Part shown: positions 1-64,000 of the stretch, piece after piece
How the letters are laid out: every line of letters begins with the position of its first letter
How positions within the stretch are numbered: the first letter of the stretch is position 1
NCBI GenBank assembly: GCA_017528205.1
Contig: JAFXPE010000032.1
Span: 76,375-140,374, forward strand
DNA: 64,000 nucleotides
Direction of reading: 5' to 3'
Source: Alphaproteobacteria bacterium
Lineage (GTDB): Bacteria; Pseudomonadota; Alphaproteobacteria; RF32; CAG-239
Program-made: the position numbers and the translations under genes
The notes under the pieces: model-generated
Databases searched by the model: none
The model's input: the letters and a program-made list of their open reading frames with translations, nothing else
What the model was told of the DNA's origin: nothing

Positions 1-3000
1 GCCGGTGCAAAAGCCGGTTGGGTTGCCGGTAATGCGTTGGCTGCTTATGAAAGCTATCAGATTGAGGCTAACAGCATGACTGAAAGTCTTTTAGACGTGA
101 CGGACAGCGACGGCAAGCCGCTTGAGGATTGGGTTGTTGACGGTGCTTCGTATGCTTATGGTGCAATCGCTGCTATGATTGAGCTTGTGCCGATGAAAGC
201 AGTAACAAATACGATTCCCGGAATGAAAAACATCACAAAGGTTGGTATTAAGCAGGCACTTAAAGAGGCAGTTAAGGATAAAACGAAACGCCAAGTCATT
301 ATGCAGATTATCAAAGACTACGGCTTAGCAGTTGCCGGCGAAAGTGCGGAAGAGGCAGCGCAACAATTTACACAAGCCGAATTTACGCGTGGCGCAAAGG
401 CTTTAATGAATGCTTTGTATGATACAGACTTTAAGCAACAATCATTTGCAAAAGATTTGGCTGAAAGTGCTGACGCTGCAATACAGGCCGGTAAAGCAAC
501 GGTAATTATGGCCGGTGCAAGCAGCGCAACACGCATAAAGCCTGAATTAAAAGCATGGCAGCGTGATCAAGAAACCAAAGAACTCAAACGCGGTCAAGAA
601 GCGAAAGCGCAATATGACGCGCAGCGTATGGACGAAGTGGCCGCCGCAGCTCAATCTTATATGCAAAAACCAAGTGCCGAACGCGCTACGCTTAAAAAAT
701 ATATGCAGCAAGCCAAGAATAGCAGCGTTTATCAAGATATTTATATGTCGGCCGATGACGCGCGCGCCGTTATGATTTCAGAGGCGGTGCAGAAAAACAA
801 GGCTGCATTGCAGGAAAGCGGTTTATATGATGATATTGAACGACAAATTGAGCAGGCTGATCAGCTTGGCACGCCGGTGCGCATTGCGTTTGAAACTTTT
901 GGCTCGGAAATTATGGCTAGTCAAGAGCTTTATGCAGCATTTAAAGACGTTATTAAAACTTATGAAAATGGTATTACCATGCAAGAATTGCGCTTGGAGG
1001 CTGAAAAGCAGCAGCAGGTGCGCAATAATATTGAGCAGGCCGCCAAAGACAATGCCAGTGATTATGAATATGCTTATCAGTATATTGTGGAGCAAGAGGC
1101 TGCCGGTGGTATTGATCAGCAGCGCAGAGGTTATACGGCAGAATTTTTGGCTAAGATCCTGACTTATATGGCTAAAGAAACGCAAACGCCGATCACGGAA
1201 GTTGTGGCTAAGTATGCACCGACATTTGAACGCTCTTTTGACGGCAGCGTCGGTGGTGGCCAGACGGTGCAAGATATTATCAGCACAATCAGAAAATCAG
1301 CGCAAGATAAGGAAGTGCAAAACCTTATGAAACGCGCCGGAGAACTCGGCAAGCGTGACGCACGCAAGATTGCAAAAATCTTAGGCAAACATTTAGATAA
1401 TGCAGCCGCCGGAGATGTGCAGCAATTTATGCGTGTTGTTAATGCAATCGGTGATATGAAACTCAATATTGAGGCAATGACTGACGAAGATATTGCAAAC
1501 AGCTTGGACAGCTACACAAAATCCGGCGATGTGCAACTGAATATTACACGCGACGACGCCGACAGAGTAAAAAGCGGTATTTTCTCGGCCAGTGAAAAGG
1601 CTTTGAGCGATATACAGGCAAACGGCCAAGACAGCGATTATGTTGTGGTTGGCGGTGGTAGAATACCGGTGCAATACCATATTGTTGAGCTTAACGATAT
1701 GGTTACATCTCACGATGACGCCGGCGCGGTTAATGAAAATTATCCGCAAGAGCTGCAGCCTCGTGACAGATCCAGAGCAGCAAGCGACACGCAAATTGCT
1801 GCGATTGTCAATAACTTTGCGCCGGAACGTGTCGGACAGGCAGAGATTGCAACAGAGGGCGCGCCGATTGTGACGCCGGAGGGGTTTGTTGCCGTCGGTA
1901 ATGGCCGCGCAATGGCTATCCGCCAAGTGTATAAAAATGCCGAAAAAGCGCAAGCATATAAAGATTATCTTGCCTCTAAAGGTTATGATCTGAATGGATT
2001 TGAGCAGCCGGTATTGGTGCGCAAGCTCGCTATTGACATGAACAATGAGCAGTTAAAGGCTTTAGTTGATGACGCAAATACAGCCGGCACCATGCAATAT
2101 TCGGACAGCGAAAATGCGCTGCGTGACGCTGATAAAATGAGCGGTAATTTGTTGGATCTGCTTGATATGGAGGCGGACATAGACAGTGCTGCAAACAGAC
2201 GTTTTTTGAACGCATTTTTTGCCGAAGTTGTGCCGACAGCCGAACGCAATGCTTATTTGGATAAGGACGATAAGATTACGCGCAAAGGTGTTGAACGTGT
2301 TGAAAATGCTATTGTGGCCAAGTTGTTACCTGACGCAAGAATGCTCTCAATTTTGGTTGAAAATCCTGACAATAATATCCGTAAAGTAACAAAAGAATTA
2401 GCAAAAGCCGCACCGGCAATCATTTCGTTTGAAAATGATATTGCCGCCGATCGGATCAATGCTGACTATTCTATTGCTGCAGATGTGTCGGGTGCGGTTG
2501 ATTTGCTTAAGCGCGCCAAAGATAGAGGGGTTACGGCTGCCGAATTTATTGCTATGCGCGATATGTTTGAGGCACCGATTTCCTCAAGCACTCAAAATAT
2601 GGTGCAACTCTTTGAAAAATCAAGTGGTGCAGCCGATTTTCTTAATAAGATCCGCAGCTATATCCGGCAGGCAGGTGAACAAGGTGATATGAGCCAAGAT
2701 AATATGTTTGGTTTGCAACCGGTGAGCAAAGCGGAGTTGTTGGATCAGTTGGCCAGACAAGAGAGTTTGCTGCAGCGCAATATTGCGCAAATATTTCAGC
2801 CGACACGGATTGAAAAAAGCAACTATATTGCAGATCTGCGCGCAGCAGAGCAATCTACCGGTAATGAGAAAAAGATCATCAGGCTCGGTGAATTGCCGGC
2901 CGTTTATAAGGCGATCGGAATACCGGCGGCAAAAGTGAATACAAGCAAAAAGGTGATCATTAAGGACACTATTGAAAAGCACGACGTGTCTTTGCAGGCG

Positions 3001-6000
3001 GTTGAGAATTTGCCGGATTTACTGGCTGATCCGATAGTGGTATTTAAGGCTTTGCCGTCGTCAACAGATCCGAATGCCTATATTGCAGTCTTGGACGCTA
3101 AAGATAAAAAAGGCTTGCAGATGATTGCTGCAATCTCACCGACGAAAAAAGAGGGAGGTTATCATTTTATTACAAGTTTTTACGGTAAAAAAACTTTGCA
3201 AAATATGGTAAATGCAGCAAACGAACTGGGTAATATTAAGTATATAAAAGAAAAGAGCCTTGTCAGTGCTGGTGAAATCCAATCTTTCCCTATTACACTA
3301 ACCGGCTCTTTAAATAATAATATACTACAAAAAGAGGATATTGTCAAGAGATCTTTTTATCAGCTGCCAAGAAAGAGCCATAAGGTGCATAGCGTATTTG
3401 ATTTAAGAGTTGGTGATAAGACTGCAATCGGCGATGTGCAAGAGATTAACAGTGAAAATCGGACAATCAAGATCAATGATCGGCTGCACTCTATGCTTAT
3501 GCTTGATACACAGATACAATATAAAGGCTTGACGGTTTATGACGGCCAAGAGCAGAATGAAGTTACTGAAACGACAGAACAAGTGCCGGCAGATGTTAAG
3601 AAAGCCACCGGTGATTTAGCAGCAGTGGCAGAACAGAAAAAGCATAATACTGAATATAACAAGGCAGCAATTTCTTATTTTGGCCTAACAAATAAACTGT
3701 CTGAAACTGGATATATTTTGACTGACGGCAGCCTTTTGGATTTAAGCGGCAAGAATTTTGGCGGATCTCCGAACATAAGATCACTTGATCATAGAGATGT
3801 TGTAAAGCCGTTAGATCGGTGGAATGCTAAAATGGAGGAATTTATTAACTCCGGCAATATTCGGTATTTGCCAGAGGGTGATAAATTGCTTATGAGCAAT
3901 ATGCCGACAGCTAAGCAGCTTAAGGTTATTGAAAATATTATCAATAAAACCGGCGGCAATATCACGATTGAGTTAATGGGCGACGCAAACCGTTGGGGAA
4001 TGAATAAAAATGACTTTTATAATGAGTATGTAAATGCGTCATTTAATCAAGTAAAGCGTGATATAAATGCTTTTTATAAAGGTGACGGTGTGCGTGAAAT
4101 AACGCGCTATTATCAGAAAATGTCAGTAACAAATGCTAAAATTGCCAAGCTACAAGAGAGTTTGCAGCAATGGGAAAAGTATTTGGCCGAAGTTATTGAA
4201 CCGAATAAATATAACTGGTATAAAGACGCGTTAGAAGATAACCGCAAGAATGCTAAGCGCAAGATTGCTCAATTTAAGCGTGATATTAAAAAAGAGCAAG
4301 AAAAGGCCAGTGTTCCGGTTGGTGATAAGCTATACGCTACACATAATATGAGTTTAGCCGGTGTAAAAGGTGCGTTAAGTCTTGGCGGCCTTGCCATGCC
4401 GTCACTTGCATTGCGTAAAGTGTCGCAAGGCAATATAAATCAATTTGGCGACATTGTATTTGTGGCTAATGAAAAAATGGTTGAGCCAAGCCGCACAACA
4501 GATGTATTTGATCGTGACGCATGGACGCCAAGCATAGCAAATTCTATGCGTTACACTCTCTTGCCAAGTGGTAATACATTCATAAAAAATGTGTTAGCCA
4601 AAGCAGGCAGAGAGCGCGATTTATCAATGTTTGTGTATAATATCAGTGAAAATCTTGATACGCCGAAGAGCAACGATATGGCGTTAGAACTCTATGCACT
4701 TGACAAAGGTATTGAGTTGGATCCGTATGAAACACTACACAGCGCGGAATATCTTGACTGGTATGACGAAAATATTATGGGCAATTCAGAGCCGTATTTG
4801 TGGACTGAAAATGCCAGTAATACGGATATGGTGGCCAAGAAATTTACGCTTGATAACATTATGAAGATCTTGAAAAAACAAGAGCGTAGTGGCGGCGGCT
4901 TTTTGGGTGAGCATGTTTGGAGTGTTAGAAACCTCTTGAATTTTATGGCCAAGAAATACAAAAACCTTGATGAAGTGCGTAAAGAAAAGCATAAACTTGT
5001 ATCTGCGGAGGAACAGGCGGATTATATACAGAAACTTGACAGCCAATTTTGGGATTTAGCCGAAGAGCTGAAAGTTGACGATTATGATTATATGTATGGT
5101 GATGATCGGTATGGTTTAGCCGTTGCGGTGGTTAATGCTGAAAATGGTGACGATACAATTAAAGATCGGTTGAAAAGCTACCATTTAGACACATCAGACG
5201 CAGCGATTGCCAAAGTGAAAGAGTTTAGTAATCAACTCAAGAACGTGTTGACTGATTATTTTGAGGTTAAACCTCGCCGCGTTGTTAATTTCAGCGAGTT
5301 TTCCGGTGTTATTATACCGGTAGGCCAAGAATATGACGCGGTGGCCAAGCAGCTTGAACATGAGTATATAACTGTTGAGCGCGCTAAAAAAGGTGACGCA
5401 GCCGATTATGAACGTGCTTTGATGAATATTCAAGCGAATGCAGAAACAACGTTTTTCCAAAATCAAAAGATTGACGCGGAGGCGTTGGGTGCTTATACGC
5501 CGCTTGAGCGTAAAATCACTCTGTTTCGCAACAACAATCTTTCAACTCTGATACATGAAAGCGGCCACTATTGGCTTGATATGCTGCAGCAGTTCGCTCA
5601 AATGCCGAACGCAAGCGAAAAACTACGCAATGATTGGGCAGTGGTAAAGGATTGGCTCGGCGTTGGTGAGGATAATGTTATCACGACAGAGCAACATGAA
5701 AAGTTTGCGCGTGGCGTTGAAAAGTATTTTTTGACGCGCAAAGCGCCCTCTTCTACTCTGGCCAAAATTTTTGACACTTTCCGGCGGTGGCTTGTTTCGG
5801 TGTATAAAGATGTAAAAGAGCTTGACGTTGATTTGAACGACGATGTTGCACGCGTGTTTGACCACATGCTTGCTAGTGAAAGTGAAATTGAAGAGTATGC
5901 GCAAGCGCAGCAATTTGCGGATATGTTGGAGAAAAGCACTAAAGGCTTAAGCAATGCAGATCTGGCCAAGTATGCCGAATTAACCGAACAGGCAATGACA

Positions 6001-9000
6001 ATGGCTAAAGATAAGCACCTGACGGACAAAGTTGCTTTAATCCTTAAAGAAGAAACAGAGGCCTATAAAGAAAAGCAAGCGCAGCTCAAGGCTCAAGTGT
6101 TGGAAGAGTGGAGCAAGGACAATTTGAATAAGGCCGTTTATATCTTGGTGACAGGCGAAGTGCCGCATGGCCACTTGGATATTAAGATAAAAACGGACGA
6201 TCTCAAGACGTTGCTCGGCGATAATTACGAACGTTACGCTATTTTTGGCGGCAAACCGATTTTTGCTGACGACGGAATAAGCCTTGTAGATTTGCAGGAA
6301 TTTACCGGCTTAACCGAAAAGCAGGTAAAGGCAGCACTTTTGACAGCCAGACAGCGTATGCGCAACTTTAAGCAAGCCTTACAGCAGCGCACGCATGAAG
6401 AGCTTGGCGATCCGGTAACCTATGACGATGTGCAAAAACAGGTTATTGCCTCTTATTATAACGACAAACGCGCTCAACTTTTAGACTTGGATCTGAAAAG
6501 TTTGGCCGGTGATGACGCGAAAAAGCAAGCAATATCCACGCAAGGCTTTAAGCAGTGGGCTGCCGACACAATCAGTCGCATTGCAATTAAAGACTTGCGG
6601 CCGGATCAATACTCAAGAGCCATGCAATTTGCCGGTGATAAGGCAATGGCTGCACTCAATCACGGACAGCGCGGCTTAGCGTATAGAATGAAAATACAGC
6701 AAATACGCAATTTTGTGTTATATCGTGAGGCGTCGGCCAGACAGGCGGAAGTTGAAAGCACATTGCGCCGGTTGAAACAGATCGGCAAGCAGGAAGTCAA
6801 CCACGATGTTGATCAAGTCTATCAAGACGCAGTGCGTGCACTCTTGAGCCGTTTTACACTCTCAAGAGCATTAACGCAAAAGGCTAAAGAACGTCTTGGC
6901 AATTTGAGTGCTTGGATCTTAGAGCAGCGCAGCAACGGCTATGATATTGTTGTGCCGGCTGATCTTTTGGAAAAAAACAACGGCACAAGCTATACAGAGC
7001 TGACGGTTGATGAATTTTTGACACTTGGTGAGAGTGTTAAGAGTTTAGTGACTAATGGCCGCGCAATCCGTCAATTTGAAATTGAGGGCGAACTGATTGA
7101 GCGCGAAAAACTGCTGCAAGAGTTTGCTGCGCAGCTGCGCAAGACTTATAAAGGCCGCGATATTCAGCGCACCGGTAAAAAGAAGTTTAGAGGTATATCT
7201 GAATTGCTTGCACCGGCTGACGCTGCGGTGGTTGGTTTTGGTGATTTTTCTAACCGGATTGACGGCTATGATACAAACGGCATTTTTCACCGGTTATTTT
7301 TACGGCCGATGACGGAGAGCCAAAACAGAGAAAACGAGTTGCTGCGTCTATATGGTGGCAAGATGAAACAACTGCAAGAGGCTTTACCGGAATGGGTAAA
7401 GAAACAACTTTTTGATAACGTTACCGGTGCAAAAGAGGTGCTTGGCGCAGACTATACGCGCGGCGAATTGATAAGTATTGCCTTAAATATGGGTAACTTA
7501 AGCAACTTGCAGCGTTTACATGACGGCAACGGATTTTCTGACGAACAGCTTGCTTGGGTTTCCGGCACGCTTAGCCACGAAGAATGGGATTATATTCAGG
7601 GCGTATGGGATACGCTTGAAAGTATGTATCCTATGCTTGCAGAGCACCATAAGAAAATGAGCGGCTTGGACATGGATCATGTTTTGGCCGCGCCGGTGGT
7701 AACGCCTTACGGTGTTTATAAAGGTGGATATTTTCCGCTCTTTTATGATAGATCGGCGGAAATGGAGGCGCGCCGCAATAACAGCCTTGAGCAAGCATTG
7801 CTTGAGAGTGATTACGGCCGCGCAACGACAAGCACCGGCTACACAAAGCAACGTCAAAATATCGTTAATGAGGCAATTAAGTTTGATCTTGGCCTGATAC
7901 ACAGACACTTGGCAAGCGCAATTCATGATCTGGCTTGGCGCGGAAATATCCGACAGATGTGGAATATGGCTAATAATCCGACATTTATGGCCACAATGGA
8001 CGGCTATTTGCATGAAAGCTATAGGCAGCAGCTTATGAAGTTAATCAAAGATCTGGCTAACTCAACAAACAGAGAGGCCAGAGAGATGACTTTTGCTGAA
8101 CGCATGGCGCGCAATATGCGTGTGGCCAGAACGACGATCGGCTTAGGTTTTAGAGTTAAGACGGCAGTTAAACAACTGACAGGCTTTGCTCAATCGGTGG
8201 CTATTATGAAACGTTACGGCCATAAAAACAAAGGCAAACATAGTGCAAGCTATTGGCTTATAAAAGGCACAAAGGCGTTTGCCTCCGATAAGACGACGCG
8301 TGAATGGTGTTTGGCTAACTCCGGTGAGCTTAGAACACGCTTGAATAACATGGACGCAAACATTGCAGAGGCCATGAAAGGTGTGGCTACAAAACAATCA
8401 AAGCTGCAAAAGATTGATGAAAATATCTACAATGCAGCGTTTTGGGCAATCGGTAAAGTTGATGTTTTCACGGCAGAGAGCACTTGGTATGCTGCATATT
8501 TGCAGGCGACAAATGACTTTGGTTACAAACATCAGGACGCGGTATTTTATGCCGACAGAGTGATGATTGAAAGTCAAGGCAGCGGCAATCTTAAAGATAA
8601 GCCGGCCATGCAACGCAAAAACGAATGGGAAAAAATGTTTTTAATGTTTTATTCGCCGTTTAGCGGAATGTATGGCCTTTGGACGTCTGTCATCAGAGAT
8701 ATACGCGACGGTAAAGAACGATCCGCAGCGTTGGCTGATTTGGCGGTGGCGATGTGCTTGCCGGCGTTTCTTGAGGCGTTGGTTGACGGTGATCAGCCGG
8801 ACAGTGATGATGATTTGGCCGAATGGCTTAAATTCTTCTTGCTGCGGCCGATTATGTTTTGGGCGTCAACAATGCCGATCTCAAGAGATTTAGCAAGCTA
8901 TTTTGAATATGGCCGCGCACAAGGCTTTTTCGGTGATACGTTTAAGGCGATCGCTGATTTGCCAAAAGTGGTGACAAGCGATAAATGGACGGCCGGCAAG

Positions 9001-9198
9001 CGTGTTAATGCGGTAATGAACGCAAGCGCGCAAATAGCCGGCACTTTCGGATTTAATTTGCCGGTTGGCGGACAGCTCGCAGACTGGACACAATGGCTGA
9101 CAGATGTGGCTGCCGGTAATATTAAAATTGAAAGTCCAATGAATGTTATCTGGGGTGTTTGGCGTGGTAAAGACGGCAAGCCTAAAGATAAAAAATAA
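1..9198 (+). CDS. Giant modular 'polyvalent' phage protein (5'-truncated, >3060 aa), likely virion-internal/injected. Putative domains: ddrB-like ParB (~1640-2700), MuF-C/PBECR-like RNase (~2870-3245), uncharacterised inserts, HExxH metallopeptidase (~5490-5880)
   Basis: Frame is open from base 1. Motifs TSHD..NENYPQELQPRDRSRAAS..GAPIV..VGNGR (ParB-like), LGELP..KH..LPDLLADPIVVF..HFITSFYGK (MuF-C/BECR-like) and STLIHESGH..QHEKFARGVEKY (zincin). Lies just upstream of tail-fibre genes. Confidence 0.75.
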   Translation, partial: AGAKAGWVAGNALAAYESYQIEANSMTESLLDVTDSDGKPLEDWVVDGASYAYGAIAAMIELVPMKAVTNTIPGMKNITKVGIKQALKEAVKDKTKRQVIMQIIKDYGLAVAGESAEEAAQQFTQAEFTRGAKALMNALYDTDFKQQSFAKDLAESADAAIQAGKATVIMAGASSATRIKPELKAWQRDQETKELKRGQEAKAQYDAQRMDEVAAAAQSYMQKPSAERATLKKYMQQAKNSSVYQDIYMSADDARAVMISEAVQKNKAALQESGLYDDIERQIEQADQLGTPVRIAFETFGSEIMASQELYAAFKDVIKTYENGITMQELRLEAEKQQQVRNNIEQAAKDNASDYEYAYQYIVEQEAAGGIDQQRRGYTAEFLAKILTYMAKETQTPITEVVAKYAPTFERSFDGSVGGGQTVQDIISTIRKSAQDKEVQNLMKRAGELGKRDARKIAKILGKHLDNAAAGDVQQFMRVVNAIGDMKLNIEAMTDEDIANSLDSYTKSGDVQLNITRDDADRVKSGIFSASEKALSDIQANGQDSDYVVVGGGRIPVQYHIVELNDMVTSHDDAGAVNENYPQELQPRDRSRAASDTQIAAIVNNFAPERVGQAEIATEGAPIVTPEGFVAVGNGRAMAIRQVYKNAEKAQAYKDYLASKGYDLNGFEQPVLVRKLAIDMNNEQLKALVDDANTAGTMQYSDSENALRDADKMSGNLLDLLDMEADIDSAANRRFLNAFFAEVVPTAERNAYLDKDDKITRKGVERVENAIVAKLLPDARMLSILVENPDNNIRKVTKELAKAAPAIISFENDIAADRINADYSIAADVSGAVDLLKRAKDRGVTAAEFIAMRDMFEAPISSSTQNMVQLFEKSSGAADFLNKIRSYIRQAGEQGDMSQDNMFGLQPVSKAELLDQLARQESLLQRNIAQIFQPTRIEKSNYIADLRAAEQSTGNEKKIIRLGELPAVYKAIGIPAAKVNTSKKVIIKDTIEKHDVSLQAVENLPDLLADPIVVFKALPSSTDPNAYIAVLDAKDKKGLQMIAAISPTKKEGGYHFITSFYGKKTLQNMVNAANELGNIKYIKEKSLVSAGEIQSFPITLTGSLNNNILQKEDIVKRSFYQLPRKSHKVHSVFDLRVGDKTAIGDVQEINSENRTIKINDRLHSMLMLDTQIQYKGLTVYDGQEQNEVTETTEQVPADVKKATGDLAAVAEQKKHNTEYNKAAISYFGLTNKLSETGYILTDGSLLDLSGKNFGGSPNIRSLDHRDVVKPLDRWNAKMEEFINSGNIRYLPEGDKLLMSNMPTAKQLKVIENIINKTGGNITIELMGDANRWGMNKNDFYNEYVNASFNQVKRDINAFYKGDGVREITRYYQKMSVTNAKIAKLQESLQQWEKYLAEVIEPNKYNWYKDALEDNRKNAKRKIAQFKRDIKKEQEKASVPVGDKLYATHNMSLAGVKGALSLGGLAMPSLALRKVSQGNINQFGDIVFVANEKMVEPSRTTDVFDRDAWTPSIANSMRYTLLPSGNTFIKNVLAKAGRERDLSMFVYNISENLDTPKSNDMALELYALDKGIELDPYETLHSAEYLDWYDENIMGNSEPYLWTENASNTDMVAKKFTLDNIMKILKKQERSGGGFLGEHVWSVRNLLNFMAKKYKNLDEVRKEKHKLVSAEEQADYIQKLDSQFWDLAEELKVDDYDYMYGDDRYGLAVAVVNAENGDDTIKDRLKSYHLDTSDAAIAKVKEFSNQLKNVLTDYFEVKPRRVVNFSEFSGVIIPVGQEYDAVAKQLEHEYITVERAKKGDAADYERALMNIQANAETTFFQNQKIDAEALGAYTPLERKITLFRNNNLSTLIHESGHYWLDMLQQFAQMPNASEKLRNDWAVVKDWLGVGEDNVITTEQHEKFARGVEKYFLTRKAPSSTLAKIFDTFRRWLVSVYKDVKELDVDLNDDVARVFDHMLASESEIEEYAQAQQFADMLEKSTKGLSNADLAKYAELTEQAMTMAKDKHLTDKVALILKEETEAYKEKQAQLKAQVLEEWSKDNLNKAVYILVTGEVPHGHLDIKIKTDDLKTLLGDNYERYAIFGGKPIFADDGISLVDLQEFTGLTEKQVKAALLTARQRMRNFKQALQQRTHEELGDPVTYDDVQKQVIASYYNDKRAQLLDLDLKSLAGDDAKKQAISTQGFKQWAADTISRIAIKDLRPDQYSRAMQFAGDKAMAALNHGQRGLAYRMKIQQIRNFVLYREASARQAEVESTLRRLKQIGKQEVNHDVDQVYQDAVRALLSRFTLSRALTQKAKERLGNLSAWILEQRSNGYDIVVPADLLEKNNGTSYTELTVDEFLTLGESVKSLVTNGRAIRQFEIEGELIEREKLLQEFAAQLRKTYKGRDIQRTGKKKFRGISELLAPADAAVVGFGDFSNRIDGYDTNGIFHRLFLRPMTESQNRENELLRLYGGKMKQLQEALPEWVKKQLFDNVTGAKEVLGADYTRGELISIALNMGNLSNLQRLHDGNGFSDEQLAWVSGTLSHEEWDYIQGVWDTLESMYPMLAEHHKKMSGLDMDHVLAAPVVTPYGVYKGGYFPLFYDRSAEMEARRNNSLEQALLESDYGRATTSTGYTKQRQNIVNEAIKFDLGLIHRHLASAIHDLAWRGNIRQMWNMANNPTFMATMDGYLHESYRQQLMKLIKDLANSTNREAREMTFAERMARNMRVARTTIGLGFRVKTAVKQLTGFAQSVAIMKRYGHKNKGKHSASYWLIKGTKAFASDKTTREWCLANSGELRTRLNNMDANIAEAMKGVATKQSKLQKIDENIYNAAFWAIGKVDVFTAESTWYAAYLQATNDFGYKHQDAVFYADRVMIESQGSGNLKDKPAMQRKNEWEKMFLMFYSPFSGMYGLWTSVIRDIRDGKERSAALADLAVAMCLPAFLEALVDGDQPDSDDDLAEWLKFFLLRPIMFWASTMPISRDLASYFEYGRAQGFFGDTFKAIADLPKVVTSDKWTAGKRVNAVMNASAQIAGTFGFNLPVGGQLADWTQWLTDVAAGNIKIESPMNVIWGVWRGKDGKPKDKK
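3246..3311 (-). ncRNA. Candidate ~66-nt antisense small RNA nested in the giant gene
   Basis: Starts ~8 nt after the -10 box. Stems AAAGAGCC/GGCUCUUU (3311-3304 with 3259-3252) and GUUAGUG/CACUGAC (3302-3296 with 3268-3262); ends in UUUUCUUUU. Confidence 0.5.
3319..3347 (-). promoter_or_regulatory. Antisense sigma70-type promoter inside the giant gene
   Basis: Minus strand reads TTGACA (3347-3342), 17-bp spacer, TATATT (3324-3319). Confidence 0.7.
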
Positions 9199-9239
9199 GG
9201 ATTTCTCCTTGCTATTATTATGTTTTGTGTTGAACAACT

Positions 9240-9265
9240 GGGCGGCGGCAACGCTGCCCTTTTTT
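9240..9265 (+). terminator. Intrinsic terminator (GCAA tetraloop)
   Basis: GGGCGGCG-GCAA-CGCTGCCC followed by T6. Confidence 0.75.
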
Positions 9266-9281
9266 ATAGAGAGGTAAAAAT

Positions 9282-10259
9282 ATGACTATTCCTGCAAGTA
9301 TGCCGGCAAAAGTTGCCTACATTGGCGATGGGGTAACAGTCAACTTTCCGGTGCCGTTTATGTATTTTGCAAATACCGACGGCACAAAACAAATAAAAGT
9401 TGTGCTTGCTGACGCAAACGGTGAAAATGAAGTGGTTAAAGTAGAAAACACGGATTTTACTATTACGGCAGCAGGTGGCACAAACGGAACACTGACAATG
9501 AATGTAGCACCGCCGGCAAATTATAAATTAACGATAGCCTACAATATACCGATTGAGCAACTGGTTGACTGGGAAGAGTTCGGCCGCTTGCCAAGCGAAA
9601 GTATTGAAAAAGCATTTGATAAGGTGACAGCGATCTTAAAGCAGCTTTATGAGGTTTTAGGCCGGTGTATTCAAGTGCCAATATCATCAAATGAACAACC
9701 TAACGATGTTTTTCAACGATTTCAGGATCAAATGGCGGAGTTGATAACTTCGGCAAATGCAGCGATTGCAGCAGCGCAAGCCTCTGCAGATAACGCAAGT
9801 GCGTCGGCTTTAGAGGCATACAATTATGCTGAAAGTGTTAAATTCGGTTTTCATCGTGAGGCTATTGCTGCCGGTGACTGGCAAGCCGCCGGTGACGTTT
9901 ATAAAATCTTTTTTCCTGACGTCGGGATTATCTCGGCAGTATATCGCACAACCTTGTCGGGCGCAGAGCGTATGGCAAATGTGGATATACAGGATAATGG
10001 CACAGGTGTCACGCTTGTTGCACAGCAGCCGTTTGCAGGTTATTGCCTGATTGCAGACGCGCAGAATGCTCAATTTGTATATCATCAACGCAGCGCAAGC
10101 AGTCGGTGGGTGATACAGCATGATTTAGGCAAATATCCGACAGTGCAATGCCTTAGAGATGACGGCGTTGTTATGGTCGGCACGGTTAAACATAACAGCA
10201 TGAACAATCTGCACATTGATTTCACGGAAGATTTGAGCGGTATTGCCGTGCTTAGCTAA
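9282..10259 (+). CDS. Tail fibre/adaptor protein with T7-tail-fibre-like N-terminal anchor
   Basis: YIGDGVTVNFPVPFMYF N-terminal motif, Ala-rich coiled coil, C-terminal WVIQHDLGKYP domain; GAGG RBS. Confidence 0.7.
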   Translation: MTIPASMPAKVAYIGDGVTVNFPVPFMYFANTDGTKQIKVVLADANGENEVVKVENTDFTITAAGGTNGTLTMNVAPPANYKLTIAYNIPIEQLVDWEEFGRLPSESIEKAFDKVTAILKQLYEVLGRCIQVPISSNEQPNDVFQRFQDQMAELITSANAAIAAAQASADNASASALEAYNYAESVKFGFHREAIAAGDWQAAGDVYKIFFPDVGIISAVYRTTLSGAERMANVDIQDNGTGVTLVAQQPFAGYCLIADAQNAQFVYHQRSASSRWVIQHDLGKYPTVQCLRDDGVVMVGTVKHNSMNNLHIDFTEDLSGIAVLS

Positions 10260-10275
10260 AAAAAGGAAAAAATAA

Positions 10276-11490
10276 ATGGCAACTCCAGTAAAAACAGATG
10301 TTGATTTTAACCAAAATCAACTCTTAAATCCAGTGGCGCACAATACCGTCACTGCTCCGAACTCGCCAAAAGCAGGCCAATTTGCCTATTTTGACGGCTC
10401 ATTTAAATTTTATAACGGCTCGGCGTGGATTGATACCGGTTTGTGCTTAGCAACAGACGCACAGGTTGCGGCAGGAACGGCCGAAAATGTTGCGGTTAAT
10501 CCAAAACAGTTGGCCACAAAAGCACCGATTGCGTCACCGGCATTTACCGGCACGCCGACAGCTCCGACGGCGGCAGTCGGCACCAATACCACACAGATTG
10601 CAACAACAGCATTTGTGCTTTCAGCAATCGCTGCCGAAGTGCTTAACGCAAAGATTTATAAAGGCGTGTGGAATACCACAGATCAAACGGATTTTTCAGG
10701 CCTTAACAGTTATAGGCCGATTAAAGCCGGTTGGTATTTTGATGTTGACGGCACTGGCTGCACGATTGACGGTATTGAATACAAAAAAGGTGATAGTATT
10801 ACATTTAGGCAGAATGTCGCTGCCGGCACAACAATCACAAGTGAGATGATTGCAAAGACAGATAATACTGAAAGTGATGATCTTGTCCGTCTTAATGTAA
10901 CGCAAACACTGACAAATAAGACAATTAACGGTAATAACAACGCATTATCTAATTTGACAATGAATATGTTTAAGAATGGTGAAATTGTCACCACTCTTGG
11001 CAATGTTGAAAAATTGGTCACAGCCGCAGCCGTTTATGCTGCTTTGGCTGATTATCAAACAAGCCTTACTTTCGGCACCGGTTTGTCGGAAGATAACGGC
11101 ACGGTAACGGTTGATCACCCATTTATTGCATTGGCTGAAAACAGTCTTGTTCGCGGTGGCAGCGGTGGCACTTTAGTTGAATTAACCGCCGGCACAAACG
11201 GTCAAGTCTTAACTATGGACGGCGGCACGCCGACATGGAAAGCGCCGGTTTCTGAAATCAAAAAACGCACTTTCACGAATCCGGCACTTACGCCGTCAAG
11301 TGGCGTTTGCACTTGGAATATTACGCACGATCTTGCAACAAAAGATTATACGGTGCGTATTTATGATGTGAGCACCGGCCAAGATGTGATTATGGATAAG
11401 ACAGCCACAGGTAACACTGCTTTAACAATTCAATTTAACAGCGCAAGCAACGTGGCGGCCGGAACATATAAGGCCGTTATTGTTGGTTAA
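10276..11490 (+). CDS. Tail fibre-like protein
   Basis: APIASPAFTGTPTAPTAAVGTNTTQIATTAFV fibre repeat, TQTLTNKT motif, C-terminal WNITHDLATKD domain; AAGGA RBS. Confidence 0.75.
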   Translation: MATPVKTDVDFNQNQLLNPVAHNTVTAPNSPKAGQFAYFDGSFKFYNGSAWIDTGLCLATDAQVAAGTAENVAVNPKQLATKAPIASPAFTGTPTAPTAAVGTNTTQIATTAFVLSAIAAEVLNAKIYKGVWNTTDQTDFSGLNSYRPIKAGWYFDVDGTGCTIDGIEYKKGDSITFRQNVAAGTTITSEMIAKTDNTESDDLVRLNVTQTLTNKTINGNNNALSNLTMNMFKNGEIVTTLGNVEKLVTAAAVYAALADYQTSLTFGTGLSEDNGTVTVDHPFIALAENSLVRGGSGGTLVELTAGTNGQVLTMDGGTPTWKAPVSEIKKRTFTNPALTPSSGVCTWNITHDLATKDYTVRIYDVSTGQDVIMDKTATGNTALTIQFNSASNVAAGTYKAVIVG

Positions 11491-11501
11491 GGAGGTGTGA
11501 T

Positions 11502-11696
11502 ATGGCCGGAGAAAATGAAAACACGACAATAGAAGTCGAAAAAATTACAACGCCGGTGACGCCGTTGCAGCAAGTCAATAAAATCAATGAGATTATTGAC
11601 GCTTTGGCAGCAATACAAATTTCTGCCGGTGCAGATATTGACGGCGGTATTATCGGGGATAGCCTTGATAATGAGATCGACGGCGGCACATTATAA
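11502..11696 (+). CDS. Small acidic phage protein with two IDGG motifs
   Basis: Strong RBS (AAGGAGGT); lies within the tail module. Confidence 0.6.
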   Translation: MAGENENTTIEVEKITTPVTPLQQVNKINEIIDALAAIQISAGADIDGGIIGDSLDNEIDGGTL

Positions 11697-11714
11697 CAAA
11701 CTTGTTTTAACCAT

Positions 11715-11746
11715 AAAGGGCGGTGGCAACATCGTCCTTTCTTTTT
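11715..11746 (+). terminator. Intrinsic terminator (GCAA tetraloop), similar to 9240-9265
   Basis: AAAGGGCGGTG-GCAA-CATCGTCCTTT then CTTTTT. Confidence 0.7.
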
Positions 11747-11760
11747 AAGGAAAAAGTAAA

Positions 11761-12816
11761 ATGACAGATACTATTGAAAGACGTATAAGAATACGACGCA
11801 ATGATAAGGCAAGCGCACGCAGCAATAATGAGGTTTTGCGTGAGGGTGAGCCGGCCTTTGAAACTGATACCGGTGATTTTAAGATCGGTGACGGCTCAAC
11901 AACTTACCGCAAGCTCTTAGGTATTCGCTCGGAGGCTGAAATTGCCGAACAGATTGCACAAGGTATTTATGAGGGCACTAACTTACAGGAAAAATTTGCT
12001 GATGAAATTGCTGAATACGGCAATGTAGCTGACTGGCTGCATGCTCGTTGCTCAGCCGGAAATTTTAAGGGAATATATCCGGGGGATTATTTCTACGATA
12101 AGACAGTGGCTCAAACTGTTGACGGCACATCTGTTGCTGCTAACCAAAACAGAAAATGTGTGATTGCCGGTATTGATATGTATTATAATGCCGGTGATAC
12201 GGCTATGCCGCACCACCTGACAATTTTTGCCGGTTTTTCGGCGGCAAACGTGGTATTTAATACAACAAATAACAATAACGGCTCAAGCTACAATGCTAAT
12301 CCGTTTAAGGCCTCAAAACTCTATGCGGTATTAAACGGTGTTAATAACAGCACCACAAACAAAATCGGTGCGGTTGGTTTTAACGGCACCGGCGGCTGCT
12401 ATCTTAATACATTTTCAAGCGCACTGCGTAACAGAATGGTTGAACAAAGATGTTTCTTGCCGGAGAGATACAGTGCGAGTGCTGCTTTAACTGATCATAC
12501 CGGTTGGAATTGGCAAGGACGCGGAATGCTCTTTGCACCGTCTGAAATAGAGGCTTATGGCTGCTTAATTCACTCAAACAAGCCAAGTATGACGCAACAA
12601 AATCCGGAGGGTTTTGGTCCATATTGCCACTGGCCGATCTTTAAGACTGCCGGACAGCGTGGCCGTTTGATGAATGGGCGCACTTACTTTTGGCTCTCCT
12701 CTGTTGGCGGTGGAGGCTCGTCTAACGCTTGCATTGTCACCGGCCACGGCAATGCGAACTGCATCAACACGTCGAACACGCTCATACGCGCGCCGCTCTG
12801 CTTTCATATCGCATAG
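11761..12816 (+). CDS. DGR target protein: receptor-binding/tropism-determinant-like, Mtd_N-like N-terminus and C-terminal variable (probably C-type-lectin fold) domain
   Basis: N-terminal IRIRR..NEVLREGEPAFETDTGDFKIGDG motif; 3' end contains the VR matching the TR. Confidence 0.85.
   Translation: MTDTIERRIRIRRNDKASARSNNEVLREGEPAFETDTGDFKIGDGSTTYRKLLGIRSEAEIAEQIAQGIYEGTNLQEKFADEIAEYGNVADWLHARCSAGNFKGIYPGDYFYDKTVAQTVDGTSVAANQNRKCVIAGIDMYYNAGDTAMPHHLTIFAGFSAANVVFNTTNNNNGSSYNANPFKASKLYAVLNGVNNSTTNKIGAVGFNGTGGCYLNTFSSALRNRMVEQRCFLPERYSASAALTDHTGWNWQGRGMLFAPSEIEAYGCLIHSNKPSMTQQNPEGFGPYCHWPIFKTAGQRGRLMNGRTYFWLSSVGGGGSSNACIVTGHGNANCINTSNTLIRAPLCFHIA
12674..12805 (+). repeat. DGR variable repeat (VR) incl. 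GC-rich IMH region
   Basis: 123/132 identical to 13326-13457; all 9 differences lie opposite TR adenines. Confidence 0.97.
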
Positions 12817-12840
12817 CGGAGCGAACGCTTAAAAATAACA

Positions 12841-12865
12841 GCGGCCGGTTGATAAAGCCGGCCGC
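12841..12865 (+). promoter_or_regulatory. DGR target-recognition hairpin/cruciform downstream of VR
   Basis: GCGGCCGG...CCGGCCGC 8-bp GC stem, extendable by TT/AA (with a bulged G) around a GATA (GRNA-type) loop; 24 nt after the target stop codon. Confidence 0.75.
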
Positions 12866-12899
12866 ATTGGTGAAACATTATTTTTCTTGAGGTTATAAA

Positions 12900-13316
12900 A
12901 TGGTTGTCTATGCAAAAGACAGAAAAGAAACAGCTACACAATACATTATTACGGCGCAAAATTTACAGGAAAAGGTTTTGCGTTATATGATGAATGAAAA
13001 GCGCGTGCCTAAAAAATGGCGTTATCTGTTAGCGCATGCAGCTATTAAAAAGGTTTGTGAATTGGTTGATAATGTGATCGCCTCAAATAAAACTTACCCA
13101 AGCAATGAGGATAAGCTCAAGCTGCGCAAGGATTATCTTGATAAGGCGGTGGTTAATTGTTATCAACTGGGTAATCATCTACAGCTTATGATACGTGTGA
13201 TTGATACCGTTGACGCAAACAGCCTTAAGGAAATTTCAAGTTTGCTGCTCGATGAAATTGAACTTTTACGCAAAACGCATAAAAACTCTCATATTGTTGG
13301 GCAGCAAGAGGTTTAA
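12900..13316 (+). CDS. avd: DGR accessory variability determinant (Avd-like four-helix bundle)
   Basis: 138-aa basic helical protein between VR and TR, with PKKWRYLL..I and AN/SN..Y..R patterns typical of Avd. Confidence 0.8.
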   Translation: MVVYAKDRKETATQYIITAQNLQEKVLRYMMNEKRVPKKWRYLLAHAAIKKVCELVDNVIASNKTYPSNEDKLKLRKDYLDKAVVNCYQLGNHLQLMIRVIDTVDANSLKEISSLLLDEIELLRKTHKNSHIVGQQEV

Positions 13317-13325
13317 TGTTGTATC

Positions 13326-13457
13326 ATGGGCGCACTAACTTTTGGCTCTCCTCTGTTAGCGGTGGAGGCTCGTCTAACGCTTGCAATGTCAACGGCAACG
13401 GCAATGCGAACTGCAACAACACGTCGAACACGAACATACGCGCGCCGCTCTGATTTC
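13326..13457 (+). ncRNA. DGR template repeat (TR)
   Basis: Non-coding, A-rich copy of VR with 11 AAY codons in the VR frame; between avd and RT. Confidence 0.95.
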
Positions 13458-13686
13458 GTTTTATGCTTGTCTTAGTAGGCCGATCCGGCTGAAAACAATG
13501 CGATTAAATGAAAGGAATATTAAACCTCGCCGAATTGGCAAATAAGAGTTTTGACGCTGACCTGCGGACGCCTCTGAAAAATTGAAGTTGCATAGTGAGC
13601 TATCGTGACGGAACGCTCATTTTATGCAGGTGCAGTATGTGGTATAAATCCGTCAAGAGCCATGCAAGACTTAAAAGGGGTATTTG

Positions 13687-14796
13687 ATGACACGAAGAAA
13701 AAGAAGATATGAACGCCGCAAAGCAGCGCGTGAGGCCAAGCGCGCTGCTTTTCTGGCTAAGTATGACAATTATGATTTGGTATGTGACCGGAATAATCTT
13801 TTTGCTGCAGCAGATATGGCTAAAAAGCATGTGATGTGGAAAGGCACGGTGCAGCGATGGAGTATTGAGCAGCTTTTGAATACTGAAAAGCTATATCGCG
13901 ACTTAAAGGCCGGCAAAGATGTGCGCAGAGGATTTGCAAAGTTTAAGGTATGTGAACGCGGTAAAACGCGCAATATATCGGCAGTGCGCTTTTATGAGCG
14001 TGTTGTGCAAAAGGCTTTGTGTAAATATGTGTTATATCCGGTATATACAAAATCGGTATTGTTTGATAATGCTGCCAGTCAAAAAGGTAAAGGCACAAAG
14101 TTTGCCGCCGACAGAATGATCCGGCACTTAAGCCGGCATTTTAATCGGTATGGCCAAGCCGGCTATGCGGTGCTTGTGGACTTCAAAGGATATTTTGAGA
14201 ATATCGATCACGATGTAGCCAAAGAGATATATCGGCAAAAGTTTAAGGATAAGCGATTGCTGAAATTGATTGATGACTTTATTGACGCTTATGGTGTTAA
14301 AGGTTTGGGACTTGGATCAGAAACAAGTCAAATGCACGCAATTTACTATCCGAATAAGATCGATCATGCGATAGTTGAAACGCATGGCCATGATAAAGTT
14401 ATGTTTGGCCGGTATATGGACGACAGCTACATTTTGACAAGAGAGAAAAAGACGGCAATCAGAATGCTTGACAAGATCCGTGACTGGTGCAGGCGGCTGC
14501 GGATCACGCTGTCACCAAAGAAAACAATGATTGTCCGTATTAAAGACGGTTTGAAGTGGCTCAAAACAATCTTTTACCTGACGGCCACCGGCAAGATTAT
14601 AAAAAAGCCGGAGCATAAGAGTGTGGTTAGGGAGCGGCGAAAACTAAAGAAACAAATTAACCTTTTGCGCGGCAATGCTTTAGGCAAAGCAGAGCTTACG
14701 CAATCTTTTGAGAGTTGGGCAGGCAGCATGAAACGGCGCAATGCGCGCTTGTCCGTGTGGAATATGCGCCGGTTTTTATGGAGTATAATGTCATGA
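13687..14796 (+). CDS. DGR reverse transcriptase
   Basis: VLVDFKGYFENIDH, GLGLGSETSQ (SQ motif of DGR RTs), RYMDD catalytic motif; no maturase/endonuclease tail. Start is ATG 13687 or TTG 13684, after AAGGGG. Confidence 0.95.
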   Translation: MTRRKRRYERRKAAREAKRAAFLAKYDNYDLVCDRNNLFAAADMAKKHVMWKGTVQRWSIEQLLNTEKLYRDLKAGKDVRRGFAKFKVCERGKTRNISAVRFYERVVQKALCKYVLYPVYTKSVLFDNAASQKGKGTKFAADRMIRHLSRHFNRYGQAGYAVLVDFKGYFENIDHDVAKEIYRQKFKDKRLLKLIDDFIDAYGVKGLGLGSETSQMHAIYYPNKIDHAIVETHGHDKVMFGRYMDDSYILTREKKTAIRMLDKIRDWCRRLRITLSPKKTMIVRIKDGLKWLKTIFYLTATGKIIKKPEHKSVVRERRKLKKQINLLRGNALGKAELTQSFESWAGSMKRRNARLSVWNMRRFLWSIMS

Positions 14797-15023
14797 CTAA
14801 AGATGAGATCTTAAATGAAATCAATATTTGCAACAACATTTTGGAGCAACACGATTATGCTGCGCGCAAAGTAGCGTTTGAGTGTGCTGAAAAATTGAAA
14901 GAGTTGCACCCTGATCTTGAAATGCCGGTGTATGAAAAATACAAAGACATGGAGGCAGAGGCTAAACAGCTACGCTTGCGTATTGATGAATTGAGAGAGC
15001 TGCTTGACAATGCAACAGAATAA
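14793..15023 (+). CDS. Small phage protein (possible tail-fibre assembly factor)
   Basis: ATGA overlap with RT stop; coiled-coil C-terminus. Confidence 0.55.
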   Translation: MTKDEILNEINICNNILEQHDYAARKVAFECAEKLKELHPDLEMPVYEKYKDMEAEAKQLRLRIDELRELLDNATE

Positions 15024-15189
15024 TATTGACGCGGTGGTGCTTGCTTTAGTGCGCGGCGACAATACCGATATTAAAGCAAGCCTTACGCGGCTTTATCAAT
15101 CCGGCGACATAAGCGGTGTGGAGCTTGCTGCTTGTGTTGGCCGGTTAATTGATTTAGCTGATTATAATGAAATCATCGGAAATTTTTGA
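15010..15189 (+). CDS. XkdX-like small phage protein
   Basis: LYQSG..VGRLIDLADYNEIIG C-terminal pattern resembles the XkdX family; lies between tail and lysis genes. Confidence 0.5.
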   Translation: MQQNNIDAVVLALVRGDNTDIKASLTRLYQSGDISGVELAACVGRLIDLADYNEIIGNF

Positions 15190-15197
15190 TTTGCAAA

Positions 15198-15226
15198 TTG
15201 CAATTTTAGAAAATCCGGCGTATTAT
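15198..15226 (+). promoter_or_regulatory. Putative sigma70 promoter for lysis cassette
   Basis: TTGCAA-17 bp-TATTAT upstream of the endolysin. Confidence 0.4.
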
Positions 15227-15285
15227 TATTTTGAAAGAGCTTAATAAAAGTGGGGTTATTGTTCATATTAAAGGAAATATGAGCA

Positions 15286-15723
15286 ATGACTAAGGAAAGA
15301 GATATTGATACACTGGCGCGCACTTTGTATGGTGAGGCCAGAGGAGAGGACAGGCAGGGCAAAATAGCTGTTGCCTGCGTTGTTTTAAATAGGGTAAAAA
15401 AGCGGATTATGGCCGGTTATCGGATTATTGGCGGCGTGAAAGTGCCGACGATTGACGCAACCTGCCTGAAACCGTGGCAATTTTCTTGTTGGAATGACAA
15501 CGATCCGAATAAAAAAATAATTCAAAATGTTGATTTGGCAAACAAACGCTTTGCGGAATGCTATGAAATTGCAACAATGGCCGCTAACGGTGAGCTTGAG
15601 GATATTACAAAGGGCGCAACGCACTATTATAATCCAAAGGCTTGCAATCAGCCAAAGTGGGCAAAAGGCAAAACGCCGTGCGTAGTGCTTGGCCATCACC
15701 TTTTCTTTAACAATATAGACTAA
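15286..15723 (+). CDS. Endolysin, SleB-like cell wall hydrolase (Hydrolase_2)
   Basis: LARTLYGEARGE, AVACVVLNRV, QFSCWN and GATHYYNP motifs. Confidence 0.9.
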   Translation: MTKERDIDTLARTLYGEARGEDRQGKIAVACVVLNRVKKRIMAGYRIIGGVKVPTIDATCLKPWQFSCWNDNDPNKKIIQNVDLANKRFAECYEIATMAANGELEDITKGATHYYNPKACNQPKWAKGKTPCVVLGHHLFFNNID

Positions 15724-15735
15724 GAGGGCGATGGT

Positions 15736-16083
15736 ATGTTGAAAGCAATCAAAGATTTAATTTTAGAGTTCGGATTGATCGGGTTTATTTTCGGCACATT
15801 GTCGGTGGTCTGGTCAAAAGAGCCATTGTCAACGGCTGATAAAATCAAAAAGGTTGTGGCCTCAATTACATTGAGCTTGATTATCGGCAGTATTTGTATG
15901 GGGATCGGCGTCAATGAATACCTGACTTTTGCTATTATTGGCGGCGGCTGCAGTTTTGCACGAGAATTTTTTGACGTTTGCACAAACCTGTTGAAACTTT
16001 TGGCCGACAAGCCGCTGAACACAATTAAGCAACTGGTTGAAATAATCAGAGGGGGGCGTCATGACAAAGGCCAAGATAGTTGA
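15736..16083 (+). CDS. Putative holin
   Basis: 115 aa with 2-3 hydrophobic helices and a charged C-terminus, between endolysin and spanins. Confidence 0.7.
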   Translation: MLKAIKDLILEFGLIGFIFGTLSVVWSKEPLSTADKIKKVVASITLSLIIGSICMGIGVNEYLTFAIIGGGCSFAREFFDVCTNLLKLLADKPLNTIKQLVEIIRGGRHDKGQDS

Positions 16084-16327
16084 TTTAATTTTGAGATGTG
16101 CGCTGATTGCGTTAGCGGTCTGCGCATTTTTCTATTGGAGCAATCACCAAGTTGCAAAACGTGTCAAGGCCGAATGTGAATTGAAAGTGGCGCAGCAGGT
16201 GGTTATTACGACAGAGGCAAAACAAAAGGAGGTTGAAAATGTGGCAAAGGCTAAAGCAGTTATTCATAGCCGTCCTAACGCTAACCGTGACAGCTTGCTC
16301 AACGCAATGCGTAACGGTGAGTTATGA
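16061..16327 (+). CDS. Inner-membrane spanin (Rz-like)
   Basis: N-terminal TM helix plus helical periplasmic region; overlapped by a lipoprotein gene. Confidence 0.7.
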   Translation: MTKAKIVDLILRCALIALAVCAFFYWSNHQVAKRVKAECELKVAQQVVITTEAKQKEVENVAKAKAVIHSRPNANRDSLLNAMRNGEL

Positions 16328-16469
16328 CTTTTGTCCGGTCTATCCGGTGGCCGGTGCAGCGGTGGCAGCCGAATTGGAGAACGCCAGTATTGAGGATTAT
16401 CCGGCGACATGGGAATGGATCGGCCGAATTGATAAGTTAAGGCAGGAGCTTGAAATATGCAAAAAGTAA
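16239..16469 (+). CDS. Outer-membrane spanin (Rz1-like lipoprotein)
   Basis: AAGGAGG RBS, signal peptide with lipobox VTA-C, overlaps the i-spanin in another frame. Confidence 0.75.
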   Translation: MWQRLKQLFIAVLTLTVTACSTQCVTVSYDFCPVYPVAGAAVAAELENASIEDYPATWEWIGRIDKLRQELEICKK

Positions 16470-16663
16470 ATGTGTGGATTTATTGGCCGAACAGAAGGCA
16501 AAAAGTTGATCCTGATTTATGTTATACGCCGCAAGGGCAATCTTTTCATGAGTGGCAGCGTGATCAAGAAGAGGCTTATCAATACAAGGTGGAACAGCTG
16601 AAAAAGAAACTTGAGGCTGCATGTCGGCCACACAAGCATTTTGTGGAGGATTATTGGCGATGA
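16457..16663 (+). CDS. Hypothetical phage protein
   Basis: AGGAG RBS; overlaps both neighbouring ORFs. Confidence 0.55.
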   Translation: MQKVNVWIYWPNRRQKVDPDLCYTPQGQSFHEWQRDQEEAYQYKVEQLKKKLEAACRPHKHFVEDYWR

Positions 16664-17013
16664 CACAATTAAGGATCCCTTTCTCTGATTATCCGCCGAA
16701 AGAGCAGGAACGTGACGCCGCACGCGCAAAACGTCTTAAACTGATCCGGCACGCGTATTTAATGAGAATATCCGGCGAATGGGCGCATTTTATTATCGGG
16801 CAAGGCGGTGAGGATATTGACTATTATGAGGATCTGAAACTGCCGGAAGTCTGCGCCAAGTTAAAGCGTAAATTTCCCGATCATCAGCCGCGTGTCATTA
16901 TGAATGAGGGGCTTGAAAATTATTTGCGTGATCGTCGGCCAGAGATAATGCGTAAAAAACGGTATAAACAATTAACAATCAATTTTAACGGAGGGCAAAA
17001 CAATGAGCGATAA
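16660..17013 (+). CDS. Hypothetical phage protein
   Basis: GGAGG RBS and ATGA overlap at 16660-16663. Confidence 0.55.
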   Translation: MTQLRIPFSDYPPKEQERDAARAKRLKLIRHAYLMRISGEWAHFIIGQGGEDIDYYEDLKLPEVCAKLKRKFPDHQPRVIMNEGLENYLRDRRPEIMRKKRYKQLTINFNGGQNNER

Positions 17014-17203
17014 TGTTGAATTAAAAGACGAAGAACGTCAAAAATGTGAGATTTGGACACGCGTCATGGGGTATCATCGGCCGGTGTCGGAATTTAACAA
17101 AGGTAAAAAAAGCGAATATTACAGCCGCAAATGTTTTTGTGAAAGCAAAGCGATTGCCGGTATGGAGGCTCATGACGCTGCACCTTTACTTGCAGCCGAA
17201 TGA
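17003..17203 (+). CDS. Stand-alone NrdD C-terminal (glycyl-radical) domain protein
   Basis: CEIWTRVMGYHRPVSEFNKGKKSE matches the class III RNR glycyl-radical segment; GGAGG RBS. Confidence 0.75.
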   Translation: MSDNVELKDEERQKCEIWTRVMGYHRPVSEFNKGKKSEYYSRKCFCESKAIAGMEAHDAAPLLAAE

Positions 17204-18420
17204 TTATTTAAGACAGCGGTGGCTGCCGTGAATTTGTTGGGTGCAAGGTGAGCATAACGCATTGTCATTGCAAGAGTTTTATGGCCAAGTAATTCTTTAA
17301 CGGTGTAAAGATCAACGCCGGCCATGACAAGCCAAGACGCAAATGTGTGCCGCAACGTATGGAATACCACGCGCAGCTGCCGGTCTGTTATATTTTGATT
17401 AAACAGCCGGTCGGCAATTTCCTGATATTGGTCTGACAACTCATAAATAGGTGATCCGGTATAACTCTGAAAAATATGTTGTTCTCCGGTGAGCTGCAAC
17501 TCTACGATCCGGCGTTTTAATATTTCAATCATGTCATTTGTGAGCGGCAGGTTGCGGCTCTTATGATTTTTTGTTTTGCGTATTGTGAGAAAACCGGTGC
17601 TAAAATTTACATCAGCCGCGCGCAGGTTAAAAAGTTCTCCCTCACGGCAGCCACAATTTAACGCAATAACTGCGATTTCATACGTTTGATTTGTTTGGTG
17701 GCGTTTATAATATTCATAGCCGAATGTATGTTGTCCGGTAACTTTAATTTTATTTAACTCTTGCAGCAGCAGTGCGGCCTCGTCATGACTTAAAAAACGC
17801 AGCCTTTCATTATCTACCGGCAAAAGGTCAATATTATCCATAGGATTTGTGCTTATCTTACCTCTGGCAATAGCCATATTGAAAAGGTGGCGGATTAACT
17901 TCAAAACATGATTTATTGTTGCAGGCGCATATTTTGACTCTCCAGAGGCTTTTTTTGTTTCAAGCATAGTCTGCTTTATTTTTTCAACTTCATCAATTCT
18001 GACGCAATTTAGCGGCAAATAACCAATATGTTTTTTTATATGGTTATCATAATTTTGCCGTTCGTTAATCACTCCTTTATCAGATTTAACGCCTTTTTGT
18101 GTGACCTCATACTGATTATAAAACTCATCAACAGTCATATTTGCGGATTCGCGCGCGGTGGTGACGGCAGCTTGCTGCTCATACTTCTCTTTGAGCGAAC
18201 GATAGCCGGTGCCTTTTTTAATGTTCTCACGCAAGATCTCAATTTCAGCTGCGGCTTTTGTTTCAGTATAACCGGCACTTTCCCACCCATAACCCTCTTG
18301 CTTTCTTATGCCATTATCGGTATAGCGCAAAATAAAATACCGATCTTTGCGTATGCCGTTTTTGCGTGTATCATGTTCGCGGTAATAAACGCCTTTGTAT
18401 TTCGTTTTGAGTGTTTTCAT
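17170..18420 (-). CDS. int: Prophage tyrosine integrase
   Basis: Catalytic motifs GCREGE (R), KTK (K), HTLRH, LLGH and TMRYAH; N-terminal arm-binding region; adjacent to att site. Confidence 0.95.
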   Translation of the reverse strand: MKTLKTKYKGVYYREHDTRKNGIRKDRYFILRYTDNGIRKQEGYGWESAGYTETKAAAEIEILRENIKKGTGYRSLKEKYEQQAAVTTARESANMTVDEFYNQYEVTQKGVKSDKGVINERQNYDNHIKKHIGYLPLNCVRIDEVEKIKQTMLETKKASGESKYAPATINHVLKLIRHLFNMAIARGKISTNPMDNIDLLPVDNERLRFLSHDEAALLLQELNKIKVTGQHTFGYEYYKRHQTNQTYEIAVIALNCGCREGELFNLRAADVNFSTGFLTIRKTKNHKSRNLPLTNDMIEILKRRIVELQLTGEQHIFQSYTGSPIYELSDQYQEIADRLFNQNITDRQLRVVFHTLRHTFASWLVMAGVDLYTVKELLGHKTLAMTMRYAHLAPNKFTAATAVLNNHSAASKGAAS

Positions 18421-18453
18421 TTTATCACCAATTTGTCACCAATTTTTACTCAA
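18421..18453. repeat. Tandem 11-bp repeats, probable integrase arm-type sites
   Basis: TTTATCACCAA / TTTGTCACCAA / TTTTTACTCAA immediately upstream of the int start codon. Confidence 0.5.
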
Positions 18454-18574
18454 AGTTAATCCGTCTTAATCAATGTTAATATAAACACATAATACTGTGT
18501 AACGCCTTATAAGTCAAGCATTTTGTAAAGTAAATCAAGGTAAATATAAGTTAATCAAAAGACAATAAAAACAC

Positions 18575-18630
18575 ACTTAAAATCTGTTGGGATTTATCCC
18601 GTGCCAGTTCAAGTCTGGCCTAGCGCACCA
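18575..18630 (+). other. attR: displaced 3' half of tRNA-Leu(TAA)
   Basis: Anticodon loop CTTAAAA, long variable arm GGGATTTATCCC, T-arm GCCAGTTCAAGTCTGGC and acceptor end GCGCACCA; no D-arm or 5' acceptor strand upstream. Confidence 0.88.
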
Positions 18631-18632
18631 AT

Positions 18633-18666
18633 AAAAAAGCTCCTTCGTTTGAAGGAGCTTTTTTTT
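18633..18666. terminator. Bidirectional intrinsic terminator
   Basis: A6-GCTCCTTC-GTTT-GAAGGAGC-T8. Confidence 0.9.
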
Positions 18667-18716
18667 GGGATTATATAACAAAAATATTTTAGGGTATATT
18701 TTATTTTGGAGATAAA

Positions 18717-21700
18717 CTAAAATTTGTATTTAACATTCAGCATATAATACGGCTCGTGCTTTTCTTCCAACGGAAGGTTGGCCGACGCGTCGAGCGTAAA
18801 TTGCTGATAGTCGTATTGTGCTTTCAAGCCGATTAAACCGAAATCGCGCTTTAAGCGATTGCTGATAATATCATAATAACCCACCATATCACCCACCGTA
18901 GCCCGGTTTTTGTATTTTTTACCGAACTCGTGGAAATACTTGGCATTAACCGCCAAACCAAGAGCTGATTTGCTGTTAATTTCAAATCTTTTTCTGGCGG
19001 TTATGCCGAGAACAGATTGCGCCGATAATACGTTTTTATCTTTAATCTTAAGTCCGTTGGCGCTTTCTTCTATGTCATCCATATACATTCCCGTAAGATT
19101 AAACTCGGCGTCAGGCTCGATTTCCAACAAATTCAAATCGATATTTTGCCGAATAATGTTATCAAGCCCGTAGTAGTATTCTTTAGTTGTTGCTTTATGA
19201 GTATTATCCACGGCAACACGACGATAATGTCCGTGCGCAAATCCGGCTTTCGGTTTTGTCATAAATGCCAGATTGTTTTTATGGAAAATAATCGGGGCAA
19301 AAATTTCCGCCATATTGTTATATCTTGTCGACTTGTCGTCAAAATCGCTGTCCAGACGGGAAATCTGTACACCCAATCCCATTCTTAATCCGCCGGCAAC
19401 CTCTTTGTCGCCAAAGCCGTGAACGGCTACGACTTTATCTTTATAACCGCTGGTTTGTCCCTTTGCTTTTACATTATTTTTATAAACAAGCGTGTTAACT
19501 GCATATCTTGTCGGCTCGCCGTTGATATTGAGCAACTCGTCATTTACGCTGGCCGATATCGTTTTTTCAACGTCCAAACTTTGCTTGGCCAAATTAGGCA
19601 ACATACTGAAACCGAGCTGTTTGTTTAAATAATCGTCAAACTGTTCCTGAGTTTGAGCCGTTTTTAAGGTGTCGAAAATTTCTTCGCCGTGCTGTTCTTC
19701 ATAGTTTTGTTCCAAAAATTCGGAAATATCGTCATCTTCAACCACCTCATCAAATGCCTTCATGGTCATAACTACATCGGTATTGCCGCTTTCGGTATTT
19801 TCTTGAGTATCGGCATCAAACATATAAGATTCGGAAACCACTTCAATGCCTTTGTTTTCACCGACAAATGAATTTTCATTAACATAGGTTGTTTCAAATC
19901 CGCCTTCAACGATGCTGGTGTCGGCGCTGATTTGACCGCTGAAAGATTCGGCTTCATAAGAACCGCCATCACCGATGGAAACTTGCGCTTTGTTTTCATC
20001 ATCGGCAGAACCGAAGTTGACCGCTCCTGCGGTTTGGATTGAGCCCAAATTCAAAATTTTAACGTTTCCGAGTAATTCCTCGCTGTCGGTTCCGATAAGC
20101 GAAGAATCGTCATTTTCATCAACGGATGCAATTGTAATTCTTCGTGTTCCCAAACTGCGCGACCTTGTTTCCGGAATAACGCAAATTGAGCCGTTACATT
20201 CGATTTTTGTTCCGGAATCGAGGTCAGGAACGTTAACTTGGTCTCCTGCCGGAGTGTAGCTGTCGTCTTCGTTTTTCACAAAGTGATAGTTTTTATAAAT
20301 ATAAATACCATATCCGTCGGTAACCCGAATAACGCCGGTATTGGTAACCGAAACCGGAGTATTTGGATCCGGAACATAAATATGAATACCGTCACCTTCG
20401 CCCGAAATAGAGATTAAACCTGAATTGGTTACGCTTGTCGGACCGCGGTTGTAAATACCGTGACCGTCGCCGGTAACCAAAATCGAACCGGAGTTTGTAA
20501 CATTTAATTGGCCGGTGTTGTTTTGAATGGCCGTACCGCTACTTCTGATGGTTCCTTCATTAACCACCGTCAACGGGCCGATATTGAATTTGTAAATAGC
20601 TTTACCGTTGTCGTTTCGAATTATACTGTCTTTAGTCAGGTTTCTCACCGAATCAACATTGTAAATAGCGGCATTTCCCGTGGTATTTCCTCTGATTGAG
20701 CCGGAGTTTGTCAAAGAAACGGCATTTTGCACGGCAATTCCGGAAACATTGATAATACCGGTTTGTGTGTTTGTAACCGTTCCGATGGTGGTTATGCCTC
20801 GTCCGTTTGCAACACTTATCGTACCGTCATTGGTTACATTTCCGAGAGCAATAATGGCATCGCCATTGGCAACATTGATGTTTCCGTTTTCAACTATATC
20901 TACGGTTGTGGCTTGATTAATAGCCGTTCCGGTGCCGGCAATATTTATGTTTTTGGCAATTACCGAAGTGTGATTGTTGCCCTCAATTCCCATACCGTTG
21001 CCGTAAAGGGTGATACTACCGTAGTTTTTAACCGAACCTTGTTCAACGTAAACGCCGTAATTTCCCGAACCGCCAGGAACCGAACCCGAACCGATAATAA
21101 TGCTTCCGTTGCCGATTTCTACCGCACCGGTACCATTGGTGATATAAATACCGGCAGAATTTGACGCCGAAGGCAACTCTATGCCGCCGTCGGAAAGCGA
21201 AACCGAAACATTGGCTTTGTCGGAATAAATACCGCGAGCTCCGGATTCGGAAACATAAATTATTCCGTTAAGATTGGTAATAGAAGGAACAGAATTGGCA
21301 TAAATACCGTAACTGTCTGATGCATATATACTGATATTGGCGGAATTTTCAATTTTTGTTGCTCCGGTGGCATGGATACCGTAAGCAAAATTCGCCAAAC
21401 TGCCTCTCTTGCCGATAGTTATTATACCTTTACTGTTGTTGCTGATTACGGCTCCCGTTCCGGTTGAACGAATACCGTAAGAGTTTATGGCTTTATCTAA
21501 TGTGATAGAGGCATTATTGTTTATTTTGGTGGCACCGGCGGAATAAATACCGGTGGAATTATCACCTGAAATATTAATGACACCGCCATTGTTTATGGTG
21601 CCGGAATTTTCTGTATAAATACCGGTACTTGAAGATGCGAGTATACTGATTTGTCCGCTGTTATCGATTTGTGAGGCTTTTTCTGTATAAATGCCGTAAG

Positions 21701-24700
21701 CACCGTTAGCCGGAGTTTCCAAGGCTCCGATGCTTATGGTTGCCTGATTGTCAACATTGGAAGTTCCGGTGGTATAAATACCATAGCTTCCATCGGCAAC
21801 CGGAATGTTAATTATACCTTTATTCAAAACCGAAGAACTGCCGTCGGCAGAAATACCTTTGTTGTTCGAACCTTTAAGCAAGGACAACGTAGCGTTGTTT
21901 GTCACATAATCATGTCCGACAATTGCCGTACTGCCTTCGCCGAAAATGGTTATAACGGATGAATTGGTTATTTTGTTGGAATTAGGAGCATAAATACCAT
22001 TAACATTTGAAGCTAAAGTTATATCTCCGCTTCCCAAAATAATCGAATTGCCTTCCGAGCTGGAAATCGTGGTCGCGCCGTTGGTGTAAATGCCCGAACT
22101 TGAGGCTGCGTGCGGTATGGTAATTGAAGCGGAGTTAGTAATGCCGCGGTTATCCTCCGAAGCAAAAATACCTATACTTTCATCACCCGAAACATAAATC
22201 TCGCCGCTGTTATCAACTTCAATGCCGCCGGAAATACCGCTTGACGACTTGGCGTAAACATAAATATCCTGCTGATTGAGAATGTAATTTGAGTTCAAGC
22301 CGTAAATACCGTAAGCATCTGTCGCGGAAATATCTTCACAATTGCAACCGATGGTAATGCTTCTGGTTTCTCCGGTATTTTTTATGTTGGCCTGGCCGGA
22401 AGAATAAATACCCGCGCTGCCGTTGGCGTTGTTAACCTTTATGTCGTTGCTATTGGTAATCGAAGTATTGTTGGTATTGCCGTAGATGCCGTTGCTGTTG
22501 CGGCCGTGAACATAAATACGTCCGCTATTGCTTATCACTTCGCCGCCGGATATTCCGTTGGATGAACTTGCATAAACAAAGATGTTGGCGTCATTGGCAA
22601 TACTTAAAGCATTCGGGGCATAAATTCCGTTGGCTTGGCTGGCATCAGCCTCTTCCGAACCCATATAGATAAAGCCGTTTTCGCTGTGATTGATAATCGA
22701 GGTTTGTCCGGCAGAAGCAATACCGCTACTACCTTGTGCGATGTCAATGGATATATGTGCGGCGTTTTCTATTGATGTATTTATCGAAGAACCGTAAATA
22801 CCGACACTGCTACCGCCGGTAACTGAAATATCTCCGGTATTTTTAATGGATTTTCCGCCATAAATTCCGCCGGCCGATCTGGAAAAAACCACAATTTTTG
22901 AATTATTGATAATGCTGTTTGCGTCTTGCGCGTGAATGCCGTATGCACCGTAACCGATGCTTCTTACCGTACCGACGTTGATTCTGCCGTTGCCCGAGTT
23001 GTTAATATCGACTGCTCCGCGGGAATAAATGCCGTAAGTGTTATTTCCGCTCAGCAAAATAAGAGAACCGTTGTTGCTGATGGTTTGACTTGTCTCGGTG
23101 TCGGTAAGATTGGTTTCAATCGCTTTACTGCTTTCGTCACCCATTTGGATTGTGCCGTTGTTGGTAACCTCATATACACCGCCGCCGTAAATACCGACGC
23201 TGTCTCTGGCGAAAACTTTAATGGTTCCGGAGTTTTCTATTCCGCTGTTTTCAACCTCATCGCTGCTTTCATCGGCATAAATTCCGTAGCCGTTTTCGCT
23301 GTAAACCAAAATTTCGCCGTAGTTGTTCACGGTGCCGATTTTTGATGAAACAACGCCGCTGTTATACAGATTATTGGTGTTTTCATCACCCACAATAATG
23401 GAGCCGTTGTTGTTTAAGCTCAAAACGCTGTCAACACTACCGCCGCGAACGGCTGTGACGCTGTTGCCGATGGCACTTATTAAAGTGTTGTTATAAACAT
23501 TAACGTTTCCGGTTACCATTATAACATCGGTATAATCATTATAAGAATAAATCAGACCGTTATCCGTATCGTTGATAAAGGTGGATTTTCCGCCGAGTGT
23601 AACGGCGTGACTACCGCCGCCGTTATATAAATTGATAGTGCCTCGGTTGATTATCGTGCCTACGGCATCTGCGGTGGCAATAATGGCGTTGGCACCGCTC
23701 ACCGGATTTTCTTCCGAACCGACATTGATAACCACGTCGGTATCGTTTAACATATTGGCTTCAAAAGAAATTTCAGCGGCAACTCCCCCGTCTTTGAGAA
23801 TGTTTATCGGTTTCTTATTGATAAATCTTCCGTATGCCGCATAAACCGCCGTACCCTTTTCGCGCTGAAGATTTATTAAACCCTCGTTGACAATTTCCGC
23901 ATTGCCGCTCGAATAAATGGCGTAAGCATAATCATCATTATAAAGATTGATGGTGCCTTTATTGCTGATAGAACCGCTGCCGGTATTATAAATCGCATAG
24001 CTGTCTTTAACATCATTATCTTCGGTGCCGACATTGATTATGGCTCCGATGCCGTTAACAATATCGGAGGTTCCTTCATTAAAAATACCGTAAGAGTTGT
24101 CGCCGTAAACATTAATCAAACTCGAATTGATGATTTTGGAAGCACTGCTGGAATAAATTGCCGCGCCGGCAACTTTTGTATACAGGTCGATTTTGCCTTT
24201 GTTGGTTATTGTGGCGTCAATAAGAGCGTTTCTTACGGTTTTTCTGCCAACGTATATACCGTAACTGTTTTCTGCCGGAGAACTCTTGCTCCCCACGGTA
24301 ATTACGGAGTTTTTCTCATTGGTGATTTCCGGAAAATACAGATAGTCCGTATCGGATTCGCTGCTGTCATTCTTGCCCACATGAATAGCGGTGCTGTTAC
24401 TGTCTTTTATGTTGATTTTGCCGTAATTGTGAATGTTGCTGTAATCGGAAGCGTAAATACCGAGCGAGTATTCTTCGGCCGTTTCAATGGTGCCTTTGTT
24501 GATAACATCAGAGTTTTTCAACGATTCGCTGACCATAGCCGCCGAAAAGCGTGAGCTGGTTTTGATGGTTCCGTGGTTGAAGATTCCGGCATTGTTCAAG
24601 GCATATTCGTCCATATACAAACCGATGCTGTTGGTTGCATTTTGAGTTTTTCGGTCTTTTATTTCGATTACGCCGTAGTTATAAGCCTTAGCCTGCGTGC

Positions 24701-27089
24701 TTTCCGCATTGTCATTCTTTTCAACCGTCATAGCCGCCACAAAAGACGAGCCGTTCATATTTATAACTGCATTTTTGTTGTTATAAATACCCTCGGTTGA
24801 AGATGATGAAAAATCAACTTTGTCGGTTTTTATGGAACGTGCTTTGGTGCTGATTATGGAAGTGCCGAAAGAAACGCTGTAATTGGCAAACGGATTGAAT
24901 TTTACGCCGTTATAAGACGGATTATCCTGTTTGCTTGAAGTGGCGTCATAGTTAATGGTGTTATCGTTGTAAATTCGACTGTATGCACCACCGAAAACAT
25001 AGGAATCCATTGCACTTTCGTGAATGTTTATAATACCGTCGTTGATAATATCGGTGCCGCCGGCATAGTCATTTTGCATCGCGATGGATTTGTGGGTGTA
25101 AATATCAATGGTTCCGGTATTTTTCAAATCGGTTTTTTGGGTGTCGCCAAAGCCGTACATGGCGATATTGTCATAAAATCTGGTTTCTTCCGAGCCGAGG
25201 GTAATATTTCCGCTGTTATGTACGGTACCGCCCACAAAAGAGGCCATACCGAAGCTGTTGCTGAGCAAAATGTGAATATTTCCGCTGTTATCGACATTCG
25301 GTTTCATTTCGGTATAAAGGCTGGAATTTGCTCCCGAACCTTCTACCGCCAACATTCCGTAATTAACGCGCTTATTTTCGGTCGGAGTAGCAATTTTAAT
25401 AGTTCCGCTGTTGATTATGTCTCCGCCGTGCAACGATTGCATTCCGGCGGCAACATCAATGCCTTCATCTTGAAATTCATCGTGCAAAACAATGTTTATG
25501 CTTCCGCTGTTTTGTGCGGTTGTATTGGCATCCGAGCGAATGCCGACGATTCCGCCCAAACCTTTACGCAAAGCGGTGCTTGAGGTTGCAGTGTAGTTTC
25601 CGGTATAGCTCAGATTGATGGTGCCTTCGTTTTTCAATTCCACATTTTCGGCGCGGCTGACAATATGCGAACCGTTCAAAAAGGCATTATCCAAAAAGCT
25701 TCCCATGCCGACAAGGCTTAATTTTATCTGACCTTGGCCGTCACCGTTGTCGCCGGCCGTCAAATTGATAATACCTTCCTTGCCATTCAGCACATGGATA
25801 ACATCTTTATTGAGTGTGGTGCCGACATTTAAAATCATAGCTTCCATACCGATAATGGTACCGGTATTGGCGGTAGATTGAGTGCTTTCGGAGCTCTCGT
25901 CGGTTGCTCCCATATTGCCGTCGGATAATACGGATTCCGTGCCGCCGCTGCTCGAGCTGGTGTTCTGCGAACTTTCCGAAGCCTGAATGGCGGTTCCCTG
26001 AATATCGCCGTGATTCTCAATGGTTGACTTGGTATCGGCATACATACCGACAATGGTGTCGTTTTCCGCATATCCCGAAAAATTCAAACTGATACCGTTG
26101 GAATTTGTGCTGATACCATCATCTGTTTCGATATTTTCCGAACTCGCCTTTTTGTAAATTCCCTTGCCATAGTTGTAAGCGGTTGAGCCTTCGCTGGCCA
26201 CCATGCCCACGCTGGCGTTGTAACTGTCTACTTTGATATAGCCGTTATTGGTAACTGAGCTCTTTTTAACAGCGGTCATCGCGGCCGTACCGAGACCGGT
26301 GTCAAGCAAGGTATCGGCGGCATTAATATAAGAACCGCCGTCTTGCGCATATAAAATGGCATTCATATATTGGGTATTGCTCAAAGCTTTTTTGCGCAAA
26401 TCGATATCTTTTATTTTTTCGACATTGTCGTTGCTAAGGCGCAAAAGTTTAGTGTTTTCGGCGTTTCCGGAAGTTTTTTGCAAAGCTTTGCCTTTGGTGG
26501 CAATATTGGCACCCAAACTGAAATAATCTTCCTTATCATCAGGATCTACCGGAGTATCTCCTCCGCCACCGTTGTCGTCTTTTTTGCCACCGTGTTTATG
26601 TTTTAGCAAGAAATAGAGCGCCACGCCGCCGGCAACTGCCGCACCGCCTACCCACCACCAAACTTTTGGCGAAACCCGATATTTTTCTTTATCGCCCATT
26701 GCGGCATAGGCCGTACGAGAGGTGTCGTTCATACCGACAACATCGCTTCTTTCCAAAAAGTCGGCATAACCGGAAATATTTTGCGTGCATGGATGCCGAG
26801 GGTTAGCTCCCGCAGCGCGAAAAGAGTTATAAGTGTATACATCACGCCGTTTGGCGGCAATGCAAAGGCCGGTATCGCCGTTTGAGTCCATCACGTCAAT
26901 GTTCATTCCGCGATGAACTGCGGCGCGCAAAGCTTCAACCTCGCCGTCTTCCGCCTGACTGTACATTTCGCTGAAAGACAGCGGCACCAAACGAGTTTGC
27001 GCCGAAGAAGGCCTTGGCATAATAGCAAAGGCAAAGGCGTAAAGGGTGGTTAAACATACAGTTTTTGTAAATAGTGCGTTTTTAAACAC
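18717..27089 (-). CDS. Giant autotransporter-like adhesin (2790 aa) with N-terminal ankyrin-like region
   Basis: Signal peptide; NIDVMDSNGDTGLCIAAK ankyrin-like motif; many N-x-G-x-I...GIY beta-helix repeats; C-terminal beta-barrel ending in YKF. Confidence 0.8.
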   Translation of the reverse strand: MFKNALFTKTVCLTTLYAFAFAIMPRPSSAQTRLVPLSFSEMYSQAEDGEVEALRAAVHRGMNIDVMDSNGDTGLCIAAKRRDVYTYNSFRAAGANPRHPCTQNISGYADFLERSDVVGMNDTSRTAYAAMGDKEKYRVSPKVWWWVGGAAVAGGVALYFLLKHKHGGKKDDNGGGGDTPVDPDDKEDYFSLGANIATKGKALQKTSGNAENTKLLRLSNDNVEKIKDIDLRKKALSNTQYMNAILYAQDGGSYINAADTLLDTGLGTAAMTAVKKSSVTNNGYIKVDSYNASVGMVASEGSTAYNYGKGIYKKASSENIETDDGISTNSNGISLNFSGYAENDTIVGMYADTKSTIENHGDIQGTAIQASESSQNTSSSSGGTESVLSDGNMGATDESSESTQSTANTGTIIGMEAMILNVGTTLNKDVIHVLNGKEGIINLTAGDNGDGQGQIKLSLVGMGSFLDNAFLNGSHIVSRAENVELKNEGTINLSYTGNYTATSSTALRKGLGGIVGIRSDANTTAQNSGSINIVLHDEFQDEGIDVAAGMQSLHGGDIINSGTIKIATPTENKRVNYGMLAVEGSGANSSLYTEMKPNVDNSGNIHILLSNSFGMASFVGGTVHNSGNITLGSEETRFYDNIAMYGFGDTQKTDLKNTGTIDIYTHKSIAMQNDYAGGTDIINDGIINIHESAMDSYVFGGAYSRIYNDNTINYDATSSKQDNPSYNGVKFNPFANYSVSFGTSIISTKARSIKTDKVDFSSSSTEGIYNNKNAVINMNGSSFVAAMTVEKNDNAESTQAKAYNYGVIEIKDRKTQNATNSIGLYMDEYALNNAGIFNHGTIKTSSRFSAAMVSESLKNSDVINKGTIETAEEYSLGIYASDYSNIHNYGKINIKDSNSTAIHVGKNDSSESDTDYLYFPEITNEKNSVITVGSKSSPAENSYGIYVGRKTVRNALIDATITNKGKIDLYTKVAGAAIYSSSASKIINSSLINVYGDNSYGIFNEGTSDIVNGIGAIINVGTEDNDVKDSYAIYNTGSGSISNKGTINLYNDDYAYAIYSSGNAEIVNEGLINLQREKGTAVYAAYGRFINKKPINILKDGGVAAEISFEANMLNDTDVVINVGSEENPVSGANAIIATADAVGTIINRGTINLYNGGGSHAVTLGGKSTFINDTDNGLIYSYNDYTDVIMVTGNVNVYNNTLISAIGNSVTAVRGGSVDSVLSLNNNGSIIVGDENTNNLYNSGVVSSKIGTVNNYGEILVYSENGYGIYADESSDEVENSGIENSGTIKVFARDSVGIYGGGVYEVTNNGTIQMGDESSKAIETNLTDTETSQTISNNGSLILLSGNNTYGIYSRGAVDINNSGNGRINVGTVRSIGYGAYGIHAQDANSIINNSKIVVFSRSAGGIYGGKSIKNTGDISVTGGSSVGIYGSSINTSIENAAHISIDIAQGSSGIASAGQTSIINHSENGFIYMGSEEADASQANGIYAPNALSIANDANIFVYASSSNGISGGEVISNSGRIYVHGRNSNGIYGNTNNTSITNSNDIKVNNANGSAGIYSSGQANIKNTGETRSITIGCNCEDISATDAYGIYGLNSNYILNQQDIYVYAKSSSGISGGIEVDNSGEIYVSGDESIGIFASEDNRGITNSASITIPHAASSSGIYTNGATTISSSEGNSIILGSGDITLASNVNGIYAPNSNKITNSSVITIFGEGSTAIVGHDYVTNNATLSLLKGSNNKGISADGSSSVLNKGIINIPVADGSYGIYTTGTSNVDNQATISIGALETPANGAYGIYTEKASQIDNSGQISILASSSTGIYTENSGTINNGGVINISGDNSTGIYSAGATKINNNASITLDKAINSYGIRSTGTGAVISNNSKGIITIGKRGSLANFAYGIHATGATKIENSANISIYASDSYGIYANSVPSITNLNGIIYVSESGARGIYSDKANVSVSLSDGGIELPSASNSAGIYITNGTGAVEIGNGSIIIGSGSVPGGSGNYGVYVEQGSVKNYGSITLYGNGMGIEGNNHTSVIAKNINIAGTGTAINQATTVDIVENGNINVANGDAIIALGNVTNDGTISVANGRGITTIGTVTNTQTGIINVSGIAVQNAVSLTNSGSIRGNTTGNAAIYNVDSVRNLTKDSIIRNDNGKAIYKFNIGPLTVVNEGTIRSSGTAIQNNTGQLNVTNSGSILVTGDGHGIYNRGPTSVTNSGLISISGEGDGIHIYVPDPNTPVSVTNTGVIRVTDGYGIYIYKNYHFVKNEDDSYTPAGDQVNVPDLDSGTKIECNGSICVIPETRSRSLGTRRITIASVDENDDSSLIGTDSEELLGNVKILNLGSIQTAGAVNFGSADDENKAQVSIGDGGSYEAESFSGQISADTSIVEGGFETTYVNENSFVGENKGIEVVSESYMFDADTQENTESGNTDVVMTMKAFDEVVEDDDISEFLEQNYEEQHGEEIFDTLKTAQTQEQFDDYLNKQLGFSMLPNLAKQSLDVEKTISASVNDELLNINGEPTRYAVNTLVYKNNVKAKGQTSGYKDKVVAVHGFGDKEVAGGLRMGLGVQISRLDSDFDDKSTRYNNMAEIFAPIIFHKNNLAFMTKPKAGFAHGHYRRVAVDNTHKATTKEYYYGLDNIIRQNIDLNLLEIEPDAEFNLTGMYMDDIEESANGLKIKDKNVLSAQSVLGITARKRFEINSKSALGLAVNAKYFHEFGKKYKNRATVGDMVGYYDIISNRLKRDFGLIGLKAQYDYQQFTLDASANLPLEEKHEPYYMLNVKYKF

Positions 27090-27197
27090 GTAAAAACCCT
27101 CTCTTGTAGTACTACAAAAGAAGTATAGGTGTTAAAATTTAAGTTTTGGTAAATAAGCAATAAAAAATCCGCTTTTATTGCAAAGCGGACTTTTCTT

Positions 27198-27689
27198 TTA
27201 GTTGTTTGCCGACTGAATGGCGATTTTTTTGAACTTTTGCTTTTCGTCCGGTGATTTTGGGATTGAAACGGTTAATACCCCGTTGTTATAGTGTGCCGCC
27301 GCATTTTCATAATCCAAATCCCACGGCAAAGGAATAGTTCGCTTAAACGTACCGTAAGTGATTTCCGAAAAATATGCGTCTTTATCCGAAACTTCGCTCA
27401 TATTTTTCTTTTCACCCGAAATCGAGAGATAACCGTCGGCAGAAATTTGCAAATCCAAATCTTTTTCATCAACCCCCGGCAATTCCGCCGTAACCGTAAC
27501 CGAGTCTTTGTTTTCGGCAATTTGCAAGTGTGGCTCCCATTCGTTTCCGGCTTCCGAAGTTGTGTTAGCGCCGTCAAAATAGTTCCAAAAATAATTCATC
27601 AGTCGGTTAAATTCGTTAGAGCGGCTGAGCGGTGTTATATCCGAATTATGCGCTCTACCGCCACAAGAAACAATACTCTTCATTTTCAC
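27198..27689 (-). CDS. Hsp20/alpha-crystallin small heat-shock protein
   Basis: AELPGV, LSISGEK, YGTFKRTIPLP and YNNGVLTVSIPK motifs. Confidence 0.93.
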   Translation of the reverse strand: MKMKSIVSCGGRAHNSDITPLSRSNEFNRLMNYFWNYFDGANTTSEAGNEWEPHLQIAENKDSVTVTAELPGVDEKDLDLQISADGYLSISGEKKNMSEVSDKDAYFSEITYGTFKRTIPLPWDLDYENAAAHYNNGVLTVSIPKSPDEKQKFKKIAIQSANN

Positions 27690-27691
27690 CT

Positions 27692-27826
27692 CTACTTGCT
27701 GACTTTGATTTCGGTTTCTTCCATTTCATACTCGTCGGCGGAACCGTGTTTTGTGCCGCAACCGCAACCGCCGTTTTTATCCGTATTTTTAGTGCATCCC
27801 GAAGATACTTTCTTATTTATTTTCAT
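27692..27826 (-). CDS. 44-aa Cys/Gly-motif peptide (not in ORF track)
   Basis: AAAGGAG RBS, MKINKKVSSGCTKNTDKNGGCGCGTKHGSADEYEMEETEIKVSK*, stop 2 nt before the hsp20 GTG. Confidence 0.6.
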   Translation of the reverse strand: MKINKKVSSGCTKNTDKNGGCGCGTKHGSADEYEMEETEIKVSK

Positions 27827-27939
27827 AACTTTTCTCCTTTGATTGTTATATTAACGTAAAAACATTTGTTTTCACGCCATAAAAAATAAATATGCCGTGC
27901 CAAAATCAAAGATGACTGTTCGGATAATAAAACCAAAAG

Positions 27940-29493
27940 TTACTTTTGTTTGCTTTCGTGATAAGACTTTTCGGTATTAACCTGCCAAATGGCGTCTTTA
28001 TCTTTTGCGGTGCCCAAAATATGTTTAACGGCAACAAAAGAAGTGGCCATGGAATGATCCATATTGTTATAGCGATGCTGACCGTTGCGTCCCACGCAAT
28101 AAAGATTGTCAAACTTTTTCAAAAAGGCGATAAGTTTATCAATATCCTTATAGGTGTCAAAATACGCCGGATAGGCCTTTTTCACACGCTCGACGTGATA
28201 ATCTACAACATTTTCTTCTTTGGAAATGACCTGCATTTTGAGCAATTCGTTAATGCCGAATTTTTGCCATTCTTCGTCACTCATATTCCAATATTTATCG
28301 CCCTCTTTGCAAAAATATTCCAAACCTATCCAAACATTTTGCTCGGGTTTTGCCACCAAATATGGCGACCAGTTGTTAAATATTTGAATTCGTCCAAGTT
28401 TAACGCCGGTATCCTGAACATAAATCCAGCAATCCGGCACAATGTCGTTTAAGGTTTTTAACTTGGTTTTGTTTTTCAAATTCAATTCGTTCAACAACAG
28501 TCCCACCGTCACAAAATCCCGATACGGCAGACCTTCGGCAATATCGGCAATCTCCTGAGGTACGGATTTTAAGCCGGCAATCAGATCTTTGAGTGGCATT
28601 GACGAGATAACGATATCCGCTTCCAAAGTTTTTGTTTTGCCGTTGTTTTTATAAGTTACGGCGGTAATTTTATCGTCTTCAACCTCAAAGCCGACAACTT
28701 TGGCATTTTTAATAATATTTCCGCCCATTTCTTCAATTTTTTCGGCCGCGGTTTCCCATAATTGTCCCGGACCGAATTTCGGATAGCTGAATTCTTCAAT
28801 TAGTGAAGTTTCAACGTGTTTCGGCTTCCACGGCATCAGTTTGGAAAAAATATCTTTGATAATGGCCACAATGGATAGGCCTTTAACTCTTTGCGAGCCC
28901 CAATCGGCGGAAATATCGCGCGGATGCCGTCCCCACAATTTTTCGGTATAGCCTTCAAAAAACATATTATAAAGTTTGCGCCCGAAGCGGTTAATATAAA
29001 AGTTTTCCAGCGAATTTTCCGGCAATTTGCGCACCACCGACCACAAATAGCTGAAGCCGGCGCGCATGGTTGTAAAAATTCCCATATTGAGAATGGTGTT
29101 GAGATTCATCTTTACCGGATAATCAAAAAATTTGTGCTTGTAATAAATTCGCGAAACGCGCCGCCGTCTGAGCATAACTGTATCTTCGGTTTCCGGATTT
29201 GGACCTTTGGGATTGAGCTCGATATCGCGTTGCAACAAAATATCGTCAAACGAAGGTTTGCCTTGCAGCGGCATCAAGTTATTCCACCACTCGGTAACTT
29301 CCTCGTCTTTAGAAAAAAAGCGGTGGCCGCCGATATCCATTCGATTGCCGTTGTGTTGCACCGTGCGCGATATACCACCGATGGCACCGGTTTCTTCCAA
29401 AACGGTAACCTCATAATTTTTCGAATGTTTCAAAAGTTCAAAAGCTGCCGTAATTCCGGCCGGACCTGCACCGATGACGATAACTTTCTTCAT
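27940..29493 (-). CDS. FAD/NAD(P)-dependent oxidoreductase (protoporphyrinogen oxidase/UDP-galactopyranose mutase-like)
   Basis: VIGAGPAG dinucleotide fold, [30 protein letters not shown]. Confidence 0.85.
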
Positions 29494-29617
29494 ATCTGCC
29501 CCCTTTTTTTTGCCATCATAAAGGCTAAACGGTTAAAAAATAATCAATTTTAACAATTTGAATATAAAACTTGCTTTTTGCAAAAAATTTACCTAAGTTT
29601 AGGCAAAGGAGAGCCAG

Positions 29618-30019
29618 ATGAAAAAGTATTTTTGTTTTCATTGTCAGGAAAATACGGAGCCGGTCGGGTTTTGGAAAGTTCTGTTTTGCCCTAAGTGCAA
29701 GCATTTTATTACCGATAACGGCGAGGGATTCTATAGGGTATGCGATAATTGCGGAGCAAATTTGCCTGCCGATGCCCAAAAGTGCTTAAAATGCGGACAT
29801 TTTATGAAGCTGGAAAACAGTATGGAGCAATATGGTTTTGGCACCTATGTTTACCGAAATTCGTGGCTCAATTGGCTGATGGCGTTTTTAGCCTTTATTT
29901 TTGCGGTTATTGTGGCACTCGGAGTGCTGTATGTTTCGATTTATGTGGTGGGTTTTGTTTTTGTTTTTGCGCTGGCGTTTGTGCTGTTTAATATGATTCG
30001 CGCTTGGTTTCATATATAA
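29618..30019 (+). CDS. Double zinc-ribbon membrane protein
   Basis: Four CxxC motifs plus a C-terminal hydrophobic region; AAGGAG RBS. Confidence 0.75.
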   Translation: MKKYFCFHCQENTEPVGFWKVLFCPKCKHFITDNGEGFYRVCDNCGANLPADAQKCLKCGHFMKLENSMEQYGFGTYVYRNSWLNWLMAFLAFIFAVIVALGVLYVSIYVVGFVFVFALAFVLFNMIRAWFHI

Positions 30020-30027
30020 AAAACAAC

Positions 30028-30060
30028 GCTCCCGAAAGTCGCACGGACATTTTCGGGAGC
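30028..30060. terminator. Hairpin between convergent genes
   Basis: GCTCCCGAAA...TTTCGGGAGC inverted repeat. Confidence 0.55.
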
Positions 30061-30065
30061 ATCAT

Positions 30066-30308
30066 TCAGAAGTTTGATTCGTTGATACGGTCAATAAATT
30101 CTCTGACGGTATCGTTTGTACTTACCTCTTCGGGGATTTGGATTTCTTTTTTGTACTCGATATCGGCTTTCAAATTTTCAAAATCGAGACTGTCCATTTC
30201 CAATTCATCTCCAAAGCTGGCGTTTGCCAAGTTGTCATCCGAGAGATATTCGACCAGTTCGTTACCTTGTGCAGTCAGAATATCACGCACATCTTTGATT
30301 GTAAGCAT
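30066..30308 (-). CDS. Acyl-carrier-protein-like protein
   Basis: Very acidic 80 aa with LEMDSLD phosphopantetheine-attachment motif and TVREFIDRI C-terminal helix. Confidence 0.7.
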   Translation of the reverse strand: MLTIKDVRDILTAQGNELVEYLSDDNLANASFGDELEMDSLDFENLKADIEYKKEIQIPEEVSTNDTVREFIDRINESNF

Positions 30309-30323
30309 ACGATACAAATTTAG

Positions 30324-30548
30324 TCAGAGTGCGAGAAGTTCTTCACGAATGGTTTCAAGATCACGCTTTTCCTCTTCGGAGGCGTTGTACTTCACCCAAT
30401 TACCACGAAGATAGTTGGTAACCTGGTTCAGCACGATAGACAACTTTTCCCCTTTTTTAGGGCTGTTCTTGAGTTCGTCGAGCAAAGTGGCGAACATCCA
30501 AAGGTGAAACGCGGTGTCACCGTTGGCATTGTAATACTTCTGTTTCAT
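30324..30548 (-). CDS. Hypothetical protein
   Basis: Downstream of a minus-strand TTGACT-16-TATAAT (30613-30586); co-oriented with the ACP-like gene. Confidence 0.55.
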   Translation of the reverse strand: MKQKYYNANGDTAFHLWMFATLLDELKNSPKKGEKLSIVLNQVTNYLRGNWVKYNASEEEKRDLETIREELLAL

Positions 30549-30619
30549 AAGCACAATTGTATATAAAGTGTAATTTGTTGTCCTCATTATAGACAAATTT
30601 CAACAAAAGTCAAATCAAA

Positions 30620-31732
30620 TTATTTTCGCGCCGAATTTAAAACATCTATTACCGAAAAAATGCTGTGGAGCTGGCTTACCACCTCGCGCACCTTGTGATA
30701 ATCCAACGCCGGAGTAAGCAAGGTAGTGGTTTCAAACATATTTTTACGCGTATGCACCGCCAACAACAGCTTATTGTCAAAAAAACTGAAATCAATGTGT
30801 TTGCCATAAAAAAGTTTTTTAACCTCGTTAATTTTTTCCATAAAAACCGGCGTCAAAATATAGCGGGCCTCAACCTGATTATCGGTCAGCACATTCCAGT
30901 TTTTATTAAACGATATTTCTTCCAGTTTAACCTGTTGTGTAGCTTTTTTACGCTGTTTGTGAAAGCCTAGCAGGCAGATAACGGAAATAATGGCAAAAAA
31001 CAAAAACATATAAATAAACAAGGCTGTTTCAAAAGCATCTTCGGCCATTACAAATATTTGAATGAGCGCTACGGCAGCGATAACTATCATTAATAACGCC
31101 AATACCAACTGAAAATTGTTTTTCCACAACGAGCCGAGATTCCAGCGGTGTTTTACCACGGTTTTGCAGTCAAAAGACTTTTCAAATTCCAGCAAAATAA
31201 GCACACCTCGGAAAACGCTGTAATCATTTTTATTGCCCTTAACCAGCAAATTTTTTTCCGAAACGCAAATGCGCGTATCGTTATACATACCGGAAAAGGA
31301 ATCATCGGTTTTATCTTTATCATAACGGGCAAACAGCTCGGAATTTTTAATATCTTCGTCATCTATGGTTGAAAGAACACTGTATTTAAACGTTCCCCAA
31401 AAAGAGAGAATTTTATCCATTACCAAGGATTTGGTATCGATACGATAGTCTTTAAACGGTAAAGAGCACAAATAAAACATACCGACAATAACCAGAATAG
31501 AAAGCTTAAAAAACCACTCTGCGGTATAAGTTTGTTTGCAAATGGTGCCGTTCATACACAAAAAAACAACGCCCAAAACAATGGCGGCGCAAATGATAAA
31601 CCGCGTCTTAAATATGCCTAAATATTTTTGTCGCGCCGGTTCAAGCTGCTCATATTTACGGCGCAAATTGGCATCGTAAAAACTCTTGAAATTTTGTTGC
31701 AGACTTGCCAGTTCATAATTACGTTTGGGCAT
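30620..31732 (-). CDS. DUF3137-like membrane protein
   Basis: TM pairs plus FRGVLI, VKLEEISFNK..DNQVEARYILTPVFME motifs. Confidence 0.7.
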   Translation of the reverse strand: MPKRNYELASLQQNFKSFYDANLRRKYEQLEPARQKYLGIFKTRFIICAAIVLGVVFLCMNGTICKQTYTAEWFFKLSILVIVGMFYLCSLPFKDYRIDTKSLVMDKILSFWGTFKYSVLSTIDDEDIKNSELFARYDKDKTDDSFSGMYNDTRICVSEKNLLVKGNKNDYSVFRGVLILLEFEKSFDCKTVVKHRWNLGSLWKNNFQLVLALLMIVIAAVALIQIFVMAEDAFETALFIYMFLFFAIISVICLLGFHKQRKKATQQVKLEEISFNKNWNVLTDNQVEARYILTPVFMEKINEVKKLFYGKHIDFSFFDNKLLLAVHTRKNMFETTTLLTPALDYHKVREVVSQLHSIFSVIDVLNSARK

Positions 31733-32332
31733 TTATTTCTTCCATTCAATAAGCGGATATCCCTGCCAACCCGTCAAGTTGTAATGCCACCATTCGTGCA
31801 TAATCGATTCGAAACCGTGGCTTTCCATCAGAGATTTTAAAAAATTGCGATTTTCGATAGCTTCAGCCGAGGCTTCCATATAATCGTGACGAGCCTTAAT
31901 CAGATGTTTTTGAAATTCGGAAAAATCACCGCGACAAACCTGTTCTTGAAAGCGTTTTTCATAAGCGTCGATTTCCGTCGGATACAGTAGATTATTGCCG
32001 TTTTCATCGGTTAAGCAAATATCGATAGCGGTTCCGTGACAATGATTCGAGCGCTCCGGAGTGGCAGCGAAAAAGCCGTTGAATGGAATAATTTCCAAAA
32101 GCTTTTGGTGTGCCAGCGGTGGTCGATAAGCATCACAAATGCGCATTTTAAGCTTTTTCTCGGCCAAAATCGGCACAATTTTCTCCAGCGCCGCCGCCAT
32201 ATCTTTATGCATATAAGCATGGTTGCCGTATCCGATTTGTTCATACACAGGCTGCCCCGACATATTGTTGCTGCGCGCGTACATCATGTCGATAATAAAA
32301 TGCGGGTTATTAAACAGAACTAAATTTTCCAT
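31733..32332 (-). CDS. ddpX: D-alanyl-D-alanine dipeptidase (VanX/DdpX, M15D)
   Basis: DAYRP, SNHCHGTAID and EWWHY motifs. Confidence 0.88.
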   Translation of the reverse strand: MENLVLFNNPHFIIDMMYARSNNMSGQPVYEQIGYGNHAYMHKDMAAALEKIVPILAEKKLKMRICDAYRPPLAHQKLLEIIPFNGFFAATPERSNHCHGTAIDICLTDENGNNLLYPTEIDAYEKRFQEQVCRGDFSEFQKHLIKARHDYMEASAEAIENRNFLKSLMESHGFESIMHEWWHYNLTGWQGYPLIEWKK

Positions 32333-32498
32333 AAACTACTCCTTTTCGAGCATTATAACATAAAAAATTTTCGACTGGCAATAGCTGATATCACAAAAAC
32401 GCATAATTGCGGCGCGATTGTGAATGTTTTGACTTATACCTTGAATGTTTGATAAATATTTGTAATATATATTCAGGCGATATTTAAGGAGATTTTCT

Positions 32499-33275
32499 AT
32501 GTATAAAGTTTTAATTATGTTGCTCGGTGCGCTGTTTATGGCTCAAACTGCCGCGGCACAAACGGCAAAAACCGCTCCGGCACAAGCAATAATTAAAGAT
32601 GCAAAAGTCGCATCTGACGCAAAAGCAGACGAAAACAAAGACGAAGAAGGAATTGATTGGCGCAAAATCACGGTCAAGCAAGTCGAAGAGTTGTTAAAGG
32701 AAGAAAAAATAAAGTTGGACGAGTACGACTATAGGGGTGACACCCCACTGATGAGTGCCGCGGCCGAATGTGCCAGACCGGAAATTTTGGAAACGCTCAT
32801 TAAAAACGGCAAAGATGTAAAACTTTATCCGCCGACGGATAATCCGGAAGCCGCTTTGGCAACCTCGGCTCTTTATTCTGCCGCCGGTTGCAATATGGAT
32901 ATTGTTAAAATGCTGGTAGAAAAAGGTGCTTCGGTTAACGTTTACGGCGATATGGGTATGAGCCTGTTGATGCACTTTTCCGCTCGCACTCATGACCCGA
33001 AAATTATCGAGTATTTAATTGAAAAAGGCGCGAATGTTCTTGATTTGGACGACAACGGCAACCACGTTTTAATGTATGCGCTCTTAAATGAAGAAGCGGC
33101 GCACAAAGTTATTGAAGTATTGCTCAAAAACGGCGCTGATATTAATATGCTGGGCATAACTCCGGGAGATCAAACGTTTACGGTTTTGGATTTTGCCGAG
33201 CAGCGAAATTTGGACGCAGACGCGATTAGGTATTTACTTGAAATCGGTGCCAAACACGCCTCGGAATTATATTGA
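32499..33275 (+). CDS. Secreted ankyrin-repeat protein
   Basis: Signal peptide; GDTPLMSAA and LIEKGANV/LLKNGADIN repeats. Confidence 0.88.
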   Translation: MYKVLIMLLGALFMAQTAAAQTAKTAPAQAIIKDAKVASDAKADENKDEEGIDWRKITVKQVEELLKEEKIKLDEYDYRGDTPLMSAAAECARPEILETLIKNGKDVKLYPPTDNPEAALATSALYSAAGCNMDIVKMLVEKGASVNVYGDMGMSLLMHFSARTHDPKIIEYLIEKGANVLDLDDNGNHVLMYALLNEEAAHKVIEVLLKNGADINMLGITPGDQTFTVLDFAEQRNLDADAIRYLLEIGAKHASELY

Positions 33276-33351
33276 TAGATACTTTCGCTTGCTTGAAAAT
33301 TGCCTTTTGAGGTTTATTTATTAAGTGTTTAATAAACCACGGGAGGCAATA

Positions 33352-33576
33352 ATGACGGAAACGAATACAAATAGCAAAACACCGACATCGGCAAAAAATG
33401 TTTGGTCCAGCTCCGAACATTCTCTTGATAACATCAGGGAGAGAATGTTACATCATCAACGCAAAATGCGCGAAGAAGTGGAGTTTGCCGAAACCGACTT
33501 TTATGAAGATAACATCTACGACGAGCCGGAATATTGGCAAATGTCGGCCCACACCGGAAAAAATCGCAAACATTAA
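33352..33576 (+). CDS. Hypothetical protein
   Basis: GGGAGG RBS before ATG 33352. Confidence 0.55.
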   Translation: MTETNTNSKTPTSAKNVWSSSEHSLDNIRERMLHHQRKMREEVEFAETDFYEDNIYDEPEYWQMSAHTGKNRKH

Positions 33577-33598
33577 AACAAAAAGATGGCTCAAAATC

Positions 33599-33721
33599 GT
33601 CATCTTGAGCCCCTTGTGGGCGTAAAGATCTCGGATTACCGTGTTGAGGCTTAAGAATATATTTTTGAGGTCGTTCTTGTATTATGAGATCTTGACGGCG
33701 ACTGACGCGCCTCAAGATGAC
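33599..33721. repeat. 123-bp palindromic REP/MITE-like element
   Basis: Terminal IR GTCATCTTGAG/CTCAAGATGAC; internal IR CGTAAAGATCTC/GAGATCTTGACG (1 mismatch). Confidence 0.75.
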
Positions 33722-33792
33722 AGCGGATTGATATCTGTAAAGCTATCTGGCAGAGCCTTTAATTATGAAAAATGTTTTTTATTGACAAAACC

Positions 33793-33821
33793 TTGACAAT
33801 AAGTAAAAAATTTGTTATATT
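33793..33821 (+). promoter_or_regulatory. sigma70 promoter (extended -10)
   Basis: TTGACA-17-TATATT with TG at the extended -10 position. Confidence 0.65.
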
Positions 33822-33856
33822 CCCCTTTAGTTGTCTTTATAAGCGGAGAATATTCA

Positions 33857-34801
33857 ATGAAAGAAAGAGTTTTACCCAGCATTGATGAAGTTTTGTTTGC
33901 CATGAGCGAAGAGCCGTTGGGCATGGGCGAAGAAGCAAAGGTTTTTAAAATTCACACCAACCCGAATTATACGGTTCGCGTAAGCAACGTCGCGCCGGAT
34001 TTGGAAGAGTTGTCGCAAAAACTCTATGACGAAAAATTCACTCCGCAAAAAGACATTTTTGCCGGCCGCAATTATGCTCAATCGGTGGCTTATTGGGGAA
34101 CAGACAAAGACGACCCGACCAATGCTTTGGTAACCATCAATTTATATTCTCCGGGCTTTTCCATGGAAATTCATAAGCCGGGACGCAAAATGCCGTCAAG
34201 TGAAGAAGCAATGATGAAAACACTGACGCTTTCCAAGGCGGTGTTGAATATGCCGGATTCGGCCATAGATCAAATTTATGACGATTTACATTTTCTTTCT
34301 TCGCGTGAATATTCCATAGACGTGGGCAACTGCGGTTTGTTTTCTAACACCGGAAACATCTTGTATTCGGCGGTCAGCAAAGAATTTCGCATTATCGATA
34401 TTCAACCGTTTATCCGCAATCGTGTCGGTATTCCGCAAAATCATACCAAAGGCTTCAATACGCCGCTGTTTTTGGCGCGCGGACTGATTCCGGGAGCCTA
34501 TGGTTATGCAGAGGAACATTCTAAATATCCGACGCTGATTGATTATCGTACGGAAATTGTGCATAAAATTGTCAGCGGCGCACAACGCAACAAAATCAAT
34601 GATGTTGGCGGATATTTGCGCGGCGATATGTCGGCGATGTCAAATTATTGGCAAATTCAGCTGGATAAAATGCACATTCCGGAAAAATATGCTCAAGGCT
34701 TTATCAAAGACCTTTCGCAAATCGAGCAGGAGCATCGTTACAGATTGTTCCGCCACCACGAGCCGTTGGTTCGGGTTGCCGGTCGCAGTATGTACTCTTA
34801 A
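33857..34801 (+). CDS. Hypothetical protein, possible divergent protein-kinase-like fold
   Basis: LGMGEEAKVFKI Gly-loop-like, SIDVG..GNILY and RIIDI motifs; GGAG RBS. Confidence 0.45.
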   Translation: MKERVLPSIDEVLFAMSEEPLGMGEEAKVFKIHTNPNYTVRVSNVAPDLEELSQKLYDEKFTPQKDIFAGRNYAQSVAYWGTDKDDPTNALVTINLYSPGFSMEIHKPGRKMPSSEEAMMKTLTLSKAVLNMPDSAIDQIYDDLHFLSSREYSIDVGNCGLFSNTGNILYSAVSKEFRIIDIQPFIRNRVGIPQNHTKGFNTPLFLARGLIPGAYGYAEEHSKYPTLIDYRTEIVHKIVSGAQRNKINDVGGYLRGDMSAMSNYWQIQLDKMHIPEKYAQGFIKDLSQIEQEHRYRLFRHHEPLVRVAGRSMYS

Positions 34802-34821
34802 TACATAAAAAAGGCATAACA

Positions 34822-35616
34822 GTGCGCATCAAAATAATTTTTGCCAATGTTATTCAAGGCATGATTCATCTTGGTTATAACGACCGCAAAGAAAATATTT
34901 TTGCCGGTTTTCATCCGGAAAAATACGTGGATTTTTTTGCCGATGAAGAACCGGATATTTTGTGTTTGGCCGAATGTTTAATGGATAAGCCAGACGGCAC
35001 GAGCGAATTTGTAGAAAAAATTTCTCAGGCTTGTCAGTTGCCTTATTATAAAAATCTCAAAGGCGAAAAGGCGTTTTTTGTTGCCGACAAATTTTACGGC
35101 CTCTCCATTTGCACCAAGTTTCCGATTACGGAATACCAAACCCTTAAATTAGCCAATCCGCAAATTGAAACAGTGCGTCCCAACGGCGAACATTGGTTTA
35201 TGCACGATAAATATATTCAAAAGGCCAATTTGCAAATCAGCGCCGATAAAAACGTTTGTTTAATCAATACCCACATGTTTCCTTTTCAGCATTTTAACAG
35301 GCATTTTTGGGATAGCGAATTTGCCGCATATCGCGAACAATGGGCCAAGATGCTGATACCGGAGCCGAATTTATCTTTCATCACCGGCGATTTTAATACG
35401 GTTGATATTGCCATAGAGCAGGCCTTTCCGGAATTGCAAATCGGCGAAAAACTACATTCTTTGGTTGCTTACGACGGCAAAAAATATCAGCCGCAATATC
35501 CGTACAATACGCAAATCGAATACATTTTGGCCACGCCGGATATTAAATTGCTGGCTGCGCACGAAAAAATGCTTTATTCCGACCACCCGTTTTTAATTGC
35601 CGAAGTTGAAATTTAA
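34822..35616 (+). CDS. Endonuclease/exonuclease/phosphatase family protein
   Basis: PDILCLAE, INTH, GDFN and SDH motifs. Confidence 0.85.
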   Translation: MRIKIIFANVIQGMIHLGYNDRKENIFAGFHPEKYVDFFADEEPDILCLAECLMDKPDGTSEFVEKISQACQLPYYKNLKGEKAFFVADKFYGLSICTKFPITEYQTLKLANPQIETVRPNGEHWFMHDKYIQKANLQISADKNVCLINTHMFPFQHFNRHFWDSEFAAYREQWAKMLIPEPNLSFITGDFNTVDIAIEQAFPELQIGEKLHSLVAYDGKKYQPQYPYNTQIEYILATPDIKLLAAHEKMLYSDHPFLIAEVEI

Positions 35617-35669
35617 AAACACGTTGTTTTTTATTTGTGAACAGTGTATTTAAAACTTTTTTTTGAAAA

Positions 35670-37040
35670 CTATAAATAGAAAATGCTTTCAATTTTGCGA
35701 ATGTTGGCCGGCGCTACATAAATCAAAATCTTATCTTCTGCCTGCAAACGGATTTTAGCGGTGTCGTAAAGCAATTCTTCATCGCGGGCAATAAGCATTA
35801 CCGAACTGCTTTCCGGAATGCCTAAATCAGCAACGGTACGCCCCAAATTAACGCTGTCGGCACCCAAGCGGATTTCCCAAATTTCGCCCTGTCCGCGCCC
35901 TACCGAATACGCCTCGCGAATACGGGCTTTGCGCAGATATTTTAGCATAGCCGAAATGGTTATGACCGAGCGGTCGATAATTACATTGTTGCGAATGTTG
36001 GCGGCAAGCAGATTATAGTCTTTGGAATTAACCAAAGAAAGGGCTTGCGTGTCTTTATTGCGTGAAGCCAAAAGTGCCAACAGCATATTGTCTTTATCCT
36101 TATCCGTTACCGCTATACTCACGTCGGCGGTGTTAAATCCGGAATCGCGCAAGATAACGTCACTCATCATTTCGCCGGTTATAATGGCGGTTGAATTTAA
36201 TTTTTCGGCCAATTTTGCTGCTTTCTTGGCATCATCTTCAATAATGCGACAACTGGAAACGTTTTCATTTTTTTCGATTTGCGTCGCCAAGTAATAAGAT
36301 ACGGTGTTGCCGCCGAAAATAATGATTTTTTCGTACGGATTGTGGTCAACCCCAAACAGGCGCATAACCTCCGTATTTTGCTCCGGAAAACAACTGATAT
36401 AGATTAAATCATTGCGTTGCAAATGTGTGTCTTCATCTATAACAGGCACGATTCTGCGACTTCCGCGTATAATTAATACAATTCGTGCCGAAAGCTCTTT
36501 AAGCTTTGAATTGATGTGATTAAGTGAAAATTTCATAAACGGAATTTCCGTTGCCGTATGTCGAAACGCAAAAATATTAACGGTATCGTTCAAAAACGGA
36601 AAAACTGCCGTACTCCCCGGCAAATTCAGTAAATTGTCGATAAATTTTGCAATTTCTATATCCGGCGTAATCACCAAATCAATCGGCAGACTCTTTTCAT
36701 TATACAACGTGTTCCACAGCGGGTTGAGAAAGTATTCGGAATCAACTCGGGCAATTTTTTTCGGCACGTTAAACAAAGTGTATGCCACCTGACAGGCAAT
36801 CATATTTATTTCATCGCTGTCGGTCACGGCAATCAGCATATCCATATTTTTCATTCCGATGCTTTCTTGCACGTCCGGATGCGAAATAGAACCCAAAACC
36901 GGCTGAACGTCGTATTCTTTGGCAATTTCATTTAAATTATCGGCATTTTCATCAACAACAATAATGTCGTTGTTGCCCAAACTCAAATATCCGACAATGC
37001 TTTTTCCGACGCCGGTTGCGCCGCCGACTACTATTTTCAT
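35670..37040 (-). CDS. trkA: Trk system potassium uptake protein TrkA
   Basis: 456 aa, two RCK units, LIAVTDSDEINMIACQVAYTLFNVPKKIARV signature. Confidence 0.9.
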   Translation of the reverse strand: MKIVVGGATGVGKSIVGYLSLGNNDIIVVDENADNLNEIAKEYDVQPVLGSISHPDVQESIGMKNMDMLIAVTDSDEINMIACQVAYTLFNVPKKIARVDSEYFLNPLWNTLYNEKSLPIDLVITPDIEIAKFIDNLLNLPGSTAVFPFLNDTVNIFAFRHTATEIPFMKFSLNHINSKLKELSARIVLIIRGSRRIVPVIDEDTHLQRNDLIYISCFPEQNTEVMRLFGVDHNPYEKIIIFGGNTVSYYLATQIEKNENVSSCRIIEDDAKKAAKLAEKLNSTAIITGEMMSDVILRDSGFNTADVSIAVTDKDKDNMLLALLASRNKDTQALSLVNSKDYNLLAANIRNNVIIDRSVITISAMLKYLRKARIREAYSVGRGQGEIWEIRLGADSVNLGRTVADLGIPESSSVMLIARDEELLYDTAKIRLQAEDKILIYVAPANIRKIESIFYL

Positions 37041-37999
37041 GGCTCAATCCTCAAAAAATATTCATTTATCAACTTTTCCGCCTCGGTCAAGGTGTTTAAT
37101 TTGGTGTATTGCTCGCGAAATTTTTTAGCTTCGTACAAACTTTTCACATACCAGCTTATATGCTTGCGAGAAATAGCGATTCCGCCGCGCTCGCCGTAAT
37201 AATCGACCAGCAAACGCAAATGTCGGAGCATCATTTCCTTTTGTTCTTTCAGCGTTGGTTCCTGCAACATTTCACCGCTTTGCAAATAATGATGCGTGCG
37301 ATTTAACAGCCAAGGGTTTCCCAACATGGCGCGCCCTATCATAACTCCGTCAACGCCGCATTGTTTAAGCATTTGCTCGGCCTTTTGCGGTGAATCGACA
37401 TCGCCGTTGCCGATAACCGGAATATTAACCGCCGCCTTCACTTCGCCGATGATGTTCCAATCGGCGACACCGCTGTATCCTTGCGCCCTGGTGCGTCCGT
37501 GCACGGTAATGTATGCGGCGCCGCTTTGTTCGCACATTTGGGCAAATTGCACGGCATTAATATGCTCGTTATCCCAGCCTTTGCGGAATTTAACGCTCAC
37601 TTTGAGCGGTGTGGCATTCACCGTTGCCTCAATAATTTTCGCGGCCAGCGGCAAATCACGCATCAACGCCGAACCGGAGTTATTATTAACAATTTTCTTT
37701 ACCGGACACCCCATATTGATATCAATTGAGCGTGCGCCCAGCTCTGTCACCAGTTTTGCGGCATCGGCAAACAGCTCAGGATTGTTGCCCACCAGTTGCA
37801 CCACCACCGGATACGGCTCGTCTTTTACGTCGGCTATTTGATAACTTTTGGGATTTTTCCGCTGAATGGCGTTTACCGCCGCCATTTCCGAAATCAGGTT
37901 TCCGGCACCGCACGCGGCTAATATGGTTCGCATCGGCCTATCGGTAATGCCGGCCATCGGTGCCATAAAAACGGTGCTGTCAAAATCTGCAAACGCCAT
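37037..37999 (-). CDS. dusB: tRNA-dihydrouridine synthase DusB (NifR3)
   Basis: MAPMAGITD, IDINMGCPVKKI, TVHGRTR, GNGD and VMIGR motifs. Confidence 0.93.
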   Translation of the reverse strand: MAFADFDSTVFMAPMAGITDRPMRTILAACGAGNLISEMAAVNAIQRKNPKSYQIADVKDEPYPVVVQLVGNNPELFADAAKLVTELGARSIDINMGCPVKKIVNNNSGSALMRDLPLAAKIIEATVNATPLKVSVKFRKGWDNEHINAVQFAQMCEQSGAAYITVHGRTRAQGYSGVADWNIIGEVKAAVNIPVIGNGDVDSPQKAEQMLKQCGVDGVMIGRAMLGNPWLLNRTHHYLQSGEMLQEPTLKEQKEMMLRHLRLLVDYYGERGGIAISRKHISWYVKSLYEAKKFREQYTKLNTLTEAEKLINEYFLRIEP

Positions 38000-40101
38000 C
38001 AGTTCACTTTACCCAAAGCCTTTGCCAACACATAATAAACTTTGCCCACATCGGAGCCGGAAATCAGCGCCAGCAAAGTTCCGGCGTGCTCGCTTTCTTT
38101 GGCGGCAACCACCATGCGATTAAAGTCTTCGATATATTTGTCGGCAATCAGGCGAAAATCGCTTTTGTTGGCATAATCATTTTGAATGGCCATAATTTGC
38201 TTTTTGGTCATATTCTTGGTCAGATGTCGCACAAACACGCCATGATCGCCCTCGTAATACTTTTTCCATAAATCCTCATCGTCTTTGTGGAAAATCGCGT
38301 TAATATCAATGGAAATGGTTTCCAACTCATTGATTAGGCTGGCCGAATTGCGCATAAACGTATCCAAACTGGCGGCCTTAAACTTTTTATTCAGTTCATC
38401 AACGCGTTTTTCGGTTTTTTGATAGCCGCTCTGCAAGTTTGCCAAGTGGCCGTTAACCAGCTGCTCGAAACCGGACATTTTGGATTCGTATTTGTTCAAA
38501 GTTTCGCCGATTTCGTTGCCGGTTTTGCTTAATTCTTGATTTAAGCTGGAAATATTGCCGGTCAATTGCTTTAATCCGGTCATGGTTTTATTAACAAAAT
38601 CGTCTTGTGCCATCAGCAAATCGGTATTGGTTTTACTTTGTTCCGAAATATTGCTAGCACTTTCGAGCAATTTGGCGATATTATTGCCGACTTGATTGTT
38701 AATATCCGAAAACTTTTCAAAAATGCCGGAAGTTTTGTTGCTGAAATCGTTAACATTTTGCGCCAGCCCGTCTTCGATAAGGCGTAAATTTTCCGAAACA
38801 TTGGTAAACACATTCGAAAATTCGCTGTTTTTGTTTTGTGCGGAGCTGTAAAATTCATGCAATTTTTTGATTTCCTGCCCCAGTTGATTAACCGTGGAGT
38901 TAATATTGTTGACAATTTGCAGACTTTCATTTTCAAGCAATTTGCGCTTAGAAATAACTTCATCACCCAGCAAACCGAAAGCCTCGGAAACTTGCGCCGA
39001 AGTATCGCGAATACCCTTAATTTGTGCCTGAATGTTGCGTTCCAAAGTGTTGGAGCGTTCTACCATTGCCTCCACCTCAAGGCTTATCAACCGGCCGTAT
39101 TCGCCGAGTTTGTTATCCAAATAAGCCGAGTTTTTATCAATCAGGCCGGATTGGGTTTCCACCACCTGTTTTTGCTCGCGAATGCTGTTTTCGATATGCG
39201 AAATGCCGGAGTCTAAGCGCCGGAAGAGTTCTTCGCAATTTTCGGAAGCACGCAAATAAGTTTTTTCGAGATTTTCGCCCTTAACTGCCCAAGTTTCAAT
39301 CATTTTGCCGATAGCCAGCTGACTGCTTTCGGAATATTGATTGAGCTGTGCTTGTGCTTTTTCGATATTTTCATTGTTAACGTTAACCACCTCTTTAACG
39401 TGTTCCGCCGCCGTCACCATTTCGTTCACCATCGGTGTCAAAATAGAAGCCAATTTTTCGCTGTCTTCGCGCATTTGCAAAGTGTTCACTCTAAAATCGG
39501 CGGTAGTGTTGGATGCTTTATCGGCCACAGCGGTAAAGTTTTCAATCAGCTTATTGATTTCGTCATTGAGTTCGAGCATAGTTTGGGAAGAATATTTATC
39601 GAGCGCTTCGGCCAAATCTTTCAAATCGGCGACTCGGTCGGTGAGTTCGCGCTTGATAACATCGCTTTGAGCGCACACATCGCGGGTTGCTTCTTTTAAT
39701 TCCGCCACTTGTAATTTGATGGCTTCGGCAATCATTTTGGTTGCTTCGCTGCCGTTAGAATCCGGAAAAATCACCTGATTGAGCGAATCGCGGAGCATTC
39801 GGGTTTCGTTTTTAAAGCTGCTGCCGCGGTCGATATACGCCATAATTACCCACACAATGGCAAGCGGCAAGGTTATGCCGGCCATAAAGCCGCTAAACTC
39901 GTTAGGCAGCATGGAAAATAGCTTGTCCCAGCCGAAAAACTTTGAAATATAAACAGCCACCACAGCGAACCACATTACGCTGAACACGATGATAAAGCGG
40001 TGCAAACCGTTGGCAAACCAGCTTTCCTGCTCGTCATCAACCATAATAATGGTGTTATTTGGTTTATTTTTTCTATTTTTATCAAAATTTTTCGTCGACA
40101 T
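37999..40101 (-). CDS. Membrane-anchored long coiled-coil protein, TipN-like
   Basis: Two N-terminal TM helices, long coiled coil, and C-terminal LWKKYYEGDHGVFVR..YIEDF..SDVGKVYYVLAKALG typical of alphaproteobacterial TipN-like proteins. Confidence 0.65.
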   Translation of the reverse strand: MSTKNFDKNRKNKPNNTIIMVDDEQESWFANGLHRFIIVFSVMWFAVVAVYISKFFGWDKLFSMLPNEFSGFMAGITLPLAIVWVIMAYIDRGSSFKNETRMLRDSLNQVIFPDSNGSEATKMIAEAIKLQVAELKEATRDVCAQSDVIKRELTDRVADLKDLAEALDKYSSQTMLELNDEINKLIENFTAVADKASNTTADFRVNTLQMREDSEKLASILTPMVNEMVTAAEHVKEVVNVNNENIEKAQAQLNQYSESSQLAIGKMIETWAVKGENLEKTYLRASENCEELFRRLDSGISHIENSIREQKQVVETQSGLIDKNSAYLDNKLGEYGRLISLEVEAMVERSNTLERNIQAQIKGIRDTSAQVSEAFGLLGDEVISKRKLLENESLQIVNNINSTVNQLGQEIKKLHEFYSSAQNKNSEFSNVFTNVSENLRLIEDGLAQNVNDFSNKTSGIFEKFSDINNQVGNNIAKLLESASNISEQSKTNTDLLMAQDDFVNKTMTGLKQLTGNISSLNQELSKTGNEIGETLNKYESKMSGFEQLVNGHLANLQSGYQKTEKRVDELNKKFKAASLDTFMRNSASLINELETISIDINAIFHKDDEDLWKKYYEGDHGVFVRHLTKNMTKKQIMAIQNDYANKSDFRLIADKYIEDFNRMVVAAKESEHAGTLLALISGSDVGKVYYVLAKALGKVN

Positions 40102-40260
40102 GGCGGACCTCATTACATAAAAAACATACCTTTTGAGCCATTTTACGCCGCAAATGGTAAAAATTTTACATAAATTTTGCAAAATAATAAAAAAATAGAT
40201 TGATTTTTAAAAAGTTCTATGTATTTTGTAATTGTTGTGCAAATGATGAGATGGTATTAC

Positions 40261-40335
40261 GCCGTTGTAGCTCAGTGGTAGAGCACGTCATTGGTAATGA
40301 CGGGGTCGAAAGTCCGATTCTTTTCAGCGGCACCA
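40261..40335 (+). tRNA. tRNA-Thr(GGT)
   Basis: Full cloverleaf, anticodon stem CGTCA/TGACG with loop TTGGTAA, encoded CCA; T-loop is TCCGATT. Confidence 0.95.
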
Positions 40336-40344
40336 TTAAAAAAC

Positions 40345-40378
40345 AAAAGACCGGTTAATACCGGCCTTTTTGTTTTTT
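40345..40378 (+). terminator. tRNA-Thr terminator (near-duplicate at 42667-42694)
   Basis: AAAAGACCGG-TTAATA-CCGGCCTTTTTG. Confidence 0.75.
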
Positions 40379-40508
40379 AAATTGTACTGACGAGAGTATC
40401 GGACTTTCGACAAGATTGCGCCAGCAATCCGAAAGTGCGGAATCGACATCGCCGAGCGCAAATGAGCGAGGCGGCGGAGAAGTCACGAGCGTCAGCGAGG
40501 GACATTCG

Positions 40509-40523
40509 TTCAGCGGCACCATT
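40509..40523 (+). repeat. Direct repeat of tRNA-Thr 3' end
   Basis: TTCAGCGGCACCATT identical to 40323-40337; followed by a new terminator hairpin. Confidence 0.85.
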
Positions 40524-40707
40524 TTTTTGAAAGCCTCCTTTACGGAGGTTTTTTGTTATGTATATCAAGATTTCCACAAAGTCCGATTGTTTGCTTCCTC
40601 AGAAATCCAATCCCGCCAAAATTATCGGACTTTTACTATAAAAATCGACACAAAAAACCCTTTGCGACGGTTAAGTCACAAAGGGTCAAAGAGAGTAGCT
40701 TTTTAAT

Positions 40708-41556
40708 TCAGATTCTTTCATATGCACCACTTCTGTATACAAAATTATCATGCATCAGCCACCCGTGGTAGTTGATTGAAAAATCACACAAACGTATTGC
40801 GCCAGTCATTTTATCAACCTTAAATTCCTGTTTGGGTTTCAAATGACACACAGGCGTAAACCCATCGTGTTCGAGATTAAAAAGTGCAATTTTATTTTCA
40901 TCTTCCTTGATTTTCAACAAGGTATTGACCTCGGTTTGTATCAATTCTTCTATGCGACCGATACGTTCAAATCTCATAAAATCAAACCGTGAAAATAGCA
41001 TGCTTATTGCAAAAATCTCCTGTTCACCGCCCCAAAAGGCAATTCGATATAAATCGGCAAAAATAGGTATAAAATCTGTTATTTCATACTTATTCTCACG
41101 AAAGATCAACAAATTTCCCTGGGCGATAAGAGCTTTGGCAGTACCACCGATGAAAAACGGTTCCGATAGTCTTTCATAACCGTTGGGAGTATTGGCAAAA
41201 ATCTCTTGTCGGTGTGTTGTATCCTTGCTTTCCGTAATAAAAGCATATTCCATATTGCCTGATTCAGCCTGAATCCTTTTAATAAACTGATTAACTAGTT
41301 GCATTCGTCGGTTTGCAACACCAAAGGCACTTAGTCTGTTTTTGATTTCTGCCATATCCTTTGGCAATTCATTTGTACCACGAGAGATTGGATAAGCAAA
41401 AGCTTTTTGCGCAAGCAAATGCATCTTGTTACCATTTATAGCATAAATATTACCATCTTCACCTTCACAAATATTTTTGCTCCAAGCAAGATGTTTAAAT
41501 TTTTCAGGTACCCCAAGCTGTTTGAGGCTTTCCCTGTCAAGTTGACTTTTGAACAT
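40708..41556 (-). CDS. Hypothetical protein (AT-rich cassette cargo)
   Basis: 282-aa ORF with a downstream hairpin at ~40654-40687; no recognised motif. Confidence 0.7.
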   Translation of the reverse strand: MFKSQLDRESLKQLGVPEKFKHLAWSKNICEGEDGNIYAINGNKMHLLAQKAFAYPISRGTNELPKDMAEIKNRLSAFGVANRRMQLVNQFIKRIQAESGNMEYAFITESKDTTHRQEIFANTPNGYERLSEPFFIGGTAKALIAQGNLLIFRENKYEITDFIPIFADLYRIAFWGGEQEIFAISMLFSRFDFMRFERIGRIEELIQTEVNTLLKIKEDENKIALFNLEHDGFTPVCHLKPKQEFKVDKMTGAIRLCDFSINYHGWLMHDNFVYRSGAYERI

Positions 41557-41738
41557 AAGCTTAAAAATTAAATAAATACATTATAATTAAATTTCTAAAT
41601 GTGATACTAGATTAAAGCTATAGAAAAAGCAAGGAAGATTATTTATATTTTATCTAAAAATTATGCAAGTAGAAGTTGCAAGTTATTTGTTTCTTGTTGG
41701 TCTTTTTGGTCTAAAAGCACCTCCAGCTTATATTCTAG

Positions 41739-41794
41739 CTGCTTGTAATCATCGTATTTTTCAGTCCGATAATTGCAAAGTATCGCGCACCATT
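41739..41794 (+). repeat. 56-bp repeat ending in GCACCATT, copy 1
   Basis: 51/56 identical to 42558-42613; followed by a GGCAC..GTG terminator. Confidence 0.9.
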
Positions 41795-42047
41795 AATAAA
41801 AAAAGGCACCCGAGTGGGTGTCTTTTTTTATTAATTTGTATTGTCGGAAGAAAAGGACTTTCGACAAGATTGCGAAAGCAAAAATCAAGGAATTTTCAAA
41901 TTGTTTTTTAAGCGGTAGATCGCTTGACGATTGTTGCACAATCGAGCGATGACTTTATTATTTTTTCCATCAATCATCAGACTTTTAATAACAAGTATTG
42001 AATTATTAAACTGATTAAGTTATAAGAACTGCAAAGGAGCTGATTTT

Positions 42048-42557
42048 ATGTTAAACACTTTAATCATCGGAAATATATTTTCTTTATTGTCAGCAATTTG
42101 CCTTGCCGTTTCGGTTATCAAAAAAAGCAAAAAAGATTTTATGTATTGGCAGATTGGCGATCCTCTTTTTGGAATTGCAACATGCATTGTGCTTTCGGCT
42201 TATGCGGCGCTTGTTATCAGCGTGGTTTGCCTTATTCGTAATATTTTATCTTATAAAAATAAACTAACCAAAAATATCACCTATATTCTGCTAATTATAA
42301 ACGTGGCTATCGGGCTTTATGTTAATAATCTCGGCGGTATCGGATTGATGGTGATTTTGGCTTCTGCCGGTTATACAGTGTGCATTTATCTTACAAAAAA
42401 CGAACAACAAATGCGTTGGGCATTGGTTGTTAACCAGTTGTTGTGGTTTATTCATAATTTTTATGTGCAGGCATATCCTTCGGCTGTAGCCTGTATCGTA
42501 TTATGTATATGGACATTTATACAGATATACAAAAACCATCGTCAATTTATCTCCTAA
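42048..42557 (+). CDS. YgjV-family inner membrane protein
   Basis: Multi-TM with LSAYAA..LIRN and MRWALVVNQLLWFIHN motifs; paralog of 55745-56323. Confidence 0.7.
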   Translation: MLNTLIIGNIFSLLSAICLAVSVIKKSKKDFMYWQIGDPLFGIATCIVLSAYAALVISVVCLIRNILSYKNKLTKNITYILLIINVAIGLYVNNLGGIGLMVILASAGYTVCIYLTKNEQQMRWALVVNQLLWFIHNFYVQAYPSAVACIVLCIWTFIQIYKNHRQFIS

Positions 42558-42613
42558 CTGCTTATATTCATCGTAATTTTCAGTCCGATAATCGCAAACT
42601 ATCGCGCACCATT
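42558..42613 (+). repeat. 56-bp repeat ending in GCACCATT, copy 2
   Basis: See copy 1; begins at the base right after the YgjV stop codon. Confidence 0.9.
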
Positions 42614-42763
42614 TTTGAAAAGGCACTCGTTTGAGTGCCTTTTTGCTTTGGTGGGGTTGAATCACAAAAAGTCCGGTTAACGCCGGCCTTTTTTATGAAA
42701 GGTACTTGCTTTTTATTTTTTCTGAAATAGTATGGACACAAATTTTATGAAACAGGAGAAAAT

Positions 42764-43333
42764 ATGTCATCGCTTATTCAATTTTTAAAGTTGCTTATAT
42801 CCGGAATTACGTTGAAAGGGATTAATTTTAGAACCAACTTGTCCATTATTTTAACTTTTTCCGTTCTCATAATAGAAGTTGCAATATATTACATGTATTG
42901 GGATTCTATTCCCAACATGATAAAATATGATTATGATTTTTCCGGCACACCGAATAATATTTGCGAAAAAGAATGGATTTGGGCCAATATTTTGTTGCAA
43001 ATAGTTATTTGTGCTTTAGTTTTTATCATCAAACGTCTTTCCTACAAAACAAAGCGTGTTCATAACATTGTTTATGATGAAAACAATAACTTGATTCCGA
43101 TTATAGATAAGCGATTTTCTATGTTTGCGTGGGAAACGGCAATGCTTTTTGTTACAACCGAGCAAGGCTATATTTTTGCGCTTACGGACATTATCGAGAG
43201 CCGTATGTGTGATGATATTGTAACGATTATATTCCTGTTTTGGCAGATTATTCTCATCATTGAATTCCGCTCCGATTTAAGAGCATTAAAAACTGAAAAT
43301 AAAAACGTAAAAGAAGTCGAAAAAAAGGCATAG
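42764..43333 (+). CDS. DUF1648-like membrane protein
   Basis: YWDSIPNMIKYDYDFSGTPN motif after a TM helix; 4 TM segments. Confidence 0.55.
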   Translation: MSSLIQFLKLLISGITLKGINFRTNLSIILTFSVLIIEVAIYYMYWDSIPNMIKYDYDFSGTPNNICEKEWIWANILLQIVICALVFIIKRLSYKTKRVHNIVYDENNNLIPIIDKRFSMFAWETAMLFVTTEQGYIFALTDIIESRMCDDIVTIIFLFWQIILIIEFRSDLRALKTENKNVKEVEKKA

Positions 43334-43371
43334 CAACATTATTGCTATGCCCTTAAGCAAAAACTTCGGAA

Positions 43372-43671
43372 TTAATTGCAATAAATAGAATAGCTTTCCG
43401 GCGCATAAATTCCCATGGTTAAGCCACCCATCAGGGAATCATAAAGTGTCCAATGGTTTTCTATGGAATGAACACCGGTTGTTCGGCATACATTCAGCAT
43501 GTTATAATTCTTTTCTTGCCACATTCCCCAGAAGAAGAAATGGCTTCTGCCTTCATATGCCGGTTCGGTTTTTACATTTTGTTGCGGAGCAAAATTAAAA
43601 CGAACAATGTGGTCACTTCCGCAAGCAGAAAGCGTTAACGCAAGCCCGATACAAATTAAAATCTTTTTCAT
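43372..43671 (-). CDS. Bor/Iss-like lipoprotein
   Basis: Lipobox LSA-C, SHFFFWG and TMGIYAP..YC motifs; GAGAGGA RBS. Confidence 0.8.
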   Translation of the reverse strand: MKKILICIGLALTLSACGSDHIVRFNFAPQQNVKTEPAYEGRSHFFFWGMWQEKNYNMLNVCRTTGVHSIENHWTLYDSLMGGLTMGIYAPESYSIYCN

Positions 43672-44180
43672 GTGCAGTCCTCTCATAAAATATTGAGCCG
43701 ATTCCGTTATTTTACTGGGAATTTGTGCTCTGATTGGGTTTCTGATTATAGTTTTAGGGAAGATATACCTGAATGTCAACTCTAAGGTACCAAGTTATCC
43801 AACTACTTTTTTATGCGCTGTTTTTTTGACCTTAAAGTTATCATAAACCTAAACCTTGCCGTGTCAGCTGAAAAATTTAAACGCTCTGTGAAAAAAACTT
43901 GACTTTTAGACAGAAAAAATTATTCTAGACATATGATTTATAAAAACAGGAGTAAAGTCATGTCTTCAATCAATAAAATTAAAAATTTGCGAAACAGAAT
44001 AGAAAACAGAACTTCGGAAATAACTAAGGAGCAGATAATCGCCCATAACCGTGATTCTCGATGTTATTTATTCGGCTTTTTAAAAAAACTGGACAAATTA
44101 TCAAAAGCGTGGTAGATTAAAGCATAATTTAACTATTATTTTGCGTTTTTTGCAAAATAAACAATACAAGGAGATAAAAA

Positions 44181-44591
44181 ATGCCGGTATTTTCATTAAC
44201 AGAGGCGTATGTATTGGAAAGTTCCCGTTTTGAGGGAGAAACGCAAACGCTTTCTTTGAAAGCACAATATAATGATAAACATACGGTTATTAAGGGCGTT
44301 CCGGCCGATGTCGATCTTAGCGGCAACGTTAGGATTAATACATGGCATATCGGCGATTTGGAAGAGCGCAATCTAAGCAACGTCGAAAGAAAGGTGGCCG
44401 AAGCCAATCCGGATAAAGTCTCGATTTATAAAGTTGATAATCAAGAAAATATAATTCCTAATTCGGGCGCCGATTTGTTTAGAAAAGAAGACGGAACTTA
44501 TCGCCACAGAACGGTTAAGGAAGCTCAAAATAGCGATAAAATGAACGCCTCTATTATAGCGTCGCTTTTATCTTCAGAACGCAAAGTTTAG
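44181..44591 (+). CDS. Hypothetical protein
   Basis: AAGGAG RBS, 136 aa. Confidence 0.7.
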   Translation: MPVFSLTEAYVLESSRFEGETQTLSLKAQYNDKHTVIKGVPADVDLSGNVRINTWHIGDLEERNLSNVERKVAEANPDKVSIYKVDNQENIIPNSGADLFRKEDGTYRHRTVKEAQNSDKMNASIIASLLSSERKV

Positions 44592-44630
44592 TTTTTTAAT
44601 TGAAAAAATTCGCAAATAAGGAGACGAAAA

Positions 44631-45158
44631 ATGGGACAAATCACAGAAGAAATGTTTGGTTATGCCGGATATCTTTATAATGACACCAAAGAAAAATTGT
44701 ATAAAAAAGTGATGAAAAACAAGTACGAAAGCGATGGGGATAAGTTTAAGCAAATACAGGAAACCGAAGAATTTAAAACCGATAATCCCAATCTGGTCGC
44801 TAAATTGAAGGCTCATGACGGATTTGAGCCTTTGCTTATGAAGGCCGCAACAGTTTTGGGCAAATATATGCAACACGAAATGAAAGAAAAAAATAAGGAT
44901 AAGCCGACAAATAAAATGCTGGAAAAGGCGGTTTTGATGGGCAAAAGATATGGTGAAGGCTATTGCGATACGGAAGCCTTTTTCAGAGGTTTATCGGCAA
45001 CGGTTAAAACTTTGCTCAACACTTGGGAATACGGAAAAGATTTGGCCAAAGCAATGGGAATTGATGACAAAACTTTTACCGAAATGCGCAAAAACGTGAA
45101 TGCCAATTATTTGGATAAAGCTCCGGAATCTTCCAAAGATAATAAAATTGAACGCTAA
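44631..45158 (+). CDS. Hypothetical protein (paralog domain shared with 51711-52646)
   Basis: AAGGAG RBS; GKYM..E..TWEYGKDLAK motif. Confidence 0.75.
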   Translation: MGQITEEMFGYAGYLYNDTKEKLYKKVMKNKYESDGDKFKQIQETEEFKTDNPNLVAKLKAHDGFEPLLMKAATVLGKYMQHEMKEKNKDKPTNKMLEKAVLMGKRYGEGYCDTEAFFRGLSATVKTLLNTWEYGKDLAKAMGIDDKTFTEMRKNVNANYLDKAPESSKDNKIER

Positions 45159-45189
45159 GGTTGGTCTAAACACTTTTTAAGAGATTTTT

Positions 45190-45789
45190 ATGAAAACTTT
45201 ATTTTGGTATTTTATGTTGTTTATTGCTCTGATTTCGGCGAATGCGTACGCTCAAAGCACACAGCCGAGCTTGGAGAAATTGAATAATTCGCGCACTTCC
45301 GCCAATTCGATGATGATGCAATACGATTTTGACAACGACGATCAGGTAACCGAAAAAGAATTCATCATCGGCGACGGCGAAAGCGGATATCGCGCCCATG
45401 TGTCGAATGTTTATCAAATCATCAGCGACGACCGAAAAAAAGATTTTTCAAAACAAAGATATTGGTTTATCGAAGCGACGCATCCGGACGAATATAAAAA
45501 AGATTTGGTAGATTATTTCCAATATCTCGATGATGATCGCGACGGTTATATCTCCACCGAAGAATATCAAAAAACTTTTACCGGTGCATACATTTCAACA
45601 TTCGGCAAAAAATATGCTCAAGCCATAGATGCAGACGGCGATGGGCGAATATCGCAAGACGAATATACAAATTTCGACTTTACCTCCCTGCCCTCCAGCA
45701 GTAGCGAGCTTTTCCTCATCATTGACCTCAATCAGGATAAAATGCTGACCGTTGATGAGTTCAAACAGTTTTTTGAAAAACGATTTTGA
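45190..45789 (+). CDS. Secreted EF-hand calcium-binding protein
   Basis: Signal peptide; four DxDxDGxxxxxE-type loops. Confidence 0.85.
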   Translation: MKTLFWYFMLFIALISANAYAQSTQPSLEKLNNSRTSANSMMMQYDFDNDDQVTEKEFIIGDGESGYRAHVSNVYQIISDDRKKDFSKQRYWFIEATHPDEYKKDLVDYFQYLDDDRDGYISTEEYQKTFTGAYISTFGKKYAQAIDADGDGRISQDEYTNFDFTSLPSSSSELFLIIDLNQDKMLTVDEFKQFFEKRF

Positions 45790-45999
45790 TAAATACTAAC
45801 GGTTATTATATCCAGATTGCCGACGATATAAATTAAATCTGAAATTTCCGCTGTAAACAAAGTTTCCGCACAAGGCGACAGAATTTTAAATTGTCGTTGC
45901 CTGAATTTTTTGTTGTAATATATAAAATATTATATATCATACATAAAATTTTATATTAAAGAGAGTCTGCTTTTTTACAAAAAGAAAGGAAACAATCAA

Positions 46000-48189
46000 A
46001 TGAAAGAAACCATGCTGTCAAAGCTGTTTATCTTCTTATTTGTGGCCGTTTTGGCAGTTCCGCTGTTTTTTGTTAAATTTGACTACCATTCGCTTCTTTT
46101 TGTGGCGGCGATTTTCTTGTGTTCGATATCGGCTTTTTCCGTTTTGAAAAATATGAACAGATTTTCCGTAGTGCGGGCGATTTTTTTAATTTTTCCGGTT
46201 CTTTTGTTTTTTATAATTTATTTAATGCCGATATCGTTGCACTCGCGTAGCGTAACCGCTGATGATATTATGGCGGTTTTGCAAACGAATGTTCCCGAAA
46301 CATTTGATTATTTGAAAGATGATTTAAGGGTATTTTTCTTTTTACTGTGGTTTGTTGCATTATTGCTTTTTGTTTACTTGGCTATTAAGCAAAACGCCGG
46401 CAAAAACAGCATAATTTCCGGACAGAAGTGGGCAATAGCCTTTCTTATTGCGGGCGGAATTTTGCTTTATTTCAATCGCGACAACACCCTCACCGCTCCG
46501 TTATACGAGGCGGCGCCGAAAATAAAAGAATATTATAGCTTTTATGATAATTTGAAAAACAAAAAACCGTTGGATTCCGTGCAGAAAAACACTTTAAAAG
46601 GCATTTACGTTGTGGTTATCGGCGAAAGCCAAAATCGCCACCGTATGTCTGTTTACGGCTATAAAACCCACCTTACGACGCCCTATCTTTCCAAAGTCAA
46701 ACATAATAAAAATTGGATTTTTTTCGATAACGCATATTCTTGCCACACGCATACCGTTCCGACCTTGACTTATGCTTTAACGCAGAAAAACATAAACAAC
46801 AAAATACAACTGAAAGATGCCTATAATCTGTTGGAGGTACTGCACGAATTTAACACTTATTGGATAAGCAACCAAAAAGCAATCGGGTATTACGGCGACC
46901 AAATCACGGAAATGGGGTTAAAGGCTCACACTTCTGTTTTTACCAATAAATCATTTATTAAAAAAGATCCCTACGATGAGGTAATCTTAAAAGAACTGCC
47001 GAAAGAAAAGAAATTAAAGGATAATTCCGTTGTTTTCATTCATCTGATGGGCAATCACGGTTCTTATAAAAGCAGATATCCTAAAAAATATGGCAAATGG
47101 CGGGATACTTACGATAATTCTGTGTTGTATAATGACCATATTGTTCAAAAAATATTTGAACACTTTTCCTCTATGAAAGATTTTATGGGCTTTATTTATT
47201 TTTCGGACCATGCTGATGATGTCAGATGCAAATGCCATGATTCGTCAAGATTTACTTGGGAAATGACCAAAATCCCGTTTTATGCTTATTTTTCCGACAA
47301 GTATATCCATAAAAATCCGCAAAAATGGCGCGCACTGAAGGCGCATTTGCACACGCCTTTTACCAATGATATGTTTTTTGATACTTTTTTGGGAATTTTA
47401 GGTGTCAACGACAAACGTTTTTATGTGCCGACAGATGATTTATCCAGCAAAAAATATCGTCATTCAGTCAAGGATTTATCGACTTTGCACGGAAAACAAC
47501 GCATTTCGGCCGAAAATAAGGCAGATAAGTTAAATAAAAAAATTTATTTGCATCGCGTTAATTCGCCGGAAAAGCTGAAAGAATTGGGCCATAAATATGT
47601 AGGTTTGGAAATGGATATAATTTATTATCCTAAGGAAGATGCCTTTGAAAATTCGCACAATGCCGAAAGTTTGCAAAAGTATTCTTTGAATAAAACTCTG
47701 AAGATGTATTATCATATGTTTAACCGGCAGGCAATTTGGTTTGATTTCAAAAATCTGAGTGATGAAAACAAAGTTAAAGCCGAGCAGAAATTGTCCAAAT
47801 TGATAAAAAAATATCACGTTAACAAAAATAATGTTTGGGTTGAAAGTCATAATTATAACGCGCTGGAATATTTTACGCAGAAAGGCTGGAGAACCAGCTA
47901 TTATGTTCCTTATTATAACTTTGAGGAAATGAGCGCCGAGCAAATAGCAGATGCAAAAAAATTGACCGAAGATGTGTCTTTTTCCGGCAAAGTGTTGGCA
48001 ATTTCATTTGCCGGAGAATATTACCCGTTTATAAAAAGTTTGAAATTAAACGAGCAAATTTCTTTGCTGACTTGGTTTAGTCATTATAAATTGGAAGACT
48101 TCAAAAAGCTGGAAGAATATCCGATAATGATGAATGATAAGCAACTGAAAGTTATTTTAATCAAAGACACGGGAAAGCATCATCGATAA
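46000..48189 (+). CDS. Phosphoethanolamine transferase (EptA/CptA-like) with extra C-terminal phosphodiesterase-like domain
   Basis: N-terminal TMs; VVIGES, HTVPTL (Thr nucleophile), IHLMGNH, YDNSVLYND and FSDH motifs; C-terminal LHRVNS..GLEMDI..IWFDFKN. Confidence 0.8.
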   Translation: MKETMLSKLFIFLFVAVLAVPLFFVKFDYHSLLFVAAIFLCSISAFSVLKNMNRFSVVRAIFLIFPVLLFFIIYLMPISLHSRSVTADDIMAVLQTNVPETFDYLKDDLRVFFFLLWFVALLLFVYLAIKQNAGKNSIISGQKWAIAFLIAGGILLYFNRDNTLTAPLYEAAPKIKEYYSFYDNLKNKKPLDSVQKNTLKGIYVVVIGESQNRHRMSVYGYKTHLTTPYLSKVKHNKNWIFFDNAYSCHTHTVPTLTYALTQKNINNKIQLKDAYNLLEVLHEFNTYWISNQKAIGYYGDQITEMGLKAHTSVFTNKSFIKKDPYDEVILKELPKEKKLKDNSVVFIHLMGNHGSYKSRYPKKYGKWRDTYDNSVLYNDHIVQKIFEHFSSMKDFMGFIYFSDHADDVRCKCHDSSRFTWEMTKIPFYAYFSDKYIHKNPQKWRALKAHLHTPFTNDMFFDTFLGILGVNDKRFYVPTDDLSSKKYRHSVKDLSTLHGKQRISAENKADKLNKKIYLHRVNSPEKLKELGHKYVGLEMDIIYYPKEDAFENSHNAESLQKYSLNKTLKMYYHMFNRQAIWFDFKNLSDENKVKAEQKLSKLIKKYHVNKNNVWVESHNYNALEYFTQKGWRTSYYVPYYNFEEMSAEQIADAKKLTEDVSFSGKVLAISFAGEYYPFIKSLKLNEQISLLTWFSHYKLEDFKKLEEYPIMMNDKQLKVILIKDTGKHHR

Positions 48190-48304
48190 GCAAATAAACG
48201 CAAATTTTGTTTAATTTTGTGCCGGTATTTTATTTTCAAGGTATTGACTTCATTGTTTTGTGTGTTATGATTCACATTATTTTACACATGAAGGCTCAGC
48301 AAAT

Positions 48305-49062
48305 ATGGGAAAATCTCTGCCAAGATACAGAATCAGATGGAATTTGGTTAATACGCAATGGAAAAAAGTCACTATCAGATATTATGCAATAAGTGACGGT
48401 GATACTGGTGCGGTTTATACTCTGATATCTCCCAAAATAATAGCCGAGTGACAAAGAAGATTTGATGAGTTTTATCGGAGAAAAGTTGCCGAAACCGATT
48501 ATATAAAAGCTCTGAATGCCAAAAGTACTTGTATTGACTGCGGCGCCAATGTCGGAGATATATCGGAGATTATGGCCAAAACCGGGGCAAAAGTTTATGC
48601 CTTTGAGCCTAATCCTTTGTGTTTGGTCGGTTAGAGAAAATCTGTGAAAAATATAAAAATATCGAACTTATAAAAAAGGGTGTGGCGGCACAAAATACCA
48701 AATGTAAGCTGTATCATAGTGAATTTACGAAATATGATAAGGAAATTTTTTCCAGAAGCAGTTCGATATATGCAAATAAGAGTAACGTCGTTGCAGACAA
48801 TTATACGGAAATCGAATGCATAGACTTATGTGAATTTATCGATAATTTGAAAGAACCGGTAGATTTGCTGAAAATGGATGTTGAGGGTGCCGAATTTGAT
48901 ATTCTTTATAAGATGATAACACAGGGTACATATAAAAAAGTTAAAACGATCTTAGTTGAAAAACATGATGATGTAATTCCGGATATAGTTAAAAAAGCCG
49001 GCATCGTCAAAAAACTGATTCGGGAAAAAAATATTCAAAACATAGATTTGAATTGGCGCTAA
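48305..49062 (+). pseudogene. FkbM-family methyltransferase, disrupted
   Basis: IDCGANVG and VYAFEPNP lie in one frame; LLKMDVEGAE lies in another (1-nt loss near 48620-48625). In-frame TGA at 48449. Confidence 0.8.
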
Positions 49063-49087
49063 AATAAGCAATAATGAAGATAATCAA

Positions 49088-49687
49088 CTATTGCAGTTTA
49101 TATCCCAAATAAACCGTTGCCGGTTGCTTTTCCTGTTCAAACAGCGAGCACGGATATCCGGCTCTTTCTTCAGAAAACGGATAGTCCGGCGTTCCCGGAA
49201 AAGTCGTAACATAATCAAACCGACAACTGTTTTGAGCCAAGCACGAAAAATTCGGTGCCACGCCTATCCCGAAACCGGCAAATCGTGTGCTGCGAAGGTC
49301 ACCCCAATTATTGGTGGCAAGCGCGACACAGGCCTTTTTATCAATATTGGAAACTTCAAAAATTACTACTCCGAAATTATCAGTATATGCTTTGATTTTG
49401 GCATTATAAGCGGCCGAAACGGCATCGTTAACATAAGCAAGATTACTCGGCAAACCACCGGATTTATGCAAAAACAACAGGTAGTTTTGCTTATAATTAC
49501 CGGTTATGGCCGGCAAATTGTTGTGTTGTTTTGCCACGGTTTTGCCCAAATCGGAAATTTGAGCCTTCAAACTCGCAATTTGATTATGCTGCTTAATTTT
49601 GCCCAAACCCCAGAAAGCACCGACGCCCAGCAAAGCGATAAGCAACAAAATTTTTCCTTTAGAAATGTTTTTTTGATTATTTGCCAT
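49088..49687 (-). CDS. Membrane-anchored pilin-like protein
   Basis: N-terminal TM helix then amphipathic helix and KKACVALATNNWG motif with cysteines; no clear prepilin cleavage site. Confidence 0.45.
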   Translation of the reverse strand: MANNQKNISKGKILLLIALLGVGAFWGLGKIKQHNQIASLKAQISDLGKTVAKQHNNLPAITGNYKQNYLLFLHKSGGLPSNLAYVNDAVSAAYNAKIKAYTDNFGVVIFEVSNIDKKACVALATNNWGDLRSTRFAGFGIGVAPNFSCLAQNSCRFDYVTTFPGTPDYPFSEERAGYPCSLFEQEKQPATVYLGYKLQ

Positions 49688-49748
49688 ATTTTCCCCCTAA
49701 AATAACACCTATGAGCAGTTTATTTTGATTTTTTGCAAAGTCAAACTT

Positions 49749-50273
49749 TTATTTTTGTGGTTGGTTATTATCCTCGGTTTCGGCCTTTCGATATTTCAAA
49801 AACGAAAACAGATTGCTTAAAATTACGAATATTTCCAGCAGTCCGGCCCAGTTTTTTATGCTTATCTGATACGCCAGATAAGTAAAACAATTCAGCCCGC
49901 CGACCACGCGCATTTGTTGCGGCGGCAGCCACCAAATACAGAACAGCGTTATCGATACTGTCATAAACACCAAAATTGAGGAAATTCCGGCGTAAGTATA
50001 AAACAAAATGGCAAGATATATGCTTTGAAAAAAGATATATCCGAGCAGCCAGCGTTTATGTAAGCGCTCTTTGATGTTGGCAACTATCAGCATAACGAAA
50101 ACTGCCATAAAAATATAGGCTCCGCTCAGCGAATTCAAAAAATACAGCCCGACGGCGGTAAAAATTTTGGCCAGCAAGTCCAGCAGAAGCATCATTTTTT
50201 TATGCTTCATAAAGCGGCTTAAACAAAAGCACGCATAATTAAAAACCGTAAAAAAATATCCCAGCCAAATCAT
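49749..50273 (-). CDS. YgjV-family inner membrane protein
   Basis: Multi-TM with LSGAY and QQMRVVG..YLAYQI motifs. Confidence 0.6.
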   Translation of the reverse strand: MIWLGYFFTVFNYACFCLSRFMKHKKMMLLLDLLAKIFTAVGLYFLNSLSGAYIFMAVFVMLIVANIKERLHKRWLLGYIFFQSIYLAILFYTYAGISSILVFMTVSITLFCIWWLPPQQMRVVGGLNCFTYLAYQISIKNWAGLLEIFVILSNLFSFLKYRKAETEDNNQPQK

Positions 50274-50335
50274 CTTATTTTTCCCCCTATGAGGCAATTA
50301 TAAGGGCAAACGATTAAAAAAGTATAACAGAGAAT

Positions 50336-51508
50336 TTAAATCTTTGTTTGGTTGTTGTTTCTCATCATGGCCATGCTGGAATTTTGTGTCATAAACCGGT
50401 TAATTTCCCGTTTGGCTTCTTGAGTTAACAAAACATCCTCATAACTGTTAAGTCCGTGTTTTTCCTTAATTGTCCGAAAGGTATTGGCAACCTTCCCCAT
50501 ATTTACTTCGTTATCCGAGGATGACGGATACTGAACTTCCTGCTCCAGCGAAATACCGTTCATCTGCTTATAAACGATATCTTGCATAACGATCAGCTCT
50601 ATGGTTGGGGCCAGTTCATATAAATCGTTTCTTTCGTCTTTATCTCCGGGCATTCTTTGCATAATATGCCCCAATTCGTGCGCTTTTTGAATGGCCAACG
50701 GGCAGTATTTTCCGTCTTTTCCGTTTAATTTTCCCGGATCTACGTATAAATTCAAACCCCAGTTATTCCATTCATTATCCACATCATTTACAAATACGGC
50801 CGTGCGAAAATCGTTACTATATTGAAAAGTCGTATCTTTTTCGGTAATATGATAGGCATCAAGCTTATCTTTTAAGAGTTGTTCGGCAATTTTTTCGGCT
50901 TGTGGTGCATCTTTAGCATCAAGCATTTTGAACCGATTTTCGTTATTATACAACTGCCGACAAAAAGCCAAGGTATTAGGGTTAGCTTCTTGCGTAAGTT
51001 GCAGGAAAGCCGCTGCGTCTATCCCCAATAAATATGATTGTTCGTTGTATTTTCCCAAACCTTCGGAAGTGGGCAAAACTCCGTTATGTTTGACTATTTT
51101 CTTAAACGCCAAAAAAGTTTTGCGCACCAGCGGATTATTTAAATCAACCTCTTTATCCTTATTTTGCTCATAAAAAGATATGAGTTTACCATAAAAATCA
51201 TTTGCATCATGCGGCGTCTTTTCCAATATTTTGATGGCCTTTTCTGCCGTTAAATGAAAGTCGGCGGAAGATTTAGGAATGTATGTATATTCGCGGTTTT
51301 GCATTTGAGCATCATCCGAAAAAGGCATTGCCCTAGCGAAAGATAATGACATATCATCACGCTGAACCTGCGGAGCGTCATGTTTAAGCTCAACATCGGT
51401 CACTTTGGGGGAATCGGCAGTCTCTTGTGCCTGAGCATTCGCCGTCAGGGAGGACGCCCCAAACAGAATTGTCAGCCCCATAGCTTTTATTTTTTGTTTT
51501 ATATTCAT
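50336..51508 (-). CDS. Exported protein with HExxH zinc-metallopeptidase motif
   Basis: Signal-peptide-like N-terminus; AHELGHIMQ..ELAP. Confidence 0.6.
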   Translation of the reverse strand: MNIKQKIKAMGLTILFGASSLTANAQAQETADSPKVTDVELKHDAPQVQRDDMSLSFARAMPFSDDAQMQNREYTYIPKSSADFHLTAEKAIKILEKTPHDANDFYGKLISFYEQNKDKEVDLNNPLVRKTFLAFKKIVKHNGVLPTSEGLGKYNEQSYLLGIDAAAFLQLTQEANPNTLAFCRQLYNNENRFKMLDAKDAPQAEKIAEQLLKDKLDAYHITEKDTTFQYSNDFRTAVFVNDVDNEWNNWGLNLYVDPGKLNGKDGKYCPLAIQKAHELGHIMQRMPGDKDERNDLYELAPTIELIVMQDIVYKQMNGISLEQEVQYPSSSDNEVNMGKVANTFRTIKEKHGLNSYEDVLLTQEAKREINRFMTQNSSMAMMRNNNQTKI

Positions 51509-51595
51509 TTCAGCTTTCCATTTATTGAAGGATATTTTAACATTTTTTATCGTTTTATACAACAAATATTTTCACACCGCCGTCACCGGACTTTG

Positions 51596-51675
51596 TTATC
51601 CGCATTATGTTTTGGAACGCAAGGTTTGAGTAATTTGCAAAAAATATTGACTTTTGTCTATTTTGAGGGTAGAGT
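51596..51675 (+). repeat. Duplicated GNAT-gene 3' end plus promoter
   Basis: Near-identical to 53976-54054; encodes YPHYVLERKV* then TTGACT-17-TAGAGT. Confidence 0.85.
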
Positions 51676-51710
51676 AAGATTATAAAATATTTCTCAGCAA
51701 GGAGGCCGAA

Positions 51711-52646
51711 ATGTCCGAATATGATGAATTCAGAAAGTACGAATACGTGGAAGAACTTGATTTTGACCACGGTCCGGAGATGGTTCGAAGAGAGATAAGT
51801 CCGGCCCAAGCCATAAAATCGGGGTATACCGTTGACCACGCCAAAGAATTTGCTGTTTGGGACGACATATGCCACGACGGCGACTATTTGAAAGAAAAAA
51901 TTTGGGATACGGCTCAACTTTGGGGAGCTTATATGGAAGAAGAAATAAAAAATTCTCCCGACCATAAGTTAACCAAACGAATAATCGACGGCACCGAAAG
52001 CCTGATGTATGAGTGGAATTCTTATTATGACGGTTGGGGAAGCGGTAGCATACCCGCGATATTGGCAACAACGTGGAAATACGGCGAAGAATTTGCCAAA
52101 CTGAATCCGGCCGCTTTAGATTTTAAAAAGGTTAAATTTTTCAGAACTGCAACCGATGACGATGCGCGGCTTCTTAATATGAAATTCGATGCAGAAAAAA
52201 GCAAAACGCCAAAAGTCAGAGCCGAGTATTTGGCCGATATTTTAAGAGAGCCGGAAAATCTCAAATATCTGCAAAAACTGGCGGAAAAAGAAAATTTGTC
52301 GGAAGCGGAAATTTTCGGCAGACCACTGACTGAAATTGTACCGACGCTGGCATTTAAGTCCGAAAAAAGCGCCGCCGGAATGTTGCACATTTTAGAATTG
52401 ACGGAAAAAATTATGGCGGAAAAATTACTTCGTTCAAACGAAAAATTTGCGCAACTGCGGCGTAAAATTGCCAAAGAAGCGGAAAATAAAGCCAACGAGG
52501 TTTTCCATAAAAAAGAAGCACCGGACAGCGGTAAAAGACCGATTAAAGCCGACCAAATAAATGGCGATGCGGCTAACGATATGCTTTATAACAAAATTTA
52601 CATGAGCAAATTGCAAGACTTGAAAGCAAAGGAACCGAAAAAATAA
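51711..52646 (+). CDS. Hypothetical protein
   Basis: AAGGAGG RBS; WGAYMEEE..TWKYGEEFAK motif. Confidence 0.8.
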   Translation: MSEYDEFRKYEYVEELDFDHGPEMVRREISPAQAIKSGYTVDHAKEFAVWDDICHDGDYLKEKIWDTAQLWGAYMEEEIKNSPDHKLTKRIIDGTESLMYEWNSYYDGWGSGSIPAILATTWKYGEEFAKLNPAALDFKKVKFFRTATDDDARLLNMKFDAEKSKTPKVRAEYLADILREPENLKYLQKLAEKENLSEAEIFGRPLTEIVPTLAFKSEKSAAGMLHILELTEKIMAEKLLRSNEKFAQLRRKIAKEAENKANEVFHKKEAPDSGKRPIKADQINGDAANDMLYNKIYMSKLQDLKAKEPKK

Positions 52647-52718
52647 TCCGATTGCTTATCAAAAAAGCACAAATAAAGAAAAGTGCATATAATGAGCCGC
52701 AGTTTTTTTATGCTGAAT

Positions 52719-53435
52719 CTAGCTGATTTTCAGATTATATTCATAAAAAGTTTCCAGCGGCTTAAAGCCCAGCTTTTTATAAATAATAAGCCCTAAGTCG
52801 GAGGCGGTAAGAAGGAATTTATGGTGCTTGTGACTGATTTCGTGATTCAATGTCAGCACCGTTACTTCCGTTCCGTAACCCAGTTTTCGGTATTCTGGCA
52901 AAACCCCTACCCAATAAACGGCGGAATATCCGGCGCCGCGAATAACTTGAGATACTCCGACCGGAGTTTTGCCTTTATAAAAGATAAAATAGTCGGCATA
53001 TTTTTTTCTTAAATCTGCTTTGAACGATTCATAAATAAAATCGGCGTCATATTTATCATATATCTGAGCGGCAACTTGGCCCCACAAAATTAAATCTTCT
53101 TTGCTTTTTACGGTTTTGAAAGTCAATTTGCCGCCGGTTTTAAACGGCAGTTTTTGCTCCAATCCGTAAACAATATCTTTTTCAGAAAACTCCAAAATGT
53201 CGGGATATTTTTTATGTAAATTTTCCAACGGCGTGGTCAATACGGTTTTATAGTTTTGCGTTTCGTGAACAATGTTTTTAAACACGGTTTTATTGAATTT
53301 TTCGGCATAAGTCAGATTAAATCCGCCTTTGGCGGTCGGAAACGCCCACTTAAAATACATAACGCCATCTTTGATTTTGCAGGCGTTTTTTCTTTGTGTT
53401 CTCACTTCATACAGATTTTCCATATATTTTAACAT
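52719..53435 (-). CDS. GNAT N-acetyltransferase
   Basis: VGVLPEYRKLGYG and IYKKLGF motifs. Confidence 0.85.
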   Translation of the reverse strand: MLKYMENLYEVRTQRKNACKIKDGVMYFKWAFPTAKGGFNLTYAEKFNKTVFKNIVHETQNYKTVLTTPLENLHKKYPDILEFSEKDIVYGLEQKLPFKTGGKLTFKTVKSKEDLILWGQVAAQIYDKYDADFIYESFKADLRKKYADYFIFYKGKTPVGVSQVIRGAGYSAVYWVGVLPEYRKLGYGTEVTVLTLNHEISHKHHKFLLTASDLGLIIYKKLGFKPLETFYEYNLKIS

Positions 53436-53562
53436 TGCAACTTTCTCCGTTTGGGTTTTCTTATTGCATCATAAAGCAACAAAAATTATTATTTTGTAAA
53501 TTTTTAATAATTGACGTCGCACGCGGAATTTTTTATAAAAAAGTTATAAAAAGGAGGATAAA

Positions 53563-54009
53563 ATGGAAGATTACATAAAAAAAGCCGAGGTTGCCGATTG
53601 GCCTGATTTAATGATGATTTTTGACCGCTCGTTGCGCTCAACCGACGATTTATCCGACGATGATTGGAAAAAGCTTTATGAGCGGGTGATAACCTACTCT
53701 TACCCCAATTTTGATACATACATTTACGTTAAAAACGGCAAAAGTGTTGCTTACATCAGCTATTGGAAGGAGAAAAAGCTGATTAAAATGCTGTATGTTT
53801 TGCCGGAATATATCAATCAGGGTATCGGGCAAAAGCTGATTAAATATGTGATAAATAATTACAATGAGCCGATGACCATCGGGGTAAAAGCCGGCAACGA
53901 TATTGCCATGCATATTTATACCAAATTCGGGTTTGAAATAATCAAGGAAGAACAATACGACGCCTCCGGCATTTATTATCCGCATTATGTTTTGGAACGC
54001 AAGGTTTAA
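53563..54009 (+). CDS. GNAT N-acetyltransferase
   Basis: LYVLPEYINQGIG and N..A..IYTKFGF motifs. Confidence 0.88.
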   Translation: MEDYIKKAEVADWPDLMMIFDRSLRSTDDLSDDDWKKLYERVITYSYPNFDTYIYVKNGKSVAYISYWKEKKLIKMLYVLPEYINQGIGQKLIKYVINNYNEPMTIGVKAGNDIAMHIYTKFGFEIIKEEQYDASGIYYPHYVLERKV

Positions 54010-54087
54010 GCAATTTGCAAAAATCTTGACTTTTGTCTAATCGGCGAGTAGAATAAATCCATAGTCGGCAATACAAGGAGAATAATT

Positions 54088-54834
54088 ATGGCGCAAACAG
54101 AAGATAAAAAACAGCTTAAGAAAACGCTAGAGGAAAAATATGCGCAAACTTACGGCGAAAAAATTTCTTTTGCCGAGGTAAAACAAAACGGCAAATATTT
54201 GGTTGCCTTGCAAAGCAGCGGAAGCGAAGATTTCAAAATGGGCCCTGACCAAGTGCCTTATGAGCACAATTCGGCAACGTATTATATTTTGGACCCTGAA
54301 ACCGGCAAAGATACCAAAATGACCGTTCATTCGGAGGGCGAAAAAAATAAAACCCATCAAAATACGGAAATGAAAATTTTTGACGGTAAAGCGCTGGTTG
54401 CACATTTTGCGGTTTCCGATGCGTATATTGACACCGCCAACGTTGCCGAGCTGGCCAAAATCGTTAACGGCGCTTATCCGCAAGAAAAATACAGTGCCTA
54501 TTCTCCGCTGACGGAAAAGCTGTTTCTCGATTGGTTCCATTCCGAAGAAACGGTGCAGGTTATAGAGCAAAAAAAGCAAAAACACCTGCAAGCGGAACAA
54601 AGAGAGCTGAAAAGAGATTTGCGCATGGCGGAAGATTTTGTTATCAACTTTACCAACGGCAATTTTCCGAGCAACAAATTGGCCAAACTTCGCCATAAAA
54701 TGTCTCAATCCAAACCGGCCAAACTTTTGGGTAAGTTGGTGGGGAAAGATATTGAAAAAACACCGATTGGAACAGACTTGAAAGTATTGGAACGCATAGT
54801 TTCCAATGCCGTCTTGGGCAAAGATAAGGATTAA
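54088..54834 (+). CDS. Hypothetical protein
   Basis: AAGGAG RBS; promoter TTGACT-17-TAGAAT at 54026-54054. Confidence 0.8.
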   Translation: MAQTEDKKQLKKTLEEKYAQTYGEKISFAEVKQNGKYLVALQSSGSEDFKMGPDQVPYEHNSATYYILDPETGKDTKMTVHSEGEKNKTHQNTEMKIFDGKALVAHFAVSDAYIDTANVAELAKIVNGAYPQEKYSAYSPLTEKLFLDWFHSEETVQVIEQKKQKHLQAEQRELKRDLRMAEDFVINFTNGNFPSNKLAKLRHKMSQSKPAKLLGKLVGKDIEKTPIGTDLKVLERIVSNAVLGKDKD

Positions 54835-54849
54835 GCAGAAAGGGGATTT

Positions 54850-55734
54850 ATGATGAATAAATTTAAGGTAATCAGAGAAAGACCGGGATATTATAACGAC
54901 GGCGACGGCTCGGTTCAGGTTATTTGCGAGGCCGATGAATCCAAAAACGTTAAGATAACTCAAAATAACTGCTTTTTGAATGAAAAGCAAATTGTTAAGT
55001 TGTATGATTATTTGCAGAAAAACTCGAATATTAAATCAACTTACGTTCATAAAAACGGCTCCGGTTATGAAGGTCCGGATGCTGATTTCAGCGTATCTTT
55101 TTCTGATAAAAACGGCCATAAAGCGTCCGTATCTTTGGCCGAGTTGCCAAATGCCGAAAATCCGGAATTGATGGCGGCGATGGGAGTGGAAATCGGTGAG
55201 CAAAAAACGGCAGATAAACCCCAAAAAAAATTTGTTGTGCTGGAGGCTTCGGGATATCAAACCGACGGTGATCATATTTTGTTAATCAGAGATACTGAAA
55301 ACGGCGAGATAACCAAAGACGTCAGAATCAATAAAGGACACCAATTCAGCTCGTGCCAGTTGACGATTGACCAGATAATGAAAATATACGGTTGCTTAGA
55401 GGCCAATCAGGAAAATCGCACTTTTGTTGAAAAGAAAACCCAAGAGGATTCTCACTATACCTCAGACGAAAATTTGGTAATATATTGTAATCATAAGAAG
55501 CTTGCTTTATCCGAGCTTCCAAGTTACGAAAATGCGTTGCTGCGAAATTCGCTGGAAGCAAAATTCGGTGACCTCGAAAAAACATTCAAAGCAGAAGATA
55601 CGGAGCTTAAAAACAAAAGCACGCTTTCCAAACTCAGAGATAGAGTCTCAAAAAACGGAAAATCGAAATTTGCTAAAATCGGCATGATGGCAAGCATGCT
55701 TCTTTCTGCCATAAAAGATAACTCCAAAGAATAA
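54850..55734 (+). CDS. Hypothetical protein with an internal two-fold repeat
   Basis: KFKVIRERPGY..DGD..VKI..L..QI.K.Y..L..N..LAELP recurs as KFVVLEASGY.TDGD..VRI..L..QIMKIY..L..N..LSELP. Confidence 0.75.
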   Translation: MMNKFKVIRERPGYYNDGDGSVQVICEADESKNVKITQNNCFLNEKQIVKLYDYLQKNSNIKSTYVHKNGSGYEGPDADFSVSFSDKNGHKASVSLAELPNAENPELMAAMGVEIGEQKTADKPQKKFVVLEASGYQTDGDHILLIRDTENGEITKDVRINKGHQFSSCQLTIDQIMKIYGCLEANQENRTFVEKKTQEDSHYTSDENLVIYCNHKKLALSELPSYENALLRNSLEAKFGDLEKTFKAEDTELKNKSTLSKLRDRVSKNGKSKFAKIGMMASMLLSAIKDNSKE

Positions 55735-55744
55735 ACAAAAGATA

Positions 55745-56323
55745 ATGCACACCTATTTGATTATCGGCAACATTTTTTCATTTCTGTCGGCGGTTTGTAT
55801 CGCCGTTTCGGTTATCAAAAAAAATAAAAACGATTTGATATGGTGGCAAATTATTGATGTGATATTCTGCATTTTATCCAATATCGCATTATACACCTAT
55901 GCCGCCATGACCACCAACTCCGTGGCGTTAATTCGCAACATTTTGGCCTATAAAAACAAGCTGACTAAAAATCTGACCTGGATTTTGTGTGTTTTATGCG
56001 TGGTTGTCGGGCTTTGGGCCAACAATCGAGGGATAATCGGGTTGTTTCCGATTATTGCTTCGGCCAGTTATACGATTTTTATGTTCATTACCGAAAACGA
56101 ACAGCAAATGCGCTGGGCGCTGGTTTCTAATTTGATATTATGGTTGGTGCACGATATTTATGTACAAGCCTACCCTTCGGCCGTTACCGATTTGGTTTTA
56201 AGCGTTTGGACTGCCGTTCAGATATGGAAATACGGCTTGACTAAGGACGGATTTGGAAGCATAATTAAAGGTAAGCGGGCGGTTGAAGAGATTGTGCCGC
56301 CCAACCGTAAAGAAGAGCGGTAA
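55745..56323 (+). CDS. YgjV-family inner membrane protein
   Basis: Close paralog of 42048-42557. Confidence 0.7.
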   Translation: MHTYLIIGNIFSFLSAVCIAVSVIKKNKNDLIWWQIIDVIFCILSNIALYTYAAMTTNSVALIRNILAYKNKLTKNLTWILCVLCVVVGLWANNRGIIGLFPIIASASYTIFMFITENEQQMRWALVSNLILWLVHDIYVQAYPSAVTDLVLSVWTAVQIWKYGLTKDGFGSIIKGKRAVEEIVPPNRKEER

Positions 56324-56338
56324 AATCTGGAGGGACTA

Positions 56339-58378
56339 TTGATGAGTAAAACCAACGCCAAAGAAGCATTGACTAAAGAAGATTTAGCTACGGCCAAGAA
56401 AAAAATTCTGGAGTTTACCAGCGGTAATAAATTGTTGTTGGGCGGCTCCGGCGCAACGGCAATTTTGAAGGTTTTATCCACGGTTGCCGATAAGCTTTGT
56501 CGCGATAACGAAGGCAACTTCAAGCCGGGATGGTTTTACAGTTATATCACTTCTAACTTGCTCTCCGGCGCCAGTGTTGAGCTGTTGAACAATTATATGA
56601 AAAAGCGGCAGATTTCCATTGAAAGCAGCATTGCGGAAAAAACACATCAAATGTTTGACACTTTTTCCATTGATGAACGGCGTTCACGTGTGGAAGACAT
56701 TGATAAAACCATGAGTGATATTCATAGCATGAAGAAGTCTGCTGCCGGATATTTAGGTGCTAAAAGCGGTTTAATCAGCGGCTGTATTTCTTCCGCCGCC
56801 TTGGTCGGCACAACGCTTATCAGCGGCGGTTTGGCCAGTTTACCGATAATGGGTGCGGTGATTGTCGCTTCGGGAGTTAGTTCGTTTTTTATCAATCGTA
56901 AAATGAATGCGGAAAAAATCGCCAGCCGTAATCGTATTCGCAAAGCAAATGCCAGTTTTAATGCCGCTGACAGACAGGCTTATATTGCCAGTTATAAAAC
57001 CGAAACTTCGGATGCTACCGGCAAATCTAAAGAAATTTTCAACGAAAAAAGACGCGCTTCGGAAAAAGAATATCACAAATTATCGGATATTTTGAGTAAA
57101 TACGCAATAATCGGCACAGCGTTGAAAAGCGTTGTAGTGGCCGGCGTTGTGGCCGCCACCATCAGTAATCCGGTAAATGCGCTGGTCAGCGTGGCGGCAA
57201 CGCTCGGCACCTATGGCGCGGTTGACCGTTGCGTAAATTCATTTTTTGCGCTGAAAGAACATATCGGCAATTTTGCCAATGCTTATAAGAGCTTTCTGCC
57301 TAAGCAAAAGGTAAAATACGGTACGGAAAAAATTCCGCAAAACGCCAATGTTATTGAATTGGATAATGTTTTAGTGCGCCGCAAAGATCCCAATGATTCA
57401 ACCAAAACCGGAAAAGAAGTTTTGTTTTCCGTTCCGGAAAAGCAATATATCGGCACGGGTATAACTCTTTTGAGCGGAGCTAGCGGTGCCGGCAAAAGCA
57501 CCTTAATCAATTTATTGATGCATAGCCATGATGTTGACGGCGGTACCATAAAAATCGGCTCAATCGACGAGAACGGTGTATTTAAAGGTACGGAATACGA
57601 TAAACTGGCGTTTGCCGAACCTTCACGTCATATTGCCATATCTATGCAAAAGCCGGAGTTTGTTGAAATGACGGTGGACGAGTTTATTCGCCTTTCCAAT
57701 CCGAATGCGCCGGAAGAGTTAGTGCAAGAGGTTATGGACGTGGTGGGTATCAGAGATGATCCGGGCAGTCCGGAATGTATATCTCCGCGCAAAATTATAC
57801 GCGGCAACGGAAAAGGTTTGTCCGGCGGACAAGCCAACCGCCTGAATTTGGCACAAGCTCTTATTAAAGATTCGCCGATTTTGATTTTGGACGAGCCGAC
57901 GGCCGGAGTTGATGCCACCATGGAAGAAAACATTGCGCAGTATTTGAACAAAATTAAACACAACAAAACCATAATTTACATTACGCATAACATTGAAGAC
58001 GTGCGCGATTTGCAAATTGATCAGGCTTTGGATTTGGGCAAAGACGATGGAGATAAATTCGCTACCATGGCGCGTTATGATTTGCGGGACGAAAAGGCCA
58101 AAGAAGAATATATGAAATTCTTTGTAGACCGCAACATCGGGCGTTCACCGTCTTCTCCGGCCATGTCTGCCGATGAGTTGGCAGCATTTCAGGCGGCGGA
58201 AAAGCAAAAAATGCTGGCCAAATCGCATAAGTTGGAACAGAAATTGCAAGAAACAAAACCGGCGGAAAAACAAAAGGAACAACCTTTCATTGCGGCCGAA
58301 AAATCAGTCGAAGCCGCCGAGATGAAACAAATGTTCAGCCTCAAAACACTTTTATCCGGTTATGAGCCGCGCGAATAA
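56339..58378 (+). CDS. ABC transporter, fused permease-like/ATP-binding protein
   Basis: Walker A GASGAGKST, LSGGQ signature, Walker B ILILDEPT, H-loop ITH. Confidence 0.85.
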   Translation: MMSKTNAKEALTKEDLATAKKKILEFTSGNKLLLGGSGATAILKVLSTVADKLCRDNEGNFKPGWFYSYITSNLLSGASVELLNNYMKKRQISIESSIAEKTHQMFDTFSIDERRSRVEDIDKTMSDIHSMKKSAAGYLGAKSGLISGCISSAALVGTTLISGGLASLPIMGAVIVASGVSSFFINRKMNAEKIASRNRIRKANASFNAADRQAYIASYKTETSDATGKSKEIFNEKRRASEKEYHKLSDILSKYAIIGTALKSVVVAGVVAATISNPVNALVSVAATLGTYGAVDRCVNSFFALKEHIGNFANAYKSFLPKQKVKYGTEKIPQNANVIELDNVLVRRKDPNDSTKTGKEVLFSVPEKQYIGTGITLLSGASGAGKSTLINLLMHSHDVDGGTIKIGSIDENGVFKGTEYDKLAFAEPSRHIAISMQKPEFVEMTVDEFIRLSNPNAPEELVQEVMDVVGIRDDPGSPECISPRKIIRGNGKGLSGGQANRLNLAQALIKDSPILILDEPTAGVDATMEENIAQYLNKIKHNKTIIYITHNIEDVRDLQIDQALDLGKDDGDKFATMARYDLRDEKAKEEYMKFFVDRNIGRSPSSPAMSADELAAFQAAEKQKMLAKSHKLEQKLQETKPAEKQKEQPFIAAEKSVEAAEMKQMFSLKTLLSGYEPRE

Positions 58379-58514
58379 GCTCGTTTTTTTAAGCACATAT
58401 ATAACGAAAATACTTGAATTTAATAAAAAATGCGTTATTGTAAGGCGAATTTTTTAACGGGCATTGTTGTGTTCGTTTATTTTGGGTATCAGGAATAGAA
58501 GGAACAGATAAAAG

Positions 58515-60344
58515 ATGAGTATGAGAAATATTGCCATTATCGCCCACGTTGACCACGGAAAAACAACATTGGTGGACGGTTTGTTGAGACAAAGCGGAAC
58601 TTTTCGCGACAATCAAAAAGTTGTCGATTGCGTTATGGATAGCAATGATTTGGAGCGTGAGCGCGGTATTACCATACTTTCCAAATGCACTTCGGTAGAT
58701 TGGAACGGCACACACATTAACATTGTTGATACTCCGGGACACGCTGATTTCGGCGGTGAGGTAGAGCGCATTTTATCCATGGTTGACGGCGTGGTGTTGT
58801 TGGTAGATGCTTCCGAAGGCCCGATGCCGCAAACCAAGTTTGTGTTGGGCAAAGCGCTGAAAATCGGCTTAAAACCGATAGTGGTAATCAACAAAGCCGA
58901 TAAAGCCGATGCTCGTCCTGACGAAGTTTTGAATGAAATTTTTGATTTGTTCGTGAGCCTTGATGCCAACGACGAACAGCTGGATTTCCCTACCCTTTAC
59001 GCTTCCGGCCGTAACGGCTGGGCAGTGCGTGATTTGGCCGATGAACACAAAGATTTGACGCCGCTGTTTGAAACCATTTTATCTTATGTCAGCGAGCCGG
59101 TATGCGAACCGGATAAACCGTTCAGAATGTTGGCAACTACTTTGGAAGCCGATAAGTTTGTAGGTCGCATTTTAACCGGCAAAATCCAGAGTGGCAGCGT
59201 AAAAGTAAATGATACCGTAAAAGTAATTAACGAACACGGTGAAGTTGAACGTACCAAAATTACCAAGATTATGGCTTATCAAGGCCTTGACCGTGTGGCA
59301 CTGCAAGAAGCTCACGCCGGAGATATCGTGGCGGTGGCCGGTATTGTAAAAGGCACGGTAGCTGATACGATTTGTGCGCTTGATGTTCCGGTAACCGATT
59401 ATATTCACGCTCAGCCGATTGATCCGCCGACACTTGTGATGACATTTTCGGTCAACGATTCTCCGTTGGCCGGTCGTGAAGGCGACAAGGTTACTTCTCG
59501 CGTGATTTGGGCGCGTTTGGAAAAAGAGGCTGAGGGCAATATTGCCTTGAAAATTTCGCGCACCGAGAACACCGACAGTTTTGAAGTAGCAGGGCGCGGT
59601 GAATTGCAACTCGGCGTATTGATTGAAACCATGCGCCGCGAAGGCTTTGAACTTTCCATTTCACGTCCGCGTGTGATTATGAAACGCGACGAAAACGGCC
59701 AACTTTTAGAGCCGATTGAAGAAGTGGTGGTTGACGTTGATGAAGAATTTTCCGGCACGGTTGTAGAAAAGCTCGGCCAGCGTCGGGCGGAAATGACCGA
59801 TATGATTCCGTCGCAGGTGGGTAACAAAGTACGCCTGATTTTCCATGCTCCGTCGCGCGGTTTAATCGGCTATCATTCCGAATTTTTGACCGATACGCGC
59901 GGTACCGGTGTAATGAACCGTATTTTCTACGGTTTTGAGCCGTATAAAGGTGAAATTGAAGACCGCCGCAACGGCGTGATGATTTCCAGCGAAGATGGAC
60001 AGGCGATTGCTTATTCGCTGTGGAAATTGCAAGACCGCGGCCCAATGTTTGTCGAGCACAACAGTCCGGTTTATGTGGGTATGATTATCGGCGAGCACAA
60101 TAAATATAACGACATTGATGTTAACCCGACTAAGTCTAAGCAGTTGACCAATATTCGTGCGGCCGGCAAAGATGAAGCTATCGATTTGATTCCGCCGAGA
60201 AAGTTGAGCTTGGAGCAGGCACTCTCGTACATTCAAGCTGATGAATTGCTGGAAGTTACGCCGAAATCTTTGCGTTTGCGCAAGCGTATTTTGGACCCTA
60301 TTGCTCGTAAGCGTGCGAAAATTGCTGCCGGCGAACAAGAATAA
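58515..60344 (+). CDS. typA: Translational GTPase TypA/BipA
   Basis: RNIAIIAHVDHGKTTLVD, DTPGHADFGGEVER, GRGELQL and C-terminal KQLTNIRAAGKDE. Confidence 0.97.
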   Translation: MSMRNIAIIAHVDHGKTTLVDGLLRQSGTFRDNQKVVDCVMDSNDLERERGITILSKCTSVDWNGTHINIVDTPGHADFGGEVERILSMVDGVVLLVDASEGPMPQTKFVLGKALKIGLKPIVVINKADKADARPDEVLNEIFDLFVSLDANDEQLDFPTLYASGRNGWAVRDLADEHKDLTPLFETILSYVSEPVCEPDKPFRMLATTLEADKFVGRILTGKIQSGSVKVNDTVKVINEHGEVERTKITKIMAYQGLDRVALQEAHAGDIVAVAGIVKGTVADTICALDVPVTDYIHAQPIDPPTLVMTFSVNDSPLAGREGDKVTSRVIWARLEKEAEGNIALKISRTENTDSFEVAGRGELQLGVLIETMRREGFELSISRPRVIMKRDENGQLLEPIEEVVVDVDEEFSGTVVEKLGQRRAEMTDMIPSQVGNKVRLIFHAPSRGLIGYHSEFLTDTRGTGVMNRIFYGFEPYKGEIEDRRNGVMISSEDGQAIAYSLWKLQDRGPMFVEHNSPVYVGMIIGEHNKYNDIDVNPTKSKQLTNIRAAGKDEAIDLIPPRKLSLEQALSYIQADELLEVTPKSLRLRKRILDPIARKRAKIAAGEQE

Positions 60345-60416
60345 TCGGCGTTGCTCTTGCATTTGCAAAATAAAAACTCTAAATAACTTTTGTGAAGAAA
60401 AATTAAGAGTATAAAA

Positions 60417-61547
60417 ATGGCAGATACGGAATATTACGATTTACTGGAAGTAAGCAAGGACGCGTCGCAAGATGAGATTAAGCGTGCCTATCGCAAGCAG
60501 GCGATGAAATACCATCCGGACCGCAATCCGGGCGATAAAGAGGCTGAGCAAAAGTTTAAGCAAATCAACGAAGCATATGATGTATTAAAAGACGATCAAA
60601 AGCGTGCCGCCTACGATCATTACGGCAAAGCGGGCGTGAACGGCATGGGCGGCATGGGCGCCGGCGGATTTGATTTCGGCGGCGGATTTGCCGATGTGTT
60701 TAACGACATATTTTCCGAATTTATGGGCGGCGGACGCGGCCGAGGCGGTAAAGCGGCATACGAACAGCGTGGCAGTGATTTGCGCTATAATTTGAATATA
60801 TCGCTGGAAAAAGCGTTTTCCGGCTGTGAAGAAGAAATAAATTATCCGACTACCGAAAATTGCGAAAAGTGCCACGGACACGGCACCAAAAACGGCGAAA
60901 AACCTGGAGAATGCCCAACTTGCCACGGTAGCGGAAAAGTGCGTCGTCAACAAGGCGGATTTTTTGTGTTTGAAACCGTTTGCCCTACTTGCGGCGGCAG
61001 CGGTTATGCCGTAACCGACCCGTGTCCTGAATGTCATGGTACCGGCCAGAAAAAAATCAATAAAAAGCTCAAAATCAAAATCAAACCTGGGGTTGAAACC
61101 AATATGCGCATTCGCGTTGCCGGCGAAGGCATGGCCGGTATTCACGGCGGCGAAAACGGTGATTTGTATGTGGGCATAATTGTTGAGCCACATAAATTAT
61201 ACGAGCGTAACGGTGCTGATTTATATACGGCAGTTCCGATTTCGGTAAGTTGCGCTATTTTGGGCGGAAAGGTGGATATTCCGGGGATTGACGGCGAAAA
61301 AGTAACGGTGGAAGTTCCGGCCGGAACGCAAAACGACACTCTGATTAAAGTTAAAGGCGAAGGAATGCGGTTGTACGATACGGAAAAGCGCGGCGATTTA
61401 TACGTTAATGTTAAAGTGGTGATTCCGACCAAGCTGAACGCCAAACAAAAGGAACTGATGGAAGCATTCCGTGCCGAAAGCAAAGACGATTCCTGTCAGC
61501 CGGAAATCAAGGGCTTTTTCGATAAAGTCGCCGACTTGTTTAAATAA
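60417..61547 (+). CDS. dnaJ: Chaperone DnaJ
   Basis: J-domain with HPD, G/F-rich linker, four CxxCxGxG zinc motifs. Confidence 0.97.
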   Translation: MADTEYYDLLEVSKDASQDEIKRAYRKQAMKYHPDRNPGDKEAEQKFKQINEAYDVLKDDQKRAAYDHYGKAGVNGMGGMGAGGFDFGGGFADVFNDIFSEFMGGGRGRGGKAAYEQRGSDLRYNLNISLEKAFSGCEEEINYPTTENCEKCHGHGTKNGEKPGECPTCHGSGKVRRQQGGFFVFETVCPTCGGSGYAVTDPCPECHGTGQKKINKKLKIKIKPGVETNMRIRVAGEGMAGIHGGENGDLYVGIIVEPHKLYERNGADLYTAVPISVSCAILGGKVDIPGIDGEKVTVEVPAGTQNDTLIKVKGEGMRLYDTEKRGDLYVNVKVVIPTKLNAKQKELMEAFRAESKDDSCQPEIKGFFDKVADLFK

Positions 61548-61568
61548 TAAACAATGCCGGTTTGTAAG

Positions 61569-63638
61569 CTAATCCGTGGCATCAATTAAGGCGCCGATGG
61601 CGTCGTCATCATCGTCGTCGCCCAAGGTGTCTATCAGCGAGCCGATATCTTCTTTCGGCAGCTGCAACGGCAAATATTTTGGGGCACCGGCCGGCGTATC
61701 TTTAACGGTGGTCAGCATAATATCGTGCCAAATTTCGGCCGGCAAACTCCCTCCCCCAACCTTTTTCATCGGCTTGTCGTTATCGTTTCCTACCCACACG
61801 GCGGCAATATATTTGTTGGTCCAGCCGATAAACCACGCATCGCGATAATTTTGGGTGGTTCCGGTTTTTCCGGCGGCAAATATCGGCAGTCGGGCATTAT
61901 GCCCTGTACCCTGATTGATAACTGCCTCCAGCATTTTGGTTAAATTAAGCACATCGTTTGCATCTAAAATGCGATTTGCTTTATCGGCTTGGCGAACATA
62001 AATCTGCCGTCCGTCATGCGTGGCCACTTCGTTGATGGCGTGCGGAACAATTTGGTATCCGCCGTTGGCCAGCGCAGCATAGGCGGCGGCCATATCCATA
62101 ACCCGCACCCCGTTGGTGCCCAAAACCATAGACGGCGTCAGCGTTAAATCGGTGGTGATGCCCATTTTATGCGCGTTTGCGGCAATATCTTTGAGGTACA
62201 ATTCTTTAGAAAGCACCACGGTTGCCGCATTAAGAGATTGCGCCAAAGCATACGTCAGCGTTACATCGCCGTAATAGCGTTTGGTGTAATTTTCCGGCTT
62301 CCACTTACCCACCGAAACCGGCTCGTCGCGGATAATACTTTCCGGCGTAAAGCCCACCTGCAGAGCGGTTAAATACACAAAAGGCTTAAACGCCGAGCCG
62401 GCCTGCCGTTTAGATTGCACGGCACGATTGAATTGACTGCGGTTATAATCGACACCTCCCACCATAGCCTTAATGGCACCGGTCTTATCCAAAATAATCA
62501 CTGCACCCTCGCTAACGTTTTTATCTTTGGCCGCGGCAATTTTTTCGCGCAGGATTCTTTCGGCGGTTTCCTGTAATTTTTGGTCAAGTGTGGTCATAAC
62601 CACCACATCTTCGTTGCGTTCGCCGATGGTGTTATTAACTCTGTCATACACATACTGGGCAAAATGTTTGCCGCCCGTAACCCGATATTGTTGGCCGTTG
62701 CCGATGGCCAAATCACGAGCTTGCGCATATTCTTTTTCGCTGATGAGTTTATATTTTTTCATCGCCTCCAAAACTATATTGGCGCGTTCCAATGCCGCTT
62801 TTTTCTGTAAAATCGGATTATAGCGATTCGGCGCCTTGAGCATTCCGGCCAAAATGGCGGCCTCACGCAGATTCAAGCTATGAACGCCCTTGTTGAAATA
62901 CCAGTTGGCGGCGGCTTCGGCACCGTAATTTCCTGAGCCGAAATACACGCGGTTTAGATATAGCGCCATAATTTGATTTTTAGAAAATTTCCGTTCCAGC
63001 CACAGCGCCAAAATCAGCTCTTGAACTTTACGCTTAACCGTTTTGTTTGGGGTTAAAAAGATGTTTTTCGCCACCTGCTGGGTAATGGTTGAGGCGCCCT
63101 GAGCGTAGCGCTTGCGAAAAACATTGGTGAACACGGCGCGCGTAAATCCGAAAATATCAAATCCGAAATGTTTATAAAAGCGGTGGTCTTCAATGGCAAT
63201 TACGGCGTTGGTCAGATTTTTCGGCAATTTATCGGGATAAATGACTTGGGCATAAATATTGCCGAACTTAGCGATATCGTTGCCGTTTTCGGCCATAATC
63301 ACCGTTGACGGCTGACGAGTGCGCGAAACCGCTTTTTGAATGTTCGGCATAGTCAGATAACAATAAAAAACATAGCCGCAAAGTGCCAGAAATACCGCGA
63401 TTCCGCTGATAAGCGCAAACTTGAACAGCCGCCACTTCCAAGAGGTTCGCTTGGCGCTTTTTTTGTGACGCACCGCAGGTTTGGCTTTAAGCGGTCGGCG
63501 CTGTTGCGTTGTTGCAGTGCGGCGATTCGCGCTCGGCTTTGCCTGCGCTGGGGCAGAAGTGCGTCGCGCGGAAGTCGGGCGCCGTGGTGCGGTTGAAGTT
63601 CTTGTGTTGGTCGGTGTTTTTTTCGTAGTTTGTGCCAT
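61569..63638 (-). CDS. Class A penicillin-binding protein (PBP1A family)
   Basis: EDHRF, GASTITQQ and RKVQE transglycosylase motifs; SAFK, SLN and KTGT transpeptidase motifs. Confidence 0.93.
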   Translation of the reverse strand: MAQTTKKTPTNTRTSTAPRRPTSARRTSAPAQAKPSANRRTATTQQRRPLKAKPAVRHKKSAKRTSWKWRLFKFALISGIAVFLALCGYVFYCYLTMPNIQKAVSRTRQPSTVIMAENGNDIAKFGNIYAQVIYPDKLPKNLTNAVIAIEDHRFYKHFGFDIFGFTRAVFTNVFRKRYAQGASTITQQVAKNIFLTPNKTVKRKVQELILALWLERKFSKNQIMALYLNRVYFGSGNYGAEAAANWYFNKGVHSLNLREAAILAGMLKAPNRYNPILQKKAALERANIVLEAMKKYKLISEKEYAQARDLAIGNGQQYRVTGGKHFAQYVYDRVNNTIGERNEDVVVMTTLDQKLQETAERILREKIAAAKDKNVSEGAVIILDKTGAIKAMVGGVDYNRSQFNRAVQSKRQAGSAFKPFVYLTALQVGFTPESIIRDEPVSVGKWKPENYTKRYYGDVTLTYALAQSLNAATVVLSKELYLKDIAANAHKMGITTDLTLTPSMVLGTNGVRVMDMAAAYAALANGGYQIVPHAINEVATHDGRQIYVRQADKANRILDANDVLNLTKMLEAVINQGTGHNARLPIFAAGKTGTTQNYRDAWFIGWTNKYIAAVWVGNDNDKPMKKVGGGSLPAEIWHDIMLTTVKDTPAGAPKYLPLQLPKEDIGSLIDTLGDDDDDDAIGALIDATD

Positions 63639-63770
63639 AATCGTCTTTACTCCTGAATTCCGCACATTATAACGCCGCAGAGGTTAAAGAATTTATAAAG
63701 TTTGGGAGCAAATTTTAAAATACTTGGCGAAAGCGAAAATCGTGTGTATATTGGCTTTAAGGAGAAAAAA

Positions 63771-64000
63771 ATGAGTAAAGTTTGCCTGATTGACGGCTCC
63801 GGATATATTTTCCGCGCCTTTTACGCTTTGCCGACCATGACTGCGCCGGACGGCACGCCGGTAAATGCGGTGTATGGCTTTGTAACGATGTTTATGCGGC
63901 TTTTGAAAAATATTCCGTGTGATTATTGCGTGGTTTTATTTGATGCCAAACGCCAGAATTTCCGCAATGAATTTTTTGCCGAATACAAGGCCAATCGCGC
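63771..64000 (+). CDS. polA: DNA polymerase I, 5'-3' exonuclease N-terminus (3'-truncated)
   Basis: AAGGAG RBS; MSKVCLIDGSGYIFRAFYALP..DGTPVNAVYGF..FDA..FRNE.F.EYKANR. Confidence 0.88.
   Translation, partial: MSKVCLIDGSGYIFRAFYALPTMTAPDGTPVNAVYGFVTMFMRLLKNIPCDYCVVLFDAKRQNFRNEFFAEYKANR

Follow-up and report, generated by a model that had tools for sequence, protein, structure and literature searches.

Short self-terminating antisense RNAs are known from phages, among them lambda OOP RNA and P22 sar RNA. Enzyme-like toxins are found in the type I toxin-antitoxin pairs SymE/SymR and RalR/RalA, and the arrays of known type III systems lie upstream of the toxin on the same strand. Stx prophages carry many small RNAs. 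The RNA unit considered here lies in a prophage within the window (the whole 64,000-nt stretch of DNA that was analyzed) and resembles OOP and sar in its constitutive-looking promoter, in its length of about 65-80 nt, taken up mostly by a hairpin and U-tail, and in being encoded antisense to a phage coding sequence, inside it or at its end. Unlike OOP and sar, it is placed deep inside a virion gene of roughly 10 kb, is tied to one domain, with which it is mobile as an in-frame cassette, and recurs in phages of different bacterial phyla; free-standing tandem arrays of the hairpin exist as well. As in SymE/SymR and RalR/RalA, a cis or near-cis antisense RNA is set against a nuclease-type toxin gene (here a putative one), often prophage-borne, and geometry makes the RNA complementary throughout to sense-mRNA positions 3246-3311, the antisense overlap that characterizes type I systems. 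In contrast to those pairs, the putative toxin is a domain of a 3363-aa polyprotein and not a small, separately translated and usually membrane-active protein with its own gene, and the RNA overlaps the linker past this domain instead of a ribosome-binding site. ToxIN (type III) likewise combines an RNase, here predicted, with a structured RNA and has tandem repeat arrays, which in the present case are found in E. coli prophages. The window RNA differs from ToxIN in being a single copy within the putative toxin's own reading frame but on the other strand, and the type III order of a same-strand, upstream tandem-repeat RNA with a terminator between is absent from the window. One long imperfect hairpin and a 7-nt loop with Y-U-N-R recall FinP/FinO and the plasmid copy-control antisense RNAs, as does a ProQ/FinO-family gene near the free-standing arrays, but the proposed target is in a mid-coding region, not a leader, and no chaperone gene is seen beside the window's unit.

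The host gene belongs among the polyvalent proteins with PBECR and MuF-C domains (PMC5512222). Pfam places ddrB-ParB (residues 553-675), MuF_C (988-1085) and PBECR5 (1441-1535) in a single polypeptide in a phage context, among virion genes, with tail fibre, reverse transcriptase, endolysin and integrase genes downstream, and it is by this combination that the giant ORF is a polyvalent protein. An RNA unit is no part of the family as the main text of PMC5512222 describes it; there the terms "antisense", "promoter", "small RNA" and "noncoding" each occur 0 times. No paper describing the antisense unit was found in the literature, and a search with 4227 Rfam covariance models gave no relevant match at E <= 1 in L001 (which contains the unit of the window), L005, L006, L028, L029 or L031. 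Coordinates are collected in Table 1.

Table 1. Features of the giant virion gene and of the antisense unit nested in it, in window coordinates.
Feature	Position	Strand	Basis
Giant polyvalent virion-protein gene of prophage (start truncated by window edge; open frame of 3363 aa in the genome)	1..9198	+	ORF list, translation
In-frame swappable cassette, MuF_C + antisense RNA unit	2779..3378	+	Comparison with G027, contig branch points
MuF_C (PF18819), predicted PBECR-type RNase	2962..3255	+	Pfam; K-H motif (EKHD) and S-x-Y-G-K motif
-35 hexamer TTGACA (+ strand reads tgtcaa)	3342..3347	-	Promoter scan
-10 hexamer TATATT, 17-nt spacer after -35 (+ strand reads aatata)	3319..3324	-	Promoter scan
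Near-identical DNA island, 35 nt	3313..3347	.	DNA alignment of modules with about 30-35% protein identity
Hairpin, 60 nt, from predicted +1 (about 3311)	3252..3311	-	Fold, synonymous recoding
U-rich tail UCUUUUAUAUAC, likely intrinsic termination point	3240..3251	-	Sequence, fold

The MuF_C domain scores 64.5 bits against a Pfam cut-off of 27.6 in the whole ORF, and 68.5 bits when the cassette is searched alone. Its K-H motif is retained, with the H invariant in 9/9 lineages, and homologues keep a Ser or Thr before x-Y/H-G/S/P-K; on the basis of Pfam and of the domain family as treated in PMC5512222, it is predicted to be an RNase. An AF2 model of the module has a mean pLDDT of 69.4 (74-88 over residues 12-135, nt 2875-3246), and Foldseek of this model against the PDB returned no significant match (best E 0.066; a CDI toxin chain at E 0.28). 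The linker that follows the domain, whose codons hold the RNA unit, is likely unstructured in the model (pLDDT < 50 over nt 3265-3393).

The original prediction placed an antisense promoter, a structured RNA and a terminator directly after a MuF_C/PBECR domain, and sequence, promoter scan and fold agree with this. The promoter is the top promoter-like site of window positions 1-12000 (11/12 matches). Such sites are not enriched in that region (26 vs 22.3 +/- 4.2 in shuffles), so a single one is no proof by itself. In the 9 aligned lineages, TTGAC is invariant, through codons xxT GTC AAx, and TAnAnT is retained with the 17-nt spacer in every one. Where the same residue is encoded, the same codon is used in 153 of 191 cells over the promoter (0.80), compared with 459 of 1101 in the domain core (0.42) and 72 of 171 in the hairpin (0.42). 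By this measure the synonymous sites over the hexamers are frozen, and hexamers and spacing together are those of a predicted sigma-70-type promoter that is conserved beyond coding need. With pLDDT below 50 in the linker and its synonymous sites frozen, the linker peptide is itself most likely conserved because of the promoter.

The 66-nt RNA read from minus-strand positions 3311-3246 has a predicted fold of -24.7 kcal/mol (z -4.68), equalled in stability by 0 of 200 dinucleotide shuffles, and among 500 synonymous recodings of the same peptide none folds as well as the hairpin. The outer stem has 8 bp and the loop 7 nt (GAUUGGA); the middle stem has 8 bp, not the 7 first proposed, and the inner stem consists of 4+2 bp with a bulge. 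From the stem end at 3252 the RNA continues as UCUUUU, in a U-rich tail that overlaps the Lys-rich end of MuF_C. A stable hairpin with a directly following U-run, as found here, is the form of an intrinsic terminator and is predicted to act as one; a simple terminator scan missed it because the loop and stem rules of the scan are narrower. Consistent with the proposed absence of a protein immunity gene, no conserved antisense ORF was found behind the unit.

The unit also moves in frame with the domain, as had been proposed. In the same-genus genome G027 the flanks are kept (85% and 81% aa identity) and an LPD23/metallopeptidase-like module replaces the cassette, with MuF_C domain and RNA unit missing together. 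Contigs of run X18 diverge from the window at 2769 and carry G027-type letters; on the right side the module junction is at about 3379-3386, with a branch point of run X11 at 3386. By this comparison, the predicted RNA unit is inherited and exchanged together with the MuF_C domain.

The unit was present after MuF_C in 5/5 lineages found independently of the RNA region: the window; L010-L015 with L018, found via a core peptide pattern (TTGACA-17-TACAGT, hairpin, U7); L020, a high-GC genome found by Pfam HMM (TTGACG-17-TACATT, hairpin, UUUUCU); Pasteurella phage Pmp11, located by core-domain tblastn; and phage 933W, located by tblastn with the L006 core domain (188 records). The 933W unit is identical to that in E. 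coli O157 Sakai Sp5 ECs_1242, and the Stx phage promoter is weak (TTGCGA-17-TATTTT, 8/12). Viral contigs chosen by loop motif alone held 27 distinct MuF_C-embedded hairpins, and a promoter of at least 8/12 within 20 nt accompanied 22 of them, compared with 5.4% of 2700 control windows from the same loci; in these 22 the spacer was always 17 nt. The other five comprise one with a promoter further upstream, two second copies in tandem pairs, and two that are unexplained. L005, L006, L007, L010, L014, L020, Pmp11 and 933W each have a U-rich tail after the hairpin, and by a crude rule such a tail is present in only 13-14 of the 27 viral hairpins; L025 and L027 show a displaced U-run. Distant lineages have changed the spacer sequence and kept the two hexamers and their 17-nt spacing, and the loop sequence is kept across Firmicutes-type gut phages, Pasteurella phages and E. 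coli phages. The association with MuF_C spans phyla and differing neighbouring domains. Because of this recurrence in homologues the unit is beyond chance, and its co-occurrence with the predicted RNase domain in many phages unrelated to one another gives it the look of a genuine hidden small-RNA gene.

The original prediction had also named a comparative test, and its outcome is favourable: the unit is conserved and its stems covary while the encoded peptide diverges. Five E. coli-type hairpins in a gapless MAFFT alignment pair in 98.6% of cells, with 7/10 outer pairs compensated and 0/500 shuffles as high. Across 29 distinct model-fitted sequences 96.4% pair and 10/10 outer pairs are compensated (0/500 shuffles; slid controls 31-45%). 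The model built from the E. coli-type hairpins did not recognize the window hairpin at E <= 0.01. Comparison identifies minus-strand positions 3347-3240 as a conserved, self-contained small-RNA gene with a predicted transcript of about 65 nt.

Other E. coli prophages contain, in non-coding DNA away from MuF_C, tandem arrays of five such hairpins with a promoter-like site of their own and a terminal hairpin followed by U7. The arrays are located two genes downstream of the ProQ/FinO-family gene and three downstream of an ssb gene. Their repeats are closest to differing MuF_C alleles (60/61, 45/52, 46/58 and 45/56), and in one array-bearing chromosome no MuF_C match was found.

To the reading that this small-RNA gene, written into the MuF_C linker codons, acts as a cis-encoded kissing-loop antisense RNA we give about an even chance. 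Its apical 7-nt loop (consensus AAYUGRA), with a YUNR-type UUGG that is found in a 7-nt loop in 7/11 lineages not selected by loop, would make contact with its complement, a loop in the sense mRNA, the stems of the two RNAs would then pair, and the giant mRNA would be cleaved or blocked directly past its RNase-coding part. In a lysogen this would render any stray expression of the RNase module harmless, on the logic of type I antitoxins. In trans, the RNA would also act against related incoming phages, with the free-standing arrays as the multi-allele form of that action. We infer an antitoxin or silencer role for the RNA. Against antisense silencing, a site 3 kb into a 10-kb ORF is odd, and the wide loop conservation and the array without a MuF_C match are no less in keeping with a trans role, by protein binding or otherwise, than with simple antisense pairing.

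It is possible, though unlikely, that the MuF_C domain, the predicted RNase, has the apical stem-loop (GGGC-AAYUGRA-GCCC) as its ligand or pseudo-substrate, in the manner of type III systems, so that the domain would be held inactive in the producing cell and prophage arrays would mop up the injected RNase of superinfecting phages. The sequence of this stem-loop is constant while the outer stems change completely, and the loop is retained in the non-coding five-hairpin arrays, which recall type III antitoxin repeats, one of them in the chromosome lacking a MuF_C match. In coding copies, however, the conserved peptide G-L-Q-L-P is a confounder of loop conservation, and L005, L007 and L010 have different loops. 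By its letters alone the loop, with YUG plus a purine, fits both glutamine anticodons, but its position 2 is A where anticodon loops have U. The unit was not found after the Mu gp30 MuF-C domain (a single case), which is without the K-H motif and has been described as inactive (PMC5512222). The single-copy, nested, antisense arrangement in the window departs from known type III loci. That the hairpin works directly as an RNA antidote against the predicted MuF_C RNase, making a new toxin-antitoxin cassette with the inhibitor nested in the toxin's frame, is doubtful in our view. If true, toxin and nested inhibitor would form a cassette able to shuffle among polyvalent proteins, and the five-hairpin arrays would be an RNA-based defence, allele by allele, against superinfecting phages including Stx phages, aimed at their RNase or at their essential giant virion gene.

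We consider it quite improbable that the unit is a trans-acting, Hfq- or ProQ-dependent small RNA of the phage with regulatory targets among host genes or other phage genes, the MuF_C linker being a tolerated landing place. Its stable 5' hairpin, U-tail and consensus promoter have the typical shape of such an RNA, the ProQ/FinO-family gene upstream of the arrays is in keeping with it, and several uncharacterized Hfq-bound small RNAs have been reported for Sp5 (PMC7873438). The link to MuF_C nevertheless persists across phyla and neighbouring domains, G027 loses unit and domain together, and the stems are free to vary, which leaves no conserved single-stranded seed except the loop.

A DNA-level element without RNA product, which would serve module shuffling as a recombination joint or form a structure in single-stranded DNA, is very unlikely. 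It would account for the second, divergent contig of run X14, which realigns with the window at the island only (3313-3348), for the module breakpoints within 40 nt of that island and for the ssb gene near the arrays. Such an element would not call for the U-tract after the hairpin or for the persistence in distant lineages of hexamers and spacing alone, and the G.U-only substitutions favour an RNA folded on one strand.

Ten stem substitutions between close pairs keep pairing in 8 cases on the antisense strand and in 2 on the sense strand, and 6 of the 8 antisense-compatible ones disrupt sense-strand pairing. The antisense fold is more stable than the sense fold in 19 of the 27 viral cases (G.U pairs 61 vs 25), the sense fold is also the weaker one in L005 and L006, and from the wobble pairs it is probably the antisense strand that folds. 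The explanation is almost certainly neither plain chance nor a structure in the sense mRNA, such as an interdomain translational pause, since the sense strand, which does fold (-17.3 kcal/mol, z -3.48) where a domain boundary is encoded, folds less well than the antisense strand in the window too, a pause site has no need of an antisense promoter, and the promoter frequency beside the viral hairpins is out of reach of the background.

On sequence evidence, the minus-strand promoter, hairpin and U-tract nested in the giant virion gene very probably make up a functional antisense transcription unit that is linked to MuF_C, the predicted RNase domain encoded just before it. The promoter and RNA letters given in the original prediction match the window sequence (minus strand, 3347-3319 and from ~3311, respectively), and the RNA from ~3311 reads AAAGAGCC...GGCUCUUUUCUUUU. 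A consensus scan of the first 12 kb placed this promoter as the top promoter-like site (11/12 matches), in a region where the total of such sites is ordinary (26 vs 22.3 +/- 4.2 in shuffles). The 66-nt antisense RNA folds at -24.7 kcal/mol (z -4.68; equally stable shuffles, 0/200), 500/500 synonymous recodings of the encoded peptide fold less well, and the sense-strand fold is weaker (-17.3 kcal/mol). The 131-nt unit is single-copy in its own genome.

Coordinates of the unit, its host gene and the free-standing arrays (window coordinates unless a locus is named)
Feature	Location	Strand	Remarks
Giant ORF containing the unit	1..9198	+	Open at window start; 3363 aa in genome
MuF_C	residues 988-1085, nt 2962-3255	+	Pfam
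-35 TTGACA	3347-3342	minus	Sequence letters
-10 TATATT	3324-3319	minus	17-nt spacer from -35
Five-hairpin array	L031 2304-2707 (E. coli strain 4, NZ_CP045209.1)	early-gene strand	Non-coding; loop shared with MuF_C antisense RNA
Five-hairpin array	L078 5493-5880		Viral contig; non-coding; same loop as MuF_C antisense RNA

Polyvalent proteins are regarded as arsenals that are injected. The giant ORF, which also carries ddrB-ParB and PBECR5 (Pfam), is a polyvalent protein as defined in PMC5512222, and that paper terms MuF-C a PBECR domain, a predicted BECR-fold RNase. The giant gene belongs to a prophage, as shown by the genes downstream of it, which have matches to tail-fibre families and to a reverse transcriptase, endolysin and integrase. 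In an AlphaFold model (9-sequence alignment) the domain has a pLDDT of 74-88 (module residues 12-135, ending at nt 3246) and module residues 142-184 (nt 3265-3393) have a pLDDT <50, which places the promoter in full, and the hairpin for the most part, in DNA for a linker that is, by this model, probably unstructured. Foldseek alignment of the domain model to the PDB gave no significant match. Around PBECR5, also in this gene, nt 4300-4800 gave no antisense promoter reaching 9/12.

The original prediction proposed testing whether relatives of MuF_C keep the antisense promoter and hairpin, and the unit is at the same place in 5/5 lineages found without input from the RNA region, the window's own being one of the five. 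In loci L010-L015 and L018, TTGACA-17-TACAGT is preceded by a TG and followed by a hairpin and U7; L020, retrieved with the Pfam model from a high-GC genome, has TTGACG-17-TACATT, a hairpin and UUUUCU; Pasteurella phage Pmp11 has TTGACT-17-TAATAT and a hairpin, then UUUUUCUUU; and phage 933W and its relatives (188 phage records) have TTGCGA-17-TATTTT and a hairpin, then UUAAUUUUUCU. E. coli O157 Sakai ECs_1242 (NC_002695.2, 1301649 to 1301517, minus) has a unit identical to that of 933W, and the promoter is a weak one in this lineage. Four additional stem versions (L005/L009, L006, L007/L008/L016/L017 and L025/L027) come from a promoter-biased set, found via the promoter-region motif. The unit was found in none of three partial or weak MuF_C matches (L021, L022 and L023, classed as partial domains after the HMM ranges were seen) and is absent from Mu gp30, which is without the K-H motif of the domain.

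Viral contigs contained no match to a degenerate peptide pattern for NNNILQKEDIV, the linker peptide coded by the promoter region. Scanning them by loop motif alone gave at least 120 stretches, and the 80 loci analysed hold 83 occurrences (5 at locus edges), 69 of them hairpins by the folding rule; 52 loop-motif hairpins are within ORFs matching a MuF_C profile built from alignment A3. There are 27 distinct MuF_C-embedded hairpins, of which 22 have a promoter of at least 8/12 within 20 nt, always with a spacer of 17 (controls: 5.4% of 2700 windows), and 9 have one reaching 10/12 (0.2% of control windows). In some MuF_C modules (L071 6499-6583, L089 1883-1967, and L040) the RNA element is duplicated in tandem within the reading frame, the two loop-motif hairpins being 69 nt apart.

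The stems are wholly different between lineages, yet each folds, and covarying stems, part of the test proposed in the original prediction, were found in two alignments. In a gapless alignment of five E. coli-type hairpins, fitted to no structure, 98.6% of cells pair and 7/10 outer pairs are compensated; covariation was as high in 0/500 shuffles, and slid controls pair at 29-58%. A covariance model from this seed gave 57 matches, 29 distinct, and in the resulting alignment, which is biased towards the model, 96.4% of 394 cells pair, 10/10 outer pairs are compensated, and both sides have changed in 95 cells vs 27.2 +/- 4.5 in shuffles, with slid controls pairing at 31-45%. The model's matches do not include the window's own hairpin. 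When 12 hairpins were aligned with MAFFT, RNAalifold recovered the apical stem only, because the outer stems are out of register. Among close relatives, pairing is kept by 8 of 10 stem substitutions on the antisense strand, compared with 2 on the sense strand. Antisense folding is more stable than sense folding in 19/27 (sign test p = 0.05, sequences not independent), and the antisense fold contains 61 G.U pairs vs 25 in the sense fold.

Codon-level constraint was assessed in a 9-lineage alignment, using only the 32 pairs with core identity <60%, by counting cells in which two lineages have the same residue and then the share with the same codon. The same codon is used in 153/191 same-residue cells of the promoter part (0.80), 459/1101 of the domain core (0.42) and 72/171 of the hairpin part (0.42). 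The Val-178 codon is GTC in 9/9 lineages, and the -10 codons preserve exactly T-A-n-A-n-T. With codons frozen over the promoter, NNNILQKEDIV is best read as the promoter's shadow, and the unit would be a clear case of dual coding, in which a promoter on the opposite strand accounts for the conservation of a peptide motif.

Movement of domain and unit as an in-frame cassette, also part of the original prediction, is borne out by a same-genus genome, G027, and by contigs of related strains. G027 has an orthologous giant gene with matching flanks, in which nt 2779 to ~3378 are exchanged for an LPD23/metallopeptidase-like module. Contigs of sequencing run X18 depart from the window sequence at 2769, with G027-type letters, and those of run X11 branch at 3386; in run X14, a second contig has a divergent version, for which alignment to the window resumes at 3313-3348 alone. 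No equivalent unit was seen in the G027 module, which has AT-rich promoter-like sites, none with a hairpin at +1 plus a U-run. Across the cassette end (window 3001-3450), G+C content falls from ~0.46 to 0.35, which fits a module of foreign origin.

Most versions of the hairpin have a 7-nt loop, AAYUGRA, closed by a 4-bp G+C stem; the window's loop is GAUUGGA, and UUGG is present in 7/11 lineages not selected by loop. The canonical loop motif was not found in the window's own genome (1 mismatch allowed), and a nucleotide search with nt 2500-4000 gave no matches in isolate phages and plasmids. Through a 61-nt match an array was found in L031, an E. coli prophage, in an intergenic stretch that has a promoter-like TTGCTC-16-TATAAT, five tandem hairpins with this loop and a terminal hairpin followed by U7. 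This array is placed between perC-, proQ/finO- and ssb-like genes and the antiterminator Q gene of a lambdoid prophage; the genes beside it gave no Pfam families, and the chromosome has no MuF_C match. The array is found in 112/5426 complete E. coli genomes (at least 80% of the query covered), and its repeats are nearest to different MuF_C alleles: 933W (60/61), L032 (45/52), L035 (46/58) and L071 (45/56). As the loop is kept in non-coding arrays, the RNA or DNA itself is under selection, and the free-standing arrays hint at RNA-based interference between prophages.

We favour the reading that the RNA would be a classical kissing-loop antisense RNA, disabling the giant mRNA just past its RNase-coding part, and that it could also act in trans on related phages. 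The main rival, in which the RNA would be a direct inhibitor of the MuF_C RNase, is kept alive by the arrays and by the conservation of the loop. A hidden immunity protein, in the form of a conserved antisense ORF past the terminator, was rejected since L007 and L027 are without an ORF of at least 50 aa there, in agreement with the earlier remark that no protein immunity gene is visible.

How phage or lysogen tolerates polyvalent RNase domains is not addressed in the accessible part of PMC5512222. A small RNA gene in linker codons, shuffled along with the RNase domain, would be a compact answer. In Sp5, the Stx2 phage of Sakai, the unit is within the 2,793-aa ORF80 (ECs1242), a gene required for infectious particles according to PMC5155283. 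No Rfam family matches the unit or the E. coli array, and no description of the unit was found in the literature on PBECR, on MuF and prophage antisense RNA (by title or abstract), and on ECs1242/Z1495. The main texts on the small RNAs EcOnc and sRNA110 give no coordinates; for Sakai small RNAs, the coordinates are given in PMC4104026 (supplementary Table S2), and the E. coli copy of the unit's RNA may already be listed among the O157 Sakai small RNAs, as one of the uncharacterised ones of Sp5.

A second promoter-like site, CTGACA-16-TATACT (10/12), is located at window 3266-3239 (minus), overlapping the K-Y-I codons and the hairpin's 3' arm; its TATAC is also present in L005 and L006, not in L007, and in longer folds it pairs with the -10 region. 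Three related runs (X7, X11 and X14) have G for A at window 3314, 5 nt downstream of the -10, changing a linker Asn to Ser and leaving the promoter hexamers and hairpin unaffected. A second giant ORF (18717-27089, minus; 2790 aa), with no Pfam family at E <= 0.001, is found just past the prophage integrase (17170-18420). Beside the tail genes, window 11761-14796 is likely a diversity-generating retroelement, with a reverse transcriptase (RVT_1) at 13684-14796 and a 351-aa protein whose N-terminus is of the Mtd_N (major tropism determinant) type.

Follow-up and report, generated by a model that had tools for sequence, protein, structure and literature searches.

Diversity-generating retroelements (DGRs) acting on phage tail fibres are textbook material and many are carried by gut phages, so a further one is unsurprising; the element described here is a DGR of this well-known kind, and its novelty is as a member in a little-studied host. 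Variable residues on a lectin-type fold are also a feature of TvpA from Treponema denticola, a bacterial protein and not a phage fibre. Roseburia, the genus that gives phage Shimadzu its name, belongs to the Bacillota, and this phage (LR596903) carries the closest named relative of the present cassette. The architecture itself is that of the prototype, Bordetella phage BPP-1, whose cassette is annotated mtd-avd-TR-brt. In BPP-1, cDNA synthesis starts at G117 of TR (bRT literature), and PMC3240598 provides a precedent for a hairpin downstream of VR.

The window, a stretch of 64,000 nucleotides from an alphaproteobacterial genome assembly, contains a cassette in the order target, GC hairpin, small accessory ORF, TR, spacer, reverse transcriptase (RT), the same order as in BPP-1. 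Its features are the following.

11761..12816, + strand: target gene, an ORF of 351 aa with an Mtd_N-type anchor followed by an enlarged C-type-lectin-like domain
12674..12805, + strand: VR, coding for about residues 305-348 of the target
12786..12805, + strand: 3' end of VR, with a GC-rich 15-mer common to VR and TR (12786-12800), an apparently fixed C at 12801 (A in TR) and TTTC
12841..12865, + strand: GC-rich inverted repeat (hairpin or cruciform), 35 nt beyond the end of VR homology
12900..13316, + strand: accessory ORF of 138 aa, Avd-like by position and remote similarity
13326..13457, + strand: TR, with 31 A and 11 in-frame AAY codons
13461..13692, + strand: structured spacer RNA, matching the full model of Rfam RT-2 (RF03077)
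13687..14796, + strand: DGR-type RT, 369 aa from ATG (Pfam RVT_1; the ORF opens at TTG 13684)

The original prediction, made from the letters of the window, had described a DGR of BPP-1 type with these VR and TR coordinates, the hairpin at 12841-12865, a 229-nt spacer between TR and RT, and YMDD and LGSETSQ motifs in the RT. A repeat search returned the same VR and TR, the spacer measures 229 nt (13458-13686), both motifs lie in the RT ORF, and the architecture agrees with BPP-1 in gene order and in the clade to which the RT belongs.

Very probably, a BPP-1-like temperate phage some 41 kb long carries a functional, recently active DGR here, having integrated at a tRNA-Leu gene in an uncultured alphaproteobacterium of the gut. 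The prophage encodes an integrase and an endolysin and has att repeats of 59 bp; tRNA-Leu(TAA) lies at attL. Both it and BPP-1 are temperate phages whose integration site is the 3' end of a tRNA gene. Eight of its ORFs, including those for the portal, tail proteins and a giant virion protein, are collinear with BPP-1 at 20-36% identity, and the cassette occupies the same place in both genomes, between the tail-fibre genes and those for lysis. A blastn search of the 3-kb region against phage records gave no match. The alphaproteobacterial host label is supported by TypA and DnaJ of the flanking chromosome, which fall into the same 90% clusters as proteins of MAGs that NCBI names 'Alphaproteobacteria bacterium'; BPP-1, in contrast, is not a phage of a gut alphaproteobacterium. 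In the host's own genome (1.9 Mb, 42 contigs), one TR, one VR and one RT were found with these queries.

The target protein combines an Mtd_N-type N-terminus (about residues 9-47) with a CTLD (about residues 99-351), and VR encodes the last four strands of the latter. The Mtd_N family of Pfam (PF18454) matches at 35.9 bits (cut-off 26.3), and the N-terminus also matches the N-termini of phage HylP tail fibres. The second Mtd domain (mtd_2nd, PF21916), which scores 116.5 bits in BPP-1 Mtd, is absent from the target's Pfam matches at E up to 0.01. The AF2 model has a mean pLDDT of 93.6. Its best VIA-align match is the N-terminal CTLD of IgAse (Z 13.6), called an enlarged CTLD by its authors, and about 40 classic CTLDs follow at middling values (Z 4.5-7). 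TvpA (2y3c) is among the likenesses at a modest Z of 6.0 over 137 residues, without sequence similarity, while the N-termini of HylP and Mtd align at Z 7.5 and 5.0, respectively. Foldseek against the PDB returned weak matches only, with Mtd chains at E about 1e-2 and an rmsd of 18-19 Å. The modelled fold is that of a DGR variable protein of C-type-lectin type, its VR residues borne on the lectin-type domain, as had been expected of the target's C-terminus. Like BPP-1 Mtd, the target joins an Mtd_N head to a variable domain of lectin type, although its variable domain is an enlarged CTLD and mtd_2nd is missing.

The DGR might be real and its target nevertheless no receptor-binding virion protein but a surface or defence protein expressed during lysogeny that serves the bacterium, in which case host range would not be varied. 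The location on the virion is deduced from sequence context, the second domain of Mtd is lacking, and structurally the target comes closest to a domain from a bacterial surface peptidase. This alternative is nevertheless unlikely: the Mtd_N trimer-anchor domain scores above its cut-off, the N-terminus resembles those of HylP tail fibres, and the gene lies between two tail-fibre-PHROG ORFs, which directly precede it, and the lysis genes, like mtd in BPP-1. The Mtd_N domain, the two upstream tail-fibre genes and the CTLD-like fold support the earlier proposal of a phage receptor-binding-type protein. Changes in VR would then most likely alter the host surface receptor that is bound, and so switch tropism.

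The pairing of VR with TR carries the signature of adenine-specific mutagenesis that is familiar from BPP-1. The repeat search gives the two as one direct repeat of 132 nt at 93% identity. They agree at 123 of 132 positions, and at each of the nine mismatches the downstream copy, TR, has an A; given 31 A among the 132 bases of TR, the chance of nine mismatches out of nine falling on A is (31/132)^9 = 2.2e-6. The codon changes from TR to VR are AAC>TAC, AGC>GGC, AAT>ATT, AAC>ACC, AAC>CAC, AAC>ATC, AAC>CTC (2 nt) and TGA>TGC. TR is non-coding, with an in-frame TGA, and lies 229 nt upstream of the RT; VR forms the 3' end of the target gene. A recount returned the 31 adenines and 11 AAY codons of the original prediction, and its estimate of about 9e12 protein variants is matched by 15^11 = 8.65e12; adding the remaining A-bearing codons, with codon 347 omitted, raises this to about 1.1e16.

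The count of nine mismatches and the listed codons stand as predicted, but the ninth, TGA in TR against TGC in VR, is most likely a fixed boundary difference (IMH vs IMH*) rather than a product of mutagenesis. The boundary reads 'CTG-C-TTYC' in VR against 'CTG-A-TTYC' in TR in 7 of the 12 VR/TR pairs among those displayed, and Cys347 is invariant in all 15 listed members of the target cluster. Read in this way, eight mutagenic changes and 30 mutable adenines remain. By analogy with BPP-1, which shares the GC-rich 3' end, the end of VR may be an IMH-like boundary at which cDNA copying starts and which guides integration. The inverted repeat beyond it pairs through eight G-C pairs, a T.G and a T-A, and a DNA fold of the 101 nt at 12800-12900 that hold it has a z of -2.4, with 1 of 200 shuffles folding equally well; it has no T-run and is not called as a terminator. 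Hairpins with differing stem sequences lie 12-72 nt past VR in 9 of the 10 loci reached by the script. The sequence contains both target-site elements of DGRs, the GC-rich IMH with which VR ends and a hairpin further downstream, each with a predicted role; the hairpin follows VR directly in BPP-1, whereas here it stands 35 nt away.

Comparison with relatives suggests activity of the element in the recent past. The 90% cluster of the target has 44 members, and the 15 listed all carry different VR peptides. Nine target homologues of at least 95.5% identity differ in 18 columns. Of these, 15 belong to the 18 codons with an A, none to the remaining 25 codons of VR and 3 to the 308 columns elsewhere; all nine VR peptides are distinct. 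Residue 342 is Arg in two cluster members, which the ATA codon of the window TR, taken as reference, cannot yield by changes at A. A related locus, L012, is 87.4% identical to the window over 8.9 kb; the two TRs differ at four positions, none of them A, and the VRs at 18, of which 15 are TR-A positions and 3 mirror each element's own TR. A candidate third copy of the repeat in L012, an 11-mer, was rejected as a chance match, with 90 of 132 bases differing. In the pig-gut run X7, a contig of 42,851 bases has 17 VR differences among those listed (40 of 283), of which 13 fall on TR adenines and 3 have a counterpart among the TR changes listed; one, C>T at 12744, is not at a TR adenine and has no TR counterpart among the listed differences. 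The four runs compared consist of assembled contigs, in which rare variants are hidden, so these are differences between samples and not a rate within a population. In runs X11 and X15, no listed contig spans VR: contigs end at 12703 and 12783 (X11) and at 12716 and 12720 (X15). Breaks at VR would fit a hypervariable stretch; they prove nothing and are not counted as evidence.

The original prediction had proposed a look for polymorphism confined to TR-A positions beside an invariant TR; contigs from other samples do differ in VR at TR-A positions. Non-A substitutions of TR are mirrored in the element's own VR (3 of 3 in L012, 3 listed in X7), comparative evidence for a flow of information from TR to VR, as expected of homing.

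The same data bear on the possibility that the cassette is a fossil, with its parts intact but homing ceased and the VR diversity among relatives old and inherited. The window copy sits in a bacterial chromosome as part of a prophage, only 8-9 of its 31 TR adenines are changed, and assembled contigs cannot reveal ongoing mutagenesis. Yet the nine close targets have nine VR peptides against only 3 differing columns outside VR, the VRs in L012 and X7 follow their own TR's non-A changes after the lineages split, every ORF is open and catalytic residues are kept. A fossil is accordingly improbable, and a recently active DGR is the better reading.

The RT falls with those of DGRs rather than with group II or retron enzymes, judging from its sequence. 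Its best sequence match in the PDB is 8ub7 (E 5.6e-15), with group II RTs at 1e-6 or weaker, and it is just 28% identical to BPP-1 Brt. Residues R95, I97, D165, G210, Q215 and YMDD (243-246) do not vary among 12 relatives, and the active-site residues named in the bRT paper are the same in the window RT except for I181, which is L. The original prediction had proposed a phylogeny: in a quick tree of 25 RTs, in which 14 of the 16 'DGR' rows were picked by likeness to the query, the window RT forms a clade with Brt and 14 other RTs (SH-aLRT 98) that excludes 5 group II RTs and 4 retron-like ones. All 14 of those other RTs have an A-biased repeat pair nearby; such pairs were found at 15 of 25 related loci, and phage Shimadzu has one as well (17 of 18 mismatches at A). 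A chance or recombinational duplication adjoining an RT of retron, group II or defence type, for which one could cite that the top NCBIfam model for the RT is a group II maturase (TIGR04416, 77 bits), has next to no chance of being correct, given that this score lies far under its cut-off of 300 and that of retron_St85_RT under its own (33.3 vs 235), the position with Brt in the tree, the nine of nine mismatches at A (p about 2e-6) and the recurrence of A-biased pairing elsewhere.

Where the cassette departs from BPP-1, it approaches Shimadzu: by sequence, the VR domain, accessory ORF, spacer RNA and RT are all nearest to that phage and not to BPP-1. The RTs are 47% identical, the accessory ORFs 43-44% and the variable domains of the targets 34%. 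The boundary is the same, with 'CTGATTCC' in the TR of Shimadzu against 'CTGCTTCC' in its VR. Outside the cassette the two phages differ. Shimadzu has baseplate J and P2-type tail genes as flanks, whereas the structural genes of the window prophage match BPP-1, and the N-terminus of the Shimadzu target resembles a tail-collar fibre model at a sub-threshold score (20.9 bits, cut-off 23), not Mtd_N.

The accessory ORF had been called avd. An ORF does stand at the expected place, but direct assignment to the Avd family fails: there is no Pfam match at E up to 1 and no NCBIfam match, and searches of the PDB by sequence, alone and as a profile, gave nothing relevant. Unlike BPP-1 Avd, the protein is thus not recognised by Pfam as bAvd, and its family, aligned by hhalign with BPP-1 Avd alone, reaches a probability of 0.2%. 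Against the Shimadzu ORF that its depositors annotated as 'Avd', the hhalign probability is 100%, and an extended accessory profile reaches 90% (E 1.7e-6) against bAvd-like ORFs. Structural look-alikes of its Atlas model include 23S_rRNA_IVP clusters (TM 0.75 and 0.71). The product is probably a divergent, only remotely Avd-like protein that forms a four-helix bundle.

The spacer RNA differs likewise. RT-2 (RF03077) matches at 13461-13692 with 80.4 bits (gathering score 40) over model positions 1-222 of 222; it is the sole Rfam family at E up to 0.01, and Phage_DGR (RF03022), which the BPP-1 spacer matches at 104.7 bits, is not among the matches. RT-2 lies at the same place in four other loci (L006, L012, L013 and L030) and in Shimadzu, where it scores 144.9 bits. 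In the genome of L007, a Clostridia MAG, it reaches 37.6 bits, below threshold, and a scan of that MAG's class (151 genomes, 150 scored) gave two weak sub-threshold matches, one of them from L007 itself. By analogy with BPP-1, the RT-2 spacer may act as DGR RNA scaffold and primer; the Rfam family is a different one, so the details of priming and scaffolding are transferred by analogy only. RNAduplex and a fold of 13290-13700 gave no clear TR:spacer priming duplex. In the 2017 paper that describes the RT motifs, a DGR link is made for RT-10 only, with speculation on others. A literature text search returned no paper linking RT-2 to DGRs, although the motif drawings and lists that supplement the 2017 paper may already put RT-2 beside DGR-type RTs.

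A broader proposal is somewhat more likely than not. RT-2 would be the DGR RNA, both scaffold and cis-primer, of a gut-phage DGR lineage in which it replaces Phage_DGR and is accompanied by a divergent Avd family invisible to Pfam. The conserved 'CTG-A-TTYC' in TR and 'CTG-C-TTYC' in VR would mark where, in this lineage, cDNA starts and homing has its boundary. Variable domain, Avd, RNA and RT would travel together, as one cassette, among phages that are not related, in this case from a lineage of Shimadzu type to a BPP-1-like phage of Alphaproteobacteria.

Diversification at this locus would proceed as follows. A transcript with the accessory ORF, TR and RT-2 spacer would fold on the RT and the Avd-like protein, as in BPP-1, and the spacer would prime cDNA in cis near the 3' end of TR, upstream of A13453. 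The RT would copy TR faithfully but place any base opposite adenines, as the mismatch pattern indirectly indicates. The cDNA would replace VR in the 3' end of the target gene, a transfer to which the co-variation of TR and VR attests; the GC-rich end common to both repeats and the hairpin past VR would serve as guides. Up to 16 codons would be varied in the last four strands of the CTLD, at the tip of a tail-fibre-type protein.

The locus provides a clean natural example of DGR action, in which comparisons between samples reveal both variation at template adenines and VRs that track their own TR. Its host belongs to an uncultured, small-genome group of gut alphaproteobacteria with next to no phage biology on record. 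For the family at large, the orphan motif RT-2 would gain a concrete role, and a second type of RNA and Avd is suggested, which may be relevant to DGR-based directed-evolution systems that now use BPP-1 parts.

The element is a genuine, complete diversity-generating retroelement (DGR) with the architecture of the prototype in Bordetella phage BPP-1 (mtd-avd-TR-brt). The original prediction of such a DGR acting on a phage receptor-binding-type target stands: layout, adenine-only mismatches, reverse transcriptase (RT) clade and the Mtd_N domain of the target agree. A repeat search of the region returns a single long direct repeat of 93% identity. Its upstream copy, the variable repeat (VR), is in frame with the 3' end of the target ORF, while the downstream copy, the template repeat (TR), does not code in this frame and has TGA where the VR codon is TGC. 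Counted base by base, all nine mismatches have A in the downstream copy and T, G or C in the upstream copy, and because 31 of the 132 TR bases are A, the chance of nine out of nine is about 2e-6. The codon changes agree exactly with the original list, and a codon count confirms 11 AAY codons in TR. Sequence and ORF calls place the remaining components where they were expected:

11761-12816, target ORF
12674-12805, VR
12841-12865, GC-rich inverted repeat, 25 nt
12900-13316, accessory ORF, 138 aa
13326-13457, TR
229 nt, gap between TR and RT
13684-14796, RT ORF, opening with TTG at 13684

ATG at 13687 is a more plausible RT start than TTG at 13684, and the predicted spacer length of 229 nt follows from taking that ATG as the start. 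Searched with these queries, the genome itself (1.9 Mb, 42 contigs) yields only this repeat pair and this one RT.

Homing activity was assessed from proteins and assembled contigs of different samples. The target's 90% cluster has 44 members, and the VR peptides of the 15 listed all differ. In the nine members with 95.5% identity or more to the window target, 18 columns vary. The 18 TR codons that contain A account for 15 of these and the remaining 308 columns for three; the 25 other VR codons have none. In a metagenomic relative, L012 (RT 98% identical, DNA 87.4% identical over 8.9 kb), TR differs from the window TR at four positions, none of them A, and the three internal TR differences are each found in that element's own VR; the 18 VR differences comprise these three mirrored changes and 15 at TR-A. 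A 42,851-base contig of a pig-gut run, X7, covers the region from end to end and differs from it at 106 places. Among the 17 X7 VR differences listed, 13 lie at TR-A positions, those at 12705, 12707 and 12711 are mirrored by TR changes at 13357, 13359 and 13363, and 12744 is neither, judged by the TR changes listed. In the bovine-gut run X15, five of the five VR differences listed are at TR-A. The polymorphism check proposed originally gives, on assembled contigs, VR differences between samples at TR-A positions. The cluster, L012 and X7/X15 comparisons together show that TR is copied into VR with only the adenines scrambled, a process that has continued since these lineages parted. Two cluster members, P0108 and P0113, carry Arg at target residue 342 (12784-12786), which A changes alone cannot reach from the window TR codon, ATA; their TRs may differ.

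An A-biased repeat pair lies near the RT in 15 of the 25 related loci scanned (L005, L006, L007, L010, L011, L012, L013, L014, L015, L017, L018, L020, L021, L022 and L024, with L005 and L018 being the same contig present twice). Most of the ten loci where none was seen lie on short contigs or have RTs of 30% identity or less. In Roseburia phage Shimadzu (LR596903), 17 of 18 mismatches are at TR-A. The whole cassette has a close counterpart (RT 65% identical, 19/19 mismatches at TR-A) on L006, a 4,104-base contig binned into a 'Thermoguttaceae bacterium' MAG; L006 is likely a mis-binned phage contig rather than evidence of a planctomycete host.

The ninth mismatch pairs TR-A 13453 with VR-C 12801, four nt short of the repeat end and directly after a GC-rich block of 15 nt that VR and TR share unchanged. 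The same contrast, CTG-C-TTYC in VR against CTG-A-TTYC in TR, occurs in 7 of the 12 pairs displayed (window, L012, L006, Shimadzu, L007, L013 and L021), with C the VR base each time. The encoded Cys347 is unchanged in 15 of the 15 cluster members listed, and at least 90% of a set of 64 homologues have it too. Random replacement of A13453 filtered for Cys would yield T as often as C. The 8ub7 structure paper reports that BPP-1 cDNA starts at TR G117, which, by a count on the BPP-1 record, lies 3 nt before the first difference between the boundary elements IMH and IMH*. This recurrence, the invariant Cys, the use of C without T and the BPP-1 cDNA start argue that A13453 would lie outside the copied segment and mark the TR/VR boundary. 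Eight of the nine mismatches would then be kept as mutagenic and 30 adenines as mutable, with TGA/TGC reinterpreted as a boundary difference.

Downstream, a terminator scan does not call the hairpin at 12841-12865, as no T-run follows it. Folded as DNA, the 101-nt stretch that holds it (12800-12900) outdoes 199 of 200 shuffles. Nine of the ten loci scanned have a GC-rich hairpin with 7 or more pairs, 12-72 nt past VR; L021 has none by the criteria used. A hairpin is also visible in BPP-1. Stem sequences vary between loci, which fits the rule reported for BPP-1, where the structure of the stem counts and its sequence is immaterial (PMC3240598).

The RT matches Pfam RVT_1. It scores far under the cut-offs of the group II (77 vs 300 bits) and retron (33 vs 235 bits) models. 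Its best solved-structure match is a 328-residue chain of 8ub7 (E 5.6e-15, with group II RTs at about 1e-6). This chain is Brt, the BPP-1 RT, because the annotated Brt has the same length of 328 aa and, when aligned to the window RT (28% identity), reproduces the 8ub7 alignment letter for letter. Among residues named in the 8ub7 paper, Brt F66, R74, I76, I181, G182 and Q187 align with F86, R95, I97, L209, G210 and Q215, and D138, D215 and D216 with D165, D245 and D246; most of these aligned residues are unchanged across 12 relatives. As predicted, a quick maximum-likelihood tree of 25 RTs groups the window RT with Brt, the Shimadzu RT and 13 metagenomic or genomic RTs (SH-aLRT 98), where the DGR rows other than BPP-1 were picked by likeness to the query. 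This clade is separate from five group II and four retron-like RTs taken from same-class genomes, all four of the latter scoring under the St85 model cut-off.

The gap between TR and RT is filled end to end by the full model of RT-2 (RF03077), an orphan Rfam motif (80.4 bits, gathering score 40). RT-2 also occupies this gap in L012, L006, L013 and phage Shimadzu (144.9 bits), giving five spacers among the window and 16 sources scanned:

13461-13692, RT-2 in the window
3775-4006, RT-2 in L012
2065-2296, RT-2 in L006
3826-3985, RT-2 in L013
4700-4923, RT-2 in L030 (Shimadzu)

A sixth match, in the L007 spacer, is sub-threshold (37.6 bits). The BPP-1 gap matches a different family, RF03022 Phage_DGR. 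In its account of these motifs, the paper defining them ties only RT-10 to the BPP-1 DGR and speculates that others serve other DGRs; text searches of the literature found no paper connecting RT-2 with DGRs. Shimadzu, among the RT-2 carriers, is a cultured phage.

Searches of the accessory ORF against Pfam, NCBIfam and PDB sequences give no match. It is homologous to a Shimadzu ORF named Avd by its depositors (hhalign probability 100%, 43% identity). The family alone reaches a probability of 0.2% against BPP-1 Avd, but a profile widened with same-position ORFs from related loci matches a profile of BPP-1 Avd and two same-position ORFs weakly matching Pfam bAvd (probability 90%, E 1.7e-6, 118 columns). 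A confident ESM Atlas model (pTM 0.85) has look-alikes that include two 23S_rRNA_IVP clusters (TM 0.75 and 0.71), and the named Atlas cluster nearest to it in features (0.87) is bAvd-like, which serves only as a lead. On this indirect evidence of Shimadzu homology, widened-profile match and Atlas look-alikes, the ORF is read as a very divergent Avd, a qualified form of the predicted avd.

The target carries Pfam Mtd_N (35.9 bits vs a cut-off of 26.3) and no other Pfam match at E up to 0.01; it thus differs from BPP-1 Mtd, which also has an mtd_2nd domain. Several homologues contain Pfam DUF6273. The two ORFs immediately upstream match tail-fibre PHROGs. An AlphaFold2 model from 64 homologues (mean pLDDT 93.6, pTM 0.90) was searched all against representatives. 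Residues 99-351 match, over 186 residues at Z 13.6 and rmsd 3.0, the N-terminal domain of an IgA peptidase from Thomasclavelia ramosa. That domain is described as double the normal size, a C-type-lectin-like core bearing large decorations (PMC12237041), and the predicted C-type-lectin fold is thereby recovered. In that description the authors leave the role of the peptidase domain open. Ranked below it are the C-domain of Legionella Lcl (Z 7.2), a DGR variable protein, TvpA (Z 6.0), and about forty C-type-lectin domains (Z 4.5-7). Residues 7-69 resemble the N-terminal parts of HylP fibres from phages (Z 7.5) and of Mtd (Z 5.0). The last four strands of the model are VR-encoded.

The left 18.6 kb of the window is the right arm of a prophage spanning about 41.3 kb; several target-cluster members lie on contigs of 41.4-44.1 kb. 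A 59-bp direct repeat, read as attL/attR, occurs at 53653-53711 and from 94949 of the containing contig (G000:C7), the left copy being the 3' part of tRNA-Leu(TAA).

37-9198, giant virion-type protein, 3358 aa (ORF from G000:C7:75496), with ddrB-ParB, MuF_C and PBECR5 nuclease-like domains
17170-18420, minus strand, integrase adjoining the right 59-bp copy
18575-18633, right 59-bp copy
18717-27089, minus strand, 2,790-aa ORF immediately outside attR
32499-33275, ankyrin-repeat protein in the chromosome of the small-genome gut alphaproteobacterium

Eight prophage ORFs match BPP-1 collinearly at 20-36% identity (small terminase, portal/adaptor, tail protein, giant virion protein, tail fibre, RT and integrase), with Bbp10 27% identical to the C-terminal 1,200 residues of the giant protein. 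Because the DGR cassette is closer to Shimadzu than to BPP-1 while the prophage ORFs match BPP-1, the element looks mosaic. No Pfam family is hit at E up to 1e-4 by the 2,790-aa ORF, which encodes a giant protein of the host. The predicted alphaproteobacterial host is supported by chromosomal TypA and DnaJ, which share 90% clusters with proteins of NCBI 'Alphaproteobacteria bacterium' MAGs. Genomes of the genus measure 1.2-2.0 Mb, and 2 of 24 others sampled have a DGR-type RT match (36% and 29% identity). The stretch occurs in runs from gut metagenomes, and those compared include pig and bovine samples.

The DGR, evidently working to judge from the repeat comparisons, is carried by a temperate phage whose host is an uncultured alphaproteobacterium of the gut, and it varies the predicted lectin-type tip of a tail-fibre protein. 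DGRs of this kind are well known; four features go beyond the ordinary, namely RT-2 as the spacer RNA, an Avd relative that Pfam does not recognise, the A/C mark conserved at the putative boundary and the apparently mosaic origin of the cassette.
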